The notes under the pieces: generated by a model
What the model was told of the DNA's origin: nothing
The model's input: only the letters and a program-made list of their open reading frames with translations
The model's database searches: none
In this document: in pieces, positions 1 to 37,672 of the stretch
How the letters are laid out: each line of letters begins with the position of its first letter
Numbering within the stretch: the stretch's first letter is position 1
Made by a program: the position numbers and the translations under genes
Assembly (NCBI RefSeq): GCF_051903065.1
Contig: NZ_CP178442.1
Strand: one strand, 5' to 3'
From: Escherichia coli
GTDB lineage: Bacteria > Pseudomonadota > Gammaproteobacteria > Enterobacterales > Enterobacteriaceae
Length of the DNA stretch: 37,672 nt

Positions 1-15419: not shown

Positions 15420-15935
15420 ATGAATATCCAGGAAGCATTAAACGTTTTTGGATTATCCGGCGAATTAACTGAAAAAGATATCAAAGCAGCATACAGAAAA
15501 GCCGCTTTAAAATATCATCCAGATCGTAACCCGTTAGGGGCTGAACTGATGAAAGCGGTAAATGCAGCTTTTGATGTATTGATGGCAAATATTGATAAAA
15601 TAAATCAGTTCCAGAGCACTGATGAACATGCACGATATAATTACGGTGATGACCTGGAAAAAGTATTAAATGTTCTTTCTGGTTTATCTGGTCTGGTATT
15701 TGAAGTGATAGGTAACTGGGTCTGGATTAGTGGAGAAACCCTTACACATAAGGAAACTTTGAAAGAAATCGGGTGTAAATGGGCGGCAAAGAAAAAACAA
15801 TGGTTTTATCGTCCAGACGAACATAAAAGTTACTGGAATCGTGAAGAACACACGATAGAAGAAATCCGCGCAAAATACGGTACAACCGGACAGCGCAGGG
15901 CGACAGGGTGGCAACGCGTGGAAACCAGAGCGTAA
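15420..15935 (+). CDS. J-domain (DnaJ-like) protein, 171 aa
   Basis: N-terminal J domain with HPD tripeptide (KDIKAAYRKAALKYHPDRNP); no Zn-finger/Gly-rich DnaJ regions, so a J-domain-only cochaperone-like protein. Confidence 0.7.
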   Translation: MNIQEALNVFGLSGELTEKDIKAAYRKAALKYHPDRNPLGAELMKAVNAAFDVLMANIDKINQFQSTDEHARYNYGDDLEKVLNVLSGLSGLVFEVIGNWVWISGETLTHKETLKEIGCKWAAKKKQWFYRPDEHKSYWNREEHTIEEIRAKYGTTGQRRATGWQRVETRA

Positions 15936-16039
15936 CCAGAACGGGGGCGAGAAGCCCCCGATATTATAGCCAGCCCGTCTTTTGGGGCATCGAACCCAAA
16001 AAGACGGGAACAGCAGCCACGTAGCAAAAAGGGAAACAG

Positions 16040-16582
16040 ATGAACTCTTTTTTTGAACAATATCACCCTGTCTTTGAAGTTGTCTGCCGTATCCTGGGGA
16101 ACGGCTGGCGCGTGAACAAACTTGATGATTGTTCGTCTCGTATAAAACTGACGTCACCGCAGTTTAAAAATTACTCTGTGCATATTCGGATGGAAAAAGA
16201 CCGGTTTTCTGTTGTGGGGAGTGTGGATAGTCGCTCCTGGCGTAGTCCGCATCATGTTTGCACGTTATCCAGAAAACGGAATCCCGTTGATATTGCAGCC
16301 GATATCGAGCGAAAAATTCTGGTAAATGCTTCGCAGGAGGTGTTACAGGCGATTGAGTATGAGAAACACCAGGTGGAAAAAAAGGACGAAATTCTGATCC
16401 TGAAAGGTATGTTATCGCAACTTGTCCAGCTTGAAAGCTGGTATGGGGCATTGACAGGCTTTAAAGCTGAAAACGGATTGAACGGTAAAGTCACCGAACA
16501 GGGCGACAGTTATGATTTACAGATTCGGGGCTTGAGTATAGATCAACTTGTTAAAATTACAGGGTATTTGAAACAGTTATGA
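16040..16582 (+). CDS. hypothetical protein (180 aa)
   Basis: Intact ORF co-oriented with flanking genes; no recognised motif. Confidence 0.45.
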   Translation: MNSFFEQYHPVFEVVCRILGNGWRVNKLDDCSSRIKLTSPQFKNYSVHIRMEKDRFSVVGSVDSRSWRSPHHVCTLSRKRNPVDIAADIERKILVNASQEVLQAIEYEKHQVEKKDEILILKGMLSQLVQLESWYGALTGFKAENGLNGKVTEQGDSYDLQIRGLSIDQLVKITGYLKQL

Positions 16583-16830
16583 GAAAAAATAAAGGTGATG
16601 TGACTTATTTTCTTGAAAAAGAAGGTGACAATTACAGGCTTACAAAAAGGATAAAAGCCAGAACAAATGTTAAAATCGGGAACAAAACTACGAAAATTAC
16701 ATTGTATGATGCCGTACTGAATGAGAATGAATTACAACATATTGATTTTACGTGTGCCGGATTAAGGGAAGACGATGAGACGCCAGTTAAGAATTTAATT
16801 AAGGAGTTTATGTTAAATGAAACCCGATAA
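16579..16830 (+). CDS. hypothetical protein (83 aa)
   Basis: Start overlaps stop of upstream ORF (ATGA coupling); no recognised motif. Confidence 0.4.
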   Translation: MRKNKGDVTYFLEKEGDNYRLTKRIKARTNVKIGNKTTKITLYDAVLNENELQHIDFTCAGLREDDETPVKNLIKEFMLNETR

Positions 16831-17044
16831 TACACCTGAAAATGTAAAAAAATTACGTTTAAAAGCAGGATTAACACAGAAAGAATGCAGTCATATTTAT
16901 GGTGTTGGGCTAAGAACCTGGCAGAAAAAAGAGGAGGTTAATACTCAAAACAGTCAAAGTCTGTCACTGGTTGAGTTTGAGTTTCTTTTGTTACTTGCAG
17001 GAGAACATCCTGAATACGTGCTCTGCAAAAGGGAGTCAAAATAA
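16817..17044 (+). CDS. small XRE/Cro-type helix-turn-helix protein (75 aa)
   Basis: HTH-like segment LRLKAGLTQKECSHIYGVGLRTWQKKE typical of XRE-family regulators; overlaps upstream ORF. Confidence 0.5.
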   Translation: MKPDNTPENVKKLRLKAGLTQKECSHIYGVGLRTWQKKEEVNTQNSQSLSLVEFEFLLLLAGEHPEYVLCKRESK

Positions 17045-17078
17045 AATGACCTGTGATGGTTTTATATTAGTACCTGGA

Positions 17079-17498
17079 GTTGCGCCCGTAGCTCGCTGAC
17101 GCTCACACGCGCAGTACAGCGCCCCGCCATGCTGCAATGCACCAGGGCGGGGTAAACTCGCTTGCGCTCGCGCTAACTGCGGCATTCTGCGGCGCAAATC
17201 AGCATAATCATAGCCTGCTGGTCAGTTGGGCTTTGCAGGGTGAAGGGATGTCCTGTGCGCCCTGGTACGTTCATCAGCGGCTGCGCCGCGCTTTGGGGCG
17301 ATGTGGCTCCTGTGCTGCCCTGGTATTTTCGTTCGCCCCTTCCATCCGCTTACGCGGATTAAAAAACGTGATAACAATCACTTATCGAGTAAAAAAACGG
17401 GAGAACACTTGCAAATACGACTTAAAGGTCGTATTATTGTTTCATCGAAAGGGGAATGGCCCCTCTCACAATAGCCCAGCAGGGCAGGAGATTTAAAA
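17079..17498 (+). repeat. about 420-bp GC-rich direct repeat, copy 2 (ends at the ATG of the downstream 99-aa gene)
   Basis: Matches 14999-15418 (offset 2080 bp); the only difference seen is the A-run length just before the start codon. Confidence 0.85.
17409..17437 (+). promoter_or_regulatory. near-consensus sigma70 promoter inside repeat copy 2 (TTGCAA -17 bp- TATTAT)
   Basis: Same sequence as 15329-15357, positioned upstream of the ATG at 17498. Confidence 0.45.
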
Positions 17499-17797
17499 TG
17501 AAATGCTCATCTGTTTTTACTTCAACCACTAATCATGTTTTCACATTCGAACGAGTAACGCTTTGCACTATTATCCTTATGCATAAGGATACGGGACAAC
17601 AGTATGTTGTCATATTTACTGATAACAATAAAATTCGTGACTATAAAACCGGAATTGTTCCTCAGTTTGGCGAAATTAAGCAGAGTGATGTTGATTTAGT
17701 CCTTTTCTACAGGGACGAATATGAAAAATATTTTGATTCGTTAAAAGATGGTGATGAATGCTTGAGTTTTAAAGATTTTATTGAGTGCCTTCGTTAA
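17498..17797 (+). CDS. hypothetical protein (99 aa)
   Basis: ATG directly after repeat copy 2 with the same caggag RBS; the ORF-track N-terminus (17456) lies within the repeat and is unlikely to be coding. Confidence 0.45.
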   Translation: MKCSSVFTSTTNHVFTFERVTLCTIILMHKDTGQQYVVIFTDNNKIRDYKTGIVPQFGEIKQSDVDLVLFYRDEYEKYFDSLKDGDECLSFKDFIECLR

Positions 17798-17891
17798 GCA
17801 TTATAAATGCAGGGGGGGGGAACCCTGCATTTTCTGGAAATTTCAATATTGATTCTTAAATTGTCTATTAACATCAATGCAAGGGAAATTC

Positions 17892-18242
17892 ATGAAAACG
17901 TTAAAACAAGCCGCAATGCAGTTTGCATCTGATCTGCGTAATAATCGCTGTTTTAAAGCTGCTTATAATGATGCTCTGTTAGAGCTTGATCGGGAAGATT
18001 TAAACGCCATTGTACAATGCACATTTCTTTTTGAGCCAAAACGAACATTAGCCGAACTTGATAAATTAATTAAAAAGATAGAAGTAGAAGAAGATTATGA
18101 GTTTTGTGTATCCCTTGATAAAGGTAATGGATTACACGAAGTCAGGATATTTAAAAGTGAGCGTGAGGCGTTGGATGCTTATCGCATTTTGACTCTTTAC
18201 GGATACACAGTAACTATAGAAAAGAAGGAGGGTAATGACTGA
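17892..18242 (+). CDS. hypothetical protein (116 aa)
   Basis: Intact ORF; second in-frame Met chosen as start (aagggaaattc upstream); no recognised motif. Confidence 0.4.
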   Translation: MKTLKQAAMQFASDLRNNRCFKAAYNDALLELDREDLNAIVQCTFLFEPKRTLAELDKLIKKIEVEEDYEFCVSLDKGNGLHEVRIFKSEREALDAYRILTLYGYTVTIEKKEGND

Positions 18243-18317
18243 CTATTCAATGTGTGATCAGGTTGTTCCACCAACCTGATCACGTTATCGACAATCAAAA
18301 CTGAATGAGGTTTTTAA

Positions 18318-18455
18318 ATGTCAACGCGGCAGATCGTACAGCTTGCTGATTCCCTTGTCAAAGGCTGGGAAACCAGAATTCCGGCAATGAAATTTAGTGA
18401 ATGGGATCAATTCCGGTGGTGGTTAAACTACTTGCAAGGGTATGAAATGTTTTAA
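18318..18455 (+). CDS. hypothetical small protein (45 aa), below ORF-track size cutoff
   Basis: ATG 18318 preceded by tgagg RBS-like sequence; ORF ends directly before a rho-independent terminator-like hairpin. Confidence 0.3.
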   Translation: MSTRQIVQLADSLVKGWETRIPAMKFSEWDQFRWWLNYLQGYEMF

Positions 18456-18461
18456 ATAAAA

Positions 18462-18490
18462 AAAGGGGCTTTCTGCCCCTTTGTATTTTT
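18462..18490 (+). terminator. rho-independent terminator-like hairpin (aaaggggc-tttct-gccccttt followed by T-run)
   Basis: 8-bp GC-rich stem with 5-nt loop followed by gtatttttt; lies between the small ORF and hicA. Confidence 0.6.
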
Positions 18491-18546
18491 TGACAAAAAT
18501 GCTATGTGTAACTATAATTAGTTGCATATCTATAGGGGATGGATTT

Positions 18547-18795
18547 ATGGGGAAAACAGATAAGCTACTGGCAAAGTTTTTAAACAGTAAAAAAACGTTT
18601 GAATGGGATGAACTGGTCGTTTTGTTTTCCTCTCTGGGGTATGTCAAAAAGGAAATGCAGGGGTCAAGAGTGCGGTTTTTCAATGCTGAAATCAATCACA
18701 CCATATTAATGCATCGTCCACATCCGGAAAGTTATATCAAAGGTGGTACGCTGAAAGCAATTAAACAGAATCTGAAAGAGGCTGGATTATTATGA
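18547..18795 (+). CDS. hicA: HicA-family toxin (mRNA interferase), 82 aa
   Basis: MGKTDKLLAKFL...GYVKKEMQGSRVRFFNAEINHTILMHRPHPESYIKGGTLKAIKQNLKEAGL parallels HicA (GSH..H.....PHP...L..GT...I.KQAGL); overlaps start of a HicB-like gene. Confidence 0.7.
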   Translation: MGKTDKLLAKFLNSKKTFEWDELVVLFSSLGYVKKEMQGSRVRFFNAEINHTILMHRPHPESYIKGGTLKAIKQNLKEAGLL

Positions 18796-19139
18796 AACAT
18801 TTAAAATATAAAGGATATTTAGGCACGGTTGAACCCGATTTTGAAAATAATGTCCTGTATGGAAAACTGGCGTTTATTCGGGACCTGGTAACTTATGAGG
18901 CTTCTACATTAGCTGAACTGGAACAGGAGTTTAAAACATCTGTTGATCTGTATTTACAGTCTTGTGTGGAGGATGGAAAGGAACCTGATACCCCGTTTAA
19001 AGGCGTGTTTAACGTCAGGCTTGATCCAGAACTGCATCGTCGGGTAGCAGAAATGGCGATGGAAGAAGATTTATCGTTGAATGCCTTTGTTAATAAGGCT
19101 CTGGAAAAAGAAGTCAGCAATCATCGCGCAGGGGCTTAA
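18792..19139 (+). CDS. hicB: HicB-family antitoxin with C-terminal RHH DNA-binding domain
   Basis: 115 aa; C-terminal segment GVFNVRLDPELHRRVAEMAMEEDLSLNAFVNKALEKEV is a typical RHH; genetic coupling with hicA. Confidence 0.7.
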   Translation: MKHLKYKGYLGTVEPDFENNVLYGKLAFIRDLVTYEASTLAELEQEFKTSVDLYLQSCVEDGKEPDTPFKGVFNVRLDPELHRRVAEMAMEEDLSLNAFVNKALEKEVSNHRAGA

Positions 19140-19397
19140 TTGCCCTTGTTTTTTTATGCCCTGTAAGGGCATGGGAGGCGCTTTGCGCCGGAAGCCCCGC
19201 AGCGCAGCGAGGACTTAAAAAGCGTTACGGCTTCAGCCGTAACAATTCCCAGCCCTGCCAGGCCTGTTTTTTCTTTCACAAATCTTTCAGCTATACGTTT
19301 GCCAGATGGTCGAAGACGAAAGAACCTTTCAGCAACGAAATCTGGACATATGCCGAGACGATTTTATAGCCATGCACAGTGTCACATATGGTACAAT

Positions 19398-19489
19398 CAA
19401 TGCAGGATAGACAATCATGGTCAAAATGTTAACATTTTATCCATGATTGTCCAAAAACGATGTTTTTGCCTGTGCCTGCCGCAGGCTCT
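19398..19489 (-). promoter_or_regulatory. 92-bp element, inverted copy of 10923..11014; candidate origin of transfer adjacent to the relaxase operon (nic motif TATCCTGC on bottom strand, 19402-19409)
   Basis: Exact reverse-complement identity to 10923-11014; lies 13 bp upstream of the taxA-like gene and is preceded by hairpins (gttacggc-ttca-gccgtaac at about 19216-19235). Confidence 0.55.
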
Positions 19490-19502
19490 GTTGGGGTGAG
19501 TT

Positions 19503-20006
19503 ATGAAGATGATAGCGTTCAGACTTAGTGATGATGAGTTAAAACTTGCAGAGCATAACGCTATATCAAGTGGGTTTACCAGCATCAATACATTTGCCAG
19601 GCATAATGTGCTTAATGTTGATGTTCAACCATCAAATATACCTGTCAGCAATGAATCATCAAAGGCTGTTAAAACCTGTTTATACCCTCATGAAATAGAA
19701 CTTGTTAAACGTAATGCTGCCCTTCACGGCATGAGCATGAGCAGAGAAATTGCTATTCGTGTGCGTCAGTCTTTGTTAAAAAATGAAGTCTGTCTTTACC
19801 CTGATGAAGTTAAGGAACTTAAAAAACTATCAACTGCTGTAGATCGTGTTGGTCGCAACATTCATTTTATCATAAAAGGTGAAAGATTCTGTACGGTTAA
19901 CGATCCTGATTTCAGAAAAGACGTTATTGAAGTGATTGAACTGTGTAAGCAAATTGATTCAAAACTTGAAACGTTAACCAAGAGTGTTGTTAACCGATTT
20001 GGGTGA
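19503..20006 (+). CDS. taxA: relaxosome accessory protein (TaxA-like), RHH-type DNA-binding
   Basis: 167 aa; N-terminal RHH-like MKMIAFRLSDDELKLAEHNAISSGF and a second similar segment; immediately upstream of relaxase gene. Confidence 0.6.
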   Translation: MKMIAFRLSDDELKLAEHNAISSGFTSINTFARHNVLNVDVQPSNIPVSNESSKAVKTCLYPHEIELVKRNAALHGMSMSREIAIRVRQSLLKNEVCLYPDEVKELKKLSTAVDRVGRNIHFIIKGERFCTVNDPDFRKDVIEVIELCKQIDSKLETLTKSVVNRFG

Positions 20007-20009
20007 TTT

Positions 20010-21239
20010 ATGGGTGTGTATGTAGAACAGGAATACCGTATTAAACGCGCTAAAGGGACAGGGCGTGATCCGAAATCTCCTAAGTTATCAGGAAGACATA
20101 TACATGCCAGTAAATCGGCTTTTAATCATAAAGTCAGACATGGCGCAGACAAGAAAGCATATACCTGGACGCCAACAAAAGAAGTCACTTTTAAAATCAC
20201 TGGTTCAGGGAAAACAGCCGCAGGTATCAAAAACGGTATTGATTACATTACCCGTAATGGTGAACTTGAGGCTTACTGTTATGATGGAAAAGGTTCAGAG
20301 CAAACAGGGAAAGGAGAAGACTTTAACAGGGAGTTTACTTCAACTTTATCTAAAGGAAATGATTACTCCAGGACATATCGTGGAGAAAACATCGATCATG
20401 TGAAAAACATGGTCTTTTCACCACCACCAGAAGCTGGAGTAAGCAGGGAAGACGCTCTGAAAGCTACGGTAGAATTTCTTAAAGAGACTTATCCAAACCA
20501 TGCTTTCGTTGCCGTATACCATGATGATAAAGAAGATCATCCTCATGTACATGTTAATATTAAACTTCGTGATGAAGAAACAGGAAGAAGATTAAGACTT
20601 ACTAAATCTGAAACCAGGAAGTTCAGAAACGGTTTTCATAGAAAACTGAAAGGTATGGGATATGATGTTACCGCTACCTGGAAAAAAGATCCCGAACGTA
20701 AACGGGAGATTGAGCGATTACAGGCTGAAAATCCGAAAAGACTCCGGAATGTTTACAAGGTGGTGGATTTTGGGGAGACTTCATATCAGAATAAGGCAGG
20801 GGAAAAACGAACACCTTTCCTCACTTATGAAACTTTAAAAGGTGGAAAACAGGTTACGATTTGGGGTAAAGACCTGAAAAATCATTTCGAGTCTGAAAAG
20901 CTCCAGCCAGGAACGCTTATCAAAGTAAAAAAACTGGCTCCTACGCTTGTACGTAGTCCAATGTTTAATGATGATGGAACTGTTGCAGGCTACAGGGAAA
21001 CGCATCGCAATAACTGGCAGATTGAAAATATTGCCCTTGAGCGGAACAGAGAACGTCAGGTTCATGAGCGTGAAACCAGGCAGCCGGAAGAGAGCGACGT
21101 TAAAAAGCAGCTATCCAGAAAACATGAGCAAGGTCACAATATCGGGTTTGCTCTTGAACACGGGTTTACAAAGGATTCAGAAGAACATAAAAAACTAAGA
21201 ATACAGCAAGAGAGGAACTGGAAAGGCCTGGGATTTTAA
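20010..21239 (+). CDS. taxC: conjugative relaxase, MOBP family (TaxC-like)
   Basis: 409 aa; histidine-triad metal-binding motif HDDKEDHPHVHVNI typical of MOBP relaxases; N-terminal region with candidate catalytic Tyr. Confidence 0.75.
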   Translation: MGVYVEQEYRIKRAKGTGRDPKSPKLSGRHIHASKSAFNHKVRHGADKKAYTWTPTKEVTFKITGSGKTAAGIKNGIDYITRNGELEAYCYDGKGSEQTGKGEDFNREFTSTLSKGNDYSRTYRGENIDHVKNMVFSPPPEAGVSREDALKATVEFLKETYPNHAFVAVYHDDKEDHPHVHVNIKLRDEETGRRLRLTKSETRKFRNGFHRKLKGMGYDVTATWKKDPERKREIERLQAENPKRLRNVYKVVDFGETSYQNKAGEKRTPFLTYETLKGGKQVTIWGKDLKNHFESEKLQPGTLIKVKKLAPTLVRSPMFNDDGTVAGYRETHRNNWQIENIALERNRERQVHERETRQPEESDVKKQLSRKHEQGHNIGFALEHGFTKDSEEHKKLRIQQERNWKGLGF

Positions 21240-21315
21240 TTTGATTTTGGCGCAGGTGAACAAAGCGGCTACTTTGCTCACCTGCTAATCACAACAACCT
21301 ACATGGGAGGTTATC

Positions 21316-21582
21316 ATGACTAAGCATGATGCTATACGCATTTCGCAACTTCATCAAATCTTTCCAGAGGTTCAGTTAACTGAACGACAGAAAGATATTG
21401 CAGTGATGTATGTAATTGGTTGCACAGTTGAGGAAATTGCGTCAGAAAAAGGGATCACGACCGATGGTGTTATGTATCATTTGAATCTGGTAAAAAGAGC
21501 CGTAGGTAGTGCAACTCTGGTAGGAGTGCGCACAACTGCGTTTCTTAGGATGATGGCAATCTTATTAACAAGGGAGTCATAA
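21316..21582 (+). CDS. actX: LuxR-type helix-turn-helix transcriptional regulator (ActX-like activator of transfer genes)
   Basis: 88 aa; LuxR C-terminal HTH signature LTERQKDIAVMYVIGCTVEEIASEKGITTDGVMYHLNLVKRA. Confidence 0.65.
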   Translation: MTKHDAIRISQLHQIFPEVQLTERQKDIAVMYVIGCTVEEIASEKGITTDGVMYHLNLVKRAVGSATLVGVRTTAFLRMMAILLTRES

Positions 21583-21586
21583 CATT

Positions 21587-21820
21587 ATGAGTTATATGAA
21601 AAAAACAAGAATTCTTTCGTTGGTTTTGTTCTCAATTGCATTGAGTGGTTGTGGTGAGGACATCAAGACCGTTGATTGGTGGCGAAATCATCCGGAGGAA
21701 GCGATCTCGAAGGTTGAAGAGTGTAAGAAGTCAGGCGACGTATCGGATAATTGTAAAAACGCCAAGACTGCGTTGTACAAGAATCAGCAACAAGATGCGC
21801 CTGTGCCTCAAATTAATTAA
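21587..21820 (+). CDS. small lipoprotein (77 aa), possible entry-exclusion or T4SS-associated lipoprotein
   Basis: Signal peptide with lipobox LSGC; Cys/Lys-rich mature part; located at head of the T4SS region. Confidence 0.5.
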   Translation: MSYMKKTRILSLVLFSIALSGCGEDIKTVDWWRNHPEEAISKVEECKKSGDVSDNCKNAKTALYKNQQQDAPVPQIN

Positions 21821-21996
21821 AAGATACAACCCAAGCAGGTGTTGATACTAAATTATAGCCGACCAGATGGTCGGTTTTTTTGTGTCCTCACATAAGAGTG
21901 TCCACTAAAGTTTCTGTAGTTGTGTAGTCTCTTTATTTTGATAATCCTATTTGCATCTAGAACGAATCTAAAACATGTCCATAGTGGATTGATTAA

Positions 21997-22173
21997 ATGA
22001 AGGAGAAACCAGATAAGTCATCGGAAAAAGGGGTTTATGTCACGATAAAACTCGATCCCAGGTTGAATGCATTTATCGAAGAGAAAACGAAAACATCTTT
22101 GCTTAGTAAGAGGAAGCAAATTATTTACTTATTAATGCAGAGTATGCGTATTGATGGATATATGGAGCGTTAG
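21997..22173 (+). CDS. small hypothetical protein (58 aa), possible RHH-type regulator; below ORF-track cutoff
   Basis: ATG 21997 with aatgaaggag RBS context; product MKEKPDKSSEKGVYVTIKLDPRLNAFIEEKTKTSLLSKRKQIIYLLMQSMRIDGYMER; ends 2 bp before the pilX1 ATG. Confidence 0.4.
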   Translation: MKEKPDKSSEKGVYVTIKLDPRLNAFIEEKTKTSLLSKRKQIIYLLMQSMRIDGYMER

Positions 22174-22175
22174 CT

Positions 22176-22796
22176 ATGGCGTCTTTATTCCCAGCCTTGT
22201 TGCTGTGTGCGGCGTCAGTTCATCCGGATACGATAAATGATATTGCACGGGTCGAGAGTGGCTTCAATCCTTATGCTGTGGCTGAAATTATTCCTGAAAG
22301 GGAACGCGGTAGCTATGGCAAAAGTGTTATCAGTCATATGCCCAAAAGTAAGGAGGAAGCTCTAACAGTTATCAGAGAAATTGAAAACAGAAAAAGACGT
22401 TATTCTGTCGGATTGATGCAGATTACCAGCAGTAATTTTTCTTTTTATTCCACGTCCGCAGAAAAACTCCTTGATCCGTGTGAAAACTTGTCTGTTTTCG
22501 AAAAGATTATCGTGGATTGTTATAAACGAGGGAGGAGCCTGGAGAATGCGCTTAGTTGTTACTATACAGGAAATTTTAGTAACGGTAAGCGAAAAGAAAA
22601 AGAATTTAATAATACAAGTTATGTTGAGCGAATTGGTTATACAGGGAACGAAAAAAAATATGTTGTACCAGGTACAAGAAGCAACGGGGGAGAACAGCGA
22701 AAAAATCGTTCACACAATGCGTCAGTTATCTGGCCCGAAACCATTCTGAAATCTGCTTTTGTTGATAACTCACATCCAACAAAAGTTATTAATTAA
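22176..22796 (+). CDS. pilX1: VirB1-like lytic transglycosylase
   Basis: SLT-domain motifs (ARVESGFNPYAV, YSVGLMQITSSN); first gene of T4SS cluster. Confidence 0.8.
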   Translation: MASLFPALLLCAASVHPDTINDIARVESGFNPYAVAEIIPERERGSYGKSVISHMPKSKEEALTVIREIENRKRRYSVGLMQITSSNFSFYSTSAEKLLDPCENLSVFEKIIVDCYKRGRSLENALSCYYTGNFSNGKRKEKEFNNTSYVERIGYTGNEKKYVVPGTRSNGGEQRKNRSHNASVIWPETILKSAFVDNSHPTKVIN

Positions 22797-22809
22797 CAGG
22801 ACTTATAAA

Positions 22810-23136
22810 ATGTCATTTAAGAAATCAGTATGTAATCGTATCAGTTCATCTGTCACTGCTGTTATGCAGCGTAAAAATAAGGTAGTTATGGCAGTCGCCG
22901 GGGCAACAGTCGCATCACCAGCCTTTGCGGATGGATTTTCAAAAGCGGAAACACTGCTGGAAAAGGTCAAAACAGGGCTTAGTGGCCTTTCACTGGTCAC
23001 GGTGACTATTGCCTGTCTGTGGGTCGGCTACAAGGTTCTGTTTGGTGGAAGCACGATTCGTGAATGCTCACCTATCATCATCGGGGCAATTGTTATCGCC
23101 AGTGCGGCTGAAGTTGCATCAATGATGGTTAACTAA
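22810..23136 (+). CDS. pilX2: VirB2-like pilin precursor
   Basis: 108 aa from ATG 22810; long signal/leader followed by two hydrophobic segments, typical of VirB2/TrbC pilins. Confidence 0.7.
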   Translation: MSFKKSVCNRISSSVTAVMQRKNKVVMAVAGATVASPAFADGFSKAETLLEKVKTGLSGLSLVTVTIACLWVGYKVLFGGSTIRECSPIIIGAIVIASAAEVASMMVN

Positions 23137-23154
23137 TAAAGCGGGGACGATAGT

Positions 23155-25902
23155 ATGTCTACACTTTATAAAGCGATGACACGCCCTGCTATGTATGTGG
23201 GTGTTCCTGTCGTCCCTCTTACTGTGGTTGCAGGGGCGTTATTTCTGGCGGGGGTTTATATCAGCAAGCTGATCTGGCTGGCTATTCCTGTCGCAGTTTT
23301 TATTCTCAGAATGATAACTAAGCAGGACGACCACATTTTTAATCTTTACTTTCTTAAGCTGAAAATGCTCGGAAACTCAGTGTGTAATCGTTTTTTTGGC
23401 GCACGAGCGTTCCTCTCCGGACAATATGAAGCTGTTGAAATTGATGAGTTTATTAATGCCATGAAACTGAATGAGCGAATTACTACTGGTAAATATATAC
23501 CCTATTCAAGCCATGTTGATAAAAATATTGTCAAAACAAAGAACGGTGATTATGTAGCGACATGGCAACTGATGGGGATTAACTTTGAGTCAATCTCTGC
23601 GGAGATGTTAGAAACTATTGACTCACAGGTTGCCACTCTTGTTCGTTCATTTTCCGGACTGCCCGTTTCATTTTATAACCATTCATGCAGGGCGAGTTTT
23701 TATGATGCCTTTACCACAAAATCAGGTAATAAATATGCTGATATAATATCAGATTGTTATTATGGTTCGATGAAGAAAAATAAATTCAAGGGGAACACAC
23801 TTTACTTTACGCTGATCTACAGACCAGACGGGCGTGTAGAAAAACTGGAAAAACGCAAAAAAAGTATTAAAGAAAAGAAAGATGATATTAACATTCATGT
23901 GAAGAGAATGAATGAAATGATTAATACATTCTCTGGCGCTCTTGATAAATTTACCTGTAAACTTCTTGGTATGTATGAGGAGAACGGAAAGGTATTTTCT
24001 TCTCAACTGTCATTCTATAATTATCTTCTGACAGGGAAGTTGCAAAAAATCAGAGTCACTGATTCTCCGGTGTATAACGTTCTTGGTGGAGTGGATGTAT
24101 TTTTTAATCATGATACCGGACAGATATGCCGCATTGATGGAAATAAATTCTTTCGTTCTATTGAAATTAAAGATTTCTGTAGTGAGACTGCATCCGGTGT
24201 TTTTGATGTGCTCCAGTATTCTGATGCTGACTATATTATTACGCATTCATATACATCCATGAGCAAATCAGAAGCATTGAGTACCATTAAACGTGCAGAA
24301 AAACAGTTAAAGAGTACAGAAGATGATGCGGTTACTCAATTGCAGGAACTGGAAAAGGCAAAAAATGATATTGTGTCCGGTGATATATCCTTTGGTTACT
24401 ACCATTTCACGCTAATGGTAATGGCGGACAGTATCAGGGAGCTTGACGAATCTGTAAGTAAAATTACGGCAGACTTTACTGACCTGGGCATTATTCCGGC
24501 ATTGTCAACCATGTCATTGCCAGCGGCATATTTTGCCCAGCTTCCGGCGGTTTTTCATTTAAGGCCGCGTTTATCTCCGGTATCGAATGTAAATTTTGTC
24601 GAACTGGCATCATTCCATAATTTCTACCAGGGGAAACGCGATAAAAACTGCTGGACAGAAGCGGTTGCTATTCTCAAAACACCAAGCAAACAGGCGTATT
24701 ATCTGAATTTACATAACTCAGTACTGTTTAAAGATGAAAGAGGTGAAAAGAATCTTGCTAATACTAAAGTTATAGGAACGGCGGGTTCAGGTAAGACAAT
24801 GTTTCTGTCATATCTTGCCTGTTCATTACAGAAATACAATAACCCCGAAACTTTTGCTGACTCTGCAAAAAATAAGAAGTTAACGTGTGTCTTTCTTGAT
24901 AAGGACAGAGGGGCTGAATTATGTATCCGAATGCTTGGTGGGGAATATTACACCGTAAAAAGCGGTGAGCCGACAGGATGGAATCCTTTTGCTCTGGAGG
25001 CAACAAAACGTAACCGTATTTTTGTCAAGCAACTGATGGAGATTCTGTGTACCAGAAATGGTGAAAGATTATCGACAAGAGAAAGATTGCTTATTAGCGA
25101 AAGTGTTGATGCTGTGATGGATTTTCCTCCTGGCGAAATGCGGGAATATGGCATTACCAGAATGCTTGAGCATCTTATGCAGAGAGATGATCGGGATGAG
25201 CAGGAGAACGGGATTATCCTTCGTTTGTCCCAATGGGCTAATGGTCAGGCTCATGGCTGGGTTTTTGATAATGCTAAAGACACATTCAATATTCAGCATG
25301 TCAATAATTTTGGCATTGATGGCACCGAGTTTCTTGATGATCCGATGGTATGTGCACCAATTACTTTCTATCTGCTGTATCGCATTACGCAGCTTCTGGA
25401 CGGTCGGCGTCTTGTTATCTTCCTGGATGAGTTCTGGAAATGGCTACAGGATGAAGCATTCAGCGATTTTGTCTATAACAAGCTGAAAACAATTCGTAAG
25501 CTGAACGGGCTGGTTATTCCGGCAACTCAGTCTCCGGATGAAATACTGAAGAATAAGATTTCACGGGCTGTGGTTGAAGTATGCAGCACCAGTATTTATC
25601 TGGCTAACCCTGATGCCGATTACAATGACTATGTAGAAGGGCTTAAGCTGACACCAGAAGAATTTAATATTGTTAAAAATCTTGATCCAATGTCGAGACA
25701 ATTCCTGATTAAAAAAAGCAGTCTTAAAAAGGGAGATGGTAAATCATTTTCAGCACTTGCGACACTCGATTTATCGGGACTTGGTGGATATCTGAAAATA
25801 TTGTCTGCCAGTGCAGATAATCTGGAAATTTTTGAAAGTATTTATCATGAAGGAATGGAGCCTGATGACTGGGTTCCTGAATATCTCGAACGGGCAATCT
25901 GA
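23155..25902 (+). CDS. pilX3-4: VirB3-VirB4 fusion protein (T4SS ATPase)
   Basis: 915 aa; N-terminal VirB3-like membrane segment, Walker A GTAGSGKTMFLSY and VirB4 C-terminal ATPase region. Confidence 0.88.
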   Translation: MSTLYKAMTRPAMYVGVPVVPLTVVAGALFLAGVYISKLIWLAIPVAVFILRMITKQDDHIFNLYFLKLKMLGNSVCNRFFGARAFLSGQYEAVEIDEFINAMKLNERITTGKYIPYSSHVDKNIVKTKNGDYVATWQLMGINFESISAEMLETIDSQVATLVRSFSGLPVSFYNHSCRASFYDAFTTKSGNKYADIISDCYYGSMKKNKFKGNTLYFTLIYRPDGRVEKLEKRKKSIKEKKDDINIHVKRMNEMINTFSGALDKFTCKLLGMYEENGKVFSSQLSFYNYLLTGKLQKIRVTDSPVYNVLGGVDVFFNHDTGQICRIDGNKFFRSIEIKDFCSETASGVFDVLQYSDADYIITHSYTSMSKSEALSTIKRAEKQLKSTEDDAVTQLQELEKAKNDIVSGDISFGYYHFTLMVMADSIRELDESVSKITADFTDLGIIPALSTMSLPAAYFAQLPAVFHLRPRLSPVSNVNFVELASFHNFYQGKRDKNCWTEAVAILKTPSKQAYYLNLHNSVLFKDERGEKNLANTKVIGTAGSGKTMFLSYLACSLQKYNNPETFADSAKNKKLTCVFLDKDRGAELCIRMLGGEYYTVKSGEPTGWNPFALEATKRNRIFVKQLMEILCTRNGERLSTRERLLISESVDAVMDFPPGEMREYGITRMLEHLMQRDDRDEQENGIILRLSQWANGQAHGWVFDNAKDTFNIQHVNNFGIDGTEFLDDPMVCAPITFYLLYRITQLLDGRRLVIFLDEFWKWLQDEAFSDFVYNKLKTIRKLNGLVIPATQSPDEILKNKISRAVVEVCSTSIYLANPDADYNDYVEGLKLTPEEFNIVKNLDPMSRQFLIKKSSLKKGDGKSFSALATLDLSGLGGYLKILSASADNLEIFESIYHEGMEPDDWVPEYLERAI

Positions 25903-25913
25903 CAGGTGAATTT

Positions 25914-26630
25914 ATGAAACGTGTAAAAACATTTATGCTGATATCATTATTGACGGCTTCATTTTATAGCAGCGCAGGTATTCCGGTTGCTGTAGATGCC
26001 AGTCCGGAATGGGCTGTTGAAGCCGCAAGATGGACAGAACGACTCAAACAATGGTCTGAAACTGCGCAACATTATCAGAGTCAGATTCAGGCATATAAAG
26101 ACCAGTTAGCAACGGCAACAGGTATAAGGAATATTGCGGCATTCACAAATGAACTAAGTAATCTGCAATCAGAACTGACAAATATTTATAAGCAGGGGAA
26201 CAGTTATATTTCTGATTTTACCAGTAATCCCGAAGGTGCATTAAGCAGTCAGGCAAAAAATCTGTTCAGCAAGTATGGAGCCTTCGATATGTGCACTACA
26301 GGCTATGAACGCAATGATAATCTCTGTAAAGCACGGATTGTGTCAAAGGCTGCCAGTATTGAACAGGGAAATGAGATAAATAAGCAGTTATCAAGTGCAA
26401 TGTCTCAGATTCAGAGTTTAAGTACTCGAATTGAGGCTTCAAAGGATATGAAAGAATCCCAGGATTTGGCTAACGCATTACAGGCACAGTCGTTAAAAAT
26501 GCAGGCGATAAAAATGCAGTATGATGTCTGGAATAGTAAAAATCAGGCTGACACGGAGATGTTGAAAGAACAACAAAGGGCTGAATATAAGCAACAACAG
26601 ATGAACGCACCAATACCTACGATTCAATGA
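25914..26630 (+). CDS. pilX5: VirB5-like minor pilus subunit
   Basis: 238 aa, signal peptide, helical Gln/Ala-rich protein in the VirB5 position. Confidence 0.7.
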   Translation: MKRVKTFMLISLLTASFYSSAGIPVAVDASPEWAVEAARWTERLKQWSETAQHYQSQIQAYKDQLATATGIRNIAAFTNELSNLQSELTNIYKQGNSYISDFTSNPEGALSSQAKNLFSKYGAFDMCTTGYERNDNLCKARIVSKAASIEQGNEINKQLSSAMSQIQSLSTRIEASKDMKESQDLANALQAQSLKMQAIKMQYDVWNSKNQADTEMLKEQQRAEYKQQQMNAPIPTIQ

Positions 26631-26640
26631 GGGAAAAGGT

Positions 26641-27720
26641 ATGTCATTCTTTGTTAAATATAATACAACCGTTATGGAAGCAATTGATAAGGTTGGATCT
26701 ACTTATCAAAGTCAATTCACACAAGATATAATGTCATTAGTGACAGCATCTGTCACGTTATATGTACTATGGAAAGGCTATCAAATACTCGCCAGTAAAA
26801 CTCAGACTCCGATGCAGGATTTAGTTTGGGATTTATCAAAATTTGCGATCATAATCATGTTTATAACAAATGCAGATGGATATTTGACAGCGGCAACCAA
26901 TGCATTGCAAGGCATGAAAGATGGGCTTTCTGGCGGAGTTAGCGCATGGCAAACCTTAGATAACTTATGGGAGAAAACACAAAATCTTGCGGAAAAGGTA
27001 TATCAAAAAGACACTGATTTCATTCCTTTGGCTGGCGCATTAGGTATGACGCTTGTTTGGGCTGGCTCACTTATTTTAATGACAATTAGTGCTGTTGTTT
27101 TTTTAACTGCCGATATTACGATGAAATTCCTTATTATAACAGCGCCAATATTTATTTTCTGTCTGATGTTTGGTTTTATTAGAGTTATGTTTAATAACTG
27201 GTTGCAATCGCTATTTTCTAGCATCCTGACTGTGTTATTTGCCAGTTTAGTAATTCGGATAGCTATGGATTTTCAGGGGGATATATTGCAACAAGTATCT
27301 AATGCGACACCCAATAGTAATGTTATGACCGTAAGTGCAATGGGATTTTTAGCCGGATTGTTGGGAGCTTTATTGGTTCTTATAGCTAAAAGTTTTGCTG
27401 TCCAGTTAGCAGGTGCAGGTGTTGAAGGTGCTGTTCAGGGCGCAGCCATGATGGGGCTGGGTGCTGCTGGTATGGCTACTGGTAAGTCTCTGATGCTTGG
27501 CGGTCGCGCTGGTTTAGGTTTTGGCTTAGGGATGGCCGGAAGAACGGGCATGAATTCTTTATCTGGGAAAGCAGGGAATCTGATGGGGCGTGGTGCGCGA
27601 ACAGCCGCTGAATGGGCGGGTGAAAAGGGATATCAGGCGCTGGCTCCGACAGGTGCTTTGGGGATGAAGGCGAGAAGACTTGCATCCCTGGAAAAAGCAC
27701 GAGCGAGGAATGCCGCATGA
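26641..27720 (+). CDS. pilX6: VirB6-like polytopic inner-membrane protein
   Basis: 359 aa with multiple hydrophobic helices and Gly/Ala-rich C-terminal tail; VirB6 position. Confidence 0.75.
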   Translation: MSFFVKYNTTVMEAIDKVGSTYQSQFTQDIMSLVTASVTLYVLWKGYQILASKTQTPMQDLVWDLSKFAIIIMFITNADGYLTAATNALQGMKDGLSGGVSAWQTLDNLWEKTQNLAEKVYQKDTDFIPLAGALGMTLVWAGSLILMTISAVVFLTADITMKFLIITAPIFIFCLMFGFIRVMFNNWLQSLFSSILTVLFASLVIRIAMDFQGDILQQVSNATPNSNVMTVSAMGFLAGLLGALLVLIAKSFAVQLAGAGVEGAVQGAAMMGLGAAGMATGKSLMLGGRAGLGFGLGMAGRTGMNSLSGKAGNLMGRGARTAAEWAGEKGYQALAPTGALGMKARRLASLEKARARNAA

Positions 27721-27870
27721 ATATAATGAAACGTTTTTTTTATGTGATGTCCCTGAACTGGATACTGACGTTTGTTGATAAACATATCACCTCCGGATGG
27801 AGCAGGAAGAGAAAGCTAATAACCCAGCTTATTATTTTAATCACGGGAATTACCTTATTTAAGGTCTTAG

Positions 27871-28101
27871 GTGGAATCAGTCAGAGCTGGTTGTGACATG
27901 CTTCATTATTTTGTCATGATACTTTATTTTGTCCTAATCCTTCTTTTAGGAGTGTTTACCTGCTTCGCAGGAATAAGACTTGGTTTAGGGCTTGCGGGGA
28001 AATGGAGAAAGGGTATGGATCTTCGCTTTTTGCTTCTTATTGGTGGGATTCTTTTTCTTCATCTTGGCCTTTATCTCTTAAAGGTGTTCGTGAACGCTTA
28101 A
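27871..28101 (+). CDS. hypothetical small membrane protein between pilX6 and pilX7 (candidate entry-exclusion protein)
   Basis: 76-aa ORF (alternative start at 27898) with two hydrophobic helices; position typical for small exclusion genes in VirB-like clusters. Confidence 0.4.
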   Translation: MESVRAGCDMLHYFVMILYFVLILLLGVFTCFAGIRLGLGLAGKWRKGMDLRFLLLIGGILFLHLGLYLLKVFVNA

Positions 28102-28113
28102 TAAGGTGAATTT

Positions 28114-28239
28114 ATGCGATGTGTGATTCTTTTGTTTTTCCTGTTTCAGATTTCCGGATGTACCACAAGGAATACCCTTCCTTCTGATGTTTCCGGCGAA
28201 CTGGAACCCATTAACCACAGCCAGGTAATCAGTTATGAG
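28114..28239 (+). CDS. pilX7: VirB7-like small lipoprotein (41 aa), below ORF-track cutoff
   Basis: MRCVILLFFLFQISGCTTRN...: signal peptide plus lipobox ISGC; stop TGA overlaps the ATG of the VirB8-like gene (ATGAGTGA). Confidence 0.6.
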
Positions 28240-28921
28240 TGAAAAAATCGAAAAGAAGATTGAGACAGCTAAATCCTTCGAAAGACAACTCTATGCAGAA
28301 AATGAACGGTCTAAGAAAAATGCATGGCGTGTTGCAGTGGCAGCATCATTACTGTCCTTATGTCTTGGGGCTGCAATTTGCGTTCTTGTGCCATTAAAAG
28401 AAAAAGAGCTTGCTATTGTGGCTGTTGGCGAAAAAACAGGCCGTACAGAACTGATTACTCAGGTTAAACAGGAAAAGATCCTGCAATCTGAAGCGCTTGG
28501 GCGGTATTTTGTAAACACGTATATTACTTTACGTGAAGGTTATAATTATCCGTCTCTTCAGTATGATTATGAGACTGTACAGATATATAGCTCGAATACA
28601 GTAAAGGACGATTATCTTCGTCTGTATAACAGCGATATGGCTCCTGATAAAATTTATCATAATAACGGTTCTTACGTTGCGGTTGAGGTCATCTCCAATA
28701 TTATTTCTGACGCAACCGCGCCAGATAAACTGGCCTCTGTGCGTTTTAAAAAAACGACGAGAAACTTCACGACCGGACAGGTTTCAGTTTCATACTGGAC
28801 GGCTCGTGTGACATATCGTTTTGAACCAGAAAAGTCGGTTAAAAGTTCCAGTCGTGAGCTTAATCCTCTCGGTTTTACGGTAACCAGTTACCAGACAGAT
28901 CGGGAAGTCAGGGGGGAATGA
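28235..28921 (+). CDS. pilX8: VirB8-like bitopic inner-membrane protein
   Basis: 228 aa, single N-terminal TM helix then periplasmic domain; position and size typical of VirB8. Confidence 0.75.
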   Translation: MSEKIEKKIETAKSFERQLYAENERSKKNAWRVAVAASLLSLCLGAAICVLVPLKEKELAIVAVGEKTGRTELITQVKQEKILQSEALGRYFVNTYITLREGYNYPSLQYDYETVQIYSSNTVKDDYLRLYNSDMAPDKIYHNNGSYVAVEVISNIISDATAPDKLASVRFKKTTRNFTTGQVSVSYWTARVTYRFEPEKSVKSSSRELNPLGFTVTSYQTDREVRGE

Positions 28922-29826
28922 TGAAGAAATTATTTATTGCTACATGTTTATTGCTTCCTGGGCTTGTGTATTCAGCAGCGACTCCGTTACCTTCTGGATT
29001 TGATGCAAGGATGCAGACTGTGAGTTATAACGGTGCGAATACGACCGTTATCCGGTCAAAGACAGGATTTCTCACATCAGTTGTTTTTGATGAAGGTGAG
29101 GCTGTTATCAGTGCAAAGGCTGGTTTTCCTGCCGGATGGGAAATCACAACCGATGATAATGTTGTTTACATCAATCCGCGTCCCGTTGTTCAGGAACAGG
29201 AAGGCGATGAAGGCGAAAAACTGAAAAAGGTTTTCCAGCCAACAGAAAAGGAATGGGACACGAATCTTTTTGTCAGAACAACAAAGCGGATTTACAGTCT
29301 TGATCTAATCCTTCTGTCAGAAGAAAAACAAGCGCAACCTGCTTATGTTGTACAATTCCGCTATCCATCAGAAATAGCGAAAAAGAATGCAGAAGAAGTA
29401 AGGCTGGCAAAAGAAAAACAGGAAAAACTCAGACAGAAGAAACTGATTTCTGAAAGTTTTGAAAAAGCCGATGCGCCTAAAAACTGGGATTATTTCATGC
29501 GAGTCAATGAAAAATATGACAGTCGTCGTATCGCCCCTGATTTTGCTTATGATAATGGCATATTTACCTTTTTAGGTTTTAACTCAGGGAAAGTATTCCC
29601 AGCTCCATTTGCTGTAAGAGATGGTCAGGAACAGACACTTGCTTTTAATGTGGAAACAAAAGGCAAGTATAAAATCATGGTTATCCACAACGTTAATGAC
29701 AAATTTGTTTTACGCTATGGAAACAGCGTTGTTGGTGTTGTGAATAAATCTTTCGGAAAAGTATTAACCGACCAGAGGAATACATCTTCTCCTGCGGTAG
29801 AACGTGTTGAGGTGAATAATGACTGA
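28918..29826 (+). CDS. pilX9: VirB9-like outer-membrane core complex protein
   Basis: 302 aa with signal peptide; translationally coupled to flanking genes; VirB9 position. Confidence 0.75.
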   Translation: MMKKLFIATCLLLPGLVYSAATPLPSGFDARMQTVSYNGANTTVIRSKTGFLTSVVFDEGEAVISAKAGFPAGWEITTDDNVVYINPRPVVQEQEGDEGEKLKKVFQPTEKEWDTNLFVRTTKRIYSLDLILLSEEKQAQPAYVVQFRYPSEIAKKNAEEVRLAKEKQEKLRQKKLISESFEKADAPKNWDYFMRVNEKYDSRRIAPDFAYDNGIFTFLGFNSGKVFPAPFAVRDGQEQTLAFNVETKGKYKIMVIHNVNDKFVLRYGNSVVGVVNKSFGKVLTDQRNTSSPAVERVEVNND

Positions 29827-30937
29827 TATGAAAAAAACAGATGATTTAGTTGATGATGCGAATCAGTCAAAGCTGGAAAGTAAACCCGTTCATGATATCG
29901 GTGATATCAGGAACAAAAATAATCGTATGCGTTCTGGCTTTCTGTTTGGTCTGATGGCTGTATTAGTTATTGGTATTTTTGCGCTGAAAACATATAAAAA
30001 TTATTTTGCAGATGACCAGCAGAAAGCATCAGAATTAACAGGCGATACCAGCATTTCTCAGGTCAGTAAAATCCGTACTGGTCTTGGTCAGAATTTTGAC
30101 CCTGTTGAGAACAAAGCAATTATCAATCCAGGCGCTACTGGTTCTGGTAATACTGTTTCTGACGGTCATAAAGAAGTGCCACAGGAGGGGTTCAGGAAAT
30201 ATTTGTCAATACCTGTTGCTGGTCAGGGAGGGAGTCAGACTGGCGCGAGTGGCAGCAGCAGGACATCGCAGACATCAGAGCCACAGGAAGAAAGGAAAGA
30301 ATCAAAAGAAAATGTGCCTGGTAAATCAGGAATGAAAGTGACTGCGATTAATCTCGATCCTGATCTCTATATTGAGGAAAACAGGCTTATACCGTGTGCT
30401 TTAACTACACGCTTTGTTTCTGATGTTGCAGGTCGTATCAGTTGTGTTTTTACAGAAGATGTATGGAGTGCTAATCACCACACAAAATTACTGGAACAGG
30501 GAACTAAGGCTTTTGGTCGTTACCAGACCGGAACGCTGAATCATGGACAGGGCAGAATGTTCGTTATGTGGGAGCAGTTGCGGACGCCTGATAATAAACG
30601 AATCGATATGGTAAATACAGCAGCGGCTGGTCCCCTGGGGGAAGCAGGCATTGATGGATGGATCGATTCTCACTTCTGGGAGCGTTTTGGTGGTTCTCTT
30701 ATGCTCAGTATGGTTCAGGATGTAGCGGCGGCGGCGGCGGATAATGCACCTGGTAAAGATCGTAATGTGGATTATACCGAAAACTCACGACAGGCAATGG
30801 CTGAAATGGCTAAAGTCGCACTTGAGAATTCGATAAATATTCCTCCAACAATGTATAAAAACCAAGGTGACATAATCACTATTATGGTCGGGGAAGACAT
30901 TGATTTTTCTGATATCTATGAGTTAAAGGTAAAATAG
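29819..30937 (+). CDS. pilX10: VirB10-like core complex protein
   Basis: 372 aa; N-terminal TM helix, Pro/Gly/Ser-rich linker, conserved C-terminal VirB10/TrbI domain (RIDMVNTAAAGPLGEAGIDGWIDSHFWERFGG). Confidence 0.8.
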   Translation: MTDMKKTDDLVDDANQSKLESKPVHDIGDIRNKNNRMRSGFLFGLMAVLVIGIFALKTYKNYFADDQQKASELTGDTSISQVSKIRTGLGQNFDPVENKAIINPGATGSGNTVSDGHKEVPQEGFRKYLSIPVAGQGGSQTGASGSSRTSQTSEPQEERKESKENVPGKSGMKVTAINLDPDLYIEENRLIPCALTTRFVSDVAGRISCVFTEDVWSANHHTKLLEQGTKAFGRYQTGTLNHGQGRMFVMWEQLRTPDNKRIDMVNTAAAGPLGEAGIDGWIDSHFWERFGGSLMLSMVQDVAAAAADNAPGKDRNVDYTENSRQAMAEMAKVALENSINIPPTMYKNQGDIITIMVGEDIDFSDIYELKVK

Positions 30938-30938
30938 T

Positions 30939-31967
30939 ATGAGTGGCGTTATTCCTGTCAGCATTAGCAATAAATCGCTCGATTTTTATAAAAATCAAGT
31001 ATTCCAGTCTTTTCTTGATATTGAAGGGCTAACAGAAATTGCTGTCAACCGTCCTGGTGAAATCTGGACGGAAATTAATGGTGACTGGACATTCCATAAT
31101 AATGACGGTGTGACCTTTGATTTTTGTAAACGGTTTTCTCAGACGCTGGCATCATTTCGGGGAGATGAAATCGGCGATACCAAGCCATTACTTTCAGCAA
31201 CACTGGAATCAGGAGAACGTGTACAGGTCGTTTTTCCTCCTGCATGTGAGAGAAATACTATTTCAATCACCATACGTAAACCATCGACACGGCAGATAAC
31301 GCATAAAGAATATGTGGCGAACGGTTTTTATGATTATGTCCAGTCAGGAAAAAAACACAGGACATACGATGATGAGCTTCTTGATTTATTCAGAGCGAGA
31401 AATATCGCTGCTTTTATGGAGCTTGCCGTAGCAGCAGGGAAAACCATTGTATTTGCCGGAGCAACGGGTTCCGGTAAAACAACTTATATGAAGAGTCTTA
31501 TCGATTTCATACCATTGAATACACGGCTGATTACGATTGAAGATGCAGAGGAAATCAAATTTTTTATCCATAAAAATTATGTGCATCTTTTTTACCCTTC
31601 GGAATCCGGCAGTGATTCCGGCTCTATCATAACAGCAGCGAAATTAATCAAATCCTGTTTGAGGATGAAACCTGACAGAATTTTACTGGCGGAAATTAAA
31701 GGTGGCGATGCCTGGGATTTTGTGAAAGTTGCTGGTTCTGGTCACAGTGGAAGCATGACGTCCATTCACGCGGCCTCGGCAAAAGATGCCATCATTCAGA
31801 TGGTGACAAAATGTTATCAGAATAGAGAATGTCAGAATCTTCCTTTTGATGTTCTTCGTAAAATCATTATGGACAGTATTGATATTGTTGTTCATGTAGG
31901 CAGGGATGGTGTTGTCAGGCATATGAGCGACATCTATTACAAAGGGGCTGAATGTGAAAACTTTTAA
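30939..31967 (+). CDS. pilX11: VirB11-like traffic ATPase
   Basis: 342 aa; Walker A GATGSGKTT, Walker B/His box region (ILLAEIKGGDAWDF, GSGHSGSMTSIHA). Confidence 0.88.
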   Translation: MSGVIPVSISNKSLDFYKNQVFQSFLDIEGLTEIAVNRPGEIWTEINGDWTFHNNDGVTFDFCKRFSQTLASFRGDEIGDTKPLLSATLESGERVQVVFPPACERNTISITIRKPSTRQITHKEYVANGFYDYVQSGKKHRTYDDELLDLFRARNIAAFMELAVAAGKTIVFAGATGSGKTTYMKSLIDFIPLNTRLITIEDAEEIKFFIHKNYVHLFYPSESGSDSGSIITAAKLIKSCLRMKPDRILLAEIKGGDAWDFVKVAGSGHSGSMTSIHAASAKDAIIQMVTKCYQNRECQNLPFDVLRKIIMDSIDIVVHVGRDGVVRHMSDIYYKGAECENF

Positions 31968-33816
31968 TAAGTCGCAATCTGTTTTTATATTCGCTGTTAT
32001 GCTTGTTGCGGCATGGTTTGCAGGTTCATTTATTTTCTTTGTGCTTTACTTCAGCCAGATAAAGAATCTGAAACCATTGAAGGCTGTGTTCAGATCCATT
32101 GATGCGTACAGGATGGATATTTTTACAGACAGCCTTACTTTATCTGTTGTGACTACGGATATCAGAATTTTAGCCTTTGTTGCACTTGGAGCAGGATTTG
32201 TCGTGTCTCTTATCATCCCTGTTGCGGCGTTGATAAAACTGAACGAGAAGAAAGAAAATATTTTCGGTGATGCGCGATTTGCAACAATTAATGATATTCG
32301 TGAGTCTAACAGTTTCACGCTTGACGGTGACGAAAAAGACGGGATTATCGTTGGTATAAAAGACAAGAAAATAATACGCTATGTGGGAGCAGCATTCAGT
32401 GCTATGGGAGCCGGAACAAGGGCTGGTAAAGGTGCTGGTATAGTCATCACTAATCTTATGAAGTACTGGTGGAGTGTTATTATTCTCGATCCAAAAAGGG
32501 AGTGTTTTAATATCACCAGTCTTATCAGGAAGGTGATTTTAGGTCATGAGGTTTATAAATTTGATCCCTTTAGTCCGGTAACGCACCGCTTTAACCCTTT
32601 GTATTATGTCAGCATGGGAACGAGTGAAGGTTTTAACCAGCTTGAAAATCTTTCGTTGATTATTTACCCCTATAAGACAGATGGTGCGGATGCTGGTAGC
32701 TATCTTAATAAGACGGCGGGTGGTGTTTTTAAATCTTATGCTGTCGCTTTATGGTTTATGATTAAGAATGATAAGGCTGGACTAAAAACGCTTGATATTG
32801 AGCCTGTCTTCTCAATGTCTAAAATTAATCAGCTTTTTGAGCGTGCAGAACCCGAACATCTTCTTTCATTCATGAATGATATTCGTTCAGAATTAAGGGG
32901 GAAAGACAAAACGCTTGCTGATATTGGTGTAGCTGGCCTTAAGGCATTCATTGAGATGGAGGATAAAACAAAAGCACAACTCAAAAGCAACTTTCTTAAT
33001 GGATTATCACCGTTTGCTAACCCCAATGTGGCAAATGCTACTGATGGAAATGATTTTGATTTGCGGCAGGTGCGGAAAAAGCGGATGACAATTTATTTCT
33101 GTATTTCTGGTGATAATGCCAGGTTGGCTGAAAAAATAACAAATATTTTCTTTCAGCTTGCTATACAGGTGAATCTTGAAAAGATGCCAACGGATGATCC
33201 GGAAATAAAGCATGACTGCCTTTTTCTACTGGATGAATTCCCGTCAATTGGTGCTGTAGATTACATCAAGAGTAAATCTGGTCTCATTGCTGGTTACAAG
33301 CTGAAATTGTTGATTGTTTACCAGGTCGGCTCTCAGCTTGAGGAAATCTACAGTTATGCAGGCAGTAAAACATTACTGGCAAGTGCACCCTGCAAAATTG
33401 TTTATTCCGCTTCTGATGTTAAAGATGCGCGGGAGTTATCAGAAGCGATGGGGACACGAACAGTAACTATCGGTTCGAAAAGCAAAAGTCGTAGTCGTGG
33501 AGGAACATCGAGATCTGAATCAGAAAGCCTTATTGAGCGTCCACTGGTAACAACAAATGAACTACTTACACTGAAATTTAGTGAAGAAATCCTGGCAATG
33601 AAGGGAGAAAACCCGATTCGTTGTGAAAAGGCATTCTACTATCTCAATGAGTATTTCTTTGGTGACTTTGTGAAGGTTGCTCCGGAACTTGCAAACATTT
33701 TCCCCAGGAAGAAAGGAAAGCTGGTTATGCCTCCACAGAAAGTATTTGAAAATGAAATCGTCGCAAAAGGGTATCTGGCAGTAAAAGATGTTCCTGATCT
33801 CGATAAAGCGGCATAA
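31954..33816 (+). CDS. taxB: VirD4-like type IV coupling protein
   Basis: 620 aa; two N-terminal TM helices, Walker A-like GAGTRAGKGAG, Walker B LLDEFPSIG; follows virB11 homologue. Confidence 0.85.
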   Translation: MKTFNKSQSVFIFAVMLVAAWFAGSFIFFVLYFSQIKNLKPLKAVFRSIDAYRMDIFTDSLTLSVVTTDIRILAFVALGAGFVVSLIIPVAALIKLNEKKENIFGDARFATINDIRESNSFTLDGDEKDGIIVGIKDKKIIRYVGAAFSAMGAGTRAGKGAGIVITNLMKYWWSVIILDPKRECFNITSLIRKVILGHEVYKFDPFSPVTHRFNPLYYVSMGTSEGFNQLENLSLIIYPYKTDGADAGSYLNKTAGGVFKSYAVALWFMIKNDKAGLKTLDIEPVFSMSKINQLFERAEPEHLLSFMNDIRSELRGKDKTLADIGVAGLKAFIEMEDKTKAQLKSNFLNGLSPFANPNVANATDGNDFDLRQVRKKRMTIYFCISGDNARLAEKITNIFFQLAIQVNLEKMPTDDPEIKHDCLFLLDEFPSIGAVDYIKSKSGLIAGYKLKLLIVYQVGSQLEEIYSYAGSKTLLASAPCKIVYSASDVKDARELSEAMGTRTVTIGSKSKSRSRGGTSRSESESLIERPLVTTNELLTLKFSEEILAMKGENPIRCEKAFYYLNEYFFGDFVKVAPELANIFPRKKGKLVMPPQKVFENEIVAKGYLAVKDVPDLDKAA

Positions 33817-33824
33817 AGGAGAAC

Positions 33825-37672: not shown

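Follow-up and report, generated by a model that had tools for sequence, protein, structure and literature searches.

The window analysed here, 37,672 bp in length, is a complete IncX4 resistance plasmid of the pSD11/cfr type, and its positions 14800-19200 match many IncX4 records at 99.9-100%. As the original prediction had described, seven co-oriented plus-strand ORFs occupy positions 15420-18455, between a toxin-antitoxin module and hicAB. They form two operons, each of which begins exactly where a 420-bp cassette ends. The order first given for them (the J-domain gene, three hypothetical genes, an HTH gene and two more hypothetical genes) needs correction: the J-domain gene is followed by two hypothetical genes, the HTH gene, the second cassette and three further hypothetical genes. 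The features of the cluster and its surroundings, with a slash marking the predicted nick, are:

10925-11015, plus strand: second, inverted oriT copy, with TATCCTG/C at 11003-11010 on the plus strand
13884-14406: RelE/ParE-type toxin-antitoxin pair, upstream flank
14424-14780: antidote-like HTH gene, upstream flank
14999-15418/15419, plus strand: CUP-like leader cassette A, abutting the ATG of the J gene
15335-15354: promoter-spacer palindrome of cassette A, ATACGAC-N6-GTCGTAT, a candidate HTH operator
15420-15935, plus strand: J-domain protein, 171 aa (Pfam DnaJ PF00226, E 4.3e-11)
15942-15960 and 15975-16009, plus strand: two GC-rich hairpins in the gap that separates the J gene from the 180-aa gene, neither followed by a T-run
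16040-16582, plus strand: 180-aa protein, no sequence family
16579-16830, plus strand: 83-aa lysine-rich protein, its start overlapping the stop of the 180-aa gene (ATGA)
16817-17044, plus strand: 75-aa XRE/MqsA-type HTH protein, overlapping the 83-aa gene by 14 nt
17079-17497/17498, plus strand: CUP-like leader cassette B, identical to A, abutting the ATG at 17498
17498-17797, plus strand: 99-aa acidic protein (ORF5)
17892-18242, plus strand: 116-aa acidic protein (ORF6), variable cargo
18254-18283, plus strand: conserved hairpin with a 12-bp stem, ahead of the 45-aa ORF; its loop varies and one pair is compensatory
18318-18455, plus strand: 45-aa Trp-rich protein, unannotated in RefSeq
18462-18482: bidirectional terminator-like hairpin closing the second operon, conserved in relatives
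18547-19139: hicAB, downstream flank
19398-19490, minus strand: oriT copy beside ddp1/taxA-taxC, with an inverted repeat (19410-19451) and then TATCCTG/C (19409-19402)

Products of the first operon and their distribution

The HPD-bearing J-domain that had been predicted is canonical. It spans residues ~1-65, and the HPD between helices II and III is invariant in an alignment of 22 homologues. The closest solved relatives of the protein found by Foldseek and phmmer are J-domains, and the J-domains of DnaJA/DnaJ are ~40% identical to that of the plasmid protein. The helix II-HPD-helix III arrangement is shared with bacterial DnaJ, CbpA and DjlA and with viral J-domains (polyomavirus T antigen), whereas the G/F region, the zinc-finger and the client-binding C-terminal domains of DnaJ are all absent. 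Because the J-domain is canonical, recruitment of DnaK by the plasmid protein would be the natural expectation.

The protein is not "J-domain-only", as had been claimed. Behind a linker, the alignment, the AF2 model (pLDDT 71) and a search with the C-domain reveal a conserved second domain at residues ~85-160, DUF5710-like and with a beta-beta-alpha-beta-beta layout. Used alone as a query, this domain retrieved 1723 clusters at 50% identity, and its relatives are elsewhere fused to a primase, a nuclease and an ImmA-type protease; one primase retrieved in this way carries seven DUF5710-like repeats. The likeness to DUF5710 (PF18974) is distant: the J protein itself has no Pfam match at E <= 10, and the matches to relatives of the C-domain are weak (4 of 10; 9 of 24 at E <= 0.1, one at 7e-4). 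Structure and sequence searches found no solved or characterised relative of the C-domain. Judged from these comparisons, it is a separate module, widespread and apparently specific to mobile elements, and the partner of this orphan module would be worth knowing. Specialised Hsp40s generally combine a J-domain with a separate targeting domain. The plasmid protein differs from the specialised J co-chaperones in having a small Trp/Lys-rich DUF5710-like C-domain of the mobile-element type, and in being encoded in a plasmid leading region. In the family table of Samuel et al. 2024, the DnaJ family has 5 members only.

The high-confidence model of the 180-aa protein shows two alpha+beta units, of which the N-terminal one has a fold like that of T3SS class I chaperones, YbjN and PsiB; the protein has no sequence similarity to any of these and differs from them in its second alpha+beta unit. 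The 83-aa protein keeps its position in five backbones at 39-45% identity. The small XRE-type HTH protein of the original prediction was recovered as such, with XRE/MqsA-type matches in NCBIfam and PHROG, and its gene is conserved as the fourth of the core across backbones.

This core of J, 180-aa, 83-aa and HTH genes is conserved on IncX3, X4, X6, IncI2 and some IncFII plasmids, and 6 of the 7 cluster ORFs have protein-level homologues on other plasmid backbones in unchanged order. The same module lies in the same position and orientation on IncI2, pE105-2, pJARS36, IncX6 and IncX3; on an IncFII plasmid it sits within the F-type leading region, upstream of a DUF932 gene. mcr-1 and blaNDM-5 travel chiefly on IncX4, IncI2 and IncX3 plasmids. 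The core was detected on about 2,000 to 2,600 of the 72,556 PLSDB plasmids, with the main carriers of mcr-1 and NDM-5 among them. The J protein occurs on 2578 plasmids, 83% of them conjugative, among them plasmids of Acinetobacter and Enterococcus. On an Acinetobacter MOBF plasmid its gene precedes those for the coupling protein and the relaxase by ~2 kb, and in Enterococcus it adjoins ssb.

Position relative to oriT

The two oriT copies bracket an 8.4-kb segment that holds pir, ori, the toxin-antitoxin pair, the cluster and hicAB. The cluster genes share the orientation of taxA/taxC and face the oriT copy next to these two genes. On the minus strand of this copy, the inverted repeat is followed immediately at its 3' side by an RP4-type motif (YATCCTG/Y). 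The nick position is predicted from the MOBP consensus. Because the RP4-type motif is on the minus strand at this oriT, we infer that the minus strand is transferred and enters towards lower coordinates. The cluster would therefore belong to the earliest DNA to arrive, and its genes would be read from the transferred strand, as is the case for the leading-region genes of F, ColIb-P9 and pKM101. If the second oriT copy were used, the cluster would still enter early, but on the non-template strand.

Leader cassettes and their likely control

The duplicated leader cassettes noted earlier are an exact 420-nt repeat, 100% identical, and each copy runs into an ATG. In cassette A, a GC-rich structured part (~14999-15290, ~290 nt) is followed by a near-consensus sigma-70 promoter (TTGCAA-17-TATTAT, 15329-15357, from a promoter scan) and by a 5'UTR with two small hairpins and the SD sequence AGGAG at 15406-15410. 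The promoter of cassette B lies at 17409-17437 and its palindrome at 17415-17434. Relatives carry 2-4 cassette copies; on five other plasmids there are thirteen homologous copies, and each of them runs up to an ATG. A 119-aa ORF within the cassette was rejected as spurious because the homologous copies contain frame-breaking indels.

We compared the cassettes with the CUP repeats of IncN plasmids. The CUP regulon consists of ArdK/ArdR-controlled establishment units, possibly with a zygotic-induction-like behaviour (PMC5371602, PMC6294495). An nhmmer profile of the thirteen cassettes detected three CUP repeats in R46 (model positions 43-397, E 1.8e-13 to 2.1e-12; the profile hit to IncX3 has E 3e-26), and the alignment extends from the distal hairpin to the SD sequence. 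This profile comparison identifies the cassettes as homologues of the IncN CUP repeats that have diverged from them. The organisation is also shared: several repeats of >400 bp, each directly before the first gene of an operon; operons that are all co-oriented towards oriT in the leading region; repeats that combine a sigma-70 promoter and an SD sequence with a distal GC-rich part and a repressor site (a candidate site here); and a plasmid-encoded repressor within the regulon (here the putative HTH repressor). The differences are considerable. Identity is only ~65-75% and in patches, and the cassette promoter lies ~25 nt further downstream than in the CUP repeats. The IncN regulators are ArdK and ArdR, whereas the candidate regulator on the IncX4 plasmid is a 75-aa XRE-type protein that is unrelated to them and has a palindrome of its own. 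The IncN cargo of ardA, ardB and ccg is replaced by entirely different genes, with none of the three in the window. The cassettes are carried by MOBP/IncX, IncI2 and some IncFII plasmids, the CUP repeats by IncN plasmids. A tblastn search of R46 with all cluster proteins returned nothing, with no ArdK, ArdA or ArdB homologues.

The spacer palindrome occurs in the two cassettes only. Its dyad is preserved by compensatory changes in IncI2, pJARS36, IncX6 and IncX3. The recognition helix of the HTH protein (LRT vs LST) tracks G vs A in the palindrome half-site and both helix and palindrome differ in IncX3, a covariation that rests on few independent lineages. We infer that the palindrome is the operator of the 75-aa HTH protein, which would then act as an autorepressor of both cassettes; alternatively, the dyad could be a DNA hairpin.

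The cassettes form the most stable 300-nt single-stranded DNA folds of the region (-60 to -73 vs -12 to -45 kcal/mol), with a z-score of -3.2 on the transferred strand and hairpins backed by covariation. Both strands fold almost equally well, and a comparison of G-T vs A-C pairs did not point clearly to either. Such folds raise the question of whether the cassettes are Frpo/ssi-type single-strand promoters that fire before duplex conversion, and not repressor-controlled duplex promoters. Like the leading regions of F, ColIb-P9 and pESBL, the region adjoins oriT, has the transferred strand as its predicted template, carries dispersed, repeated GC-rich elements of ~300 nt with strong folds ahead of its operons, and is presumed to be expressed early and transiently. 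New classes of single-strand promoter without Frpo homology were also found recently (PMC12672017). However, Frpo/ssi hexamers lie in a long hairpin, whereas the sole conserved -35/-10 pair of the cassette lies outside the structured part, which makes the cassette unlike a Frpo-type promoter. On the transferred strand, no complementary arm or long hairpin rebuilds the duplex -35/-10 boxes; the hairpin at this place is that of the spacer palindrome. The hexamers are those of a near-consensus duplex promoter, the folding energies are above the -75 kcal/mol cut-off used for pESBL, and no similarity to the F Frpo regions was detected by BLAST or nhmmer in the F leading region, with no real alignment from MAFFT. 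We thus regard single-strand promoter function as unlikely and duplex promoters under repressor control as the better description.

Plasmids that carry H-NS are reported to be almost devoid of Frpo (PMC12826799), and the IncX4 plasmid belongs to that group. The CUP-type leading-region regulon proposed here for such plasmids qualifies the recent view that they lack leading-region-based establishment; that view was built on BLAST with Frpo sequences, a search to which these cassettes are invisible.

Proposed role at plasmid entry

The original prediction proposed an establishment or anti-defence module. Its establishment part is supported by the leading-region geometry relative to the RP4-type nick motif, by the F-type location on IncFII and by the CUP homology. 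The favoured reading, which we consider somewhat probable, is that the cluster is an autorepressed early-establishment (leading-region) regulon of the IncX4 plasmid, CUP-organised like that of IncN and DnaK-recruiting. Nicking at the oriT beside taxA/taxC would send the minus strand in first, with hicAB and the cluster within the first 4 kb and all seven genes templated by the transferred strand. Each operon would be driven by its own cassette, with its ~290-nt GC-rich element, strong ordinary sigma-70 promoter, conserved 5'UTR and SD sequence. The GC-rich element may also prime complementary-strand synthesis just upstream of the promoter, quickly producing a duplex promoter. In a repressor-free recipient both operons would be expressed in a burst and then shut off once the HTH protein, the last gene product of operon 1, binds the spacer palindrome; this would amount to zygotic induction by autorepression. 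The first product would be a specialised Hsp40 whose canonical J-domain switches on host DnaK, while its DUF5710-like C-domain would direct the chaperone to a nucleoprotein target of the incoming plasmid. The co-conserved and translationally coupled 180-aa protein, with its chaperone/adaptor-like fold, and 83-aa protein may act with it.

More specifically, the J + DUF5710-like protein could be a dedicated Hsp70 targeting factor of the first minutes after entry, with an incoming-strand nucleoprotein as client and the 180-aa protein as client adaptor, and would represent a new establishment class in conjugative plasmids of Enterobacterales, Acinetobacter and Enterococcus. It could, for example, refold or release the relaxase that reaches the recipient unfolded at the 5' end, or strip host proteins from the transferred strand. 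We offer this reading only tentatively and consider it less likely than not. The searchable literature, where dnaJ is just listed under maintenance, yielded no experiment on the core module; the transfer-strand prediction, the CUP homology, the distribution of the core, the C-domain module of the J protein and the fold of the 180-aa protein are new here. As a small, defined target (four conserved genes and one candidate operator), the regulon would lend itself to testing the use of host chaperones at entry and to blocking establishment.

The anti-defence part fared less well. Expressed early from the leading region, one or more of the proteins could act against restriction, CRISPR or some other defence of the recipient, and position and strand fit this. 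Anti-defence genes on the transferred strand are enriched in leading regions (PMC11541004), the homologous IncN CUP cassettes drive ardA and ardB, and the second operon of the cluster carries variable small acidic proteins, as is typical of such islands. The core of J, 180-aa, 83-aa and HTH genes is, however, invariant across backbones and not variable. No ORF matches known anti-restriction, anti-CRISPR, SOS-inhibitor or defence-related families in NCBIfam, Pfam or PHROGs, and neither these databases nor tblastn to R46 revealed ardA/ardB anti-restriction cargo. With pI values of 5.0-8.7, no ORF is an acidic DNA mimic of the ArdA/Ocr type. An anti-defence island therefore seems an improbable account of the cluster. 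Consistent with what had been predicted, no ssb, psiB or ardA was found on the plasmid, and this sets the cluster apart from the leading regions of F, ColIb-P9 and pESBL.

Remodelling of the initiator or the relaxosome by the J protein, as first suggested, amounts to guesses about its client. DnaK/DnaJ/GrpE activates the initiators of iteron plasmids, such as P1 RepA, F RepE and R6K pi. By analogy, the J protein could recruit DnaK to turn dimers of pi, the pir product, into active monomers, and the cluster, 2.4 kb from the iterons, would be a replication helper or stability module. Papers on IncX plasmids do list dnaJ under maintenance (PMC5868456), but that label is annotation only. The unrelated replicons of the plasmids that carry the module weaken the initiator idea: the four-gene core is also found on IncI2 and IncFII, where replication control is of a different kind, and the J + C-domain family extends to Acinetobacter and Enterococcus plasmids. 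Across these plasmids the replicon changes, whereas closeness and orientation relative to oriT and relaxase do not, and we judge a replication role to be quite unlikely. It is very unlikely that the 180-aa protein is a functional analogue of PsiB that damps the SOS response evoked by single-stranded DNA on entry, perhaps helped by DnaK: the plasmid lacks psiB and ssb and the Enterococcus J gene adjoins ssb, but PsiB ranks only 22nd among the fold matches, after many secretion chaperones and YbjN-type proteins of the same fold, the match spans only about half of the 180-aa protein, and hhalign gives no sequence or profile similarity (probability 0.2%).

The products of the second operon differ in their conservation. 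We placed the start of ORF5 at 17498, where its ATG aligns with that of the J gene, and rejected the longer RefSeq call (17456), which falls inside the cassette. Only the C-terminal 40 residues of the 99-aa protein are conserved in distant plasmids and in the phage family phrog_2061, and ORF6 is limited to close relatives, with a counterpart found in one of them only. The 45-aa protein is the most conserved product of the cluster, at 89-98% amino acid identity where the J and 180-aa proteins have 53-64%. Its codon changes, 11-12 synonymous vs 5 non-synonymous, speak for a coding ORF, and it is present in 1124 plasmids, almost always without an annotated feature.

Plasmid layout and probable direction of transfer

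The best-supported reading of the seven-ORF cluster is an autorepressed early-establishment regulon of the CUP type, named after the leading-region repeats of IncN plasmids; through its conserved core, a dedicated Hsp70 co-chaperone would reach the new host. We consider the regulon and its location likely and DnaK recruitment by the J protein probable; any particular client of that protein would be a doubtful proposal at best.

The window is a complete IncX4 plasmid of 37,672 bp. The cfr plasmid pSD11 from swine E. coli has the same length, and many IncX4 records are 99.9-100% identical to positions 14800-19200. The features around the cluster are as follows.

Features of the plasmid around the cluster
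11511-12518, minus strand: pir
12849-12982: iterons
13884-14406: RelE/ParE-type toxin-antitoxin (TA) pair
14424-14780: antidote-like HTH gene
15420-18455, plus strand: the cluster
15942-16009: pair of strong GC-rich hairpins separating the J and 180-aa genes, without a T-run
18462-18482: terminator-like hairpin at the end of operon 2
18490-18518: promoter of perfect consensus (TTGACA-17-TATAAT), hicAB's own
18547-19139: hicAB
19503-20006: ddp1/taxA
20010-21239: relaxase gene taxC, followed by VirB-type transfer genes

The original prediction of seven co-oriented ORFs, with an HPD-bearing J-domain, a small XRE-type HTH protein and duplicated leader cassettes, agrees with what we found. All seven ORFs lie on the plus strand, ORF1 has a canonical J-domain (Pfam DnaJ, E 4.3e-11), ORF4 encodes a small XRE/MqsA-type HTH protein, and the cassettes form an exact 420-nt direct repeat (A, 14999-15418; B, 17079-17498). 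The predicted gene order (three unknowns, the HTH gene, two unknowns) needs correction: the J gene is followed by genes for 180 aa, 83 aa and the HTH protein (operon 1), then by cassette B and genes for 99, 116 and 45 aa (operon 2, ORF5 to ORF7). ORF5 starts at 17498, with its ATG aligned with the J start; the RefSeq start at 17456 (17456-17797) falls within cassette B and is probably an annotation artefact. A 119-aa ORF inside each cassette was discarded, since 1-, 2- and 4-nt indels between homologous copies show it to be spurious, and a 38-aa ORF at 15908-16024 was not accepted as a gene. The hairpins at 15942-16009 might set an expression ratio or stabilise the mRNA.

A 42-bp palindrome (19410-19451) adjoins taxA. 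Directly 3' of this inverted repeat, the minus strand reads TATCCTG|C (19409-19402), which is the established nick-region consensus of RP4-type MOBP relaxases, and we infer a nick at this site. The minus strand would then be transferred with its 5' end at 19402, entering towards lower coordinates in the order hicBA, ORF7 to ORF5, cassette B, HTH to J, cassette A, TA pair and origin, and hicAB would be the first gene pair to enter. With such a nick, the transferred strand would be the template of all cluster genes, which point towards oriT. Leading-region genes of F, ColIb-P9 and pKM101/R46 are arranged in the same way, as stressed by Samuel et al. (PMC11541004). Two mutually inverted copies of the oriT sequence, each of ~95 bp and comprising the inverted repeat and TATCCTG|C, at 10925-11015 (plus) and 19398-19490 (minus), flank an 8.4-kb segment that holds pir, the iterons, the TA pair, the cluster and hicAB. 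These 8.4 kb, cluster included, would enter first from either copy, and the template strand would be transferred only if the taxA-side copy were used. R6K (IncX2) has been reported to have two functional oriTs.

Searches of all ORFs against Pfam, NCBIfam, PHROGs and PADLOC recognised nothing beyond the J-domain and the HTH; weak matches to IbpB, PtuB, a restriction AAA protein and an EF-hand were judged to be due to chance. The cluster could be read as an anti-defence module, especially in operon 2, whose genes are partly variable between plasmids, but we found nothing positive in favour of this reading and consider it unlikely.

The leader cassettes and CUP elements

Each operon of the proposed CUP-type regulon is headed by a cassette that passes through a Shine-Dalgarno sequence into an ATG. 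We found 13 full-length homologues (65-83% identical) on five other plasmids; every one of them stops precisely at a gene's ATG, either that of J or that of one of various small ORFs, so by this comparison the cassette is a portable expression unit. It begins with ~290 nt of ~60% G+C (~40% for the plasmid). A small conserved hairpin and an A-tract come next, then a sigma-70 promoter close to consensus (TTGCAA-17-TATTAT), a 5'UTR in which two small hairpins bear compensatory changes, and AGGAG. A conserved candidate promoter inside the GC-rich part was searched for and none was found.

The annotation of CcgAII in a relative, pE105-2, led us to compare the cassettes with IncN. As presented in later papers describing the work of Delver and Belogurov, CUP elements are >400-bp repeats that stand ahead of transcription units in the pKM101/R46 leading region. 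A profile of the 13 cassettes matched R46 at three CUP repeats (model positions 43-397; E 1.8e-13 to 2.1e-12), as well as the sequence preceding the J gene of IncX3 (E 3e-26), and the cassette-CUP alignment has common blocks from the distal hairpin through the Shine-Dalgarno sequence. Sequence comparison thus places the IncX4 cassettes as a diverged branch of the CUP family. No paper linking the two was found in a literature search for CUP in IncX or IncI2, and no homologues of ArdK, ArdR or ccg were found among the cluster proteins.

The promoter spacer contains a palindrome, ATACGAC-N6-GTCGTAT, that is present only in the two cassettes. Paired changes preserve the dyad in IncI2 (ATACATC/GATGTAT), pJARS36 (ATACGTC/GACGTAT) and IncX6 (ATAGGTC/GACCTA), and in IncX3 the palindrome's place is taken by ACCATCA-TT-TGATGGT. 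The recognition helix of the HTH protein, whose gene is the invariant fourth gene of the core, varies in step with the palindrome: LRTWQKK goes with G at half-site position 5 and LSTWQKK with A, and the helix is ARSWRRK in IncX6 and LSAWQAK in IncX3. This covariation points to the HTH protein as a repressor of both cassettes, although it is suggestive rather than proof because the lineages are few. Repression of this kind would produce an expression burst in a naive recipient, followed by shut-off.

The cassettes could alternatively be single-strand promoters like Frpo of the F leading region. No other single-strand fold in the 7.5-kb region is as stable as the GC-rich part, which reaches -60 to -73 kcal/mol per 300 nt compared with -12 to -45 elsewhere; its z-scores are -3.2 for the transferred strand and -2.2 for the other. 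One 10-bp hairpin is backed by three pair types at several positions. As to which strand of the cassette folds, helices predicted on both strands have 4-6 G-T pairs against 3 A-C pairs, a difference that favours neither strand. However, two features that define single-strand promoters are lacking, and we regard this alternative as improbable. The conserved -35/-10 hexamers lie outside the GC-rich fold and no sequence can pair with them, so the cassette does not resemble Frpo-type promoters; its energies also stay above the -75 kcal/mol cut-off used in pESBL. Homology to F Frpo was rejected because MAFFT, sensitive blastn and an nhmmer profile all gave nothing. For the CUP-type regulon, a possibility that fits the geometry is that priming of the transferred strand inside the GC-rich element would lead synthesis straight on through promoter and operon, making these the first parts to become duplex.

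Several cassette copies and neighbouring elements deserve mention. R46 (record L011) has a fourth, partial profile match at 32852-33014 (E 1.5e-05), opposite in orientation to the three leading-region matches and located between the rep gene (31743-32462) and a resolvase gene (33148-33744). On an IncI2 plasmid (record L002, 5638-5895) the J-gene cassette is internally deleted, retaining ~49 nt from its distal end fused to the promoter-proximal 220 nt, and two other copies are full length. The copy before J in IncX6 is reduced to the promoter-proximal 110 nt. A perfect 36-bp AT-rich palindrome, TGTTAATGCTAATGTATGCATACATTAGCATTAACA (14945-14980), lies just upstream of cassette A only and might terminate the TA/HTH operon or serve as a protein site; it is the source of a false mir-155 hit, the sole match in an Rfam search of 12500-20000.

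The J protein and the distribution of the core

The core of J, 180-aa, ~84-aa and HTH genes keeps its order and orientation across the plasmids listed here, where it has oriT on one side and a divergent parA-like gene or the replicon on the other.

Other plasmids carrying the core
IncI2 plasmids
An IncFII/MOBF plasmid: in an F-type leading region, upstream of a DUF932 gene
pE105-2
Yersinia pestis pJARS36
IncX6 pGN28-KPC
IncX3 pP768-NDM5: 1.3-3.2 kb from taxA

Using tblastn, we detected the J protein in 2578 of 72,556 PLSDB plasmids; 83% of the 2578 are conjugative. For the 180-aa protein the count is 2061, all from Enterobacterales, a number equal to the Enterobacterales share of the J matches. 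More distant J proteins with the same C-terminal domain are encoded on Acinetobacter MOBF plasmids, ~2 kb before the co-oriented coupling-protein and relaxase genes, and on Enterococcus plasmids, where the gene adjoins ssb and a thermonuclease gene. Activation of the plasmid initiator by the J protein would fit IncX biology, but the module is present on unrelated replicons and we think this role quite unlikely.

For the proposed co-chaperone of the establishment regulon, the motif KYHPDRNP, which includes HPD, is invariant or nearly so in 22 homologues, and the closest solved relatives of the J-domain are those of DnaJA1, Ydj1 and DnaJ (~40% identity). The protein had been described as J-domain-only, yet it has a second, conserved domain: in the AF2 model (pLDDT 71) a disordered linker connects the J-domain (1-65) to a helix with a beta-beta-alpha-beta-beta unit (76-130). 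Residues 62-171 matched 1723 clusters (E <= 0.001) among 1.84 billion representatives. Most are proteins of 160-175 aa with the match C-terminal, as in the query (three of three sampled have a J-domain); in many others the domain stands alone, in proteins of 90-130 aa. The domain is also fused to a RepB-type primase with seven DUF5710-like repeats, to a protein whose N-terminal part looks staphylococcal-nuclease-like (by eye; not confirmed by Pfam), and to an M78/ImmA-type peptidase. The gene for the peptidase fusion (ImmA/IrrE-type M78; metagenome contig L012, 1783-2853) adjoins an XRE repressor gene, and a TrwC relaxase gene follows 1.5 kb downstream of the fusion gene; this setting is a hint that sensing or binding of something tied to DNA transfer may be the domain's role. 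Matches to Pfam DUF5710 are weak, and a literature search for DUF5710 found no functional work. Foldseek of the J model against PDB and AFDB returned only J-domains and unannotated family members, and no solved structure is related to the C-terminal domain, which has many invariant Trp, Lys and Gly residues. On mobile elements, co-chaperone, primase, probable nuclease and repressor-cleaving protease all have this small module in common, and it is most simply a targeting domain, with DNA or a DNA-bound host or plasmid protein as putative target. Several UniProt J-protein entries have 222-292 aa instead of the 171 aa here; we suspect N-terminal extensions into the cassette, and these entries are probably annotation artefacts.

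The cluster genes are already annotated (J domain-containing, hypothetical) and dnaJ has been called a core IncX marker (PMC5868456), so the sequence itself is known. In the literature searched, four points seem to have gone unrecognised: that the cassettes are homologous to CUP, that a leading-region logic applies to IncX and IncI2 plasmids, that the J-protein family is broad and has two domains, and that there is a conserved 45-aa gene. Searches for a J-domain protein in leading regions and for IncX4 with leading region gave nothing functional. According to a recent survey, such H-NS-type plasmids are nearly without Frpo and leading-region-based establishment (PMC12826799).

The remaining cluster proteins

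The 180-aa protein is modelled as two alpha+beta units (pLDDT 92). Its being a PsiB analogue, a proposal whose sole basis is a common fold in the model, is very unlikely. The protein has no sequence similarity to PsiB or any PDB chain, and profile comparison gave no kinship with PsiB. None of the cluster proteins is strongly acidic. Within operon 1 of the proposed regulon, the 180-aa stop overlaps the 83-aa start and the 83-aa gene overlaps the HTH gene, which suggests that translation of the three genes is coupled.

The Trp-rich 45-aa ORF (18318-18455) lacks annotation in RefSeq, as it does in nearly all of the 1124 plasmids that encode it. Its comparison with the pJARS36 and IncX6 copies gave 11-12 synonymous and 5 non-synonymous codon differences; judged from these, it is a real gene under clear purifying selection. 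Its product is the most conserved of the cluster (89-98% identity, versus 53-64% for the J and 180-aa proteins), and relatives of ~48% identity are encoded on Klebsiella plasmids of 65-99 kb.

What the first reader, a model, noticed from the sequence alone, without database searches (positions are those of the whole stretch)
15936..16040. Highly structured intergenic region after the J-domain gene
The 105-bp spacer contains a perfect hairpin cgggggc-gagaa-gcccccg and a longer nested hairpin cccgtctttt-ggggcatcgaaccc-aaaagacggg. Neither is followed by a clear U-tract, so they are not simple intrinsic terminators. They may be RNA processing or stability elements, or binding sites.
Basis: seen in the sequence. 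Interest (0 to 1): 0.3.

Follow-up and report, generated by a model that had tools for sequence, protein, structure and literature searches.

The report
Conserved mRNA hairpins between plasmid genes
Both stem-loops are real and evolutionarily maintained, and they most likely shape the stability and processing of a two-gene message on an IncX4 resistance plasmid, which is a useful annotation but an ordinary kind of element.

Summary
The window is a whole IncX4 conjugative plasmid. The 104-nt spacer (15936-16039) between the J-domain gene and a 180-aa gene holds H1 (15942-15960, seven perfect G/C pairs, loop GAGAA) and H2 (15974-16008, 10+3 pairs around one G.A mismatch, loop CATCGAA). Both are far more stable than chance, and neither has a U-tract on the + strand.

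H1 sits 2-12 nt after the J-gene stop (2-7 nt in 16 of 17 versions) in every related module examined. Its loops are GAAA/GTAA/GCAA, which are GNRA only on the mRNA strand. In distant relatives the same position carries hairpins with T-rich tails, including a canonical terminator. H2 occurs in only three sequence types, with four compensatory pairs and an invariant loop. It is not a dispersed repeat and matches no Rfam family.

Best reading (about 0.5): an intercistronic mRNA module. H1 is a terminator-derived 3' protective hairpin for the J message. The AU-rich linker carries an RNase E-type motif. H2 is a 5' hairpin for the downstream message.

Rivals are leaky termination, single-stranded DNA priming signals on the transferred strand, minus-strand functions, and an H2 loop-binding regulator.

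The element is ordinary in kind and low in interest. No transcript-end data were found, so the function remains inferred.

The parts
15329..15357 (+). Promoter-like site TTGCAA-17-TATTAT inside the D2 repeat, about 60 nt upstream of the J-domain gene. It is the candidate promoter of the J operon (context only).
   Evidence: The same site recurs in the second repeat copy at 17409-17437.
15420..15935 (+). J-domain protein gene (171 aa); its stop codon TAA is at 15933-15935.
   Evidence: annotated as J domain-containing protein; Pfam DnaJ E = 1.9e-11.
15937..15939 (-). CTG on the minus strand, 2 nt 3' of H1 as read on that strand. It matters only for the G4-type priming rival.
   Evidence: It resembles the phage G4 arrangement but is absent in IncX3, X5, X6, IncU, pZH49 and the 24-kb plasmid type.
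15942..15960 (+). H1: CGGGGGC-GAGAA-GCCCCCG, seven G/C pairs, starting 6 nt after the stop codon. It is a terminator-type hairpin without a U-tract and the proposed 3' protective structure of the J message.
   Evidence: Its position is conserved in 17 module versions.
15961..15973 (+). Single-stranded AU-rich linker AUAUUAUAGCCAG. It contains AU|AUU (15961-15965), which matches the RNase E motif RN|WUU. The CCAGC next to H2 is invariant.
   Evidence: The motif is as quoted in PMC5927463.
15974..16008 (+). H2: ten outer pairs, a G15984.A15998 mismatch, three G-C pairs, and the loop CATCGAA (15988-15994). It is the proposed 5' stem-loop of the downstream message or a loop-specific recognition hairpin.
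   Evidence: Four compensatory pairs and an invariant loop. It is restricted to three sequence types.
16030..16042 (+). Shine-Dalgarno-like AGGGA (16030-16034) and the ATG (16040-16042) of the downstream gene.
16040..16582 (+). Downstream 180-aa gene of unknown function. It is the constant partner of the J gene in IncX-, IncI2- and IncU-typed plasmids and in other enterobacterial plasmids sampled.
   Evidence: No Pfam or NCBIfam family.

Best explanation
The spacer is an intercistronic RNA module of the J-domain operon and acts on the + strand transcript.

1. H1 is a very stable C(GNRA)G-type hairpin inherited from an intrinsic terminator that has lost its U-tract. RNA polymerase largely reads through it. 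Once the polycistronic RNA is cut downstream, H1 blocks 3'-to-5' exonucleases and leaves a stable J-domain message.
2. The AU-rich single-stranded linker (AU|AUU) is the likely RNase E entry or cleavage site.
3. After that cut, H2 lies close to the new 5' end of the downstream segment, about 11 nt from it if cleavage is at the motif. It would protect that segment or set its fate.

The outcome is different steady-state levels of the J-domain protein and the downstream proteins from one promoter.

Shown: the structures, their conservation, the mRNA-strand signature of the H1 loops, the lack of a U-tract, and the motif.
Inferred: co-transcription, cleavage, and the stabilising effect.
For: Real and non-random structures.

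H1 position and strand:
- H1 lies 2-7 nt after the J-gene stop in 16 of 17 module versions, and 12 nt after it in Acinetobacter. The versions come from IncX1/3/4/5/6, IncI2, IncU-typed, Pantoea, Proteus, Morganella, Legionella and Acinetobacter plasmids.
- The stem sequence differs in the distant relatives (Proteus ATAGCGGGG/CCCCGCTAT, Legionella AGAAAGCCC/GGGCTTTCT).
- Seven of the eight distinct lineages with tetraloops have GAAA, GTAA or GCAA, so variation falls only at the N of GNRA on the + strand. IncX4 has GAGAA.
- The IncX1 stem carries a G.U pair on the + strand that would be A.C on the minus strand.

Terminator ancestry:
- The Acinetobacter hairpin has an A8/T7 canonical terminator.
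- The Morganella (TTATTTTCATTT), P. stewartii (TTCTTTTG) and Proteus (TATTTTC) hairpins have T-rich tails.
- The IncX and IncI2 versions score 0-1.7 on the T-tract measure.

Read-through is needed:
- In IncX5 and Pantoea agglomerans the whole spacer is 43 nt. That leaves no room for a promoter for the conserved downstream gene.

H2:
- Four pairs changed on both sides between the IncX4 type and the 24-kb plasmid type.
- 95% of cells are paired. The covariation score is 0.213 against 0.081 for shuffles (0 of 500 as high), and it collapses when the partner columns are slid.
- The arms vary while the asymmetric loop stays invariant. That is the pattern of a single-stranded stem-loop, not of a double-stranded operator.

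Linker and literature:
- The linker matches RN|WUU (motif from PMC5927463).
- Stable stem-loops without U-tracts are documented 3' protective structures in E. coli (PMC6061677; malE-malF and papBA models in PMC5927463).
Against: - No transcript-end or decay data for IncX4 or IncI2 plasmids were found. Co-transcription, cleavage and stabilisation are all untested.
- H1 shows almost no covariation among the IncX lineages, because the stem is sequence-invariant. Its support rests on positional conservation and the loop pattern.
- The four compensatory H2 pairs are consecutive and separate only two lineages. They may reflect one event, such as hairpin-templated repair.
- The RNase E motif is complete only in the IncX4 type; other types have AU|AUC.
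- H2 is absent from most lineages that keep the same two genes, so it cannot be essential to the module.
- G.U versus A.C evidence for H2 is symmetric between strands in pZH49.
- The region lies in DNA that enters recipients single-stranded, so DNA-level roles are not excluded.
Confidence: 0.5

Rival explanations
1. H1 is a weak (leaky) intrinsic terminator or attenuator. A fraction of polymerases stop at H1 despite the poor U-tract. This lowers transcription of the downstream genes directly rather than through decay, and H2 is accessory.
For: - The equivalent hairpins in Acinetobacter, Morganella, Proteus and P. stewartii have T-rich tails and the same short distance to the next gene.
- The stem is unusually strong (-15.6 kcal/mol).
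- GNRA tetraloops closed by C-G are typical of terminator hairpins (my knowledge, not tested here).
Against: - The + strand T-tract score is 0-1.7 in all IncX and IncI2 versions. The d'Aubenton-Carafa-style discriminant, whose formula I recalled from memory, is negative (-15 for this plasmid).
- The consensus scan did not call H1 on the + strand.
- E. coli polymerase normally needs the U-tract (my knowledge).
Confidence: 0.2
2. The hairpins act in single-stranded DNA during conjugation. On the transferred minus strand, H2 and H1 followed by TT-CTG would form a G4-type primase (DnaG) initiation signal. Alternatively they would form a structured roadblock for transcription of the single strand.
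For: - The spacer lies between two inverted copies of a palindrome followed by TATCCTGC, at 10996-11010 (+) and 19402-19416 (-). From memory, these fit the RP4-type nick consensus and the two oriTs of R6K. On that reading the minus strand enters recipients first from the taxC-proximal copy.
- Phage G4's complementary-strand origin has an 8-pair hairpin with a 5-nt loop, then a 3-nt spacer (CTA) and the CTG where the primer starts.
- On this plasmid's minus strand there is a 7-pair hairpin with a 5-nt loop, then TT, then CTG.
- As single-stranded DNA the minus strand folds with z = -4.66.
Against: - The CTG next to H1 is absent in IncX3, X5, X6, IncU, pZH49, the 24-kb type and Pantoea, all of which keep the hairpin.
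- The constraint on the loop (GNRA) is on the + strand.
- Strict adjacency to the stop codon, and replacement by ordinary terminators in distant relatives, are expected for an mRNA element and not for a priming site.
- There is no sequence similarity to G4 beyond the layout.
Confidence: 0.08
3. The hairpins serve the minus strand RNA. H1 would be a weak terminator for antisense or convergent transcription. Alternatively, H2 plus H1 would form a FinP- or CopA-like antisense RNA against the 5' region of the downstream gene.
For: - The scan calls H1 terminator-like only on the minus strand (tail TTCTGGTT). The minus-strand T score of 2.4 exceeds the plus-strand score of 1.2.
- The A-rich run before H1 on the + strand (GAA, AAAA) is fairly conserved.
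- The H2 loop on the minus strand, UUCGAUG, begins with a YUNR-like UUCG, as in antisense recognition loops (my knowledge).
Against: - No minus-strand promoter reaching 9 of 12 lies downstream of H2. The only good -10 (TATAAT, 15968-15963) lies between the hairpins, has a poor -35, and is not conserved in the 24-kb type.
- All genes from 13.9 to 21.2 kb are on the + strand.
- The GNRA pattern is on the + strand.
Confidence: 0.07
4. H2 is a recognition hairpin for a sequence-specific RNA-binding regulator (plasmid- or host-encoded) that controls translation or stability of the downstream 180-aa gene. This may be in addition to any passive protective role.
For: - The loop and inner stem GGGCATCGAACCC and the 5' flank CCAGC are invariant in all three sequence types, while the outer stem changes by compensation.
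- H2 sits 21 nt upstream of the Shine-Dalgarno sequence.
Against: - No candidate binder was identified.
- H2 is missing from IncX1, X3, X5 and X6, which keep both genes.
- No Rfam match.
- With only three sequence types, loop invariance could be shared ancestry.
Confidence: 0.1

Closest known systems
[quoted passage not shown]
   Same: Like these, H1 is a very stable stem-loop with no U-rich tail. It lies just after a coding region and between same-strand genes, and it is conserved among homologous operons.
   Different: No 3'-end or half-life data exist for this plasmid. H1 is a single short hairpin, not a REP element, and its relatives in other plasmids are ordinary terminators.
papB-papA type processing: RNase E cleavage in an unstructured RN|WUU site just upstream of a 5' protective hairpin (PMC5927463)
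   Same: An AU-rich single-stranded linker with AU|AUU lies directly upstream of a stable hairpin (H2) that precedes the downstream cistron.
   Different: Cleavage is untested. The motif is complete only in the IncX4 type. H2 is much longer (14 positions) than needed for 5' protection, and its loop is invariant.
Intrinsic (Rho-independent) terminator
   Same: A GC-rich stem with a stable tetraloop-type loop a few nucleotides after a stop codon. A canonical terminator (Acinetobacter) and hairpins with T-rich tails (Morganella, Proteus, P. stewartii) occupy the same place in those plasmids.
   Different: The U-tract, a defining feature, is missing on the + strand in all IncX and IncI2 versions. 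The downstream gene appears to depend on read-through.
Phage G4 complementary-strand origin and G4-type single-strand initiation (ssi) signals
   Same: On the strand that is transferred in conjugation there are several hairpins in an intergenic spacer. The last is GC-rich with a 5-nt loop and is followed 2 nt later by CTG. In G4 the spacing is 3 nt.
   Different: The CTG is not conserved among plasmids that keep the hairpin. The loop constraint is on the opposite strand. There is no sequence similarity, no third hairpin of the G4 kind, and no functional test.

Membership tests
Intrinsic terminator | GC-rich hairpin shortly after the stop codon | tested here: met
   H1 has seven G/C pairs (-15.6 kcal/mol) and starts 6 nt after TAA.
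Intrinsic terminator | Run of U directly 3' of the stem on the transcribed strand | tested here: not met
   The 3' flank is AUAUUAUAG. The T score is 1.24, against 2.2-2.7 for the Proteus, P. stewartii and Morganella versions. The + strand was not called by the scan. After H2 the flank is AACAGCAGCC.
Intrinsic terminator | Precise primary 3' ends and termination in vitro | not testable with these tools
   No transcript data were found.
3' protective stem-loop (differential operon decay / Rho-dependent 3' end type) | Energetically stable stem-loop not followed by a U-rich sequence | tested here: met
   The definition comes from PMC6061677.
3' protective stem-loop (differential operon decay / Rho-dependent 3' end type) | Located inside a polycistronic transcript, 3' of the stabilised gene | tested here: inconclusive
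   The genes are on the same strand. Spacers are as short as 43 nt with no room for a promoter in IncX5 and Pantoea. No + strand promoter reaching even 8 of 12 consensus positions lies in or near the spacer. Co-transcription was not observed directly.
3' protective stem-loop (differential operon decay / Rho-dependent 3' end type) | Structure conserved in homologous operons | tested here: met
   A hairpin is present at the same position in 17 module versions, with different stems in the distant ones.
3' protective stem-loop (differential operon decay / Rho-dependent 3' end type) | Steady-state 3' ends at the base of the stem that depend on PNPase/RNase II trimming | not testable with these tools
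   This needs Term-seq in wild-type and exonuclease mutants.
papBA-type RNase E site plus 5' protective hairpin | RN|WUU motif in an unstructured segment just upstream of a stable hairpin | tested here: met
   A15961 U15962 | A15963 U15964 U15965 lies in the unpaired linker, 9 nt before H2. Other types have AU|AUC. The motif is from PMC5927463.
papBA-type RNase E site plus 5' protective hairpin | RNase E-dependent monophosphorylated 5' end | not testable with these tools
   This needs 5'-end sequencing in an rne-ts strain.
G4-type ssi (primase-dependent priming signal) | Hairpins on the strand that exists as single-stranded template | tested here: met
   The minus strand folds into both hairpins as DNA (z = -4.66). 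The minus strand is inferred to be the transferred strand from the nick-type sequence at 19402-19409 (the consensus is from memory).
G4-type ssi (primase-dependent priming signal) | CTG start site a few nucleotides 3' of the last hairpin, conserved among relatives | tested here: not met
   It is present here and in IncI2, IncX1 and L040. It is absent in IncX3, X5, X6, IncU, pZH49, the 24-kb type and Pantoea.
G4-type ssi (primase-dependent priming signal) | DnaG/SSB-dependent primer synthesis or ssi-probe rescue | not testable with these tools
   This needs an M13 ssi-probe assay or in vitro priming.
Any curated RNA family (Rfam 15), tRNA or tmRNA | Covariance-model or ARAGORN match | tested here: not met
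   No Rfam match in the spacer at the gathering threshold or at E up to 10. No tRNA or tmRNA was found, despite the T-arm-like GGGTTCGATGCCC on the minus strand.
cis-antisense RNA (FinP/CopA-like) | Own promoter on the minus strand upstream of the stem-loops | tested here: not met
   No site reaching 9 of 12 lies downstream of H2. The only TATAAT lies between H2 and H1, has a poor -35, and is not conserved.
Dispersed repeat / mobile hairpin element (REP-, MITE-like) | Multiple copies within or across genomes outside one syntenic site | tested here: not met
   There is one copy in the window. Searches of plasmids and E. coli genomes hit almost only this syntenic site in plasmid records (2 of 454 E. 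coli places were on chromosomes and were not examined). The genome-wide pattern scan gave chance-level hits plus one plasmid fragment. The metagenome scan gave only the same three sequence types.

The most novel reading that the evidence does not exclude
The spacer is a dual-use element. As well as being an mRNA hairpin module, its minus-strand form (H2, then H1, then TT-CTG) acts while the plasmid is still single-stranded in a new host. It would serve either as a G4-type primase start site for complementary-strand synthesis or as a template-strand structure that stops single-strand-templated transcription after the J-domain gene. Early gene expression would then be coupled to strand conversion in IncX4 and IncI2 resistance plasmids.
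Probability: 0.08. Interest if true: 0.55.

Novelty: new member of a known kind. Interest (0 to 1): 0.2.

Why it matters
IncX4 and IncI2 plasmids are major vehicles of mcr-1, and here of cfr. The J-domain module sits in the DNA that enters a new host first, and none of its genes has a known function. Knowing that the module carries a conserved hairpin after the J gene gives a concrete handle for experiments. A hairpin mutant should change the ratio of J protein to downstream proteins. It also gives a better annotation of operon structure. The element itself is a familiar kind of bacterial mRNA feature. It would become more interesting only if the single-stranded DNA reading proved true.

Tried and rejected
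- Rfam at the gathering threshold on the whole window, and at E up to 10 on 14700-17700: nothing in the spacer.
- ARAGORN: no tRNA or tmRNA. The T-arm look of the minus-strand H2 loop is treated as chance.
- Mobile or dispersed hairpin element: rejected. The 14 genome hits match the roughly 9 expected by chance. All but one are unrelated sequences, apparently coding, without the hairpin.
- Similarity of the spacer to the D2 repeat or to the rest of the 13-19.5 kb region: local alignment scores lie within the shuffle range. The shared 7-mer CATCGAA in D2 is not significant.
- Promoters inside the spacer, on either strand: none convincing.
- Double-stranded palindromic operator for H2: rejected. 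The arms vary by compensation while the asymmetric centre is invariant.
- Strand assignment of H2 from wobble pairs: uninformative. The pZH49 variant gives one wobble plus one mismatch on either strand.
- Lambda boxB-like reading of the GAGAA pentaloop: only a resemblance. Other lineages have plain tetraloops, and I did not look for an N-type antitermination protein or a boxA element.
- RNAalifold on 14 aligned H1 regions: it recovers the hairpin but only four pairs, because of loop-length register shifts, and shows almost no covariation.
- Literature searches on leading regions, IncX4 and G4-type ssi found no description of these hairpins and no transcript-end data. One search was wasted on eukaryotic DnaJ papers.
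- The terminator discriminant uses a formula recalled from memory. It mis-scores hairpins whose A/T tracts pair, such as Acinetobacter. I use only the T-tract comparison from it.

Full report
**What the window is**

The 37,672-bp window is a complete IncX4-type conjugative plasmid. A 1.2-kb query around the finding is 100% identical to many 33-40 kb E. coli and Salmonella plasmids. One of them, pNGF1_pCROD2_like, is typed IncX4, MOBP, MPF_T.

The spacer lies between a J-domain protein gene (15420-15935; Pfam DnaJ E = 1.9e-11) and a 180-aa gene with no known family (16040-16582). Both belong to a run of + strand genes from the RelE/ParE module (13884-14406) to ddp1/taxC (from about 19501).

**The observation**

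- H1 is CGGGGGC-GAGAA-GCCCCCG at 15942-15960.
- H2 spans 15974-16008. It has ten perfect outer pairs, one G.A mismatch, three G-C pairs and the loop CATCGAA.
- The spacer is 104 nt, not 105.
- As RNA the spacer folds at -41.2 kcal/mol, against -25.7 +/- 3.5 for shuffles (z = -4.45). The minus strand gives z = -4.72.
- Among all 44-nt windows of the plasmid, H1 (-18.2) lies beyond the 1st percentile and H2 (-21.6) lies at about the 0.1 percentile.
- Neither hairpin has a T-run on the + strand. The consensus scan flags H1 only on the minus strand, with tail TTCTGGTT.

**H1 across relatives**

I fetched the J-domain module from IncX1, X3, X5 and X6, IncI2, an IncU-typed Providencia plasmid, a 24-kb plasmid type, pZH49-5, three Pantoea plasmids, and Proteus, Morganella, Legionella and Acinetobacter plasmids.

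Every one has a hairpin 2-12 nt after the J-gene stop, and the distance is 2-7 nt in all but Acinetobacter. The findings are:

- Most lineages share the core GGGGGC/GCCCCC.
- Proteus (ATAGCGGGG/CCCCGCTAT), Legionella (AGAAAGCCC/GGGCTTTCT), Morganella and Acinetobacter use other stems. What is kept is therefore a structure at a position, not only a sequence.
- The tetraloops are GAAA (IncX1, X3, X5, Pantoea), GTAA (24-kb type) and GCAA (IncX6, IncU, Proteus). Variation falls only at the N of GNRA, and that reading exists only on the + strand.
- IncX4 and IncI2 have GAGAA, and pZH49 has AGAA.
- The IncX1 stem includes a G.U pair on the + strand that would be A.C on the minus strand.
- In Acinetobacter the hairpin is a canonical A8/T7 terminator. 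Morganella (TTATTTTCATTT), P. stewartii (TTCTTTTG) and Proteus (TATTTTC) have T-rich tails.
- In all IncX and IncI2 versions the + strand T score is 0-1.7.
- In IncX5 and Pantoea agglomerans the whole spacer is only 43 nt. The conserved downstream gene therefore has no room for its own promoter and must depend on read-through.

I conclude that H1 is a terminator-derived mRNA hairpin that no longer has what E. coli polymerase needs to terminate efficiently.

**H2 across relatives**

H2 occurs in only three sequence types: IncX4/IncI2, pZH49-5 and the 24-kb plasmid type.

- A genome-wide pattern scan returned chance-level unrelated hits plus one 272-bp plasmid fragment.
- A metagenome scan that left the 3' arm unconstrained returned only the same types.
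- Between the IncX4 type and the 24-kb type, four consecutive outer pairs changed on both sides (CCGT/ACGG to AATC/GATT). The inner stem and loop GGGCATCGAACCC and the 5' flank CCAGC stayed invariant.
- 95% of cells are paired. The covariation score is 0.213 against 0.081 in shuffles (0 of 500 as high), and it collapses when the partner columns are slid.
- The four changes may be a single event, and they separate only two lineages, so this is supportive rather than strong evidence.
- Variable arms with a conserved asymmetric centre are the opposite of a double-stranded operator. They fit a stem-loop in single-stranded nucleic acid.

**Mechanism I favour**

The layout is a stable U-less hairpin, then an unpaired AU-rich linker, then a second stable hairpin, then a ribosome-binding site. 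This is the layout described for differential decay of E. coli operons.

- 3' protective structures such as malE-malF, and the U-less stem-loops at the steady-state ends of Rho-dependent transcripts, block PNPase and RNase II (PMC5927463; PMC6061677).
- RNase E cuts at RN|WUU in unstructured RNA just upstream of a 5' protective hairpin, as in papBA.
- The linker here reads A15961 U15962 | A15963 U15964 U15965, a full match. The other H2-bearing types have AU|AUC.
- A promoter-like TTGCAA-17-TATTAT (15329-15357) lies 60 nt upstream of the J gene.

I therefore propose one transcript that is cut in the linker. H1 stabilises the J message, and H2 lies near the new 5' end of the downstream message. 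All functional steps are inferred, because no transcript-end data for these plasmids turned up.

**Conjugation context and the DNA-level rival**

A 95-nt inverted repeat (10920-11014 and 19398-19492) contains a 42-nt palindrome. The palindrome is followed by TATCCTGC on the + strand at 10996-11010 and on the minus strand at 19402-19416. From memory, this matches the RP4-type nick consensus and the two inverted oriTs reported for R6K. If so, the minus strand of the 11-19.4 kb segment enters recipients first from the taxC-proximal copy, and it is the template for all these + strand genes.

On that strand the spacer reads H2, then H1, then TT, then CTG. Phage G4's complementary-strand origin has an 8-pair hairpin with a 5-nt loop, then CTA, then the CTG where the annotated primer starts. 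The resemblance is real. However, the CTG is missing in most lineages that keep H1, the loop constraint is on the other strand, and adjacency to the stop codon is not expected of a priming site. I give this rival 0.08.

**Other rivals**

- Leaky termination at H1 (0.2) would have the same physiological outcome as the favoured model. Only in vitro transcription can separate the two.
- A minus-strand terminator or antisense RNA (0.07) lacks a promoter.
- A loop-specific RNA-binding regulator for H2 (0.1) would explain the invariant loop, but no candidate is known, and H2 is missing from most lineages that keep both genes.

**Verdict**

These are conserved intercistronic mRNA hairpins of a known kind that had not been described for this plasmid module. 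Interest is low (0.2). The main value is annotation and a clean experimental handle on an uncharacterised module of epidemic resistance plasmids.

Noticed in passing
window 3604-6736: The linezolid/phenicol resistance gene cfr (4846-5901, minus strand; NCBIfam Cfr E = 2.5e-195) lies between two directly repeated IS6-family (IS26-like) copies. Their transposase ORFs are at 3649-4371 and 6014-6736. An Rfam match to 'Bacillus sRNA ncr1575' (110.7 bits, 4529-4746, minus strand) lies just 3' of cfr. This suggests the cargo came from a Gram-positive source with its flanking non-coding RNA region.
   Followed up: partly
window 10920-11014 and 19398-19492: A 95-nt inverted repeat, 99% complementary, 8.4 kb apart. 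Each arm holds a 42-nt palindrome followed by TATCCTGC (10996-11010 on +, 19402-19416 on -). This probably represents two inverted oriT copies, as reported for R6K (from memory). If so, either strand of the replication and leading segment between them could be transferred first.
   Followed up: partly
window about 14999-15416 and 17079-17496: A repeat of about 420 bp, GC-rich and strongly structured. Only a 300-nt stretch was checked by the repeat tool and it was exact there. Each copy ends in a promoter-like TTGCAA-17-TATTAT about 60 nt upstream of a gene (the J-domain gene and a 113-aa gene). It occurs in 2-6 copies per plasmid in IncX4 and IncI2 plasmids. It could be a single-stranded-DNA promoter or initiation element of a type unrelated in sequence to Frpo. 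This was not tested.
   Followed up: partly
window 14943-14982: A perfect palindrome with 18-nt arms (GTGTTAATGCTAATGTATGCATACATTAGCATTAACAT) lies just upstream of the first D2 repeat copy. Its only Rfam hits are spurious microRNA matches on both strands.
   Followed up: no
window 17805-17832, 18254-18283, 18462-18482, 19148-19191: Other genes of the same + strand block are also followed by strong hairpins. Some are canonical terminators (17805-17832 with TTTTCT; 18462-18482, bidirectional). One is a perfect 12-pair hairpin without a T-run (18254-18283). The block is unusually rich in post-gene structures.
   Followed up: no
L014 (IncI2 plasmid NZ_CP043198.1) 901-2313 versus window 15420-16830: The J-domain gene, the spacer with both hairpins, and the downstream gene are about 98-99% identical between IncX4 and IncI2 plasmids, which have unrelated backbones. 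The module has therefore moved recently between the two main mcr-1 plasmid types. In a Pantoea stewartii plasmid (L011) the J gene lies next to a plasmid ssb gene.
   Followed up: partly
window 12604-12982: Six 22-bp iterons (core ACCATAAATCTGTCCCC) lie next to the replication initiator gene (11511-12518, minus strand). This is the expected IncX gamma-type origin.
   Followed up: no

What the first reader, a model, noticed from the sequence alone, without database searches (positions are those of the whole stretch)
18547..19139. hicAB toxin-antitoxin module adjacent to the candidate oriT/relaxase region
A HicA-like toxin gene (toxin first, as is typical for hicAB) overlaps a HicB-like antitoxin with a C-terminal RHH. 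Together with stbDE this gives the plasmid two independent addiction systems, which would favour retention of the cfr island without antibiotic selection.
Basis: partly seen in the sequence, partly recalled or inferred. Interest (0 to 1): 0.35.

Follow-up and report, generated by a model that had tools for sequence, protein, structure and literature searches.

The report
Known hicAB toxin-antitoxin of IncX4 plasmids
This is a real, self-contained hicA-hicB toxin-antitoxin gene pair on a well-known IncX4 resistance plasmid, but it is already annotated and its exact proteins were tested in the laboratory, where they helped plasmid retention only weakly.

Summary
hicA (18547-18795, 82 aa) overlaps hicB (18792-19139, 115 aa) by 4 nt. 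Both pass Pfam's curated thresholds, and both AlphaFold models find solved HicA and HicB structures as best matches. The window is a pSD11-type IncX4 cfr plasmid. RefSeq already names both genes. The identical proteins (WP_000520549.1, WP_000681613.1) sit on p14EC007a, where Lin et al. 2025 showed HicA is toxic and HicB neutralises it. That work gave only a 3:1 advantage after 80 generations. A maintenance role was also discarded for IncX4 pJIE143, according to a 2024 review. The "second addiction system that retains cfr" reading is therefore only partly supported. stbDE and the adjacent taxA/taxC relaxase genes are confirmed. I add three points. The cassette lies between two terminators. An 18-bp palindrome over the -10 of its perfect-consensus promoter is conserved in distant genera and is a likely HicB operator. 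This HicA also belongs to a large 82-aa clade in which arginine (R41) replaces the canonical catalytic histidine, with near-invariant H56 and invariant H59 nearby. Novelty: already known. Interest is low.

The parts
18462..18482 (.). Bidirectional intrinsic-terminator-like hairpin (AAAGGGGC-TTTCT-GCCCCTTT, A run before and T run after) that insulates the cassette from the upstream genes
   Evidence: found on both strands; inverted repeat I1
18490..18518 (+). hicA promoter, perfect sigma-70 consensus TTGACA-17 nt-TATAAT (12 of 12)
   Evidence: the same perfect PhicA of an IncX4 plasmid was reported and used as a strong promoter in PMC11537010
18508..18525 (.). 18-bp palindrome GTAACTA-TAAT-TAGTTGC overlapping the -10 hexamer; candidate HicB (RHH) operator
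   Evidence: Single copy in the window. The core AACTATAATTAG is identical upstream of hicA in the Avibacterium, Nitrincola and Thiotrichales loci, and GCGACTATAATTAGTTGC in Endozoicomonas, while the flanks diverge. Binding is inferred, not shown.
18534..18539 (+). Shine-Dalgarno-like AGGGGA, 7 nt before the hicA ATG
   Evidence: read from the sequence
18547..18795 (+). hicA, 82-aa HicA-family toxin (long clade: extra N-terminal helix plus the dsRBD-like alpha-beta-beta-beta-alpha core; G39-S40-R41 and H56-R-P-H59-P motifs)
   Evidence: RefSeq WP_000520549.1, the same accession as the p14EC007a HicA shown to be toxic
18792..19139 (+). hicB, 115-aa HicB antitoxin: N-terminal partial RNase H-like domain (strands 4-37, helix 40-60) and C-terminal RHH (residues ~72-114)
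   Evidence: RefSeq WP_000681613.1; 62% identical to Haemophilus influenzae HicB Q9LA69
19128..19149 (+). Terminator-like hairpin plus T7 run spanning the hicB stop codon; end of the operon
   Evidence: ParE_toxin 53.7 bits; TIGR02385 RelE_StbE 39.4 bits, cut-off 27.9; RefSeq annotation
19503..21239 (+). taxA/ddp1 (19503-20006) and taxC relaxase (20010-21239), the neighbouring transfer genes; the 19140-19502 spacer holds inverted repeats (19224-19243; 19410-19451) and is the plausible oriT region
   Evidence: oriT not tested

Best explanation
This is an autonomous, translationally coupled type II toxin-antitoxin cassette of the hicAB family. In Gerdes's scheme it is Class 4 (hicA first, HicB with a C-terminal RHH). 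In Lin et al.'s scheme it is the 'overlapping' hicA-O-B subfamily typical of IncX4 plasmids. One transcript starts at a perfect-consensus sigma-70 promoter and ends at the terminator over the hicB stop codon. HicA (82 aa, dsRBD-like fold) arrests growth, presumably by cleaving RNA as characterised HicA proteins do. HicB binds and masks HicA through its N-terminal partial RNase H-like domain. Its dimerised RHH most likely represses the promoter by binding the 18-bp palindrome over the -10 hexamer. There is no internal terminator and the genes overlap, so toxin and antitoxin mRNA are made in similar amounts. The module is therefore a weak addiction or competition device. Shown: the genes, folds, promoter, terminators and conserved palindrome (here); toxicity of HicA, neutralisation by HicB, equal mRNA levels and the weak competition effect (published, on identical proteins). 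Inferred: RNase activity, operator binding and complex architecture.
For: Pfam scores above the curated cut-offs. Fold matches to solved HicA and HicB. RefSeq annotation in the 100%-identical record pSD11 NZ_KM212169.1. Protein accessions identical to p14EC007a, with only 2 synonymous changes in hicA and 1 change in the promoter spacer. Lin et al. 2025: p14EC007a HicA is toxic, HicB fully neutralises it, hicA and hicB mRNA levels are similar, and the competition advantage is 3:1 at G80. Perfect promoter and flanking terminators. No stable RNA structure at the hicA/hicB junction (z=0.42). The palindrome over -10 is conserved across genera. The architecture is conserved in chromosomal homologues. 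The 1.1-kb region matches 1026 PLSDB plasmid records, 391 of them over at least 80% of its length; 985 of the 1026 are predicted conjugative.
Against: The canonical catalytic histidine of HicA (BpsHicA H24, SpHicA H36) aligns with Arg41 here, so the RNase mechanism cannot simply be transferred. No RNase assay exists for this clade in the literature I could read. Operator binding is untested. Evidence on plasmid maintenance is mixed: discarded for pJIE143, weak in p14EC007a, but HicB and RelB supplied together allowed IncX4 curing.
Confidence: 0.93

Rival explanations
1. An effective post-segregational-killing (addiction) module that, together with stbDE, materially stabilises the plasmid and so retains cfr without selection.
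For: HicA is toxic and HicB is its antidote. IncX4 res::bgaB cells gave plasmid-free colonies (~40%) only after HicB and RelB were supplied in trans. hicAB is found across many IncX4-type conjugative plasmids and the review calls it highly common in the IncX4 group.
Against: A maintenance role was discarded for pJIE143 HicAB, and that hicAB could be deleted directly in one step. p14EC007a gained only 3:1 over its deletion mutant at G80. No stability data exist for pSD11 itself. The curing experiment does not separate HicB from RelB.
Confidence: 0.25
2. Its main role is anti-phage abortive infection or defence against other mobile elements rather than plasmid maintenance, as Gerdes 2024 proposed for HicA domains in general.
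For: Gerdes 2024 argues that HicA modules are often in defence islands. The weak maintenance phenotype leaves room for another selected function. Close homologues sit in chromosomes next to mobile-element and nucleotidyltransferase TA genes.
Against: No PADLOC defence-system model matches either protein. No phage data exist for this clade. Here the cassette sits in a plasmid backbone between transfer and accessory genes, not in a defence island.
Confidence: 0.15
3. HicA here is a catalytically degenerate or mechanistically different toxin, because Arg replaces the catalytic His. Toxicity would come from RNA or ribosome binding, or from a rebuilt active site using H56/H59.
For: R41 aligns with the essential His of two solved HicAs. 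In 119 clade representatives position 41 is R in 104 and never H, H56 is present in 117 and H59 in 119. In the model R41 starts strand 41-46 and H56 ends strand 51-56 of the same hairpin, so they are inferred cross-strand neighbours. The IncI2 HicA-T keeps the canonical SSH.
Against: The protein is still toxic and is neutralised by HicB, so it is not dead. The alignment rests on weak profile scores (E about 0.005). No model coordinates were available to measure distances. The PHP histidine was dispensable in gonococcal HicA (H40A).
Confidence: 0.35

Closest known systems
HicA-O-B of IncX4 plasmid p14EC007a (Lin et al., Nucleic Acids Res 2025, PMC11878559) and, per that paper, the highly similar HicAB of pJIE143 (Bustamante and Iredell 2019)
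   Same: The p14EC007a proteins are identical (same WP accessions). It has the same overlapping gene arrangement, promoter and terminator, with 3 nucleotide differences across the promoter and both genes plus a 2-nt shorter T run in the terminator. The backbone position upstream of taxA/taxC is also the same.
   Different: Only the cargo differs: cfr between IS26 copies here versus mcr-1 or blaCTX-M-15 there. p14EC007a also lacks an annotated stbDE. The pJIE143 sequence could not be fetched for direct comparison.
HicA-T-B of IncI2 plasmid pHNSHP45 (p45)
   Same: Plasmid-borne hicAB with the toxin gene first, and an experimentally confirmed TA pair.
   Different: It has a short 60-aa HicA with the canonical SSH histidine and a 145-aa HicB with no detectable similarity. 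A 24-bp intergenic spacer carries an internal terminator that raises the toxin:antitoxin ratio and gives strong plasmid competition. The window has a 4-nt overlap, no junction structure and a weak effect.
Burkholderia pseudomallei HicAB (PDB 6G26, 4C26) and Streptococcus pneumoniae HicAB (5YRZ): structurally solved HicAB pairs whose HicB has an RHH
   Same: The HicA dsRBD-like fold and the HicB partial RNase H-like fold plus RHH are the best fold matches. The G-S and P-H-P motifs are shared.
   Different: About 22-24% identity for HicA and 9% for HicB. The window HicA has an extra N-terminal helix and strand (residues 3-19) and Arg in place of the catalytic His.
Haemophilus influenzae HicB (Q9LA69); to my knowledge, not checked here, hicAB was named after this species' hif-contiguous locus
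   Same: HicB is 62% identical over 94% of its length (P0083).
   Different: Chromosomal rather than plasmid-borne. Its hicA partner could not be retrieved here.

Membership tests
HicA toxin family (Pfam PF07927) | Profile match above the curated threshold | tested here: met
   45.5 bits against a cut-off of 27, covering profile positions 1-58 of 58
HicA toxin family (Pfam PF07927) | [quoted passage not shown] | tested here: met
   AF2 model pLDDT 95.5 with H20-29, E33-36, E41-46, E51-56, H66-78. Foldseek top hits are 1WHZ, 6G26_E/F and 4C26, probability 0.84-1.00.
HicA toxin family (Pfam PF07927) | Conserved Gly and catalytic His at the start of strand beta2 (BpsHicA G22/H24, YpHicA3 G26/H28, SpHicA H36) | tested here: not met
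   The Gly is present (G39) but the His position is Arg41. In 119 clade representatives position 41 is R in 104 and never H. H56 (117 of 119) and H59 (119 of 119) may substitute; this is untested.
HicA toxin family (Pfam PF07927) | Toxic on expression and neutralised by the cognate HicB | not testable with these tools
   Published for the identical protein of p14EC007a (PMC11878559 Fig. 5D; identity of accessions)
HicA toxin family (Pfam PF07927) | Ribosome-independent RNase activity | not testable with these tools
   I found no assay for this clade in the papers I could read
HicB antitoxin, RHH type (Gerdes Class 4 hicAB) | HicB profile match above the curated threshold | tested here: met
   PF05534, 71 bits against a cut-off of 21
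HicB antitoxin, RHH type (Gerdes Class 4 hicAB) | N-terminal partial RNase H-like fold | tested here: met
   Model strands 4-37 plus helix 40-60. Foldseek hits are 6G26_A/B, 2DSY and 6G1C, probability 0.85-1.00.
HicB antitoxin, RHH type (Gerdes Class 4 hicAB) | C-terminal ribbon-helix-helix DNA-binding domain | tested here: met
   Two helices at 79-91 and 96-114 after an extended segment. Weak RHH profile hits: Antitox_RHH, RHH_10, RHH_1. PDB CopG-family RHH 9KKD aligns with residues 73-112, E=0.053. Full-length alignment to the RHH-type BpsHicB.
HicB antitoxin, RHH type (Gerdes Class 4 hicAB) | hicA upstream of hicB in one operon | tested here: met
   4-nt overlap, a single promoter and a single terminator
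HicB antitoxin, RHH type (Gerdes Class 4 hicAB) | Autorepression through a palindromic operator in the promoter | tested here: inconclusive
   An 18-bp palindrome over the -10 is conserved across genera. Binding and repression are not testable here.
hicA-O-B subfamily (Lin et al. 2025) | Overlapping ORFs, no internal intrinsic terminator, IncX4 backbone | tested here: met
   ATGA overlap. No terminator-like site inside 18547-19127. Junction folding z=0.42. IncX4 typing.
Plasmid addiction (post-segregational killing) module | Measurable stabilisation of the plasmid, or killing of plasmid-free segregants | not testable with these tools
   The literature is mixed and mostly negative for this subfamily

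The most novel reading that the evidence does not exclude
The IncX4 HicA represents a large, uncharacterised clade of about 82-aa HicA toxins: 441 50%-identity clusters at E<=1e-10 and 1947 at E<=1e-3. In this clade the canonical catalytic histidine has been replaced by arginine, and a near-invariant histidine (H56) sits on the neighbouring strand next to the invariant P-H59-P. The active site would therefore be rebuilt, or the toxin would act by a different chemistry or target than characterised HicA RNases. Together with the missing internal terminator, this could help explain why hicA-O-B is a much weaker competition module than the IncI2 hicA-T-B.
Probability: 0.3. Interest if true: 0.35.

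Novelty: already known. Interest (0 to 1): 0.12.

Why it matters
IncX4 plasmids are major vehicles of mcr-1, cfr and ESBL genes, and knowing what keeps them in bacterial populations matters for resistance control. For this locus the answer is largely in hand. It is a bona fide TA pair, but published tests on the same proteins show that it contributes little to persistence. It should therefore not be counted as a strong reason for cfr retention. Two small open points remain: the unusual active-site make-up of this HicA clade, and the conserved operator.

Tried and rejected
- **Single-sequence PDB searches.** The HicA query found nothing. The HicB query gave only a marginal CopG RHH hit. The 10-sequence profile A1 still ranked HicA structures at E about 1; only the 124-sequence profile A3 brought them to the top.
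- **Records and papers not held.** These were pJIE143 JN194214, Bustamante and Iredell 2019, the pSD11 paper PMC4291432 and the supplements of Lin et al.. pJIE143 identity and the original stability data are therefore cited second-hand.
- **H. influenzae HicB.** The P0083 sequence is not in the contig index, so that species' hicA could not be inspected.
- **Longer 104-aa HicA from TTG 18481.** Rejected. It would start upstream of the promoter, adds nothing to the Pfam match, and homologues conserve the 82-aa form.
- **Antisense ORFs.** 18423-18695(-) and 18893-19120(-) have no Pfam match.
- **Rfam.** Nothing near the gathering scores in 18200-19600.
- **PADLOC defence models.** No hit for either protein.
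- **Internal terminator as in IncI2 hicA-T-B.** Absent.
- **Model coordinates.** They are not exposed to the sandbox, so R41-H56-H59 distances could not be measured.

Full report
**1. What is in the sequence**

An 82-codon ORF runs from ATG 18547 to TGA 18795, and a 115-codon ORF runs from ATG 18792 to TAA 19139. Both are on the + strand and share the four bases ATGA.
- An AGGGGA Shine-Dalgarno-like motif lies 7 nt before the first ATG.
- A perfect sigma-70 consensus promoter, TTGACA-17 nt-TATAAT, lies at 18490-18518 (12 of 12 matches).
- Just before the promoter is a bidirectional terminator-like hairpin at 18462-18482. A second hairpin with a T7 run (19128-19149) spans the hicB stop codon.
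- No terminator-like site lies between the two genes, and the junction RNA folds no better than shuffled sequence (z=0.42).
- The unit is therefore a compact, insulated cassette: promoter, hicA, hicB, terminator.

**2. Identity of the proteins**

- The first protein matches Pfam HicA_toxin (E=8.4e-12, 45.5 bits, cut-off 27). The second matches Pfam HicB (E=7.6e-20, 71 bits, cut-off 21) and has weak ribbon-helix-helix (RHH) hits over its C-terminus.
- An AlphaFold2 model of HicA, built on 124 homologues, has mean pLDDT 95.5. It shows an N-terminal helix and short strand followed by the alpha-beta-beta-beta-alpha core. Its best PDB fold matches are TTHA1913 (1WHZ) and Burkholderia pseudomallei HicA (6G26_E/F, 4C26).
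- The HicB model (pLDDT 87.1) has a five-stranded N-terminal domain with one long helix, then two C-terminal helices. It best matches B. pseudomallei HicB over its full length (6G26_A/B), plus TTHA0281 and the HicB N-terminal domain 6G1C.
- HicB is 62% identical to Haemophilus influenzae HicB.
- In Gerdes's 14-class scheme this is Class 4: hicAB with an RHH HicB.
- The antisense ORFs have no family match. No Rfam family approaches its gathering score here. No PADLOC defence model matches either protein.

**3. Where the window comes from and what is already known**

- The 1.1-kb region is 100% identical to 15 listed IncX4-type E. coli plasmids. One is pSD11 (NZ_KM212169.1, 37,672 bp, swine, China), the same length as the window.
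- RefSeq annotates the two genes there as HicA family toxin WP_000520549.1 and HicB family antitoxin WP_000681613.1. They lie next to ddp1/taxA and taxC, and the record also carries cfr between two IS26 copies and a RelE/ParE pair.
- In all, 1026 PLSDB records match the region. Of these, 391 cover at least 80% of it, and 985 are predicted conjugative.
- The mcr-1 IncX4 plasmid p14EC007a (NZ_CP024132.1) carries the same two protein accessions. At the DNA level it differs by two synonymous changes in hicA, one base in the promoter spacer and the length of the terminator T run.
- That plasmid's module was tested by Lin et al. (Nucleic Acids Res 2025, PMC11878559):
  - HicA is toxic in E. coli K-12 and HicB neutralises it completely.
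  - hicA and hicB mRNA levels are similar.
  - The plasmid gains only a 3:1 advantage over its hicAB deletion after 80 generations.
  - The authors named this overlapping, terminator-less subfamily hicA-O-B and found it predominant on IncX4 plasmids.
- A 2024 review states that a maintenance role was discarded for the IncX4 pJIE143 HicAB (Bustamante and Iredell 2019).
- The perfect hicA promoter has also been reported and exploited (PMC11537010).
- In that same study, plasmid-free segregants of an IncX4 res mutant appeared only when HicB and RelB were supplied in trans. This is weak, non-separable support for post-segregational killing. The authors found a related curing variant not reproducible.

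**4. How it most likely works**

- *Shown here:* gene order, overlap, promoter, terminators and folds.
- *Shown in the literature for identical proteins:* toxicity, neutralisation and balanced transcript levels.
- *Inferred from characterised HicAB systems (PMC11594946):* HicB's N-terminal domain covers HicA's active surface, and the RHH dimer represses the promoter.
- For the repression step I found comparative support. The 18-bp palindrome GTAACTA-TAAT-TAGTTGC (18508-18525) overlaps the -10 hexamer and occurs once in the window.
- Its core AACTATAATTAG is identical upstream of hicA in the Avibacterium, Nitrincola and Thiotrichales loci. Endozoicomonas has GCGACTATAATTAGTTGC. The surrounding sequence in all of these is unrelated.
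- Most of those loci keep the same 82-aa HicA and the 4-nt overlap with a 113-117-aa HicB.

**5. One feature that is not textbook**

- Profile alignment to solved HicAs places Arg41 of this protein at the position of the essential catalytic histidine: H24 in B. pseudomallei (alanine in the 4C26 mutant) and H36 in S. pneumoniae. The preceding G-S and the later P-H-P motifs align as well.
- An exhaustive profile search found 1947 50%-identity clusters at E<=1e-3 and 441 at E<=1e-10.
- Among 119 full-length representatives (including the query), position 41 is Arg in 104 and never His. H56 is present in 117 and H59 in all 119.
- In the model R41 opens strand 41-46 and H56 closes strand 51-56 of the same hairpin. 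They are therefore inferred cross-strand neighbours. I could not measure this because model coordinates are not exposed.
- The IncI2 HicA-T of pHNSHP45 is a 60-aa protein that keeps the canonical S-S-H. It is barely alignable to the window HicA, and the two HicB proteins show no detectable similarity.
- The identical window protein is toxic, so Arg41 does not inactivate it. Whether the active site is rebuilt around H56/H59, or the mechanism differs, is open. I found no discussion of this in the papers I could read.

**6.

- stbD (13884-14135) and stbE (14125-14406) are present. StbE passes the ParE_toxin and RelE_StbE thresholds.
- The relaxase region is adjacent. The 364-bp spacer to taxA contains inverted repeats, but oriT was not tested.
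- The claim that two TA systems would favour cfr retention is plausible in principle. For hicAB, however, direct tests on the same module contradict it or at best support it weakly.

**7. Verdict**

- The family assignment is confirmed, with one defining residue (the catalytic histidine) not met.
- The addiction interpretation is only partly supported.
- The locus is already annotated and experimentally characterised, so it is not novel and interest is low.
- The Arg-for-His clade signature and the conserved operator are the only additions worth a follow-up.

Noticed in passing
window 14424-14780 (+): A 118-aa ORF starts 18 nt after the stbE stop codon. It matches the HigA-like 'addiction module antidote protein' family: Pfam dnstrm_HI1420 at 41.3 bits (cut-off 27), and TIGR02684 at 44.5 bits (below its cut-off of 53.7). 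RefSeq calls it hypothetical. It has no obvious cognate Gp49/HigB-type toxin, so stbD-stbE-higA-like may form a three-gene unit, or this may be an orphan antitoxin.
   Followed up: partly
window 16579-17044 (+): This is a two-gene, 14-nt-overlapping pair. An 83-aa ORF with no family match is followed by a 75-aa Xre/MqsA-C-terminal-like HTH protein (Pfam MqsA_antitoxin 25.3 bits and Xre-like-HTH 23.4 bits, both below cut-off). The layout is TA-like. pHNSHP45 has a similar pair (10239-10740). It could be the 'TsxAB' system described for IncX4 plasmids, but that paper was not available.
   Followed up: partly
L004 1364-1504 and L008 ~750-1000: In the Avibacterium CP173230.1 locus only a 46-aa remnant is called upstream of an intact hicB, because the hicA start codon has mutated; an IS1595 transposase gene lies further upstream. 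In Photorhabdus stackebrandtii the hicA frame is riddled with stop codons. These are orphan HicB antitoxins left after toxin decay.
   Followed up: no
L003 (p14EC007a) versus the window: p14EC007a has no annotated stbDE pair and carries a partial duplication of the J-domain/HTH gene block (33341-34958, frameshifted copies). The two-TA complement is therefore not constant among IncX4 plasmids.
   Followed up: no
window 19410-19451: A 21-nt perfect-spacing inverted repeat (GACAATCATGGTCAAAATGTT / AACATTTTATCCATGATTGTC, 90% complementary, no gap) lies about 50 bp upstream of taxA. Promoter-like sites lie on both strands across it. It is a candidate TaxA/relaxosome or regulatory site in the presumed oriT region.
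   Followed up: no
protein P0075 (ENA, 182 aa): A single metagenomic protein carries both the HicA_toxin and HicB Pfam domains and is 63% identical to the window HicB. It is either a natural HicA-HicB fusion (Gerdes Class 11-like) or a frameshift at the ATGA overlap.
   Followed up: no

What the first reader, a model, noticed from the sequence alone, without database searches (positions are those of the whole stretch)
21997..22173. Unannotated 58-aa ORF immediately upstream of the T4SS operon
A small ORF with good RBS context ends 2 bp before the pilX1 start; it has a beta-strand-then-helix pattern (VYVTIKLDPRLNAFIEEK) compatible with a small RHH/Arc-like regulator. It was missed by the ORF track only because of the size cutoff. 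It could be a repressor or activator of pilus gene expression acting with the LuxR-type regulator.
Basis: seen in the sequence. Interest (0 to 1): 0.35.

Follow-up and report, generated by a model that had tools for sequence, protein, structure and literature searches.

The report
Small DNA-binding gene heading conjugation operon
The 58-codon reading frame just before the mating-pore genes of this IncX4 resistance plasmid is a real, conserved gene for a small ribbon-helix-helix DNA-binding protein, already listed in the literature as the uncharacterised "cds9", and it most likely acts as a feedback brake on the conjugation operon that it heads.

Summary
The ORF is real at 21997-22173 (+), 58 aa, with its stop 2 nt before pilX1. 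The window is a complete cfr-carrying IncX4 plasmid (pSD11 type).

It is not truly unannotated. RefSeq calls it WP_000660496.1, a hypothetical protein. It is also "cds9" of pHNSHP23 (Yi et al. 2022), the first gene of the PixR-activated pilX operon, and its function was never determined.

New here:
- It belongs to a rare family: 13 representatives among 1.8 billion proteins.
- Every member with genomic context sits directly 5' of the VirB1-like gene of a T4SS operon, usually with a PixR-like regulator nearby.
- It is under purifying selection (dN/dS 0.10 in one clean pair).
- Pfam TraY hits recur across members but stay below threshold.
- AATC/GATT boxes spaced at multiples of 11 bp lie between the promoter -10 region and the start codon in five independent lineages. 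They are a candidate operator.

The best reading is an autorepressor that limits PixR-driven T4SS expression. This is inferred, not shown. A TraY-like positive or accessory role is the main rival. Interest is modest.

The parts
21997..22173 (+). 58-aa RHH-family ORF, stop codon included. It is cds9 of pHNSHP23 and RefSeq WP_000660496.1.
   Evidence: The identity with cds9 rests on coordinates: in the 33,309-bp pHNSHP10 the ORF start is at 26296 on the minus strand, and 26296 + 42 = 26338, the published TSS.
22033..22053 (+). Codons 13-19 (VYVTIKL), the predicted beta-strand that pairs with its twin to form the DNA-reading ribbon. Y14, T16 and K18 probably face the DNA.
   Evidence: Strands E13-19 and E83-89 are the only two strands in the linked-dimer model. 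T16 and L19 are nearly invariant in the family. Which side chains face DNA is inferred from general RHH knowledge.
22057..22158 (+). Codons 21-54: helix A, a loop with the conserved S37-K38 N-cap, and helix B.
   Evidence: Helices 21-33 and 38-54 in the monomer model. N24, K38 and M50 are invariant in the 18-sequence alignment.
21940..21955 (+). PpilX core: the -10-like hexamer GATAAT (21940-21945) and the transcription start at 21955, 42 nt before the ATG.
   Evidence: The TSS comes from Cappable-seq in Yi et al. 2022, mapped onto the window by its offset from the ATG. The -10 assignment is my reading. The consensus scan finds no sigma-70 promoter here, as expected for an activator-dependent promoter.
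21943..21994 (.). Candidate operator: an array of tetramer boxes. They are AATC 21943, degenerate CATC 21954 (at the TSS), AATC 21965, GATT 21987 and GATT 21991. Boxes 21943, 21954, 21965 and 21987 are spaced at multiples of 11 bp.
   Evidence: This is statistical evidence only; no binding has been shown.
22164..22178 (+). The pilX1 Shine-Dalgarno GGAG (22164-22167) lies inside the 3' end of the ORF, followed by stop TAG, 2 nt, and the pilX1 ATG (22176). This arrangement suggests translational coupling. It also explains why deleting the ORF is polar.
   Evidence: Stop/start overlap or very small gaps recur in homologous loci.
22176..22796 (+). pilX1, a VirB1-like lytic transglycosylase and second gene of the operon.
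   Evidence: Pfam SLT, E 2.4e-12; annotation.
21316..21582 (+). PixR-like LuxR/sigma-70 region 4 type regulator (88 aa). It is a variant allele, 47% identical to canonical PixR.
21587..21820 (+). EexN-family entry-exclusion lipoprotein.
   Evidence: Annotation.
21857..21883 (+). Intrinsic-terminator-like hairpin plus T-run. It ends the taxA-taxC-pixR-eex transcription unit and separates it from PpilX.

Best explanation
The ORF encodes a genuine 58-aa ribbon-helix-helix (RHH) DNA-binding protein. It is the first cistron of the PixR-activated pilX (T4SS) operon and is probably translationally coupled to pilX1.

Proposed mechanism:
1. PixR switches on PpilX.
2. The first product made is this RHH protein, which dimerises through its N-terminal strand (residues 13-19).
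3. Dimers bind cooperatively, on one face of the DNA helix, to AATC/GATT boxes that overlap the -10 region, the transcription start and the leader (21943-21994).
4. Binding turns the promoter back down.

The result is negative feedback that limits how long and how strongly the costly T4SS is expressed.

Shown here or in the literature:
- The ORF, its conservation and purifying selection.
- Its fixed position at the head of T4SS operons.
- The predicted RHH dimer fold.
- Transcription from a PixR-dependent TSS 42 nt upstream.
- Enrichment and 11-bp phasing of the boxes.

Inferred:
- That the protein binds DNA.
- That the boxes are its operator.
- That the effect is repression.
For: Real gene:
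- It is intact in about 445 IncX4 records.
- The family comprises 13 representatives at E<=1e-3 among 1.84 billion proteins, extended to 18 distinct sequences.
- dN/dS is 0.10 for L005 vs L019, with 14 of 25 differences at third codon positions.
- For more distant pairs the synonymous sites are saturated while the proteins stay 31-56% identical.

Fixed position:
- All loci with context place it directly 5' of the SLT/VirB1 gene, followed by VirB2 and VirB3-4.

Fold:
- Monomer model pLDDT 77.6. Linked-dimer model pTM 0.66 with core pLDDT 75-90.
- The monomer's top Foldseek hits are also RHH proteins, though not significant.
- Pfam TraY is hit by 7 of 10 members (E 0.002-0.1), always starting at profile position 1-2 on the strand. 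One member also hits RHH_5.

Operon and promoter:
- Yi et al. 2022 place the TSS 42 bp upstream of cds9, show cds9 to trbM as one transcript, and report cds9 up 13-fold on PixR overexpression.

Operator candidate:
- AATC/GATT is the most enriched of all 136 tetramer classes in the 55 nt before the start codon of 8 non-redundant loci. Observed 17, against 5.3 in mononucleotide shuffles (0 of 2000 reached 17) and 7.8 in dinucleotide shuffles (10 of 20000).
- 8 of 10 adjacent box spacings are 11 or 22 bp. Random placement reached this in 0 of 200000 trials for period 11, and in 1.6e-4 of trials for any period from 5 to 16.
- The boxes are kept between sister loci while the flanking bases change.
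- In the window, the pixR-eex-promoter cassette is a divergent allele, yet the -10-to-ATG segment and the ORF stay conserved.

The authors themselves posit an unknown factor that keeps PixR or pilX quiet outside mating.
Against: - No experiment shows DNA binding or repression.
- The published cds9 deletion abolished transfer rather than raising it. It was not complemented in trans, and the authors attribute this to polarity. That is plausible, because the pilX1 RBS lies inside the ORF, but it leaves the sign of regulation open.
- The box statistics were computed after I had noticed the motif by eye. A four-base motif is short, and after correcting for 136 classes the dinucleotide-shuffle P value is only borderline.
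- Boxes close to the ATG may partly reflect GGA-type Shine-Dalgarno sequences.
- Three of the eight loci have one box or none, and L018 has lost one box.
- AATC is also the core of this plasmid's 22-bp iterons and of a five-box array at the replication origin, so another protein such as the Rep/Pir initiator could read it here.
- A PixR-like protein co-occurs in nearly all loci and could be the binder instead.
Confidence: 0.5

Rival explanations
1. TraY-like positive or accessory factor. The RHH protein binds DNA at PpilX and/or elsewhere (oriT, the origin) and is needed for transfer. It would either help PixR activate the operon or act as a DNA-processing accessory, as F TraY does. In F, TraY is the first gene of the TraJ-activated tra operon.
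For: - Recurrent sub-threshold Pfam TraY hits, and one database source names a family member 'conjugal transfer protein TraY'.
- The circuit layout matches F: an activator (TraJ or PixR) drives a promoter whose first gene is an RHH protein.
- Tn-seq scored cds9 as essential for transfer, and its deletion abolished transfer.
Against: - The essentiality is most simply explained by polarity, and expression in trans did not rescue the deletion.
- The plasmid already has a relaxase accessory protein, TaxA/Ddp1, with NikA-like and Arc-like RHH segments next to taxC.
- No phased AATC array is found in the region upstream of taxA (19130-19510), which I take to be the oriT side, or at the pixR promoter.
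- The boxes sit over the -10 region, the TSS and the leader, which is a repressor position rather than an activator position.
- The TraY Pfam scores (13-18 bits) stay below the 21.3-bit cut-off.
Confidence: 0.22
2. Protein-protein modulator. The small protein binds PixR as an anti-activator (as Ti-plasmid TraM does with TraR) or binds a T4SS component, rather than DNA.
For: - It co-occurs with PixR-like regulators in 6 of 7 lineages that have upstream context.
- The authors suggest PixR may be 'inactive or sequestered' outside mating.
Against: - The fold is a canonical DNA-binding RHH. The strand has conserved polar residues at alternate positions, and the basic S-K-R N-cap of helix B is conserved.
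- The ORF stays nearly identical while PixR is swapped for an allele only 47% identical. That argues against a tight co-evolving protein-protein interface.
Confidence: 0.06
3. No function of its own. The frame is only a leader ORF whose translation delivers ribosomes to pilX1, or it is a chance ORF.
For: The stop lies 2 nt before the pilX1 ATG and the pilX1 SD is inside the ORF. The protein is small, has no significant Pfam hit itself, and is often left unannotated.
Against: - dN/dS is 0.10, equal to that of the neighbouring enzyme gene.
- The sequence family is conserved, with invariant N24, K38 and M50, across loci whose DNA no longer aligns.
- The fold prediction is confident.
- In three lineages (L006, L020, L008) the gene lies 106-152 nt from virB1, so coupling cannot be its only purpose.
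Confidence: 0.04
4. An orphan RHH antitoxin of a type II toxin-antitoxin pair.
For: There are weak NCBIfam hits to MazE and VapB antitoxin models (E about 0.05). ParD, MazE and CopG antitoxins appear among the structural neighbours.
Against: In every locus the downstream gene is the VirB1-like transglycosylase, not a toxin. The protein lacks the C-terminal toxin-binding extension. The plasmid's own TA pairs (HicAB, RelE/ParE) lie elsewhere.
Confidence: 0.02

Closest known systems
cds9 of IncX4 plasmid pHNSHP23 (Yi et al. 2022, mBio 13:e03209-21; PMC8725589)
   Same: It is the same gene, with 98-100% identical protein. It is the first gene of the PixR-activated pilX operon, the TSS is 42 bp upstream, and it was scored as essential in Tn-seq.
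   Different: The paper left it as a gene of unknown function, attributed its phenotype to polarity, and proposed no fold, family or operator. The window carries a different PixR allele and a different promoter upstream of the same ORF.
TraY of F-like plasmids (Pfam PF05509; PDB 9f0x chain E)
   Different: F TraY is a single chain with two fused RHH repeats, whereas this protein has one repeat and must dimerise. Pfam scores are below the cut-off. TraY belongs to MPF_F/MOB_F plasmids and doubles as a relaxosome protein at oriT. Here the T4SS is MPF_T/MOB_P, and a separate accessory protein, TaxA, is present.
Arc, Mnt and CopG type RHH repressors
   Different: There is no detectable sequence similarity: PDB sequence searches found nothing relevant. 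The usual glycine in the inter-helix turn is absent, replaced by a conserved (R/L)-S-K-R.
ParG (TP228) and omega (pSM19035) RHH proteins
   Same: From my own knowledge, these RHH dimers bind arrays of short repeats (4-bp boxes or 7-bp heptads) that can be direct or inverted. That resembles the variable orientation of the AATC/GATT boxes seen here.
   Different: The repeat period differs: about 8 bp and 7 bp in those systems, against 11 bp here. They regulate partition and copy number, not a T4SS operon. No homology was tested.
KorA of IncN/IncW plasmids (R46/pKM101, R388)
   Same: A small repressor gene embedded at the head of an MPF_T T4SS operon, next to the VirB1 homologue. It is functionally analogous as a feedback design.
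   Different: It is not homologous: hhalign probability 0.2% and no Pfam RHH signal. It lies after VirB1, not before it.
ArtA of pSK41 (PDB 3gxq)
   Different: It is from a Gram-positive plasmid with an unrelated sequence, and the match covers only one monomer.

Membership tests
Ribbon-helix-helix (RHH / MetJ-Arc) superfamily | An N-terminal beta-strand followed by two alpha-helices within about 45 residues. | tested here: met
   The AF2 monomer shows an extended segment 12-20, then helices 21-33 and 38-54. The dimer model shows E13-19, H21-30 and H38-53 in both copies.
Ribbon-helix-helix (RHH / MetJ-Arc) superfamily | A homodimer in which the two strands pair into an antiparallel ribbon. | tested here: met
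Ribbon-helix-helix (RHH / MetJ-Arc) superfamily | A strand with alternating hydrophobic and polar residues, and a conserved N-cap (G-x-S/T/N) at helix B that contacts the DNA phosphate backbone. | tested here: inconclusive
   The strand consensus is (Y/H)-(V/I/L)-T-(I/V)-(K/R/Q)-L, with T16 and L19 nearly invariant. S37 and K38 at the start of helix B are conserved, but the glycine is absent.
Ribbon-helix-helix (RHH / MetJ-Arc) superfamily | Sequence-specific DNA binding. | not testable with these tools
   Only indirect evidence exists: phased AATC/GATT boxes next to the gene.
TraY (Pfam PF05509) | A score at or above the Pfam gathering threshold of 21.3 bits. | tested here: not met
   The window protein has no TraY hit. 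Seven of ten relatives score 13.2-18.4 bits (E 0.002-0.1), all below the cut-off.
TraY (Pfam PF05509) | First gene of an activator-dependent transfer operon. | tested here: met
   This is position and transcription only.
TraY (Pfam PF05509) | Binds oriT and acts as a relaxosome accessory factor. | not testable with these tools
   No phased box array is present in the presumed oriT-side region 19130-19510. TaxA/Ddp1 already fills this role by annotation.
PixR regulon gene cds9 (IncX4) | The same gene, directly between eex and pilX1, with the TSS 42 bp upstream. | tested here: met
   98.3% protein identity to the ORF of pHNSHP10-type plasmids. The coordinate arithmetic 26296 + 42 = 26338 matches the published TSS. 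The pHNSHP23 record itself was not retrieved.
KorA (IncN/IncW T4SS repressor) | Sequence homology to KorA. | tested here: not met
   hhalign of the family alignment against R46 KorA gives probability 0.2%.
Type II antitoxin (RHH class) | An adjacent cognate toxin gene. | tested here: not met
   In all loci the downstream gene is an SLT/VirB1 gene.

The most novel reading that the evidence does not exclude
This protein founds a previously undescribed RHH family that is the missing brake of the PixR circuit. A small PixR-type activator and a small RHH autorepressor would together form a conserved two-part switch for T4SS expression, found in IncX4/IncX7 and in several other small MPF_T plasmids with different replicons. 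The RHH would read AATC boxes spaced 11 bp apart. A more speculative extension is that the same boxes at the replication origin (12761-12805) let it couple conjugation to replication.
Probability: 0.4. Interest if true: 0.55.

Novelty: new member of a known kind. Interest (0 to 1): 0.4.

Why it matters
IncX4 plasmids are among the main vehicles of mcr-1 (colistin resistance) worldwide, and this one carries cfr. Their spread depends on PixR-driven bursts of T4SS expression. The published work states that something unknown keeps the system quiet outside mating.

A feedback repressor encoded as the first gene of the operon would supply that missing element. It would explain transient expression and suggest a way to shut conjugation down.

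The result also shows that a gene missing from most RefSeq records of these plasmids is a conserved regulator candidate. It gives a concrete, cheap experiment: a non-polar mutant, EMSA on a 60-bp fragment, and box mutations.

If the protein proves to be only another small autorepressor, the finding is useful but ordinary.

Tried and rejected
- Direct sequence searches of the protein and of family profiles against PDB sequences found nothing relevant.
- Pfam gave no meaningful hit for the window protein itself. NCBIfam gave only marginal antitoxin hits.
- The word-indexed homology search with the single sequence found only near-identical IncX4 copies. Distant relatives appeared only through tblastn on plasmids and the exhaustive profile search.
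- KorA of IncN was tested as a possible homologue and rejected.
- An unbiased k-mer motif search on the upstream regions was swamped by A/T runs and gave nothing usable. One input sequence was also lost to a naming clash.
- The generic repeat finder reported only weak repeats around the promoter.
- Rfam search and RNA folding of the leader gave no RNA element. The leader is less structured than shuffled controls, z = +1.56.
- dN/dS between distant family members could not be computed because synonymous sites are saturated. The closest pair, window vs L018, has too few differences to be informative (9 nt, ratio 0.46).
- Literature searches for the protein accession and for an RHH protein upstream of virB1 found no functional study.
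- The antitoxin and pure leader-ORF readings were considered and rejected on synteny and selection.

Full report
**What the window is.** The 37,672-bp window is a complete circular IncX4 plasmid. Over the region tested it is identical to pSD11 (NZ_KM212169.1) and to two other 37,672-bp records. It carries cfr between two IS26 copies, an H-NS/Hha/TopB backbone, HicAB and RelE/ParE toxin-antitoxin pairs, and the taxA(ddp1)-taxC relaxase module. The T4SS block runs pilX1-11, taxB, trbM.

**Checking the observation.**
- The ORF lies at 21997-22173 (+), starts with ATG and encodes 58 aa. It ends in TAG 2 nt before the ATG of the VirB1-like pilX1 at 22176.
- An in-frame TAA directly precedes the ATG, so the start is fixed.
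- The 'good RBS' is only partly right. The perfect AAGGAG is at codons 2-3, inside the ORF. Upstream there is only a weak GGA about 9 nt from the ATG. The leader is A/U-rich and less structured than shuffled controls.
- The Shine-Dalgarno of pilX1 (GGAG, 22164-22167) lies inside the ORF's 3' end.
- The ORF is not strictly unannotated. RefSeq lists it in this plasmid type as WP_000660496.1, 'hypothetical protein'. Most of the 33-kb mcr-1 IncX4 records listed have no feature there.

**It is already in the literature, without a function.** Yi et al. 2022 (PMC8725589) studied the IncX4 plasmid pHNSHP23. They report the following:
- The small LuxR-like regulator downstream of taxC, PixR, activates a single promoter, PpilX.
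- Cappable-seq placed the TSS at 26,338, 'exactly 42 bp upstream of cds9'.
- cds9, pilX1-11, taxB and trbM form one transcript.
- cds9 rose 13-fold on PixR overexpression and scored as essential for transfer in Tn-seq.
- Its deletion abolished transfer, but pBAD-cds9 or a clone with the native promoter could not rescue it. The authors attributed this to polarity and dropped the gene.

In the 33,309-bp sister plasmid pHNSHP10 the ORF starts at 26296 on the minus strand, and 26296 + 42 = 26338. So cds9 is this ORF. I did not retrieve the pHNSHP23 record itself. In window coordinates the TSS is 21955.

No later paper assigns a function. The polarity explanation is credible, because removing the ORF also removes the pilX1 ribosome-binding site.

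**Is it a real gene?**
- About 445 IncX4 records encode it full length at 95% or higher identity. A few assemblies carry truncated or frameshifted copies.
- tblastn found a 37%-identical, unannotated 61-codon ORF in a second plasmid group (for example NZ_CP080143.1). It overlaps the start of that group's VirB1 gene.
- An exhaustive profile search of 1.84 billion representative proteins returned only 13 hits at E<=1e-3, so the family is rare. A further profile search raised the set to 18 distinct sequences of 54-77 aa.
- Every member whose contig I could read sits directly upstream of an SLT/VirB1 gene, followed by VirB2 and VirB3/4. These plasmids use Pir-like, Rep_3 or TrfA replication proteins.
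- For the pair L005/L019, dN is 0.087 and dS 0.833, a ratio of 0.10, with 14 of 25 differences at third positions. The adjacent pilX1 gene gives 0.076.
- For more distant pairs, synonymous sites are saturated while the proteins remain 31-56% identical.
- The intergenic DNA upstream is far less conserved than the ORF.

**Fold.**
- The family core reads x-(Y/H)-(V/I/L)-T-(I/V)-(K/R/Q)-L-x-P-x-L-N-x-F-I-E-x-E-A-K-K-x-x-R-S-K-R-x-Q-x-L-x-M-L-x-x-x-M. N24, K38 and M50 are invariant.
- AlphaFold2 with the 18-sequence alignment gives an extended segment 12-20 and helices 21-33 and 38-54, with mean pLDDT 77.6.
- RHH proteins fold only as dimers, so I also modelled two copies joined by a 12-residue Gly-Ser linker, using an alignment built the same way. 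Residues 13-19 of both copies become the only two beta-strands. pTM is 0.66 and core pLDDT 75-90.
- The top Foldseek hits of the monomer are also RHH proteins (Reg576, ParD, PrpA), although the E-values are not significant for so small a query.
- Seven of ten relatives hit the Pfam TraY domain at E 0.002-0.1, each starting at profile position 1-2 on the strand. One also hits RHH_5 across 38 of 43 positions. None reaches the curated cut-off.
- One source even labels a Salmonella member 'conjugal transfer protein TraY'.
- My conclusion is an RHH fold with high confidence. Membership of the TraY family is not established.

**Genomic partners.** In 6 of 7 lineages with upstream context there is also a small (86-97 aa) Sigma70_r4_2/GerE-type protein that aligns with PixR. 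Usually a 71-77 aa Eex-like lipoprotein is present too. PixR-like activator, RHH gene and T4SS operon therefore travel together.

In the window the PixR gene is a variant allele, 47% identical to canonical PixR. It matches in identity the 'PixR-like' types that Yi et al. describe as 46% identical. Alignment with pHNSHP10 shows a mosaic:
- taxC and the first roughly 90 nt of pixR are near-identical.
- The rest of pixR, eex and the upstream half of the promoter have diverged to about 50% identity.
- The segment from -10 to the ATG is about 80% identical.
- The ORF differs by one nucleotide.

**A candidate operator.** Reading the leaders of the different lineages, I noticed AATC or GATT tetramers recurring between the -10 region and the start codon.
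- A scan of all 136 reverse-complement tetramer classes in the 55 nt upstream of eight non-redundant loci ranks AATC/GATT first. Observed 17, expected 5.3, and 0 of 2000 mononucleotide shuffles reached 17.
- Dinucleotide-preserving shuffles give a mean of 7.8, and 10 of 20,000 reach 17. Locus-wide frequency and the -165..-56 control region predict about 5.
- Positions relative to the ATG are: window -54, -32, -10, -6, plus a degenerate CATC at -43, which is the TSS. L005: -44, -33, -11. L004: -27, -16, -5. L006: -15, -4. L012: -46, -35, -29.
- Eight of ten adjacent spacings are 11 or 22 bp. No other period from 5 to 16 scores more than 1.
- Random placement reaches 8 in 0 of 200,000 trials for period 11, and in 1.6e-4 of trials when any period is allowed.
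- Orientation varies: direct in the window and L006, inverted (AATC-N7-GATT or GATT-N7-AATC) in L004, L005 and L012. From my own knowledge, ParG and omega operators show the same kind of variability.
- Sister loci keep the boxes while neighbouring bases change.
- In the window the boxes cover the -10 region (21943), the TSS (21954), +11 (21965) and +33/+37 (21987, 21991). That is where a repressor would sit.

Caveats on the operator:
- The test was designed after I had seen the motif.
- The motif is short.
- Boxes near the ATG may partly be GGA-type ribosome-binding sequences.
- Three of the eight loci have one box or none, and L018 has lost one box.
- In this plasmid the same tetramer is the core of the 22-bp iterons (cataAATCtgtccc) and of a five-box, 11-bp-phased array beside the DnaA boxes at the origin. 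These three sites are the only chains of three or more phased boxes in the plasmid (3 observed, 0.26 expected).
- A PixR-like protein could also be the binder. However, separate palindromes further upstream look like better activator sites. One is AGGTTGCA-N4-TGCAACCT in L004/L006/L020/L022. The other is ATCATAA-N3-TTATGAT in L005, which changes symmetrically to ACCATAA-N3-TTATGGT in L019.

**Mechanism.** The best-supported reading (about 0.5) runs as follows:
1. PixR fires PpilX.
2. The first protein made is this RHH.
3. RHH dimers line up on one face of the DNA over the promoter and leader and turn PpilX down.
4. This gives a self-limiting pulse of T4SS expression.

It fits the authors' remark that an unknown factor keeps the system quiet outside mating. 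It also fits the general habit of RHH genes placed first in their own operon.

The main rival (about 0.2) is a TraY-like positive or accessory role. It is favoured by the TraY resemblance, by the parallel with the F circuit, where TraJ drives PY and traY is the first gene, and by the transfer-null phenotype. It is weakened by four points: likely polarity, the presence of TaxA, the absence of boxes on the oriT side, and the repressor-like position of the boxes.

Three minor rivals are each unlikely:
- An anti-activator acting on PixR.
- A mere coupling leader ORF.
- An antitoxin.

**Comparison with known systems.** Functionally the design recalls KorA of IncN/IncW plasmids, a small repressor gene embedded next to VirB1. 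The proteins are unrelated, however. Structurally the closest matches are Arc and TraY. By sequence the protein belongs to no curated family.

**Verdict.**
- The fold guess is supported.
- The gene is already known as cds9 and is annotated in some records.
- Its regulatory role remains an inference, now with a specific, testable operator.

It is a new member of a known kind, an RHH regulator of a conjugation operon, and of modest interest.

Noticed in passing
window 21330-21975, compared with L015 (pHNSHP10): Allelic cassette replacement. Most of pixR, all of eex and the upstream half of PpilX are only about 50% identical to the canonical mcr-1 IncX4 type (PixR 47% aa identity). The flanking taxC and the RHH ORF/pilX1 are near-identical. 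A third combination exists in pUA1138, which has a window-like PixR with a canonical-type leader.
   Followed up: partly
window 12761-12960: Replication-origin region upstream of the rep (pir-like) gene. It holds five AATC/GATT boxes spaced exactly 11 bp apart (12761-12805), then two inverted DnaA-box-like TTATCCACA sites, then 22-bp iterons cataAATCtgtccc. Together with PpilX these are the only phased AATC chains in the plasmid (3 observed, 0.26 expected). The binder of the 11-bp array is unknown.
   Followed up: partly
L004 about 2883-2902, with equivalents in L006, L020 and L022: A perfect 20-bp palindrome, AGGTTGCA-N4-TGCAACCT, is conserved upstream of the -10 region of the RHH/T4SS promoter in a second plasmid group. 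The surrounding DNA is otherwise diverged. It looks like a lux-box-type site for the PixR-like regulator.
   Followed up: no
L005 about 2490-2506 vs the equivalent in L019: The inverted repeat ATCATAA-TTT-TTATGAT changes to ACCATAA-ATT-TTATGGT. This is a symmetric, compensatory change that preserves the palindrome, which I place near -41. It is probably the binding site of a dimeric activator.
   Followed up: no
window 19503-20006 (taxA/ddp1): The 167-aa relaxase accessory protein shows two RHH-like segments: NikA-like at residues 2-42 and Arc-like at residues 66-94. The plasmid therefore encodes at least two different RHH proteins in its transfer region.
   Followed up: no
window 3649-6736: cfr (a 23S rRNA methyltransferase gene conferring multidrug resistance) is flanked by two IS26 copies, according to the RefSeq annotation of the identical record. 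This is the plasmid's resistance cargo.
   Followed up: no
PLSDB/RefSeq records of IncX4 plasmids: Annotation is inconsistent. The same 58-codon gene is annotated as a hypothetical protein in some records and missing in most of the 33-kb mcr-1 IncX4 records listed. The homologue in the second plasmid group is also unannotated, because it overlaps virB1.
   Followed up: yes
window 21857-21883: A strong terminator-like hairpin (AGCCGACCAGATGGTCGGTT followed by a T-run) after eex insulates PpilX from the taxA-taxC-pixR-eex transcript. Its complement also scores as a terminator on the minus strand.
   Followed up: no
plasmid records NZ_CP008717.1, NZ_AP027561.1 (4237 bp) and NZ_CP128969.1 (2307 bp): PixR-like proteins (40-58% identical over part of their length) are also encoded on very small, non-conjugative plasmids. 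These might tap into the transfer regulation of IncX4-type plasmids.
   Followed up: no

Follow-up and report, generated by a model that had tools for sequence, protein, structure and literature searches.

Does the segment at 22176-33816 encode a complete conjugation machine, and is the plasmid that contains it self-transmissible? The window, that is, the whole stretch of DNA analysed, was found to be a complete circular IncX4 plasmid of 37,672 bp, and the ends of the segment were found to coincide exactly with the pilX1/virB1 start and the taxB/virD4 stop. The open reading frames were assigned to families by Pfam and NCBIfam profile searches. VirB1, VirB2, a fused VirB3-VirB4, VirB5, VirB6, VirB8 to VirB11 and VirD4 were found in canonical order, all on the plus strand and all above the Pfam thresholds, so that the gene content, the order and the B3-B4 fusion read in the initial annotation were borne out by the reading frames and the profile matches.

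22176-22796, plus strand: pilX1, VirB1 lytic transglycosylase (Pfam SLT, 2.4e-12)
22810-23136, plus strand: pilX2, VirB2 pilin (Pfam TrbC/VirB2, 1.2e-17)
23155-25902, plus strand: pilX3-4, fused VirB3-VirB4 ATPase (VirB3 at aa 2-81, VirB4 at aa 111-913)
25914-26630, plus strand: pilX5, VirB5 (Pfam T4SS, 2e-27)
26641-27720, plus strand: pilX6, VirB6, polytopic inner-membrane protein (Pfam TrbL/VirB6, 7.8e-46)
27717-27896, plus strand: orf59, small membrane-protein ORF, its ATG overlapping the pilX6 stop (ATGA)
27898-28101, plus strand: orf68, very hydrophobic small membrane-protein ORF (alternatively 76 aa from a GTG at 27871)
28114-28242, plus strand: pilX7, VirB7 lipoprotein candidate of 42 aa (lipobox ISGC, P-[IV]-N motif, synteny)
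28235-28921, plus strand: pilX8, VirB8 (Pfam VirB8, 5.3e-49)
28918-29826, plus strand: pilX9, VirB9 (TIGR02781, 220.4 bits, cut-off 217.7; Pfam CagX)
29819-30937, plus strand: pilX10, VirB10 (NF041422, 427 bits, cut-off 400; TrwE match, 1.3e-47)
30939-31967, plus strand: pilX11, VirB11 ATPase (TIGR02788, 358 bits, cut-off 250)
31954-33816, plus strand: taxB, VirD4 type IV coupling protein with a GTG start (Pfam T4SS-DNA_transf, 4.3e-94; TraG-D_C)

The fused PilX3-4 protein matched the VirB4 profile TIGR00929 (658.5 bits, cut-off 643.1) and was found to contain the Walker A motif GTAGSGKT followed by the Walker B motif VIFLDE. PilX11 contained the Walker A motif GATGSGKT, and TaxB contained GTRAGKG (Walker A) and LFLLDE (Walker B) as well as hydrophobic segments at the N-terminus. 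The -ES- dipeptide within VESGF of PilX1 contains what we take to be the catalytic Glu of the SLT domain. A frameshift or premature stop was looked for in the pilX and tax genes and none was found, and no gene was truncated in alignment with pJARS35 or with the mcr-1-type plasmid; PilX1 aligned with the mcr-1-type allele over 176 of 206 aa and with pJARS35 over its full length. Overlaps were present at five of the 12 gene junctions (pilX6/orf59, 4 nt; pilX7/pilX8, 8 nt; pilX8/pilX9, 4 nt; pilX9/pilX10, 8 nt; pilX11/taxB, 14 nt), whereas the remaining seven were gaps of 1-18 nt. The extensive translational coupling described earlier thus holds for the five overlapping junctions and not for the other seven.

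VirB7 was the sole component for which the searches of Pfam, NCBIfam and PDB returned no HMM or sequence match. The 42-aa ORF at 28114-28242, left unannotated in the RefSeq-derived records examined, is the best candidate for the VirB7 that had been claimed, on the basis of its lipobox, motif and synteny. It was found to be conserved in the same place in pJARS35 (67%) and pO177B2 (36%), and when PilX7 was aligned with R388 TrwH and pKM101 TraN, neither the lipobox Cys nor the P-x-N within PVNK varied. Of its two small neighbours, orf59 is conserved, and annotated, in pJARS35 (44-47% aa identity), whereas orf68 is present in IncX4 and absent from IncX7; the 'cds8' of PMC8725589 is presumably orf68 or orf59.

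The functional unit was found to exceed the segment, adding oriT, taxA and taxC, a regulator, eex and cds9 on the 5′ side and cag12 and trbM on the 3′ side. The relaxosome region contained the following features.

10923-11014, plus strand: second copy of the candidate oriT, an exact inverted 92-bp core (nic motif at 11003-11010)
19398-19489, minus strand: candidate oriT-1 (MOBP nic consensus TATCCTG|C at 19402-19409)
19503-20006, plus strand: taxA/ddp1, relaxosome accessory protein with a NikA-like, ribbon-helix-helix N-terminus (NF041451 DDP1, 235 bits; Pfam NikA-like)
20010-21239, plus strand: taxC, MOBP relaxase (NF041450 MobP1, 403.8 bits; Pfam Relaxase)
21252-21285, no strand assigned: 14-bp inverted repeat between taxC and the regulator gene

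Both the MOBP relaxase and the accessory protein of the initial annotation are therefore real. TaxC contained the motif HDDKEDHPHVH, of the type HxDxxxxHxH, and was 100% identical to the mcr-1-type TaxC, and TaxA was 89.8% identical to its mcr-1-type allele. The nic motif of the putative oriT lies about 95 bp upstream of taxA and, in the sense of the strand that would be nicked, immediately 3′ of a 21+21-nt inverted repeat (19410-19451); motif and repeat were found equally placed in pJARS35 and in the mcr-1-type IncX4 plasmid. The second copy, beyond the replication region and near pir, matched the reverse complement of 19398-19489 at 100% over 92 bp. Two copies are also present in the mcr-1-type plasmid, and R6K has the same two-copy layout. 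The repeat at 21252-21285, whose equivalent in pEC11b was called 'oriT-like' by oriTfinder, is disfavoured as oriT because it contains no nic consensus and has no duplicate; it is more likely a hairpin or operator.

The segment was found to be preceded by a regulator gene and an entry-exclusion gene, and followed by two further genes.

21316-21582, plus strand: PixR-like LuxR-type HTH regulator of 88 aa (Pfam GerE / Sigma70_r4_2, weak)
21587-21820, plus strand: eex, EexN-family entry-exclusion lipoprotein (NF033894, 68 bits, cut-off 33; lipobox LSGC)
21857-21882, plus strand: hairpin and T-run resembling an intrinsic terminator, 3′ of eex (an equivalent hairpin in the mcr-1-type plasmid)
21877-21996, plus strand: presumed PpilX promoter region (homology with pHNSHP23)
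21997-22173, plus strand: cds9-like small ORF of 58 aa, with which the pilX operon begins (98.3% identity with the mcr-1-type ORF)
33825-34247, plus strand: Cag12-family lipoprotein (Pfam Cag12, 1e-3, below threshold; PGAP name; lipobox LAGC)
34231-34536, plus strand: trbM/kikA-family gene (Pfam TrbM, 1.3e-8)

In pHNSHP23, where Tn-seq, Cappable-seq and RNA-seq were used to characterise the transfer system, the start site was found 42 bp 5′ of cds9, a 120-bp upstream fragment was activated by PixR, deletion of cds9 abolished transfer (a polar effect is probable), and trbM was the last gene demonstrated in the pilX operon (PMC8725589). By homology, pilX transcription would start near 21955. The regulator presumably activates the pilX operon; it shared only 46% identity with the characterised PixR of the mcr-1 IncX4 plasmids, and Table S1 of PMC8725589 places pSD11 among the plasmids in which pixR has no full match. 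Eex was 48% identical to the mcr-1-type allele. Alignment with the mcr-1 type starts only at 21933, the DNA at 21363-21933 being unalignable, so the upstream part of the promoter is lineage-specific.

Taken together, the profiles, the gene order, the intact ATPase motifs and the full-length essential genes support the complete VirB/D4-type conjugative system claimed at the outset. With high confidence, 22176-33816 is the pilX1-pilX11/taxB cluster of a pSD11-type IncX4 plasmid, encoding a complete P-type (VirB/D4, MPF_T) conjugative T4SS with its coupling protein, and self-transmissibility is predicted for the plasmid. By analogy with pHNSHP23, the PixR-like activator would switch on a single long operon in the order cds9, pilX1-6, the two small ORFs, pilX7-11, taxB, cag12 and trbM. 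The family membership of the PilX proteins and the structures of the R388 and pKM101 systems suggest that they build a pilus and an envelope-spanning channel, in which PilX7, PilX9 and PilX10 would form the outer-membrane core, PilX3-4, PilX6 and PilX8 the inner-membrane complex, and PilX2 and PilX5 the pilus, with PilX1 cutting peptidoglycan and PilX3-4 and PilX11 serving as ATPases. TaxA and TaxC would assemble at oriT, and TaxC would nick the minus strand at TATCCTG|C (19403|19402), as the motif and positional homology with R6K suggest. TaxB would then hand the strand bound by TaxC to the channel, which the replication and leading region would enter first and the transfer genes last, and Eex would limit redundant transfer into cells that already contain the plasmid.

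A characterised relative is the mcr-1 IncX4 plasmid of the pHNSHP23 type, for which the surrogate pGMI17-004_2 (CP028167), its pixR listed as 100% identical to that of pHNSHP23, was used. Transposon mutagenesis of pHNSHP23 found 10 pilX genes, lying in a PixR-activated operon, and taxA, taxB and taxC to be needed for transfer (PMC8725589). All 13 were found full length in the window, with 82-100% aa identity to the pHNSHP23-type plasmid. The operon layout, eex 5′ of pilX1 and the two inverted oriT-like copies are shared; PilX2, PilX3-4, PilX7 to PilX11, TaxB, TaxC, Cag12 and TrbM were 97.6-100% identical, and the DNA was about 99.5% identical across most of 21933-34520. Divergence was found in four patches, namely the inner oriT inverted repeat with the 5′ half of taxA (82-88% DNA identity), the regulator gene, eex and upstream promoter, the 3′ end of pilX5 (91% aa) with pilX6 (82% aa), and all sequence 3′ of trbM.

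In the IncX7 plasmid pJARS35 of Yersinia pestis Java 9 the genes were found in the same order, and this extends to the LuxR-type regulator, eex 5′ of pilX1, orf59, pilX7, cag12 and trbM; its oriT core was 97.8% identical and its proteins 57-88% identical, whereas the orf68 segment between orf59 and pilX7 is absent and the second oriT-like copy is conserved only in part. The IncX archetype R6K (IncX2) likewise contains a P-type T4SS with fused VirB3-4, a ddp1/taxA and relaxase module, a Cag12-family gene 3′ of the coupling-protein gene, and, within the inverted oriT repeat flanking the replication region, TATCCTGC some 87 bp 5′ of ddp1/taxA; Avila et al. 1996, by its title as cited in PMC3316555, reported two functional oriTs. 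However, R6K proteins share only about 24-52% identity with those of IncX4 (Table S6, PMC8725589), eex lies between pilX5 and pilX6, and a NusG/RfaH-type regulator (ActX/PrfaH type) takes the place of PixR. The R388 Trw and pKM101 Tra systems, whose T4SS structures are solved, and Agrobacterium VirB/D4 contain the same component set and order. PilX3-4 matched TrwK of R388 (1e-146), PilX10 matched TrwE (1e-47) and TraF (1e-39), and PilX7 shares the lipobox Cys and P-[VI]-N motif common to TrwH and TraN. The window differs from these three in the fused VirB3-VirB4, the additional small ORFs that separate B6 from B7 and the MOBP relaxase; R388 and pKM101 carry MOBF relaxases.

The replicon itself is not new. 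The E. coli cfr IncX4 plasmids pSD11 (KM212169), pYUYZVE78-cfr (CP069136) and pYUYZVE29-cfr (CP069135) share its length of 37,672 bp and its order of genes. Once rotated and reverse-complemented, the window differs from pSD11 and from pYUYZVE78-cfr by only five scattered substitutions each, and is for practical purposes the same plasmid. The T4SS block showed no difference from pYUYZVE78-cfr and a single-nucleotide difference from pSD11, at 33431 in taxB. MOB-suite typed near-identical records as conjugative, IncX4, MOBP and MPF_T, which amounts in essence to the classification check proposed with the initial annotation. The 37-kb IncX4 cfr plasmid type was met on one farm in E. coli of two sequence types (PMC11997318), which also fits self-transfer. 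Among 470 PLSDB plasmids matching the T4SS block, 446 were typed conjugative. The transfer apparatus is thus already known and well studied, and the finding is correct but ordinary.

The main competing explanation, doubtful but the strongest of the rivals, is that the apparatus is intact and yet effectively silent or very inefficient in ordinary laboratory mating of this lineage, owing to the variant regulator and promoter or to H-NS/Hha silencing, so that the plasmid would seem non-transferable in standard assays and its spread would be mainly clonal or helped. The diverged regulator and promoter fit this, as does the presence of hns and hha on the plasmid. Natural repression of IncX pili has been described, PixR of pHNSHP23 was inactive without recipient contact (PMC8725589), and an H-NS-like protein represses IncX3 transfer (PMC11880322). 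The same farm study mated all 18 of its cfr strains, five of them with a 37-kb IncX4 plasmid (pCE8-4, 37,672 bp), and the only plasmid for which it reported transfer was of type IncFII(K)-IncR-IncFIB, which implies a negative result for pCE8-4 (PMC11997318). However, that negative is only implicit and was obtained under selection at 16 ug/ml florfenicol. Florfenicol selection, as also proposed with the initial annotation, is risky because E. coli cfr transconjugants and transformants mostly show no florfenicol resistance (PMC7823714). Transfer frequencies of IncX4 plasmids are about 1e-2 to 1e-4 (PMC8725589), and that of pEC11b was 4.6e-5. Moreover, cfr passed to J53 from strain EC727A3 carrying p727A3-62K-cfr (PMC9493366), whose T4SS block was 100.0% identical to that of the window; the donor held many plasmids, so helper effects are possible. 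The regulator allele was found in 71 plasmids, 70 of them typed conjugative; their hosts are E. coli, E. albertii, Salmonella, Klebsiella and Citrobacter, and they were obtained from human, pig, poultry, produce and water sources, a spread hard to explain without transfer.

It is very improbable that the plasmid is mobilisable only, with substitutions disabling some mating-pair-formation component and a helper T4SS required. PilX5, PilX6 and PilX1 show 9-18% divergence from the alleles that were tested by experiment, but every gene is full length with intact motifs, the divergence is confined to discrete patches resembling allelic exchange rather than decay, and all 66 plasmids with the same PilX6 allele, at 99% identity or more, were typed conjugative. 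VirB/D4-type systems in other bacteria can translocate effectors or serve DNA uptake or release. Such a role here, to which the downstream Cag12-family gene might point, can be dismissed almost entirely, given the linked MOBP relaxase, accessory protein, coupling protein, oriT-like sites and entry-exclusion gene on a 37.7-kb plasmid and the experimentally conjugative homologous system of pHNSHP23 (PMC8725589).

The conjugative reading bears on resistance, as the initial annotation had correctly placed cfr on this plasmid. The gene was found at about 4843-5892 on the minus strand, flanked by two IS26 copies. The 37.7-kb replicon thus combines the transfer system with IS26-cfr-IS26, hence the prediction of self-transmissibility, and the apparatus very probably enables the plasmid to move between bacteria and to take cfr with it.

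The reading of 22176-33816, from the start of pilX1/virB1 to the stop of taxB/virD4, as a conjugative system on a self-transmissible plasmid was found to be correct as an observation, and its interpretation is supported with high confidence. The 37,672-base window was found to be a complete circular plasmid which, after rotation and reverse complementation, carried 5 substitutions relative to pSD11 (KM212169, E. coli, swine, China) and likewise 5 relative to pYUYZVE78-cfr (CP069136, E. coli, tomato). The secretion block contained 0 differences from pYUYZVE78-cfr and 1 nt difference from pSD11. The PLSDB records of this type were typed by MOB-suite as IncX4, MOBP, MPF_T and conjugative, and the transfer system is of a known kind on a published plasmid type.

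Homologues of VirB1, VirB2, a fused VirB3-VirB4, VirB5, VirB6, VirB8 to VirB11 and VirD4 had been proposed in canonical order, and all were recovered in that order on the plus strand by ORF listing and HMM scans.

Secretion-system genes of the window
22176-22796, plus strand: VirB1 with SLT domain (HMM)
22810-23136, plus strand: VirB2 pilin (HMM)
23155-25902, plus strand: VirB3-VirB4 fusion of 915 aa (VirB3 at aa 2-81, VirB4 at aa 111-913)
25914-26630, plus strand: VirB5 (HMM)
26641-27720, plus strand: VirB6 (HMM)
28235-28921, plus strand: VirB8 (HMM)
28918-29826, plus strand: VirB9 (HMM)
29819-30937, plus strand: VirB10 (HMM)
30939-31967, plus strand: VirB11 (HMM)
31954-33816, plus strand: TaxB, VirD4-type coupling protein (PF02534, 4.3e-94; PF12696)

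VirB1, B2, B3, B5, B6, B8, B9, B10 and B11 each scored above the Pfam gathering score and were found to be contiguous with VirB4 on one strand. PilX3-4 was identified as a VirB4-family ATPase (TIGR00929, 658.5 bits against a cut-off of 643.1) with Walker A and Walker B motifs, and TaxB contained N-terminal hydrophobic segments, a Walker A-like GTRAGKG and a Walker B LFLLDE; nucleotide-binding motifs were found in PilX3-4, PilX11 and TaxB. The nearest solved homologues were the R388 proteins (PilX3-4 against TrwK, 1e-146; PilX10 against TrwE, 1e-47). The translational coupling, described by the initial annotation as extensive, was found at 5 of the 12 junctions, which overlap by 4-14 nt, whereas the remaining junctions contained gaps of 1-18 nt.

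For VirB7, no match was obtained with Pfam, NCBIfam, phmmer against the PDB or a 3-sequence profile against the PDB. The interval 27721-28234 bears no annotation in the RefSeq-derived records examined and was found to contain three small ORFs.

Small ORFs between virB6 and virB8
27717-27896, plus strand: orf59, small hydrophobic protein, starting at an ATG that overlaps the stop of pilX6; conserved in pJARS35, where it is annotated
27898-28101, plus strand: orf68, very hydrophobic, present in IncX4 and absent from pJARS35 (IncX7)
28114-28242, plus strand: pilX7/virB7, 42 aa, lipobox ISGC, overlapping virB8 by 8 nt

The product of the third ORF starts MRCVILLFFLFQISGC, which is a textbook lipobox. 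The ORF was found by tblastn in 517 plasmids at the same position, among them two diverged plasmids, with an identity of 67% in pJARS35, an IncX7 plasmid of Yersinia pestis, and of 36-38% in pO177B2, where the counterpart is annotated as a 46-aa 'hypothetical protein'. VirB7 is a small lipoprotein of the outer membrane whose gene directly precedes virB8, and its P-[ILV]-N-K motif contacts VirB9, a role known from the pKM101 TraN-TraO structures. When PilX7 was aligned with TrwH (R388, 7o3j_C) and TraN (pKM101, 3zbi_C), only three columns were invariant, those of the lipidated Cys and of P and N in the PVNK motif; in PilX7 this motif reads PINH, as far from the Cys as PVNK is in TrwH, with H in place of K. 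The identities measured here agree with the 65% listed between the IncX7 and IncX4 PilX7 (Table S6, PMC8725589). The proposed VirB7 homologue was therefore placed at 28114-28242 by lipobox, synteny and motif alignment, and its binding to PilX9 is predicted. The 59-aa ORF at 27717-27896 was rejected as VirB7, as it contained one hydrophobic segment and no lipobox, and so was the Cag12-family lipoprotein at 33825-34247, which is 140 aa long, lies downstream of taxB and scored below the Pfam threshold. Either orf59 or orf68 is presumably the 'cds8' of the study of pHNSHP23, an mcr-1 IncX4 plasmid.

High-density transposon mutagenesis of pHNSHP23 had found ten pilX genes, taxA, taxB and taxC to be essential for transfer (PMC8725589). 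These 13 genes (pilX1, 2, 3-4, 5-11, taxA, taxB and taxC) were all found to be present and intact in the window, their proteins being 82-100% identical to those of a pHNSHP23-type plasmid and of full length against pJARS35; no gene of the transfer set is missing or damaged. The secretion block was present at at least 99% DNA identity in 46 plasmids. The plasmids carrying the regulator allele of the window were found in E. coli, E. albertii, Salmonella, Klebsiella and Citrobacter, from human, pig, poultry, mouse, produce and water sources.

Published evidence on transfer of the plasmid is indirect. Transfer of IncX4 plasmids has been reported at about 1e-2 to 1e-4 (PMC8725589), and a frequency of 4.6e-5 for pEC11b. 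The secretion block of p727A3-62K-cfr, a plasmid of strain EC727A3, was 100.0% identical to that of the window, and cfr-positive transconjugants have been obtained from EC727A3 in J53 (PMC9493366); EC727A3 carries many plasmids (PMC9493366), which counts against this result or leaves it uncertain. On a chicken farm, E. coli of two sequence types carried a 37-kb IncX4 cfr plasmid type (PMC11997318). In that study all 18 cfr strains were mated under 16 ug/ml florfenicol and an IncFII(K)-IncR-IncFIB plasmid was the only one reported to transfer (PMC11997318), implying that the 37,672-bp IncX4 cfr plasmid pCE8-4 was negative. The florfenicol-selected negatives are weakened because cfr-positive E. 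coli transconjugants and transformants were mostly without florfenicol resistance (PMC7823714), and the florfenicol mating suggested as a check by the initial annotation is weakened for the same reason. Florfenicol selection may under-report transfer of the plasmid.

The MOBP relaxase and accessory protein expected on the same replicon were located upstream of the secretion block.

Relaxase module of the window
19503-20006, plus strand: taxA/ddp1, upstream of the secretion block
20010-21239, plus strand: taxC, MobP1-family relaxase gene (NF041450, 403.8 bits)

TaxC matched MobP1 and contained the motif HDDKEDHPHVH. The gap that precedes taxA, 364 bp long, contained one match to the MOBP nick consensus YATCCTG|Y (TATCCTGC, minus strand, 19402-19409), directly abutted by a 21+21-nt inverted repeat at 19410-19451. 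The identical arrangement of motif and repeat was found in pJARS35 upstream of its ddp1, as the sole match in 5.4 kb, and also in the mcr-1-type IncX4 plasmid. A second 92-bp copy of this core was found in inverted orientation at 10923-11014, 100% identical to 19398-19489, with pir and the maintenance genes lying between the two copies. In R6K, the IncX2 archetype, TATCCTGC precedes ddp1 by about 87 bp and occurs a second time upstream of ddp3, within an inverted repeat of about 110 bp flanking the replication region, and the window shares this layout of inverted copies flanking the replication region. Two functional oriTs have been reported for R6K (Avila et al. 1996, as cited in PMC3316555). 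By this likeness in sequence, 10923-11014 and 19398-19489 are a probable oriT pair. If the nick is on the minus strand, the strand that is transferred would carry the inverted repeat at its 3′ end and bring in the transfer genes last, which is the usual arrangement; it would also be the template for all plus-strand genes.

In pEC11b, oriTfinder users had assigned an 'oriT-like' inverted repeat to the site corresponding to 21252-21285, where the window has a 14-bp inverted repeat after taxC and before the regulator gene. This hairpin was ranked second to the site upstream of taxA because it contained no nick consensus and was not duplicated; its position is also unlike that in R6K. It may be a terminator or an operator.

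The genes flanking the secretion block were found in the following order.

Features flanking the secretion block
21316-21582, plus strand: small LuxR-type HTH gene (PixR-like), upstream of the block
21587-21820, plus strand: eex, EexN-family entry-exclusion lipoprotein gene, upstream of pilX1
21857-21882: terminator-like hairpin, upstream of the block
21997-22173, plus strand: 58-aa ORF (cds9-like), just before pilX1
33825-34247, plus strand: Cag12-family lipoprotein gene, downstream of taxB, lipobox LAGC, below the Pfam threshold
34231-34536, plus strand: trbM, after the Cag12-family gene

The layout was the same as in pHNSHP23 (PMC8725589). There, cds9-pilX1-6-cds8-pilX7-11-taxB-trbM is transcribed from one start site, which precedes cds9 by 42 bp, and the LuxR-type PixR binds and activates the promoter upstream of cds9 (PMC8725589). 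A sigma-70 consensus scan upstream of cds9 gave no convincing promoter in the window, as would be expected of an activator-dependent promoter. The junctions from taxB through the Cag12-family gene to trbM were found to be short or overlapping, and both genes likewise follow the coupling-protein gene in IncX7. In pHNSHP23 trbM lies within the pilX operon, and the main text of PMC8725589 names neither trbM nor the Cag12-family gene among its 18 essential genes. The eex gene lies upstream of pilX1 as in pHNSHP23, in contrast to R6K, where it lies between pilX5 and pilX6, and to pO177B2. The PixR activator and PpilX operator as in pHNSHP23 were not present in the window. Judged by the same fold class and position, the PixR-like regulator probably works like PixR.

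Further genes of the plasmid
about 4843-5892, minus strand: cfr, between two IS26 copies
36804-37672 joined to 1-1285: topB, cut by the window ends because the record is circular
1282-1488: hha, after topB on the same strand
1504-1968: H-NS-family gene, same strand as topB

Transfer of IncX3 plasmids is repressed by an H-NS-like protein (PMC11880322), and by analogy the plasmid-borne H-NS-family protein might repress transfer here. Rfam gave a match over the full length of the Bacillus sRNA ncr1575 (RF02452) at 4529-4746 on the minus strand (110.7 bits, gathering score 60), adjoining cfr downstream in a low-GC segment bounded by IS26; a Gram-positive source of the cfr module would be consistent with this match.

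Divergence from the mcr-1 IncX4 lineage was measured against pGMI17-004_2, used in place of pHNSHP23, as its pixR is 100% identical to that of pHNSHP23 (Table S1, PMC8725589). Most of 21933-34520 was found to share about 99.5% DNA identity, and four patches differed. The patch 19400-19800, which takes in the inner part of the oriT repeat together with the 5′ half of taxA, showed 82-88% DNA identity (TaxA, 89.8%), followed by 21363-21933, containing the regulator, eex, the terminator and the upstream promoter, where the DNA was unalignable and the regulator and Eex were 46% and 48% identical, respectively. In the patch 26300-27400, containing the 3′ end of pilX5 and pilX6, the proteins were 91% and 82% identical, and after 34520 everything diverged. 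PixR-like proteins are carried by 29 of 272 IncX4 plasmids (PMC8725589), with which the 46% found here matches, and pSD11 has only a partial pixR match in Table S1 of that study.

In PLSDB, the regulator allele of the window (at least 95%) was found in 71 plasmids, the Eex allele (at least 90%) in 71 and the PilX6 allele (at least 99%) in 66, whereas the mcr-1-type alleles were found in about 370-430 plasmids. PilX6 of the window and its match were identical proteins, the coverage of 352 against 359 aa being a BLAST end effect. Co-occurrence was counted record by record between the regulator and PilX6 lists of 60 accessions each; 53 of the 60 listed accessions were shared, and therefore at least the regulator and PilX6 alleles travel together. 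The mcr-1-type IncX4 plasmid also contained two copies of the candidate oriT, and each plasmid carried its own repeat variant in both copies, which suggests a concerted change together with TaxA. The allelic module of regulator, eex, pilX6, taxA and oriT repeat separates the lineage of the window from the functionally studied mcr-1 IncX4 plasmids.

The modules that appear to be swapped are the activator with its operator, Eex with its presumed target PilX6 (and the PilX5 C-terminus), the TaxA N-terminus and the inner segment of each oriT inverted repeat. From these sequence differences it is conceivable, if rather unlikely, that the pSD11-type plasmids form a separate specificity group within IncX4 whose recognition modules were swapped together; the two lineages would then be without mutual exclusion or cross-activation, and perhaps without cross-mobilisation. 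If true, such a group would help to explain the presence of cfr-type and mcr-1-type IncX4 backbones on the same farms.

Beyond the known system, the position of pilX7, the two adjoining small ORFs, the probable oriT pair and the lineage-separating allelic module are minor points. They add to the pSD11-type family a checked map of the whole transfer module, in which the variant regulator, a likely pair of oriTs and the pilX7 gene missed by annotation are placed, along with a warning that florfenicol selection may miss transfer. The cfr gene confers resistance to phenicols, lincosamides, oxazolidinones, pleuromutilins and streptogramin A. The concern over its spread is already documented for this plasmid family, and a small self-transferring cfr plasmid is a credible route by which the gene could spread among the Enterobacterales of animals, food and humans.

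What the first reader, a model, noticed from the sequence alone, without database searches (positions are those of the whole stretch)
28114..28239. VirB7-like lipoprotein gene missed by the ORF track, translationally coupled to virB8 homologue
A 41-aa ORF with a signal peptide and lipobox (ISGC) sits between the small membrane ORF and the VirB8-like gene, and its TGA stop overlaps the VirB8 ATG. Without it the T4SS core complex would lack its VirB7 component, so the T4SS set is complete only when it is counted.
Basis: seen in the sequence. Interest (0 to 1): 0.3.

Follow-up and report, generated by a model that had tools for sequence, protein, structure and literature searches.

The report
PilX7, the plasmid's small VirB7 lipoprotein
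The 42-codon ORF is a real, strongly conserved gene for the small outer-membrane lipoprotein (PilX7/VirB7) of this IncX4 plasmid's conjugation machine; it is already named in the literature, and only automatic annotation skips it, so the finding is correct but ordinary.

Summary
An ATG-started ORF at 28114..28242 (+) encodes 42 aa (not 41), MRCVILLFFLFQISGCTTRNTLPSDVSGELEPINHSQVISYE. It has a Shine-Dalgarno sequence, a lipoprotein signal (lipobox ISGC, Cys16) and an 8-nt overlap with virB8/pilX8 (ATGAGTGA).

The window is the cfr-carrying IncX4 plasmid pSD11. The ORF is a real gene:
- Against relatives, codons 21-42 show 15 synonymous and 1 non-synonymous change, while the signal peptide diverges freely.
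- About 40 clusters of 40-48-aa lipoproteins share an invariant Cys, Gly and Asn.
- All 12 family members looked up lie between virB6 and virB8.

The invariant P-I-N-H (residues 32-35) matches the PVNK motif through which TraN (the pKM101 VirB7) contacts TraO/VirB9.

An AlphaFold fusion with the PilX9 C-terminal domain orders PilX7 residues 20-34. A reversed-peptide control does not.

Pfam and NCBIfam VirB7/TraN models miss it. A mature-only profile-profile comparison with TraN/TrwH-type VirB7s is modest (60%, score 21.5) but beats 300/300 permutations.

The gene is already known. It is "PilX7/VirB7" in an IncX4 study where Tn5 mutagenesis found the pilX genes essential for conjugation, and databases name it "Pilx7" or "conjugal transfer protein". 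RefSeq (PGAP) leaves it unannotated. Interest is low; the only value is as an annotation gap.

The parts
28114..28242 (+). pilX7 (virB7 equivalent) CDS, 42 codons + TGA
   Evidence: exact protein on 729 public contigs; pS 0.81-1.0 vs pN 0.10-0.13 against relatives
28103..28109 (+). Shine-Dalgarno-like AAGGTGA, 4 nt upstream of the pilX7 ATG
   Evidence: read from sequence
28114..28158 (+). signal peptide (residues 1-15: MRCVILLFFLFQISG), predicted to be cleaved by signal peptidase II before Cys16
   Evidence: rule-based scan; diverges freely among homologues while staying hydrophobic
28150..28161 (+). lipobox I-S-G-C (residues 13-16); Cys16 is the predicted lipidated N-terminus; Thr at +2 (not Asp) predicts outer-membrane sorting
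   Evidence: Cys invariant and Gly at least 90% conserved in 37 family sequences; the sorting rule is established knowledge, not tested here
28159..28239 (+). mature peptide, 27 aa (CTTRNTLPSDVSGELEPINHSQVISYE)
   Evidence: residues 21-42 show 15 synonymous / 1 non-synonymous change vs L018
28207..28218 (+). P32-I33-N34-H35, counterpart of the TraN PVNK VirB9-binding motif
   Evidence: Asn invariant and Pro at least 90% conserved in the family; aligned in register with TraN/TrwH PVN by hhalign; motif function from PMC3093366; predicted beta-bridge at E31-P32 in the fusion model
28223..28226 (+). AGGT, Shine-Dalgarno-like element for pilX8 lying inside the pilX7 coding sequence, 8 nt before the pilX8 ATG
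   Evidence: read from sequence; function inferred
28235..28242 (+). 8-nt pilX7/pilX8 overlap (ATGAGTGA), basis for inferred translational coupling
   Evidence: overlaps of 1-14 nt in most related loci (gene tables)
28235..28921 (+). pilX8 (VirB8)
   Evidence: Pfam PF04335 E 5.3e-49
29467..29823 (+). C-terminal domain of PilX9 (VirB9 residues 184-302), predicted binding partner of PilX7
   Evidence: AF2 model pLDDT 86-93; Foldseek hits only VirB9/TraO/TrwF/CagX C-terminal domains, 2ofq_A TM 0.85

Best explanation
The ORF is pilX7, the VirB7-equivalent gene of the IncX4 P-type (MPF_T) conjugative type IV secretion system.

Shown here: it is a real protein-coding gene under strong purifying selection. 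It has a lipoprotein signal, belongs to a conserved family of 40-48-aa lipoproteins always encoded between virB6 and virB8, and carries an invariant P-[IV]-N motif.

Inferred mechanism: the 42-aa precursor is exported by Sec and diacylated on Cys16 by Lgt. It is then cleaved by signal peptidase II after Gly15 and N-acylated by Lnt. Because residue +2 is Thr rather than Asp, the Lol pathway delivers it to the inner leaflet of the outer membrane. There the extended 27-aa mature peptide winds around the beta-sandwich C-terminal domain of PilX9 (VirB9). Ile33 would insert between the two sheets and Asn34 would hydrogen-bond the VirB9 backbone, as TraN Val33/Asn34 do on TraO in pKM101. This would tether and stabilise the PilX9-PilX10 outer-membrane core complex needed for pilus biogenesis and DNA transfer.

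The 8-nt overlap with pilX8, whose Shine-Dalgarno element lies inside pilX7, probably couples translation of the two genes within the single long pilX operon.
For: - Gene reality: window vs four relatives gives pS 0.81-1.0 and pN 0.10-0.13 in the mature region. Codon by codon vs L018, residues 21-42 have 15 synonymous and 1 non-synonymous change, while signal-peptide residues 2-14 have 1 synonymous and 11 non-synonymous.
- Family: 47 hits at E<=1e-3 among 1.84 billion representatives, about 40 of them 40-74-aa proteins. Cys, Gly28 and Asn34 are invariant in 37 sequences.
- Synteny: all 12 family members looked up lie between TrbL/VirB6 and VirB8. An equivalent small lipobox ORF sits upstream of virB8 in the 13 further MPF_T loci examined, all but one abutting or overlapping it. 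These include annotated TraN of R46, Ti VirB7 and TrwH of R388.
- Lipoprotein signal.
- Motif: PVNK is the VirB9-contacting motif of TraN, with Val33 and Asn34 (PMC3093366). Here it is P32-I33-N34-H35.
- Profile-profile: the mature-only PilX7 family vs TraN/TrwH-type set scores 21.5 (P 8.7e-5) with Cys and P[IV]N in register. None of 300 column permutations reaches this (null 6.9 +/- 1.8, max 13.6).
- Top PDB hit of the family profile is TrwH/VirB7 (7o3j_C, E 0.011).
- Co-fold test: in the PilX9CTD-linker-PilX7 fusion, peptide residues 20-34 reach pLDDT about 68-69 with a beta-bridge at E31-P32, and the CTD is at 86-93. With the reversed peptide the values are 30-36 and 71-87.
- The CTD matches TraO in the TraO-TraN complex 2OFQ (TM 0.85, rmsd 2.0).
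- Literature: the IncX4 plasmid pHNSHP23 has 'PilX7/VirB7' in a single PixR-activated pilX operon, and 'the 10 pilX genes' are essential for conjugation by Tn5 mutagenesis (PMC8725589).
- Databases name it 'Pilx7' or 'conjugal transfer protein'.
Against: - No curated model recognises it. Pfam PF20898 (TraN) and PF17413 (VirB7) and NCBIfam NF010433 give no hit, although they do detect the TraN and Ti VirB7 controls.
- Single-sequence and profile-vs-sequence searches do not link the mature peptide to TraN, TrwH or Ti VirB7. In a decoy test TrwH ranked 18th (E 5), Ti VirB7 40th and TraN 232nd. The mature-only profile found nothing in the PDB.
- Much of the full-length profile similarity comes from the signal peptide. 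An unrelated lipoprotein family already reaches 85.8% probability.
- The lipobox has an unusual Gln at -4 and fails the strict PROSITE pattern.
- The co-fold evidence is pLDDT only. No contact map or PAE was available, the alignment had 15 rows, and the construct was a tethered single chain.
- Lipidation, outer-membrane location, VirB9 binding and translational coupling were not tested experimentally for this protein.
Confidence: 0.9

Rival explanations
1. PilX7 is a genuine small lipoprotein of the transfer operon, but it does something other than the VirB7 job. It could be an entry-exclusion, surface-exclusion or regulatory accessory factor rather than a VirB9-bound core-complex subunit.
For: No hit to the curated VirB7/TraN HMMs. 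The mature-peptide similarity to solved VirB7s is weak at the single-sequence level. T4SS loci do carry other small lipoproteins such as the EexN family.
Against: The plasmid has a separate EexN-family lipoprotein (21587..21820). PilX7 occupies exactly the virB7 slot in all loci examined. Its invariant residues are the P[IV]N of the VirB9-binding motif. The profile-profile similarity beats 300/300 permutations. The co-fold test responds to the native but not the reversed peptide.
Confidence: 0.05
2. The VirB7 role in this system is filled by the Cag12-family lipoprotein (33825..34247). Its mature N-terminus, CSSPPEPTPVQFEKANEVINPS, resembles TraN's [22 protein letters not shown]. On this reading PilX7 is redundant or auxiliary.
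For: Lipobox LAGC with Cys16 and a TraN-like Pro-rich spacer followed by V-I-N. Weak Pfam Cag12 match (E 0.001, below cut-off); from my own knowledge, not checked here, H. pylori Cag12/CagT is described as VirB7-like. It lies in the same operon, downstream of taxB.
Against: The Asn of V-I-N is not conserved in 56-61%-identical homologues, which have T or A there, whereas PilX7's Asn is invariant. It is not in the virB7 position. PilX7, not this protein, is listed as VirB7 in the IncX4 study. The paper's operon description as fetched here names only cds9, pilX1-6, cds8, pilX7-11, taxB and trbM, so this gene's own Tn5 result was not seen; its requirement for transfer is unknown here.
Confidence: 0.04
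3. The ORF is a chance open frame in a non-coding spacer whose only role is to carry the ribosome-binding site of virB8.
For: It is very short, gene callers skip it, and the virB8 Shine-Dalgarno element does lie inside it.
Against: Synonymous sites are saturated while the peptide is nearly invariant. The family is found in about 40 sequence clusters with an invariant Cys, Gly and Asn. It has its own Shine-Dalgarno sequence. No Rfam family and no excess of terminators lie in the interval. The lipoprotein-signal expectation is 0.13 per shuffled window.
Confidence: 0.01

Closest known systems
PilX7 of IncX plasmids (R6K pilX operon; 'PilX7/VirB7' of IncX4 pHNSHP23, PMC8725589)
   Same: This is the same gene. 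It has the same operon position (pilX6 - small ORFs - pilX7 - pilX8). The identities to other IncX groups in that paper's Table S6 (33-38%; 65.12% to IncX7) match my alignments (29-38%; 67%). A 98%-identical protein is named 'Pilx7' in databases.
   Different: Nothing of substance. The window copy differs from the commonest IncX4 variant by one residue (T21 vs N21).
TraN of pKM101/R46 (VirB7; PDB 2OFQ, 3JQO; Pfam PF20898)
   Same: A small lipoprotein (48 aa precursor vs 42). Its gene overlaps virB8 (traE) by 11 nt vs 8 nt here. The motif is at identical precursor positions: P32-V33-N34-K35 vs P32-I33-N34-H35. The partner VirB9 C-terminal domain has the same fold (2ofq_A TM 0.85).
   Different: No significant pairwise or HMM similarity, and PilX7 does not reach the PF20898 threshold. 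Instead of TraN's PPPEPDW it has a conserved LPSDVSG segment before the motif, and a conserved C-terminal QVISYE tail.
TrwH of R388 (VirB7; PDB 7O3J, 8RT4)
   Same: It is the best PDB hit of the PilX7 family profile (E 0.011), aligned from the signal peptide through PSD...EPVNKT. It is a 47-aa lipoprotein whose gene overlaps virB8 by 4 nt. It is likewise missing from the RefSeq-derived gene table held here, which omits some features.
   Different: The similarity is marginal once the signal peptide is removed (rank 18, E 5). TrwH uses a GTG start.
VirB7 of Agrobacterium Ti plasmid (Pfam PF17413, NCBIfam NF010433)
   Same: A lipoprotein encoded between virB6 and virB8 with a 14-nt overlap. It has F-P-L-N at a similar distance from the lipidated Cys.
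   Different: It is longer (55 aa) and has a second Cys, used for disulfide-linked dimers according to the literature cited in PMC3093366. PilX7 has no Cys in the mature peptide other than the lipidated one. No HMM match.
Xanthomonas VirB7 (XAC2622) and H. pylori CagT/Cag12: enlarged VirB7-like lipoproteins
   Same: Both have a lipobox followed by a short extended VirB9-binding segment (PMC3093366).
   Different: Those proteins carry an extra globular domain. PilX7 is minimal. The window's separate Cag12-family lipoprotein (33825..34247) is the one that resembles this enlarged type.

Membership tests
VirB7 class (small outer-membrane lipoprotein subunit of P-type T4SS core complexes) | N-terminal signal peptide with a lipobox and conserved Cys | tested here: met
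   ISGC with Cys16, R2 in the n-region, uncharged hydrophobic h-region. Cys invariant in 37 homologues. It fails only the strict PROSITE PS00013 pattern (Gln at -4). SignalP/LipoP were not available.
VirB7 class (small outer-membrane lipoprotein subunit of P-type T4SS core complexes) | Small size (precursor typically 45-65 aa per PMC3093366; TraN 48, TrwH 47) | tested here: met
   42-aa precursor and 27-aa mature peptide, at the low end. Family range is 40-48 aa.
VirB7 class (small outer-membrane lipoprotein subunit of P-type T4SS core complexes) | Gene located between virB6 and virB8, usually overlapping virB8 | tested here: met
   Window; 12/12 family loci; same slot as TraN, TrwH and Ti VirB7.
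VirB7 class (small outer-membrane lipoprotein subunit of P-type T4SS core complexes) | Short extended region with a PVNK-type motif (Val and Asn contact VirB9) | tested here: met
   P32-I33-N34-H35. Asn invariant, Pro at least 90% conserved, and the middle residue is I/V/L in every sequence listed. Aligned in register with TraN/TrwH PVN. Motif definition from PMC3093366. Val->Ile and Lys->His are conservative departures.
VirB7 class (small outer-membrane lipoprotein subunit of P-type T4SS core complexes) | Binds the VirB9 C-terminal beta-sandwich | tested here: inconclusive
   The in-silico result is supportive only. The native peptide gains pLDDT of about 68-69 and a beta-bridge when fused to the PilX9 CTD, against 30-36 for the reversed peptide. 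The CTD fold matches TraO/TrwF. No contact or PAE output was available and there is no experiment.
VirB7 class (small outer-membrane lipoprotein subunit of P-type T4SS core complexes) | Lipidated, outer-membrane located; required for VirB9/VirB10 stability and for transfer | not testable with these tools
   Literature only: 'the 10 pilX genes' of IncX4 pHNSHP23 were essential for conjugation by Tn5 mutagenesis (PMC8725589). There are no biochemical data for PilX7.
Pfam PF20898 (P_T4SS_TraN) | HMM score at or above the gathering threshold (27 bits) | tested here: not met
   No hit at E<=1 for the window protein or at E<=10 for IncX3 PilX7. The TraN control scored 33.4 bits.
Pfam PF17413 (VirB7) / NCBIfam NF010433 | HMM score at or above the curated threshold | tested here: not met
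   No hit. The Ti VirB7 control scored 82.1 and 129.6 bits.
PilX7 family of IncX-type and related MPF_T systems (defined here by alignment A5) | Significant HMM similarity over the full length, including the mature peptide | tested here: met
   Mature-only HMM: window 8e-16, L004 8e-14, IncX1 2e-13, IncX3 7e-12, Aggregatibacter 1e-7. Full-profile search of 1.84 billion representatives: 11 hits at E<=1e-10.

The most novel reading that the evidence does not exclude
The PilX7-type peptides may be a distinct, currently unmodelled VirB7 subfamily with consensus C-x5-7-P-x-[VI]SG-xx-EP[IV]N-x-x-[VI][IM]. Its extra conserved segments (LPSDVSG before the motif, QVISYE after it) would make contacts absent from TraN/TrwH, for example with VirB10 or with the co-encoded Cag12-family lipoprotein. 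IncX4-type core complexes would then carry two different lipoproteins, an intermediate between minimal (pKM101/R388) and expanded (Cag) outer-membrane complexes.
Probability: 0.15. Interest if true: 0.35.

Novelty: already known. Interest (0 to 1): 0.1.

Why it matters
There is little new biology here. pilX7/virB7 is an expected component of a P-type conjugation system, and it is already named in IncX4 work.

The practical value is for annotation. In every RefSeq (PGAP) record examined the gene is unannotated: pSD11, pCROD2 and the 40 records shown of 225 matching E. coli RefSeq plasmids. R388's structurally solved TrwH is likewise absent from the RefSeq-derived gene table held here. Neither Pfam nor NCBIfam has a model that detects the PilX7 subfamily.

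Automated T4SS completeness calls on IncX4 plasmids would therefore wrongly report a missing VirB7. These plasmids are major vehicles of mcr-1 and, in this window, of cfr. A family HMM built from the alignment made here would close that gap.

Tried and rejected
- phmmer of the 42-aa protein against PDB chains: no hit at E<=10.
- Mature-only profile (8 sequences) against PDB: no hit.
- Pfam and NCBIfam scans: nothing relevant, only a weak signal-peptide match to YgdI/YgdR.
- Local mature-only HMM against 4,729 six-frame decoy segments. I first took the best non-family hits to be the TrwH and TraN ORFs. On inspection they were chance matches ('PLPSAVSG', 'ELEPINS') in other frames, and the true TrwH/TraN ORFs were not significant. 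I therefore dropped the claim of HMM-level homology.
- Full-length hhalign (96.7%) was discounted after the control against an unrelated lipoprotein family gave 85.8% from the signal peptide alone. I replaced it with a mature-only comparison plus a permutation null.
- Homologue search with TraN returned only close relatives and could not seed a diverse TraN profile. I assembled the canonical set from plasmid loci instead.
- Non-coding alternatives: no Rfam family in the interval, and promoter- and terminator-like sites were no more frequent than in shuffles.
- The Cag12-family lipoprotein as the true VirB7: rejected as the main reading because its motif Asn is not conserved.

Full report
**What the window is.** The 1.4 kb around the finding is 100% identical to many sequenced IncX4 plasmids. 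The window has the same length (37,672 bp) as pSD11 (NZ_KM212169.1), a conjugative MOBP/MPF_T IncX4 plasmid from swine E. coli that carries cfr between two IS26 copies. The finding lies inside the pilX (virB-type) transfer operon. The gene order is VirB1-like transglycosylase, VirB2, a fused VirB3-4 of 915 aa, VirB5, VirB6, VirB8, VirB9, VirB10, VirB11, the coupling protein TaxB, a Cag12-family protein and TrbM.

**Observation.** The ORF is real: ATG at 28114, 42 sense codons, TGA at 28240-28242. It encodes MRCVILLFFLFQISGCTTRNTLPSDVSGELEPINHSQVISYE.
- The stop does not sit on the virB8 ATG (28235-28237). The genes overlap by 8 nt (ATGAGTGA).
- AAGGTGA at 28103-28109 is a good Shine-Dalgarno sequence, 4 nt before the ATG. 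An AGGT at 28223-28226 inside pilX7 can serve virB8.
- A rule-based scan required a classic lipobox [LVI][ASTVI][GAS]C with Cys at 13-30, K/R in the first 7 residues, and an uncharged hydrophobic h-region. PilX7 passes (ISGC, Cys16). Only four distinct ORFs in the window pass, against 0.13 per shuffled window. The strict PROSITE pattern fails because of Gln at -4.

**Annotation status.** RefSeq/PGAP leaves the whole 514-nt VirB6-VirB8 gap empty in pSD11 and pCROD2. The same is true of all 40 records shown, taken at even steps across 225 matching E. coli RefSeq plasmids. The one record showing a 'hypothetical protein' turned out to have a truncated virB6. One GenBank record calls the ORF 'hypothetical protein'.

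**Is it a gene?** Yes, decisively.
- Homologues at 67-71% identity have divergent signal peptides, but residues 22-42 of the peptide are identical apart from E29K.
- At the DNA level, the window compared with four such relatives gives pS 0.81-1.0 and pN 0.10-0.13 over the mature region.
- Codon by codon against L018, residues 21-42 carry 15 synonymous and 1 non-synonymous change. Signal-peptide residues 2-14 carry 1 synonymous and 11 non-synonymous, and the Gly-Cys of the lipobox is fixed. This is the pattern expected of a cleaved lipoprotein whose mature peptide is functional.
- A profile search of 1.84 billion representative proteins found 47 hits at E<=1e-3. About 40 of these are 40-74-aa proteins; the few long repetitive ones are spurious.
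- In 37 aligned members Cys16, Gly28 and Asn34 are invariant, and Gly15 and Pro32 are at least 90% conserved.
- All 12 members whose contigs I fetched lie between TrbL/VirB6 and VirB8 in a VirB3-4/B5/B6/-/B8/B9/B10/B11 array. The number of extra small ORFs between VirB6 and PilX7 varies from 0 to 2, but PilX7 is always present.
- No Rfam family lies in the interval, and terminator-like sites are no more frequent than in shuffles.

**Is it VirB7?**
- Position: in the 13 further MPF_T loci examined (other IncX types, Aggregatibacter, IncI2, Ti, IncN R46, IncN2, IncW R388 and pMAK3, Campylobacter, Vibrio, Pseudomonas), a small lipobox ORF sits upstream of virB8, all but one abutting or overlapping it. 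These include the annotated TraN of R46, VirB7 of the Ti plasmid and TrwH of R388.
- Motif: Souza et al. [quoted passage not shown] PilX7 has P32-I33-N34-H35 at the same precursor positions, and the Asn is the invariant residue of the family.
- Sequence statistics are mixed, and I report them as such. Pfam PF20898 (TraN), Pfam PF17413 (VirB7) and NCBIfam NF010433 detect their own controls but not PilX7 of IncX4 or IncX3.
- The family profile's best PDB hit is TrwH (7o3j_C, E 0.011), the only hit aligned through the motif. A mature-only HMM does not separate TrwH, TraN or Ti VirB7 from six-frame decoys, and the mature-only profile finds nothing in the PDB.
- Full-length hhalign against a TraN/TrwH-type alignment gives 96.7%. 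An unrelated lipoprotein family already gives 85.8% from the signal peptide alone.
- Mature-only against mature-only gives 60% probability, score 21.5 and P 8.7e-5, with Cys and P[IV]N in register. None of 300 column permutations reaches that score (null 6.9 +/- 1.8, max 13.6).
- So the ordered arrangement Cys / Pro-rich spacer / P[IV]N is really shared, but PilX7 is not a member of the curated TraN or VirB7 HMM families.

**Structural test.** I fused the PilX9 C-terminal domain (residues 184-302) through a (G4S)6 linker to mature PilX7 (residues 17-42), using paired rows from 15 loci.
- With the native peptide, AlphaFold2 folded the VirB9 domain at pLDDT 86-93. PilX7 residues N20-N34 rose to about 68-69, with a beta-bridge at E31-P32, while the linker stayed at 35-42.
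- With every peptide reversed (same composition and conservation), the peptide stayed at 30-36 and the domain fell to 71-87.
- Foldseek matched the model only to VirB9-type C-terminal domains (CagX, TrwF, TraO, Xanthomonas VirB9). These include TraO in the TraO-TraN complex 2OFQ (TM 0.85, rmsd 2.0 Å).
- This supports specific engagement but is not proof. No contacts or PAE were available.

**Mechanism (inferred).** The steps are Sec export, Lgt/LspA/Lnt processing at Cys16, and Lol-dependent outer-membrane sorting (Thr at +2). The extended mature peptide would then wrap the PilX9 beta-sandwich through I33/N34 and stabilise the PilX9-PilX10 outer-membrane core complex. Overlaps of 1-14 nt with virB8 are the rule across the loci. 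Together with the internal AGGT, this suggests translational coupling within the single PixR-activated pilX transcript described for IncX4 (PMC8725589).

**Known or new?** Known.
- The IncX4 study of pHNSHP23 lists the operon as 'cds9, pilX1-6, cds8, pilX7-11, taxB, trbM'.
- It reports 'the 10 pilX genes' as essential for conjugation by high-density Tn5 mutagenesis.
- It tabulates 'PilX7/VirB7' identities of 33-38% to other IncX groups and 65.12% to IncX7. Those values match a protein of about 42 aa and my own alignments.
- The exact protein occurs on 729 public contigs as 'conjugal transfer protein', and the 98%-identical cluster representative is named 'Pilx7'.

The statement is essentially right for the canonical VirB1-11 set. 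However, the operon also encodes a 140-aa Cag12-family lipoprotein (33825..34247) whose mature N-terminus looks TraN-like. Its V-I-N Asn is replaced by Thr or Ala in homologues, so it is a poor candidate for the VirB7 site.

**Verdict.** The gene is ordinary and already known. The only point worth carrying forward is the systematic annotation gap for this VirB7 subfamily.

Noticed in passing
window 27717..27896 (+): An unannotated 59-aa ORF whose ATG overlaps the pilX6 stop (ATGA). It is conserved in relatives (L018 3315..3488, L019 3318..3491, L026 3370..3504), sharing SLNW[IV]L..VDK..TSGWS.RKKL. It is probably a real small protein and possibly the 'cds8' of the IncX4 literature. It is absent from several related systems where pilX7 follows pilX6 directly.
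   Followed up: partly
window 27898..28101 (+): An unannotated 67-aa, very hydrophobic ORF (two TM-like stretches) that starts 1 nt after the previous stop. It is in the same frame as pilX7 and separated from it only by TAA TAA plus 9 nt. No counterpart was seen in the relatives fetched. A 49-aa database variant (P0002, 2 contigs) looks like an in-frame deletion fusing its C-terminal part (MDLRFLLLIG) to PilX7.
   Followed up: partly
window 33825..34247 (+): The Cag12-family protein is a lipoprotein (lipobox LAGC, Cys16). Its mature N-terminus, CSSPPEPTPVQFEKANEVINPSLPY, resembles TraN's. PTP, PSLPY and a C-terminal domain are conserved in homologues, but the motif Asn is not. It may be a second, enlarged lipoprotein of the core complex.
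   Followed up: partly
L011 (R388) 7269..7412; also L013, L005, L006, L007, L015: TrwH, the structurally solved VirB7 of R388, has a GTG start and is absent from the RefSeq-derived gene table. The VirB7-slot ORFs of the IncX1, IncX3, Aggregatibacter and Vibrio plasmids are absent too. Small VirB7 genes appear to be missed systematically. The PLSDB tables are incomplete, so the original records should be checked.
   Followed up: partly
window 4529..4746 (-): Rfam hit to 'Bacillus sRNA ncr1575' (110.7 bits, E 4.6e-17). By my coordinate conversion to pSD11 it lies between cfr and the second IS26. That fits a Gram-positive origin of the cfr segment.
   Followed up: no
window about 3667..6736: An IS26-cfr-IS26 module (coordinates converted from pSD11 record positions 5783..8852). 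It is the cargo that distinguishes this plasmid from the ~33-kb mcr-1 IncX4 plasmids, which are 98.8% identical over the pilX7 region.
   Followed up: no
window 2072..2728 (+): A 218-aa ORF with a clear lipoprotein signal (LAGC, Cys23). By coordinate conversion it corresponds to a 'hypothetical protein' of pSD11. Its function was not examined.
   Followed up: no
window 21587..21820 (+): The EexN-family entry-exclusion lipoprotein lies upstream of pilX1 rather than between pilX5 and pilX6 as in IncX1/X3, IncN and IncW. The IncX4 paper already notes this.
   Followed up: no
L003 (pCROD2) between ROD_RS25460 and ROD_RS25445: Two locus tags (RS25455, RS25450) are skipped exactly in the VirB6-VirB8 gap. 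The original record may hold features there, such as pseudogenes or genes without a protein accession, that the PLSDB table omits.
   Followed up: no
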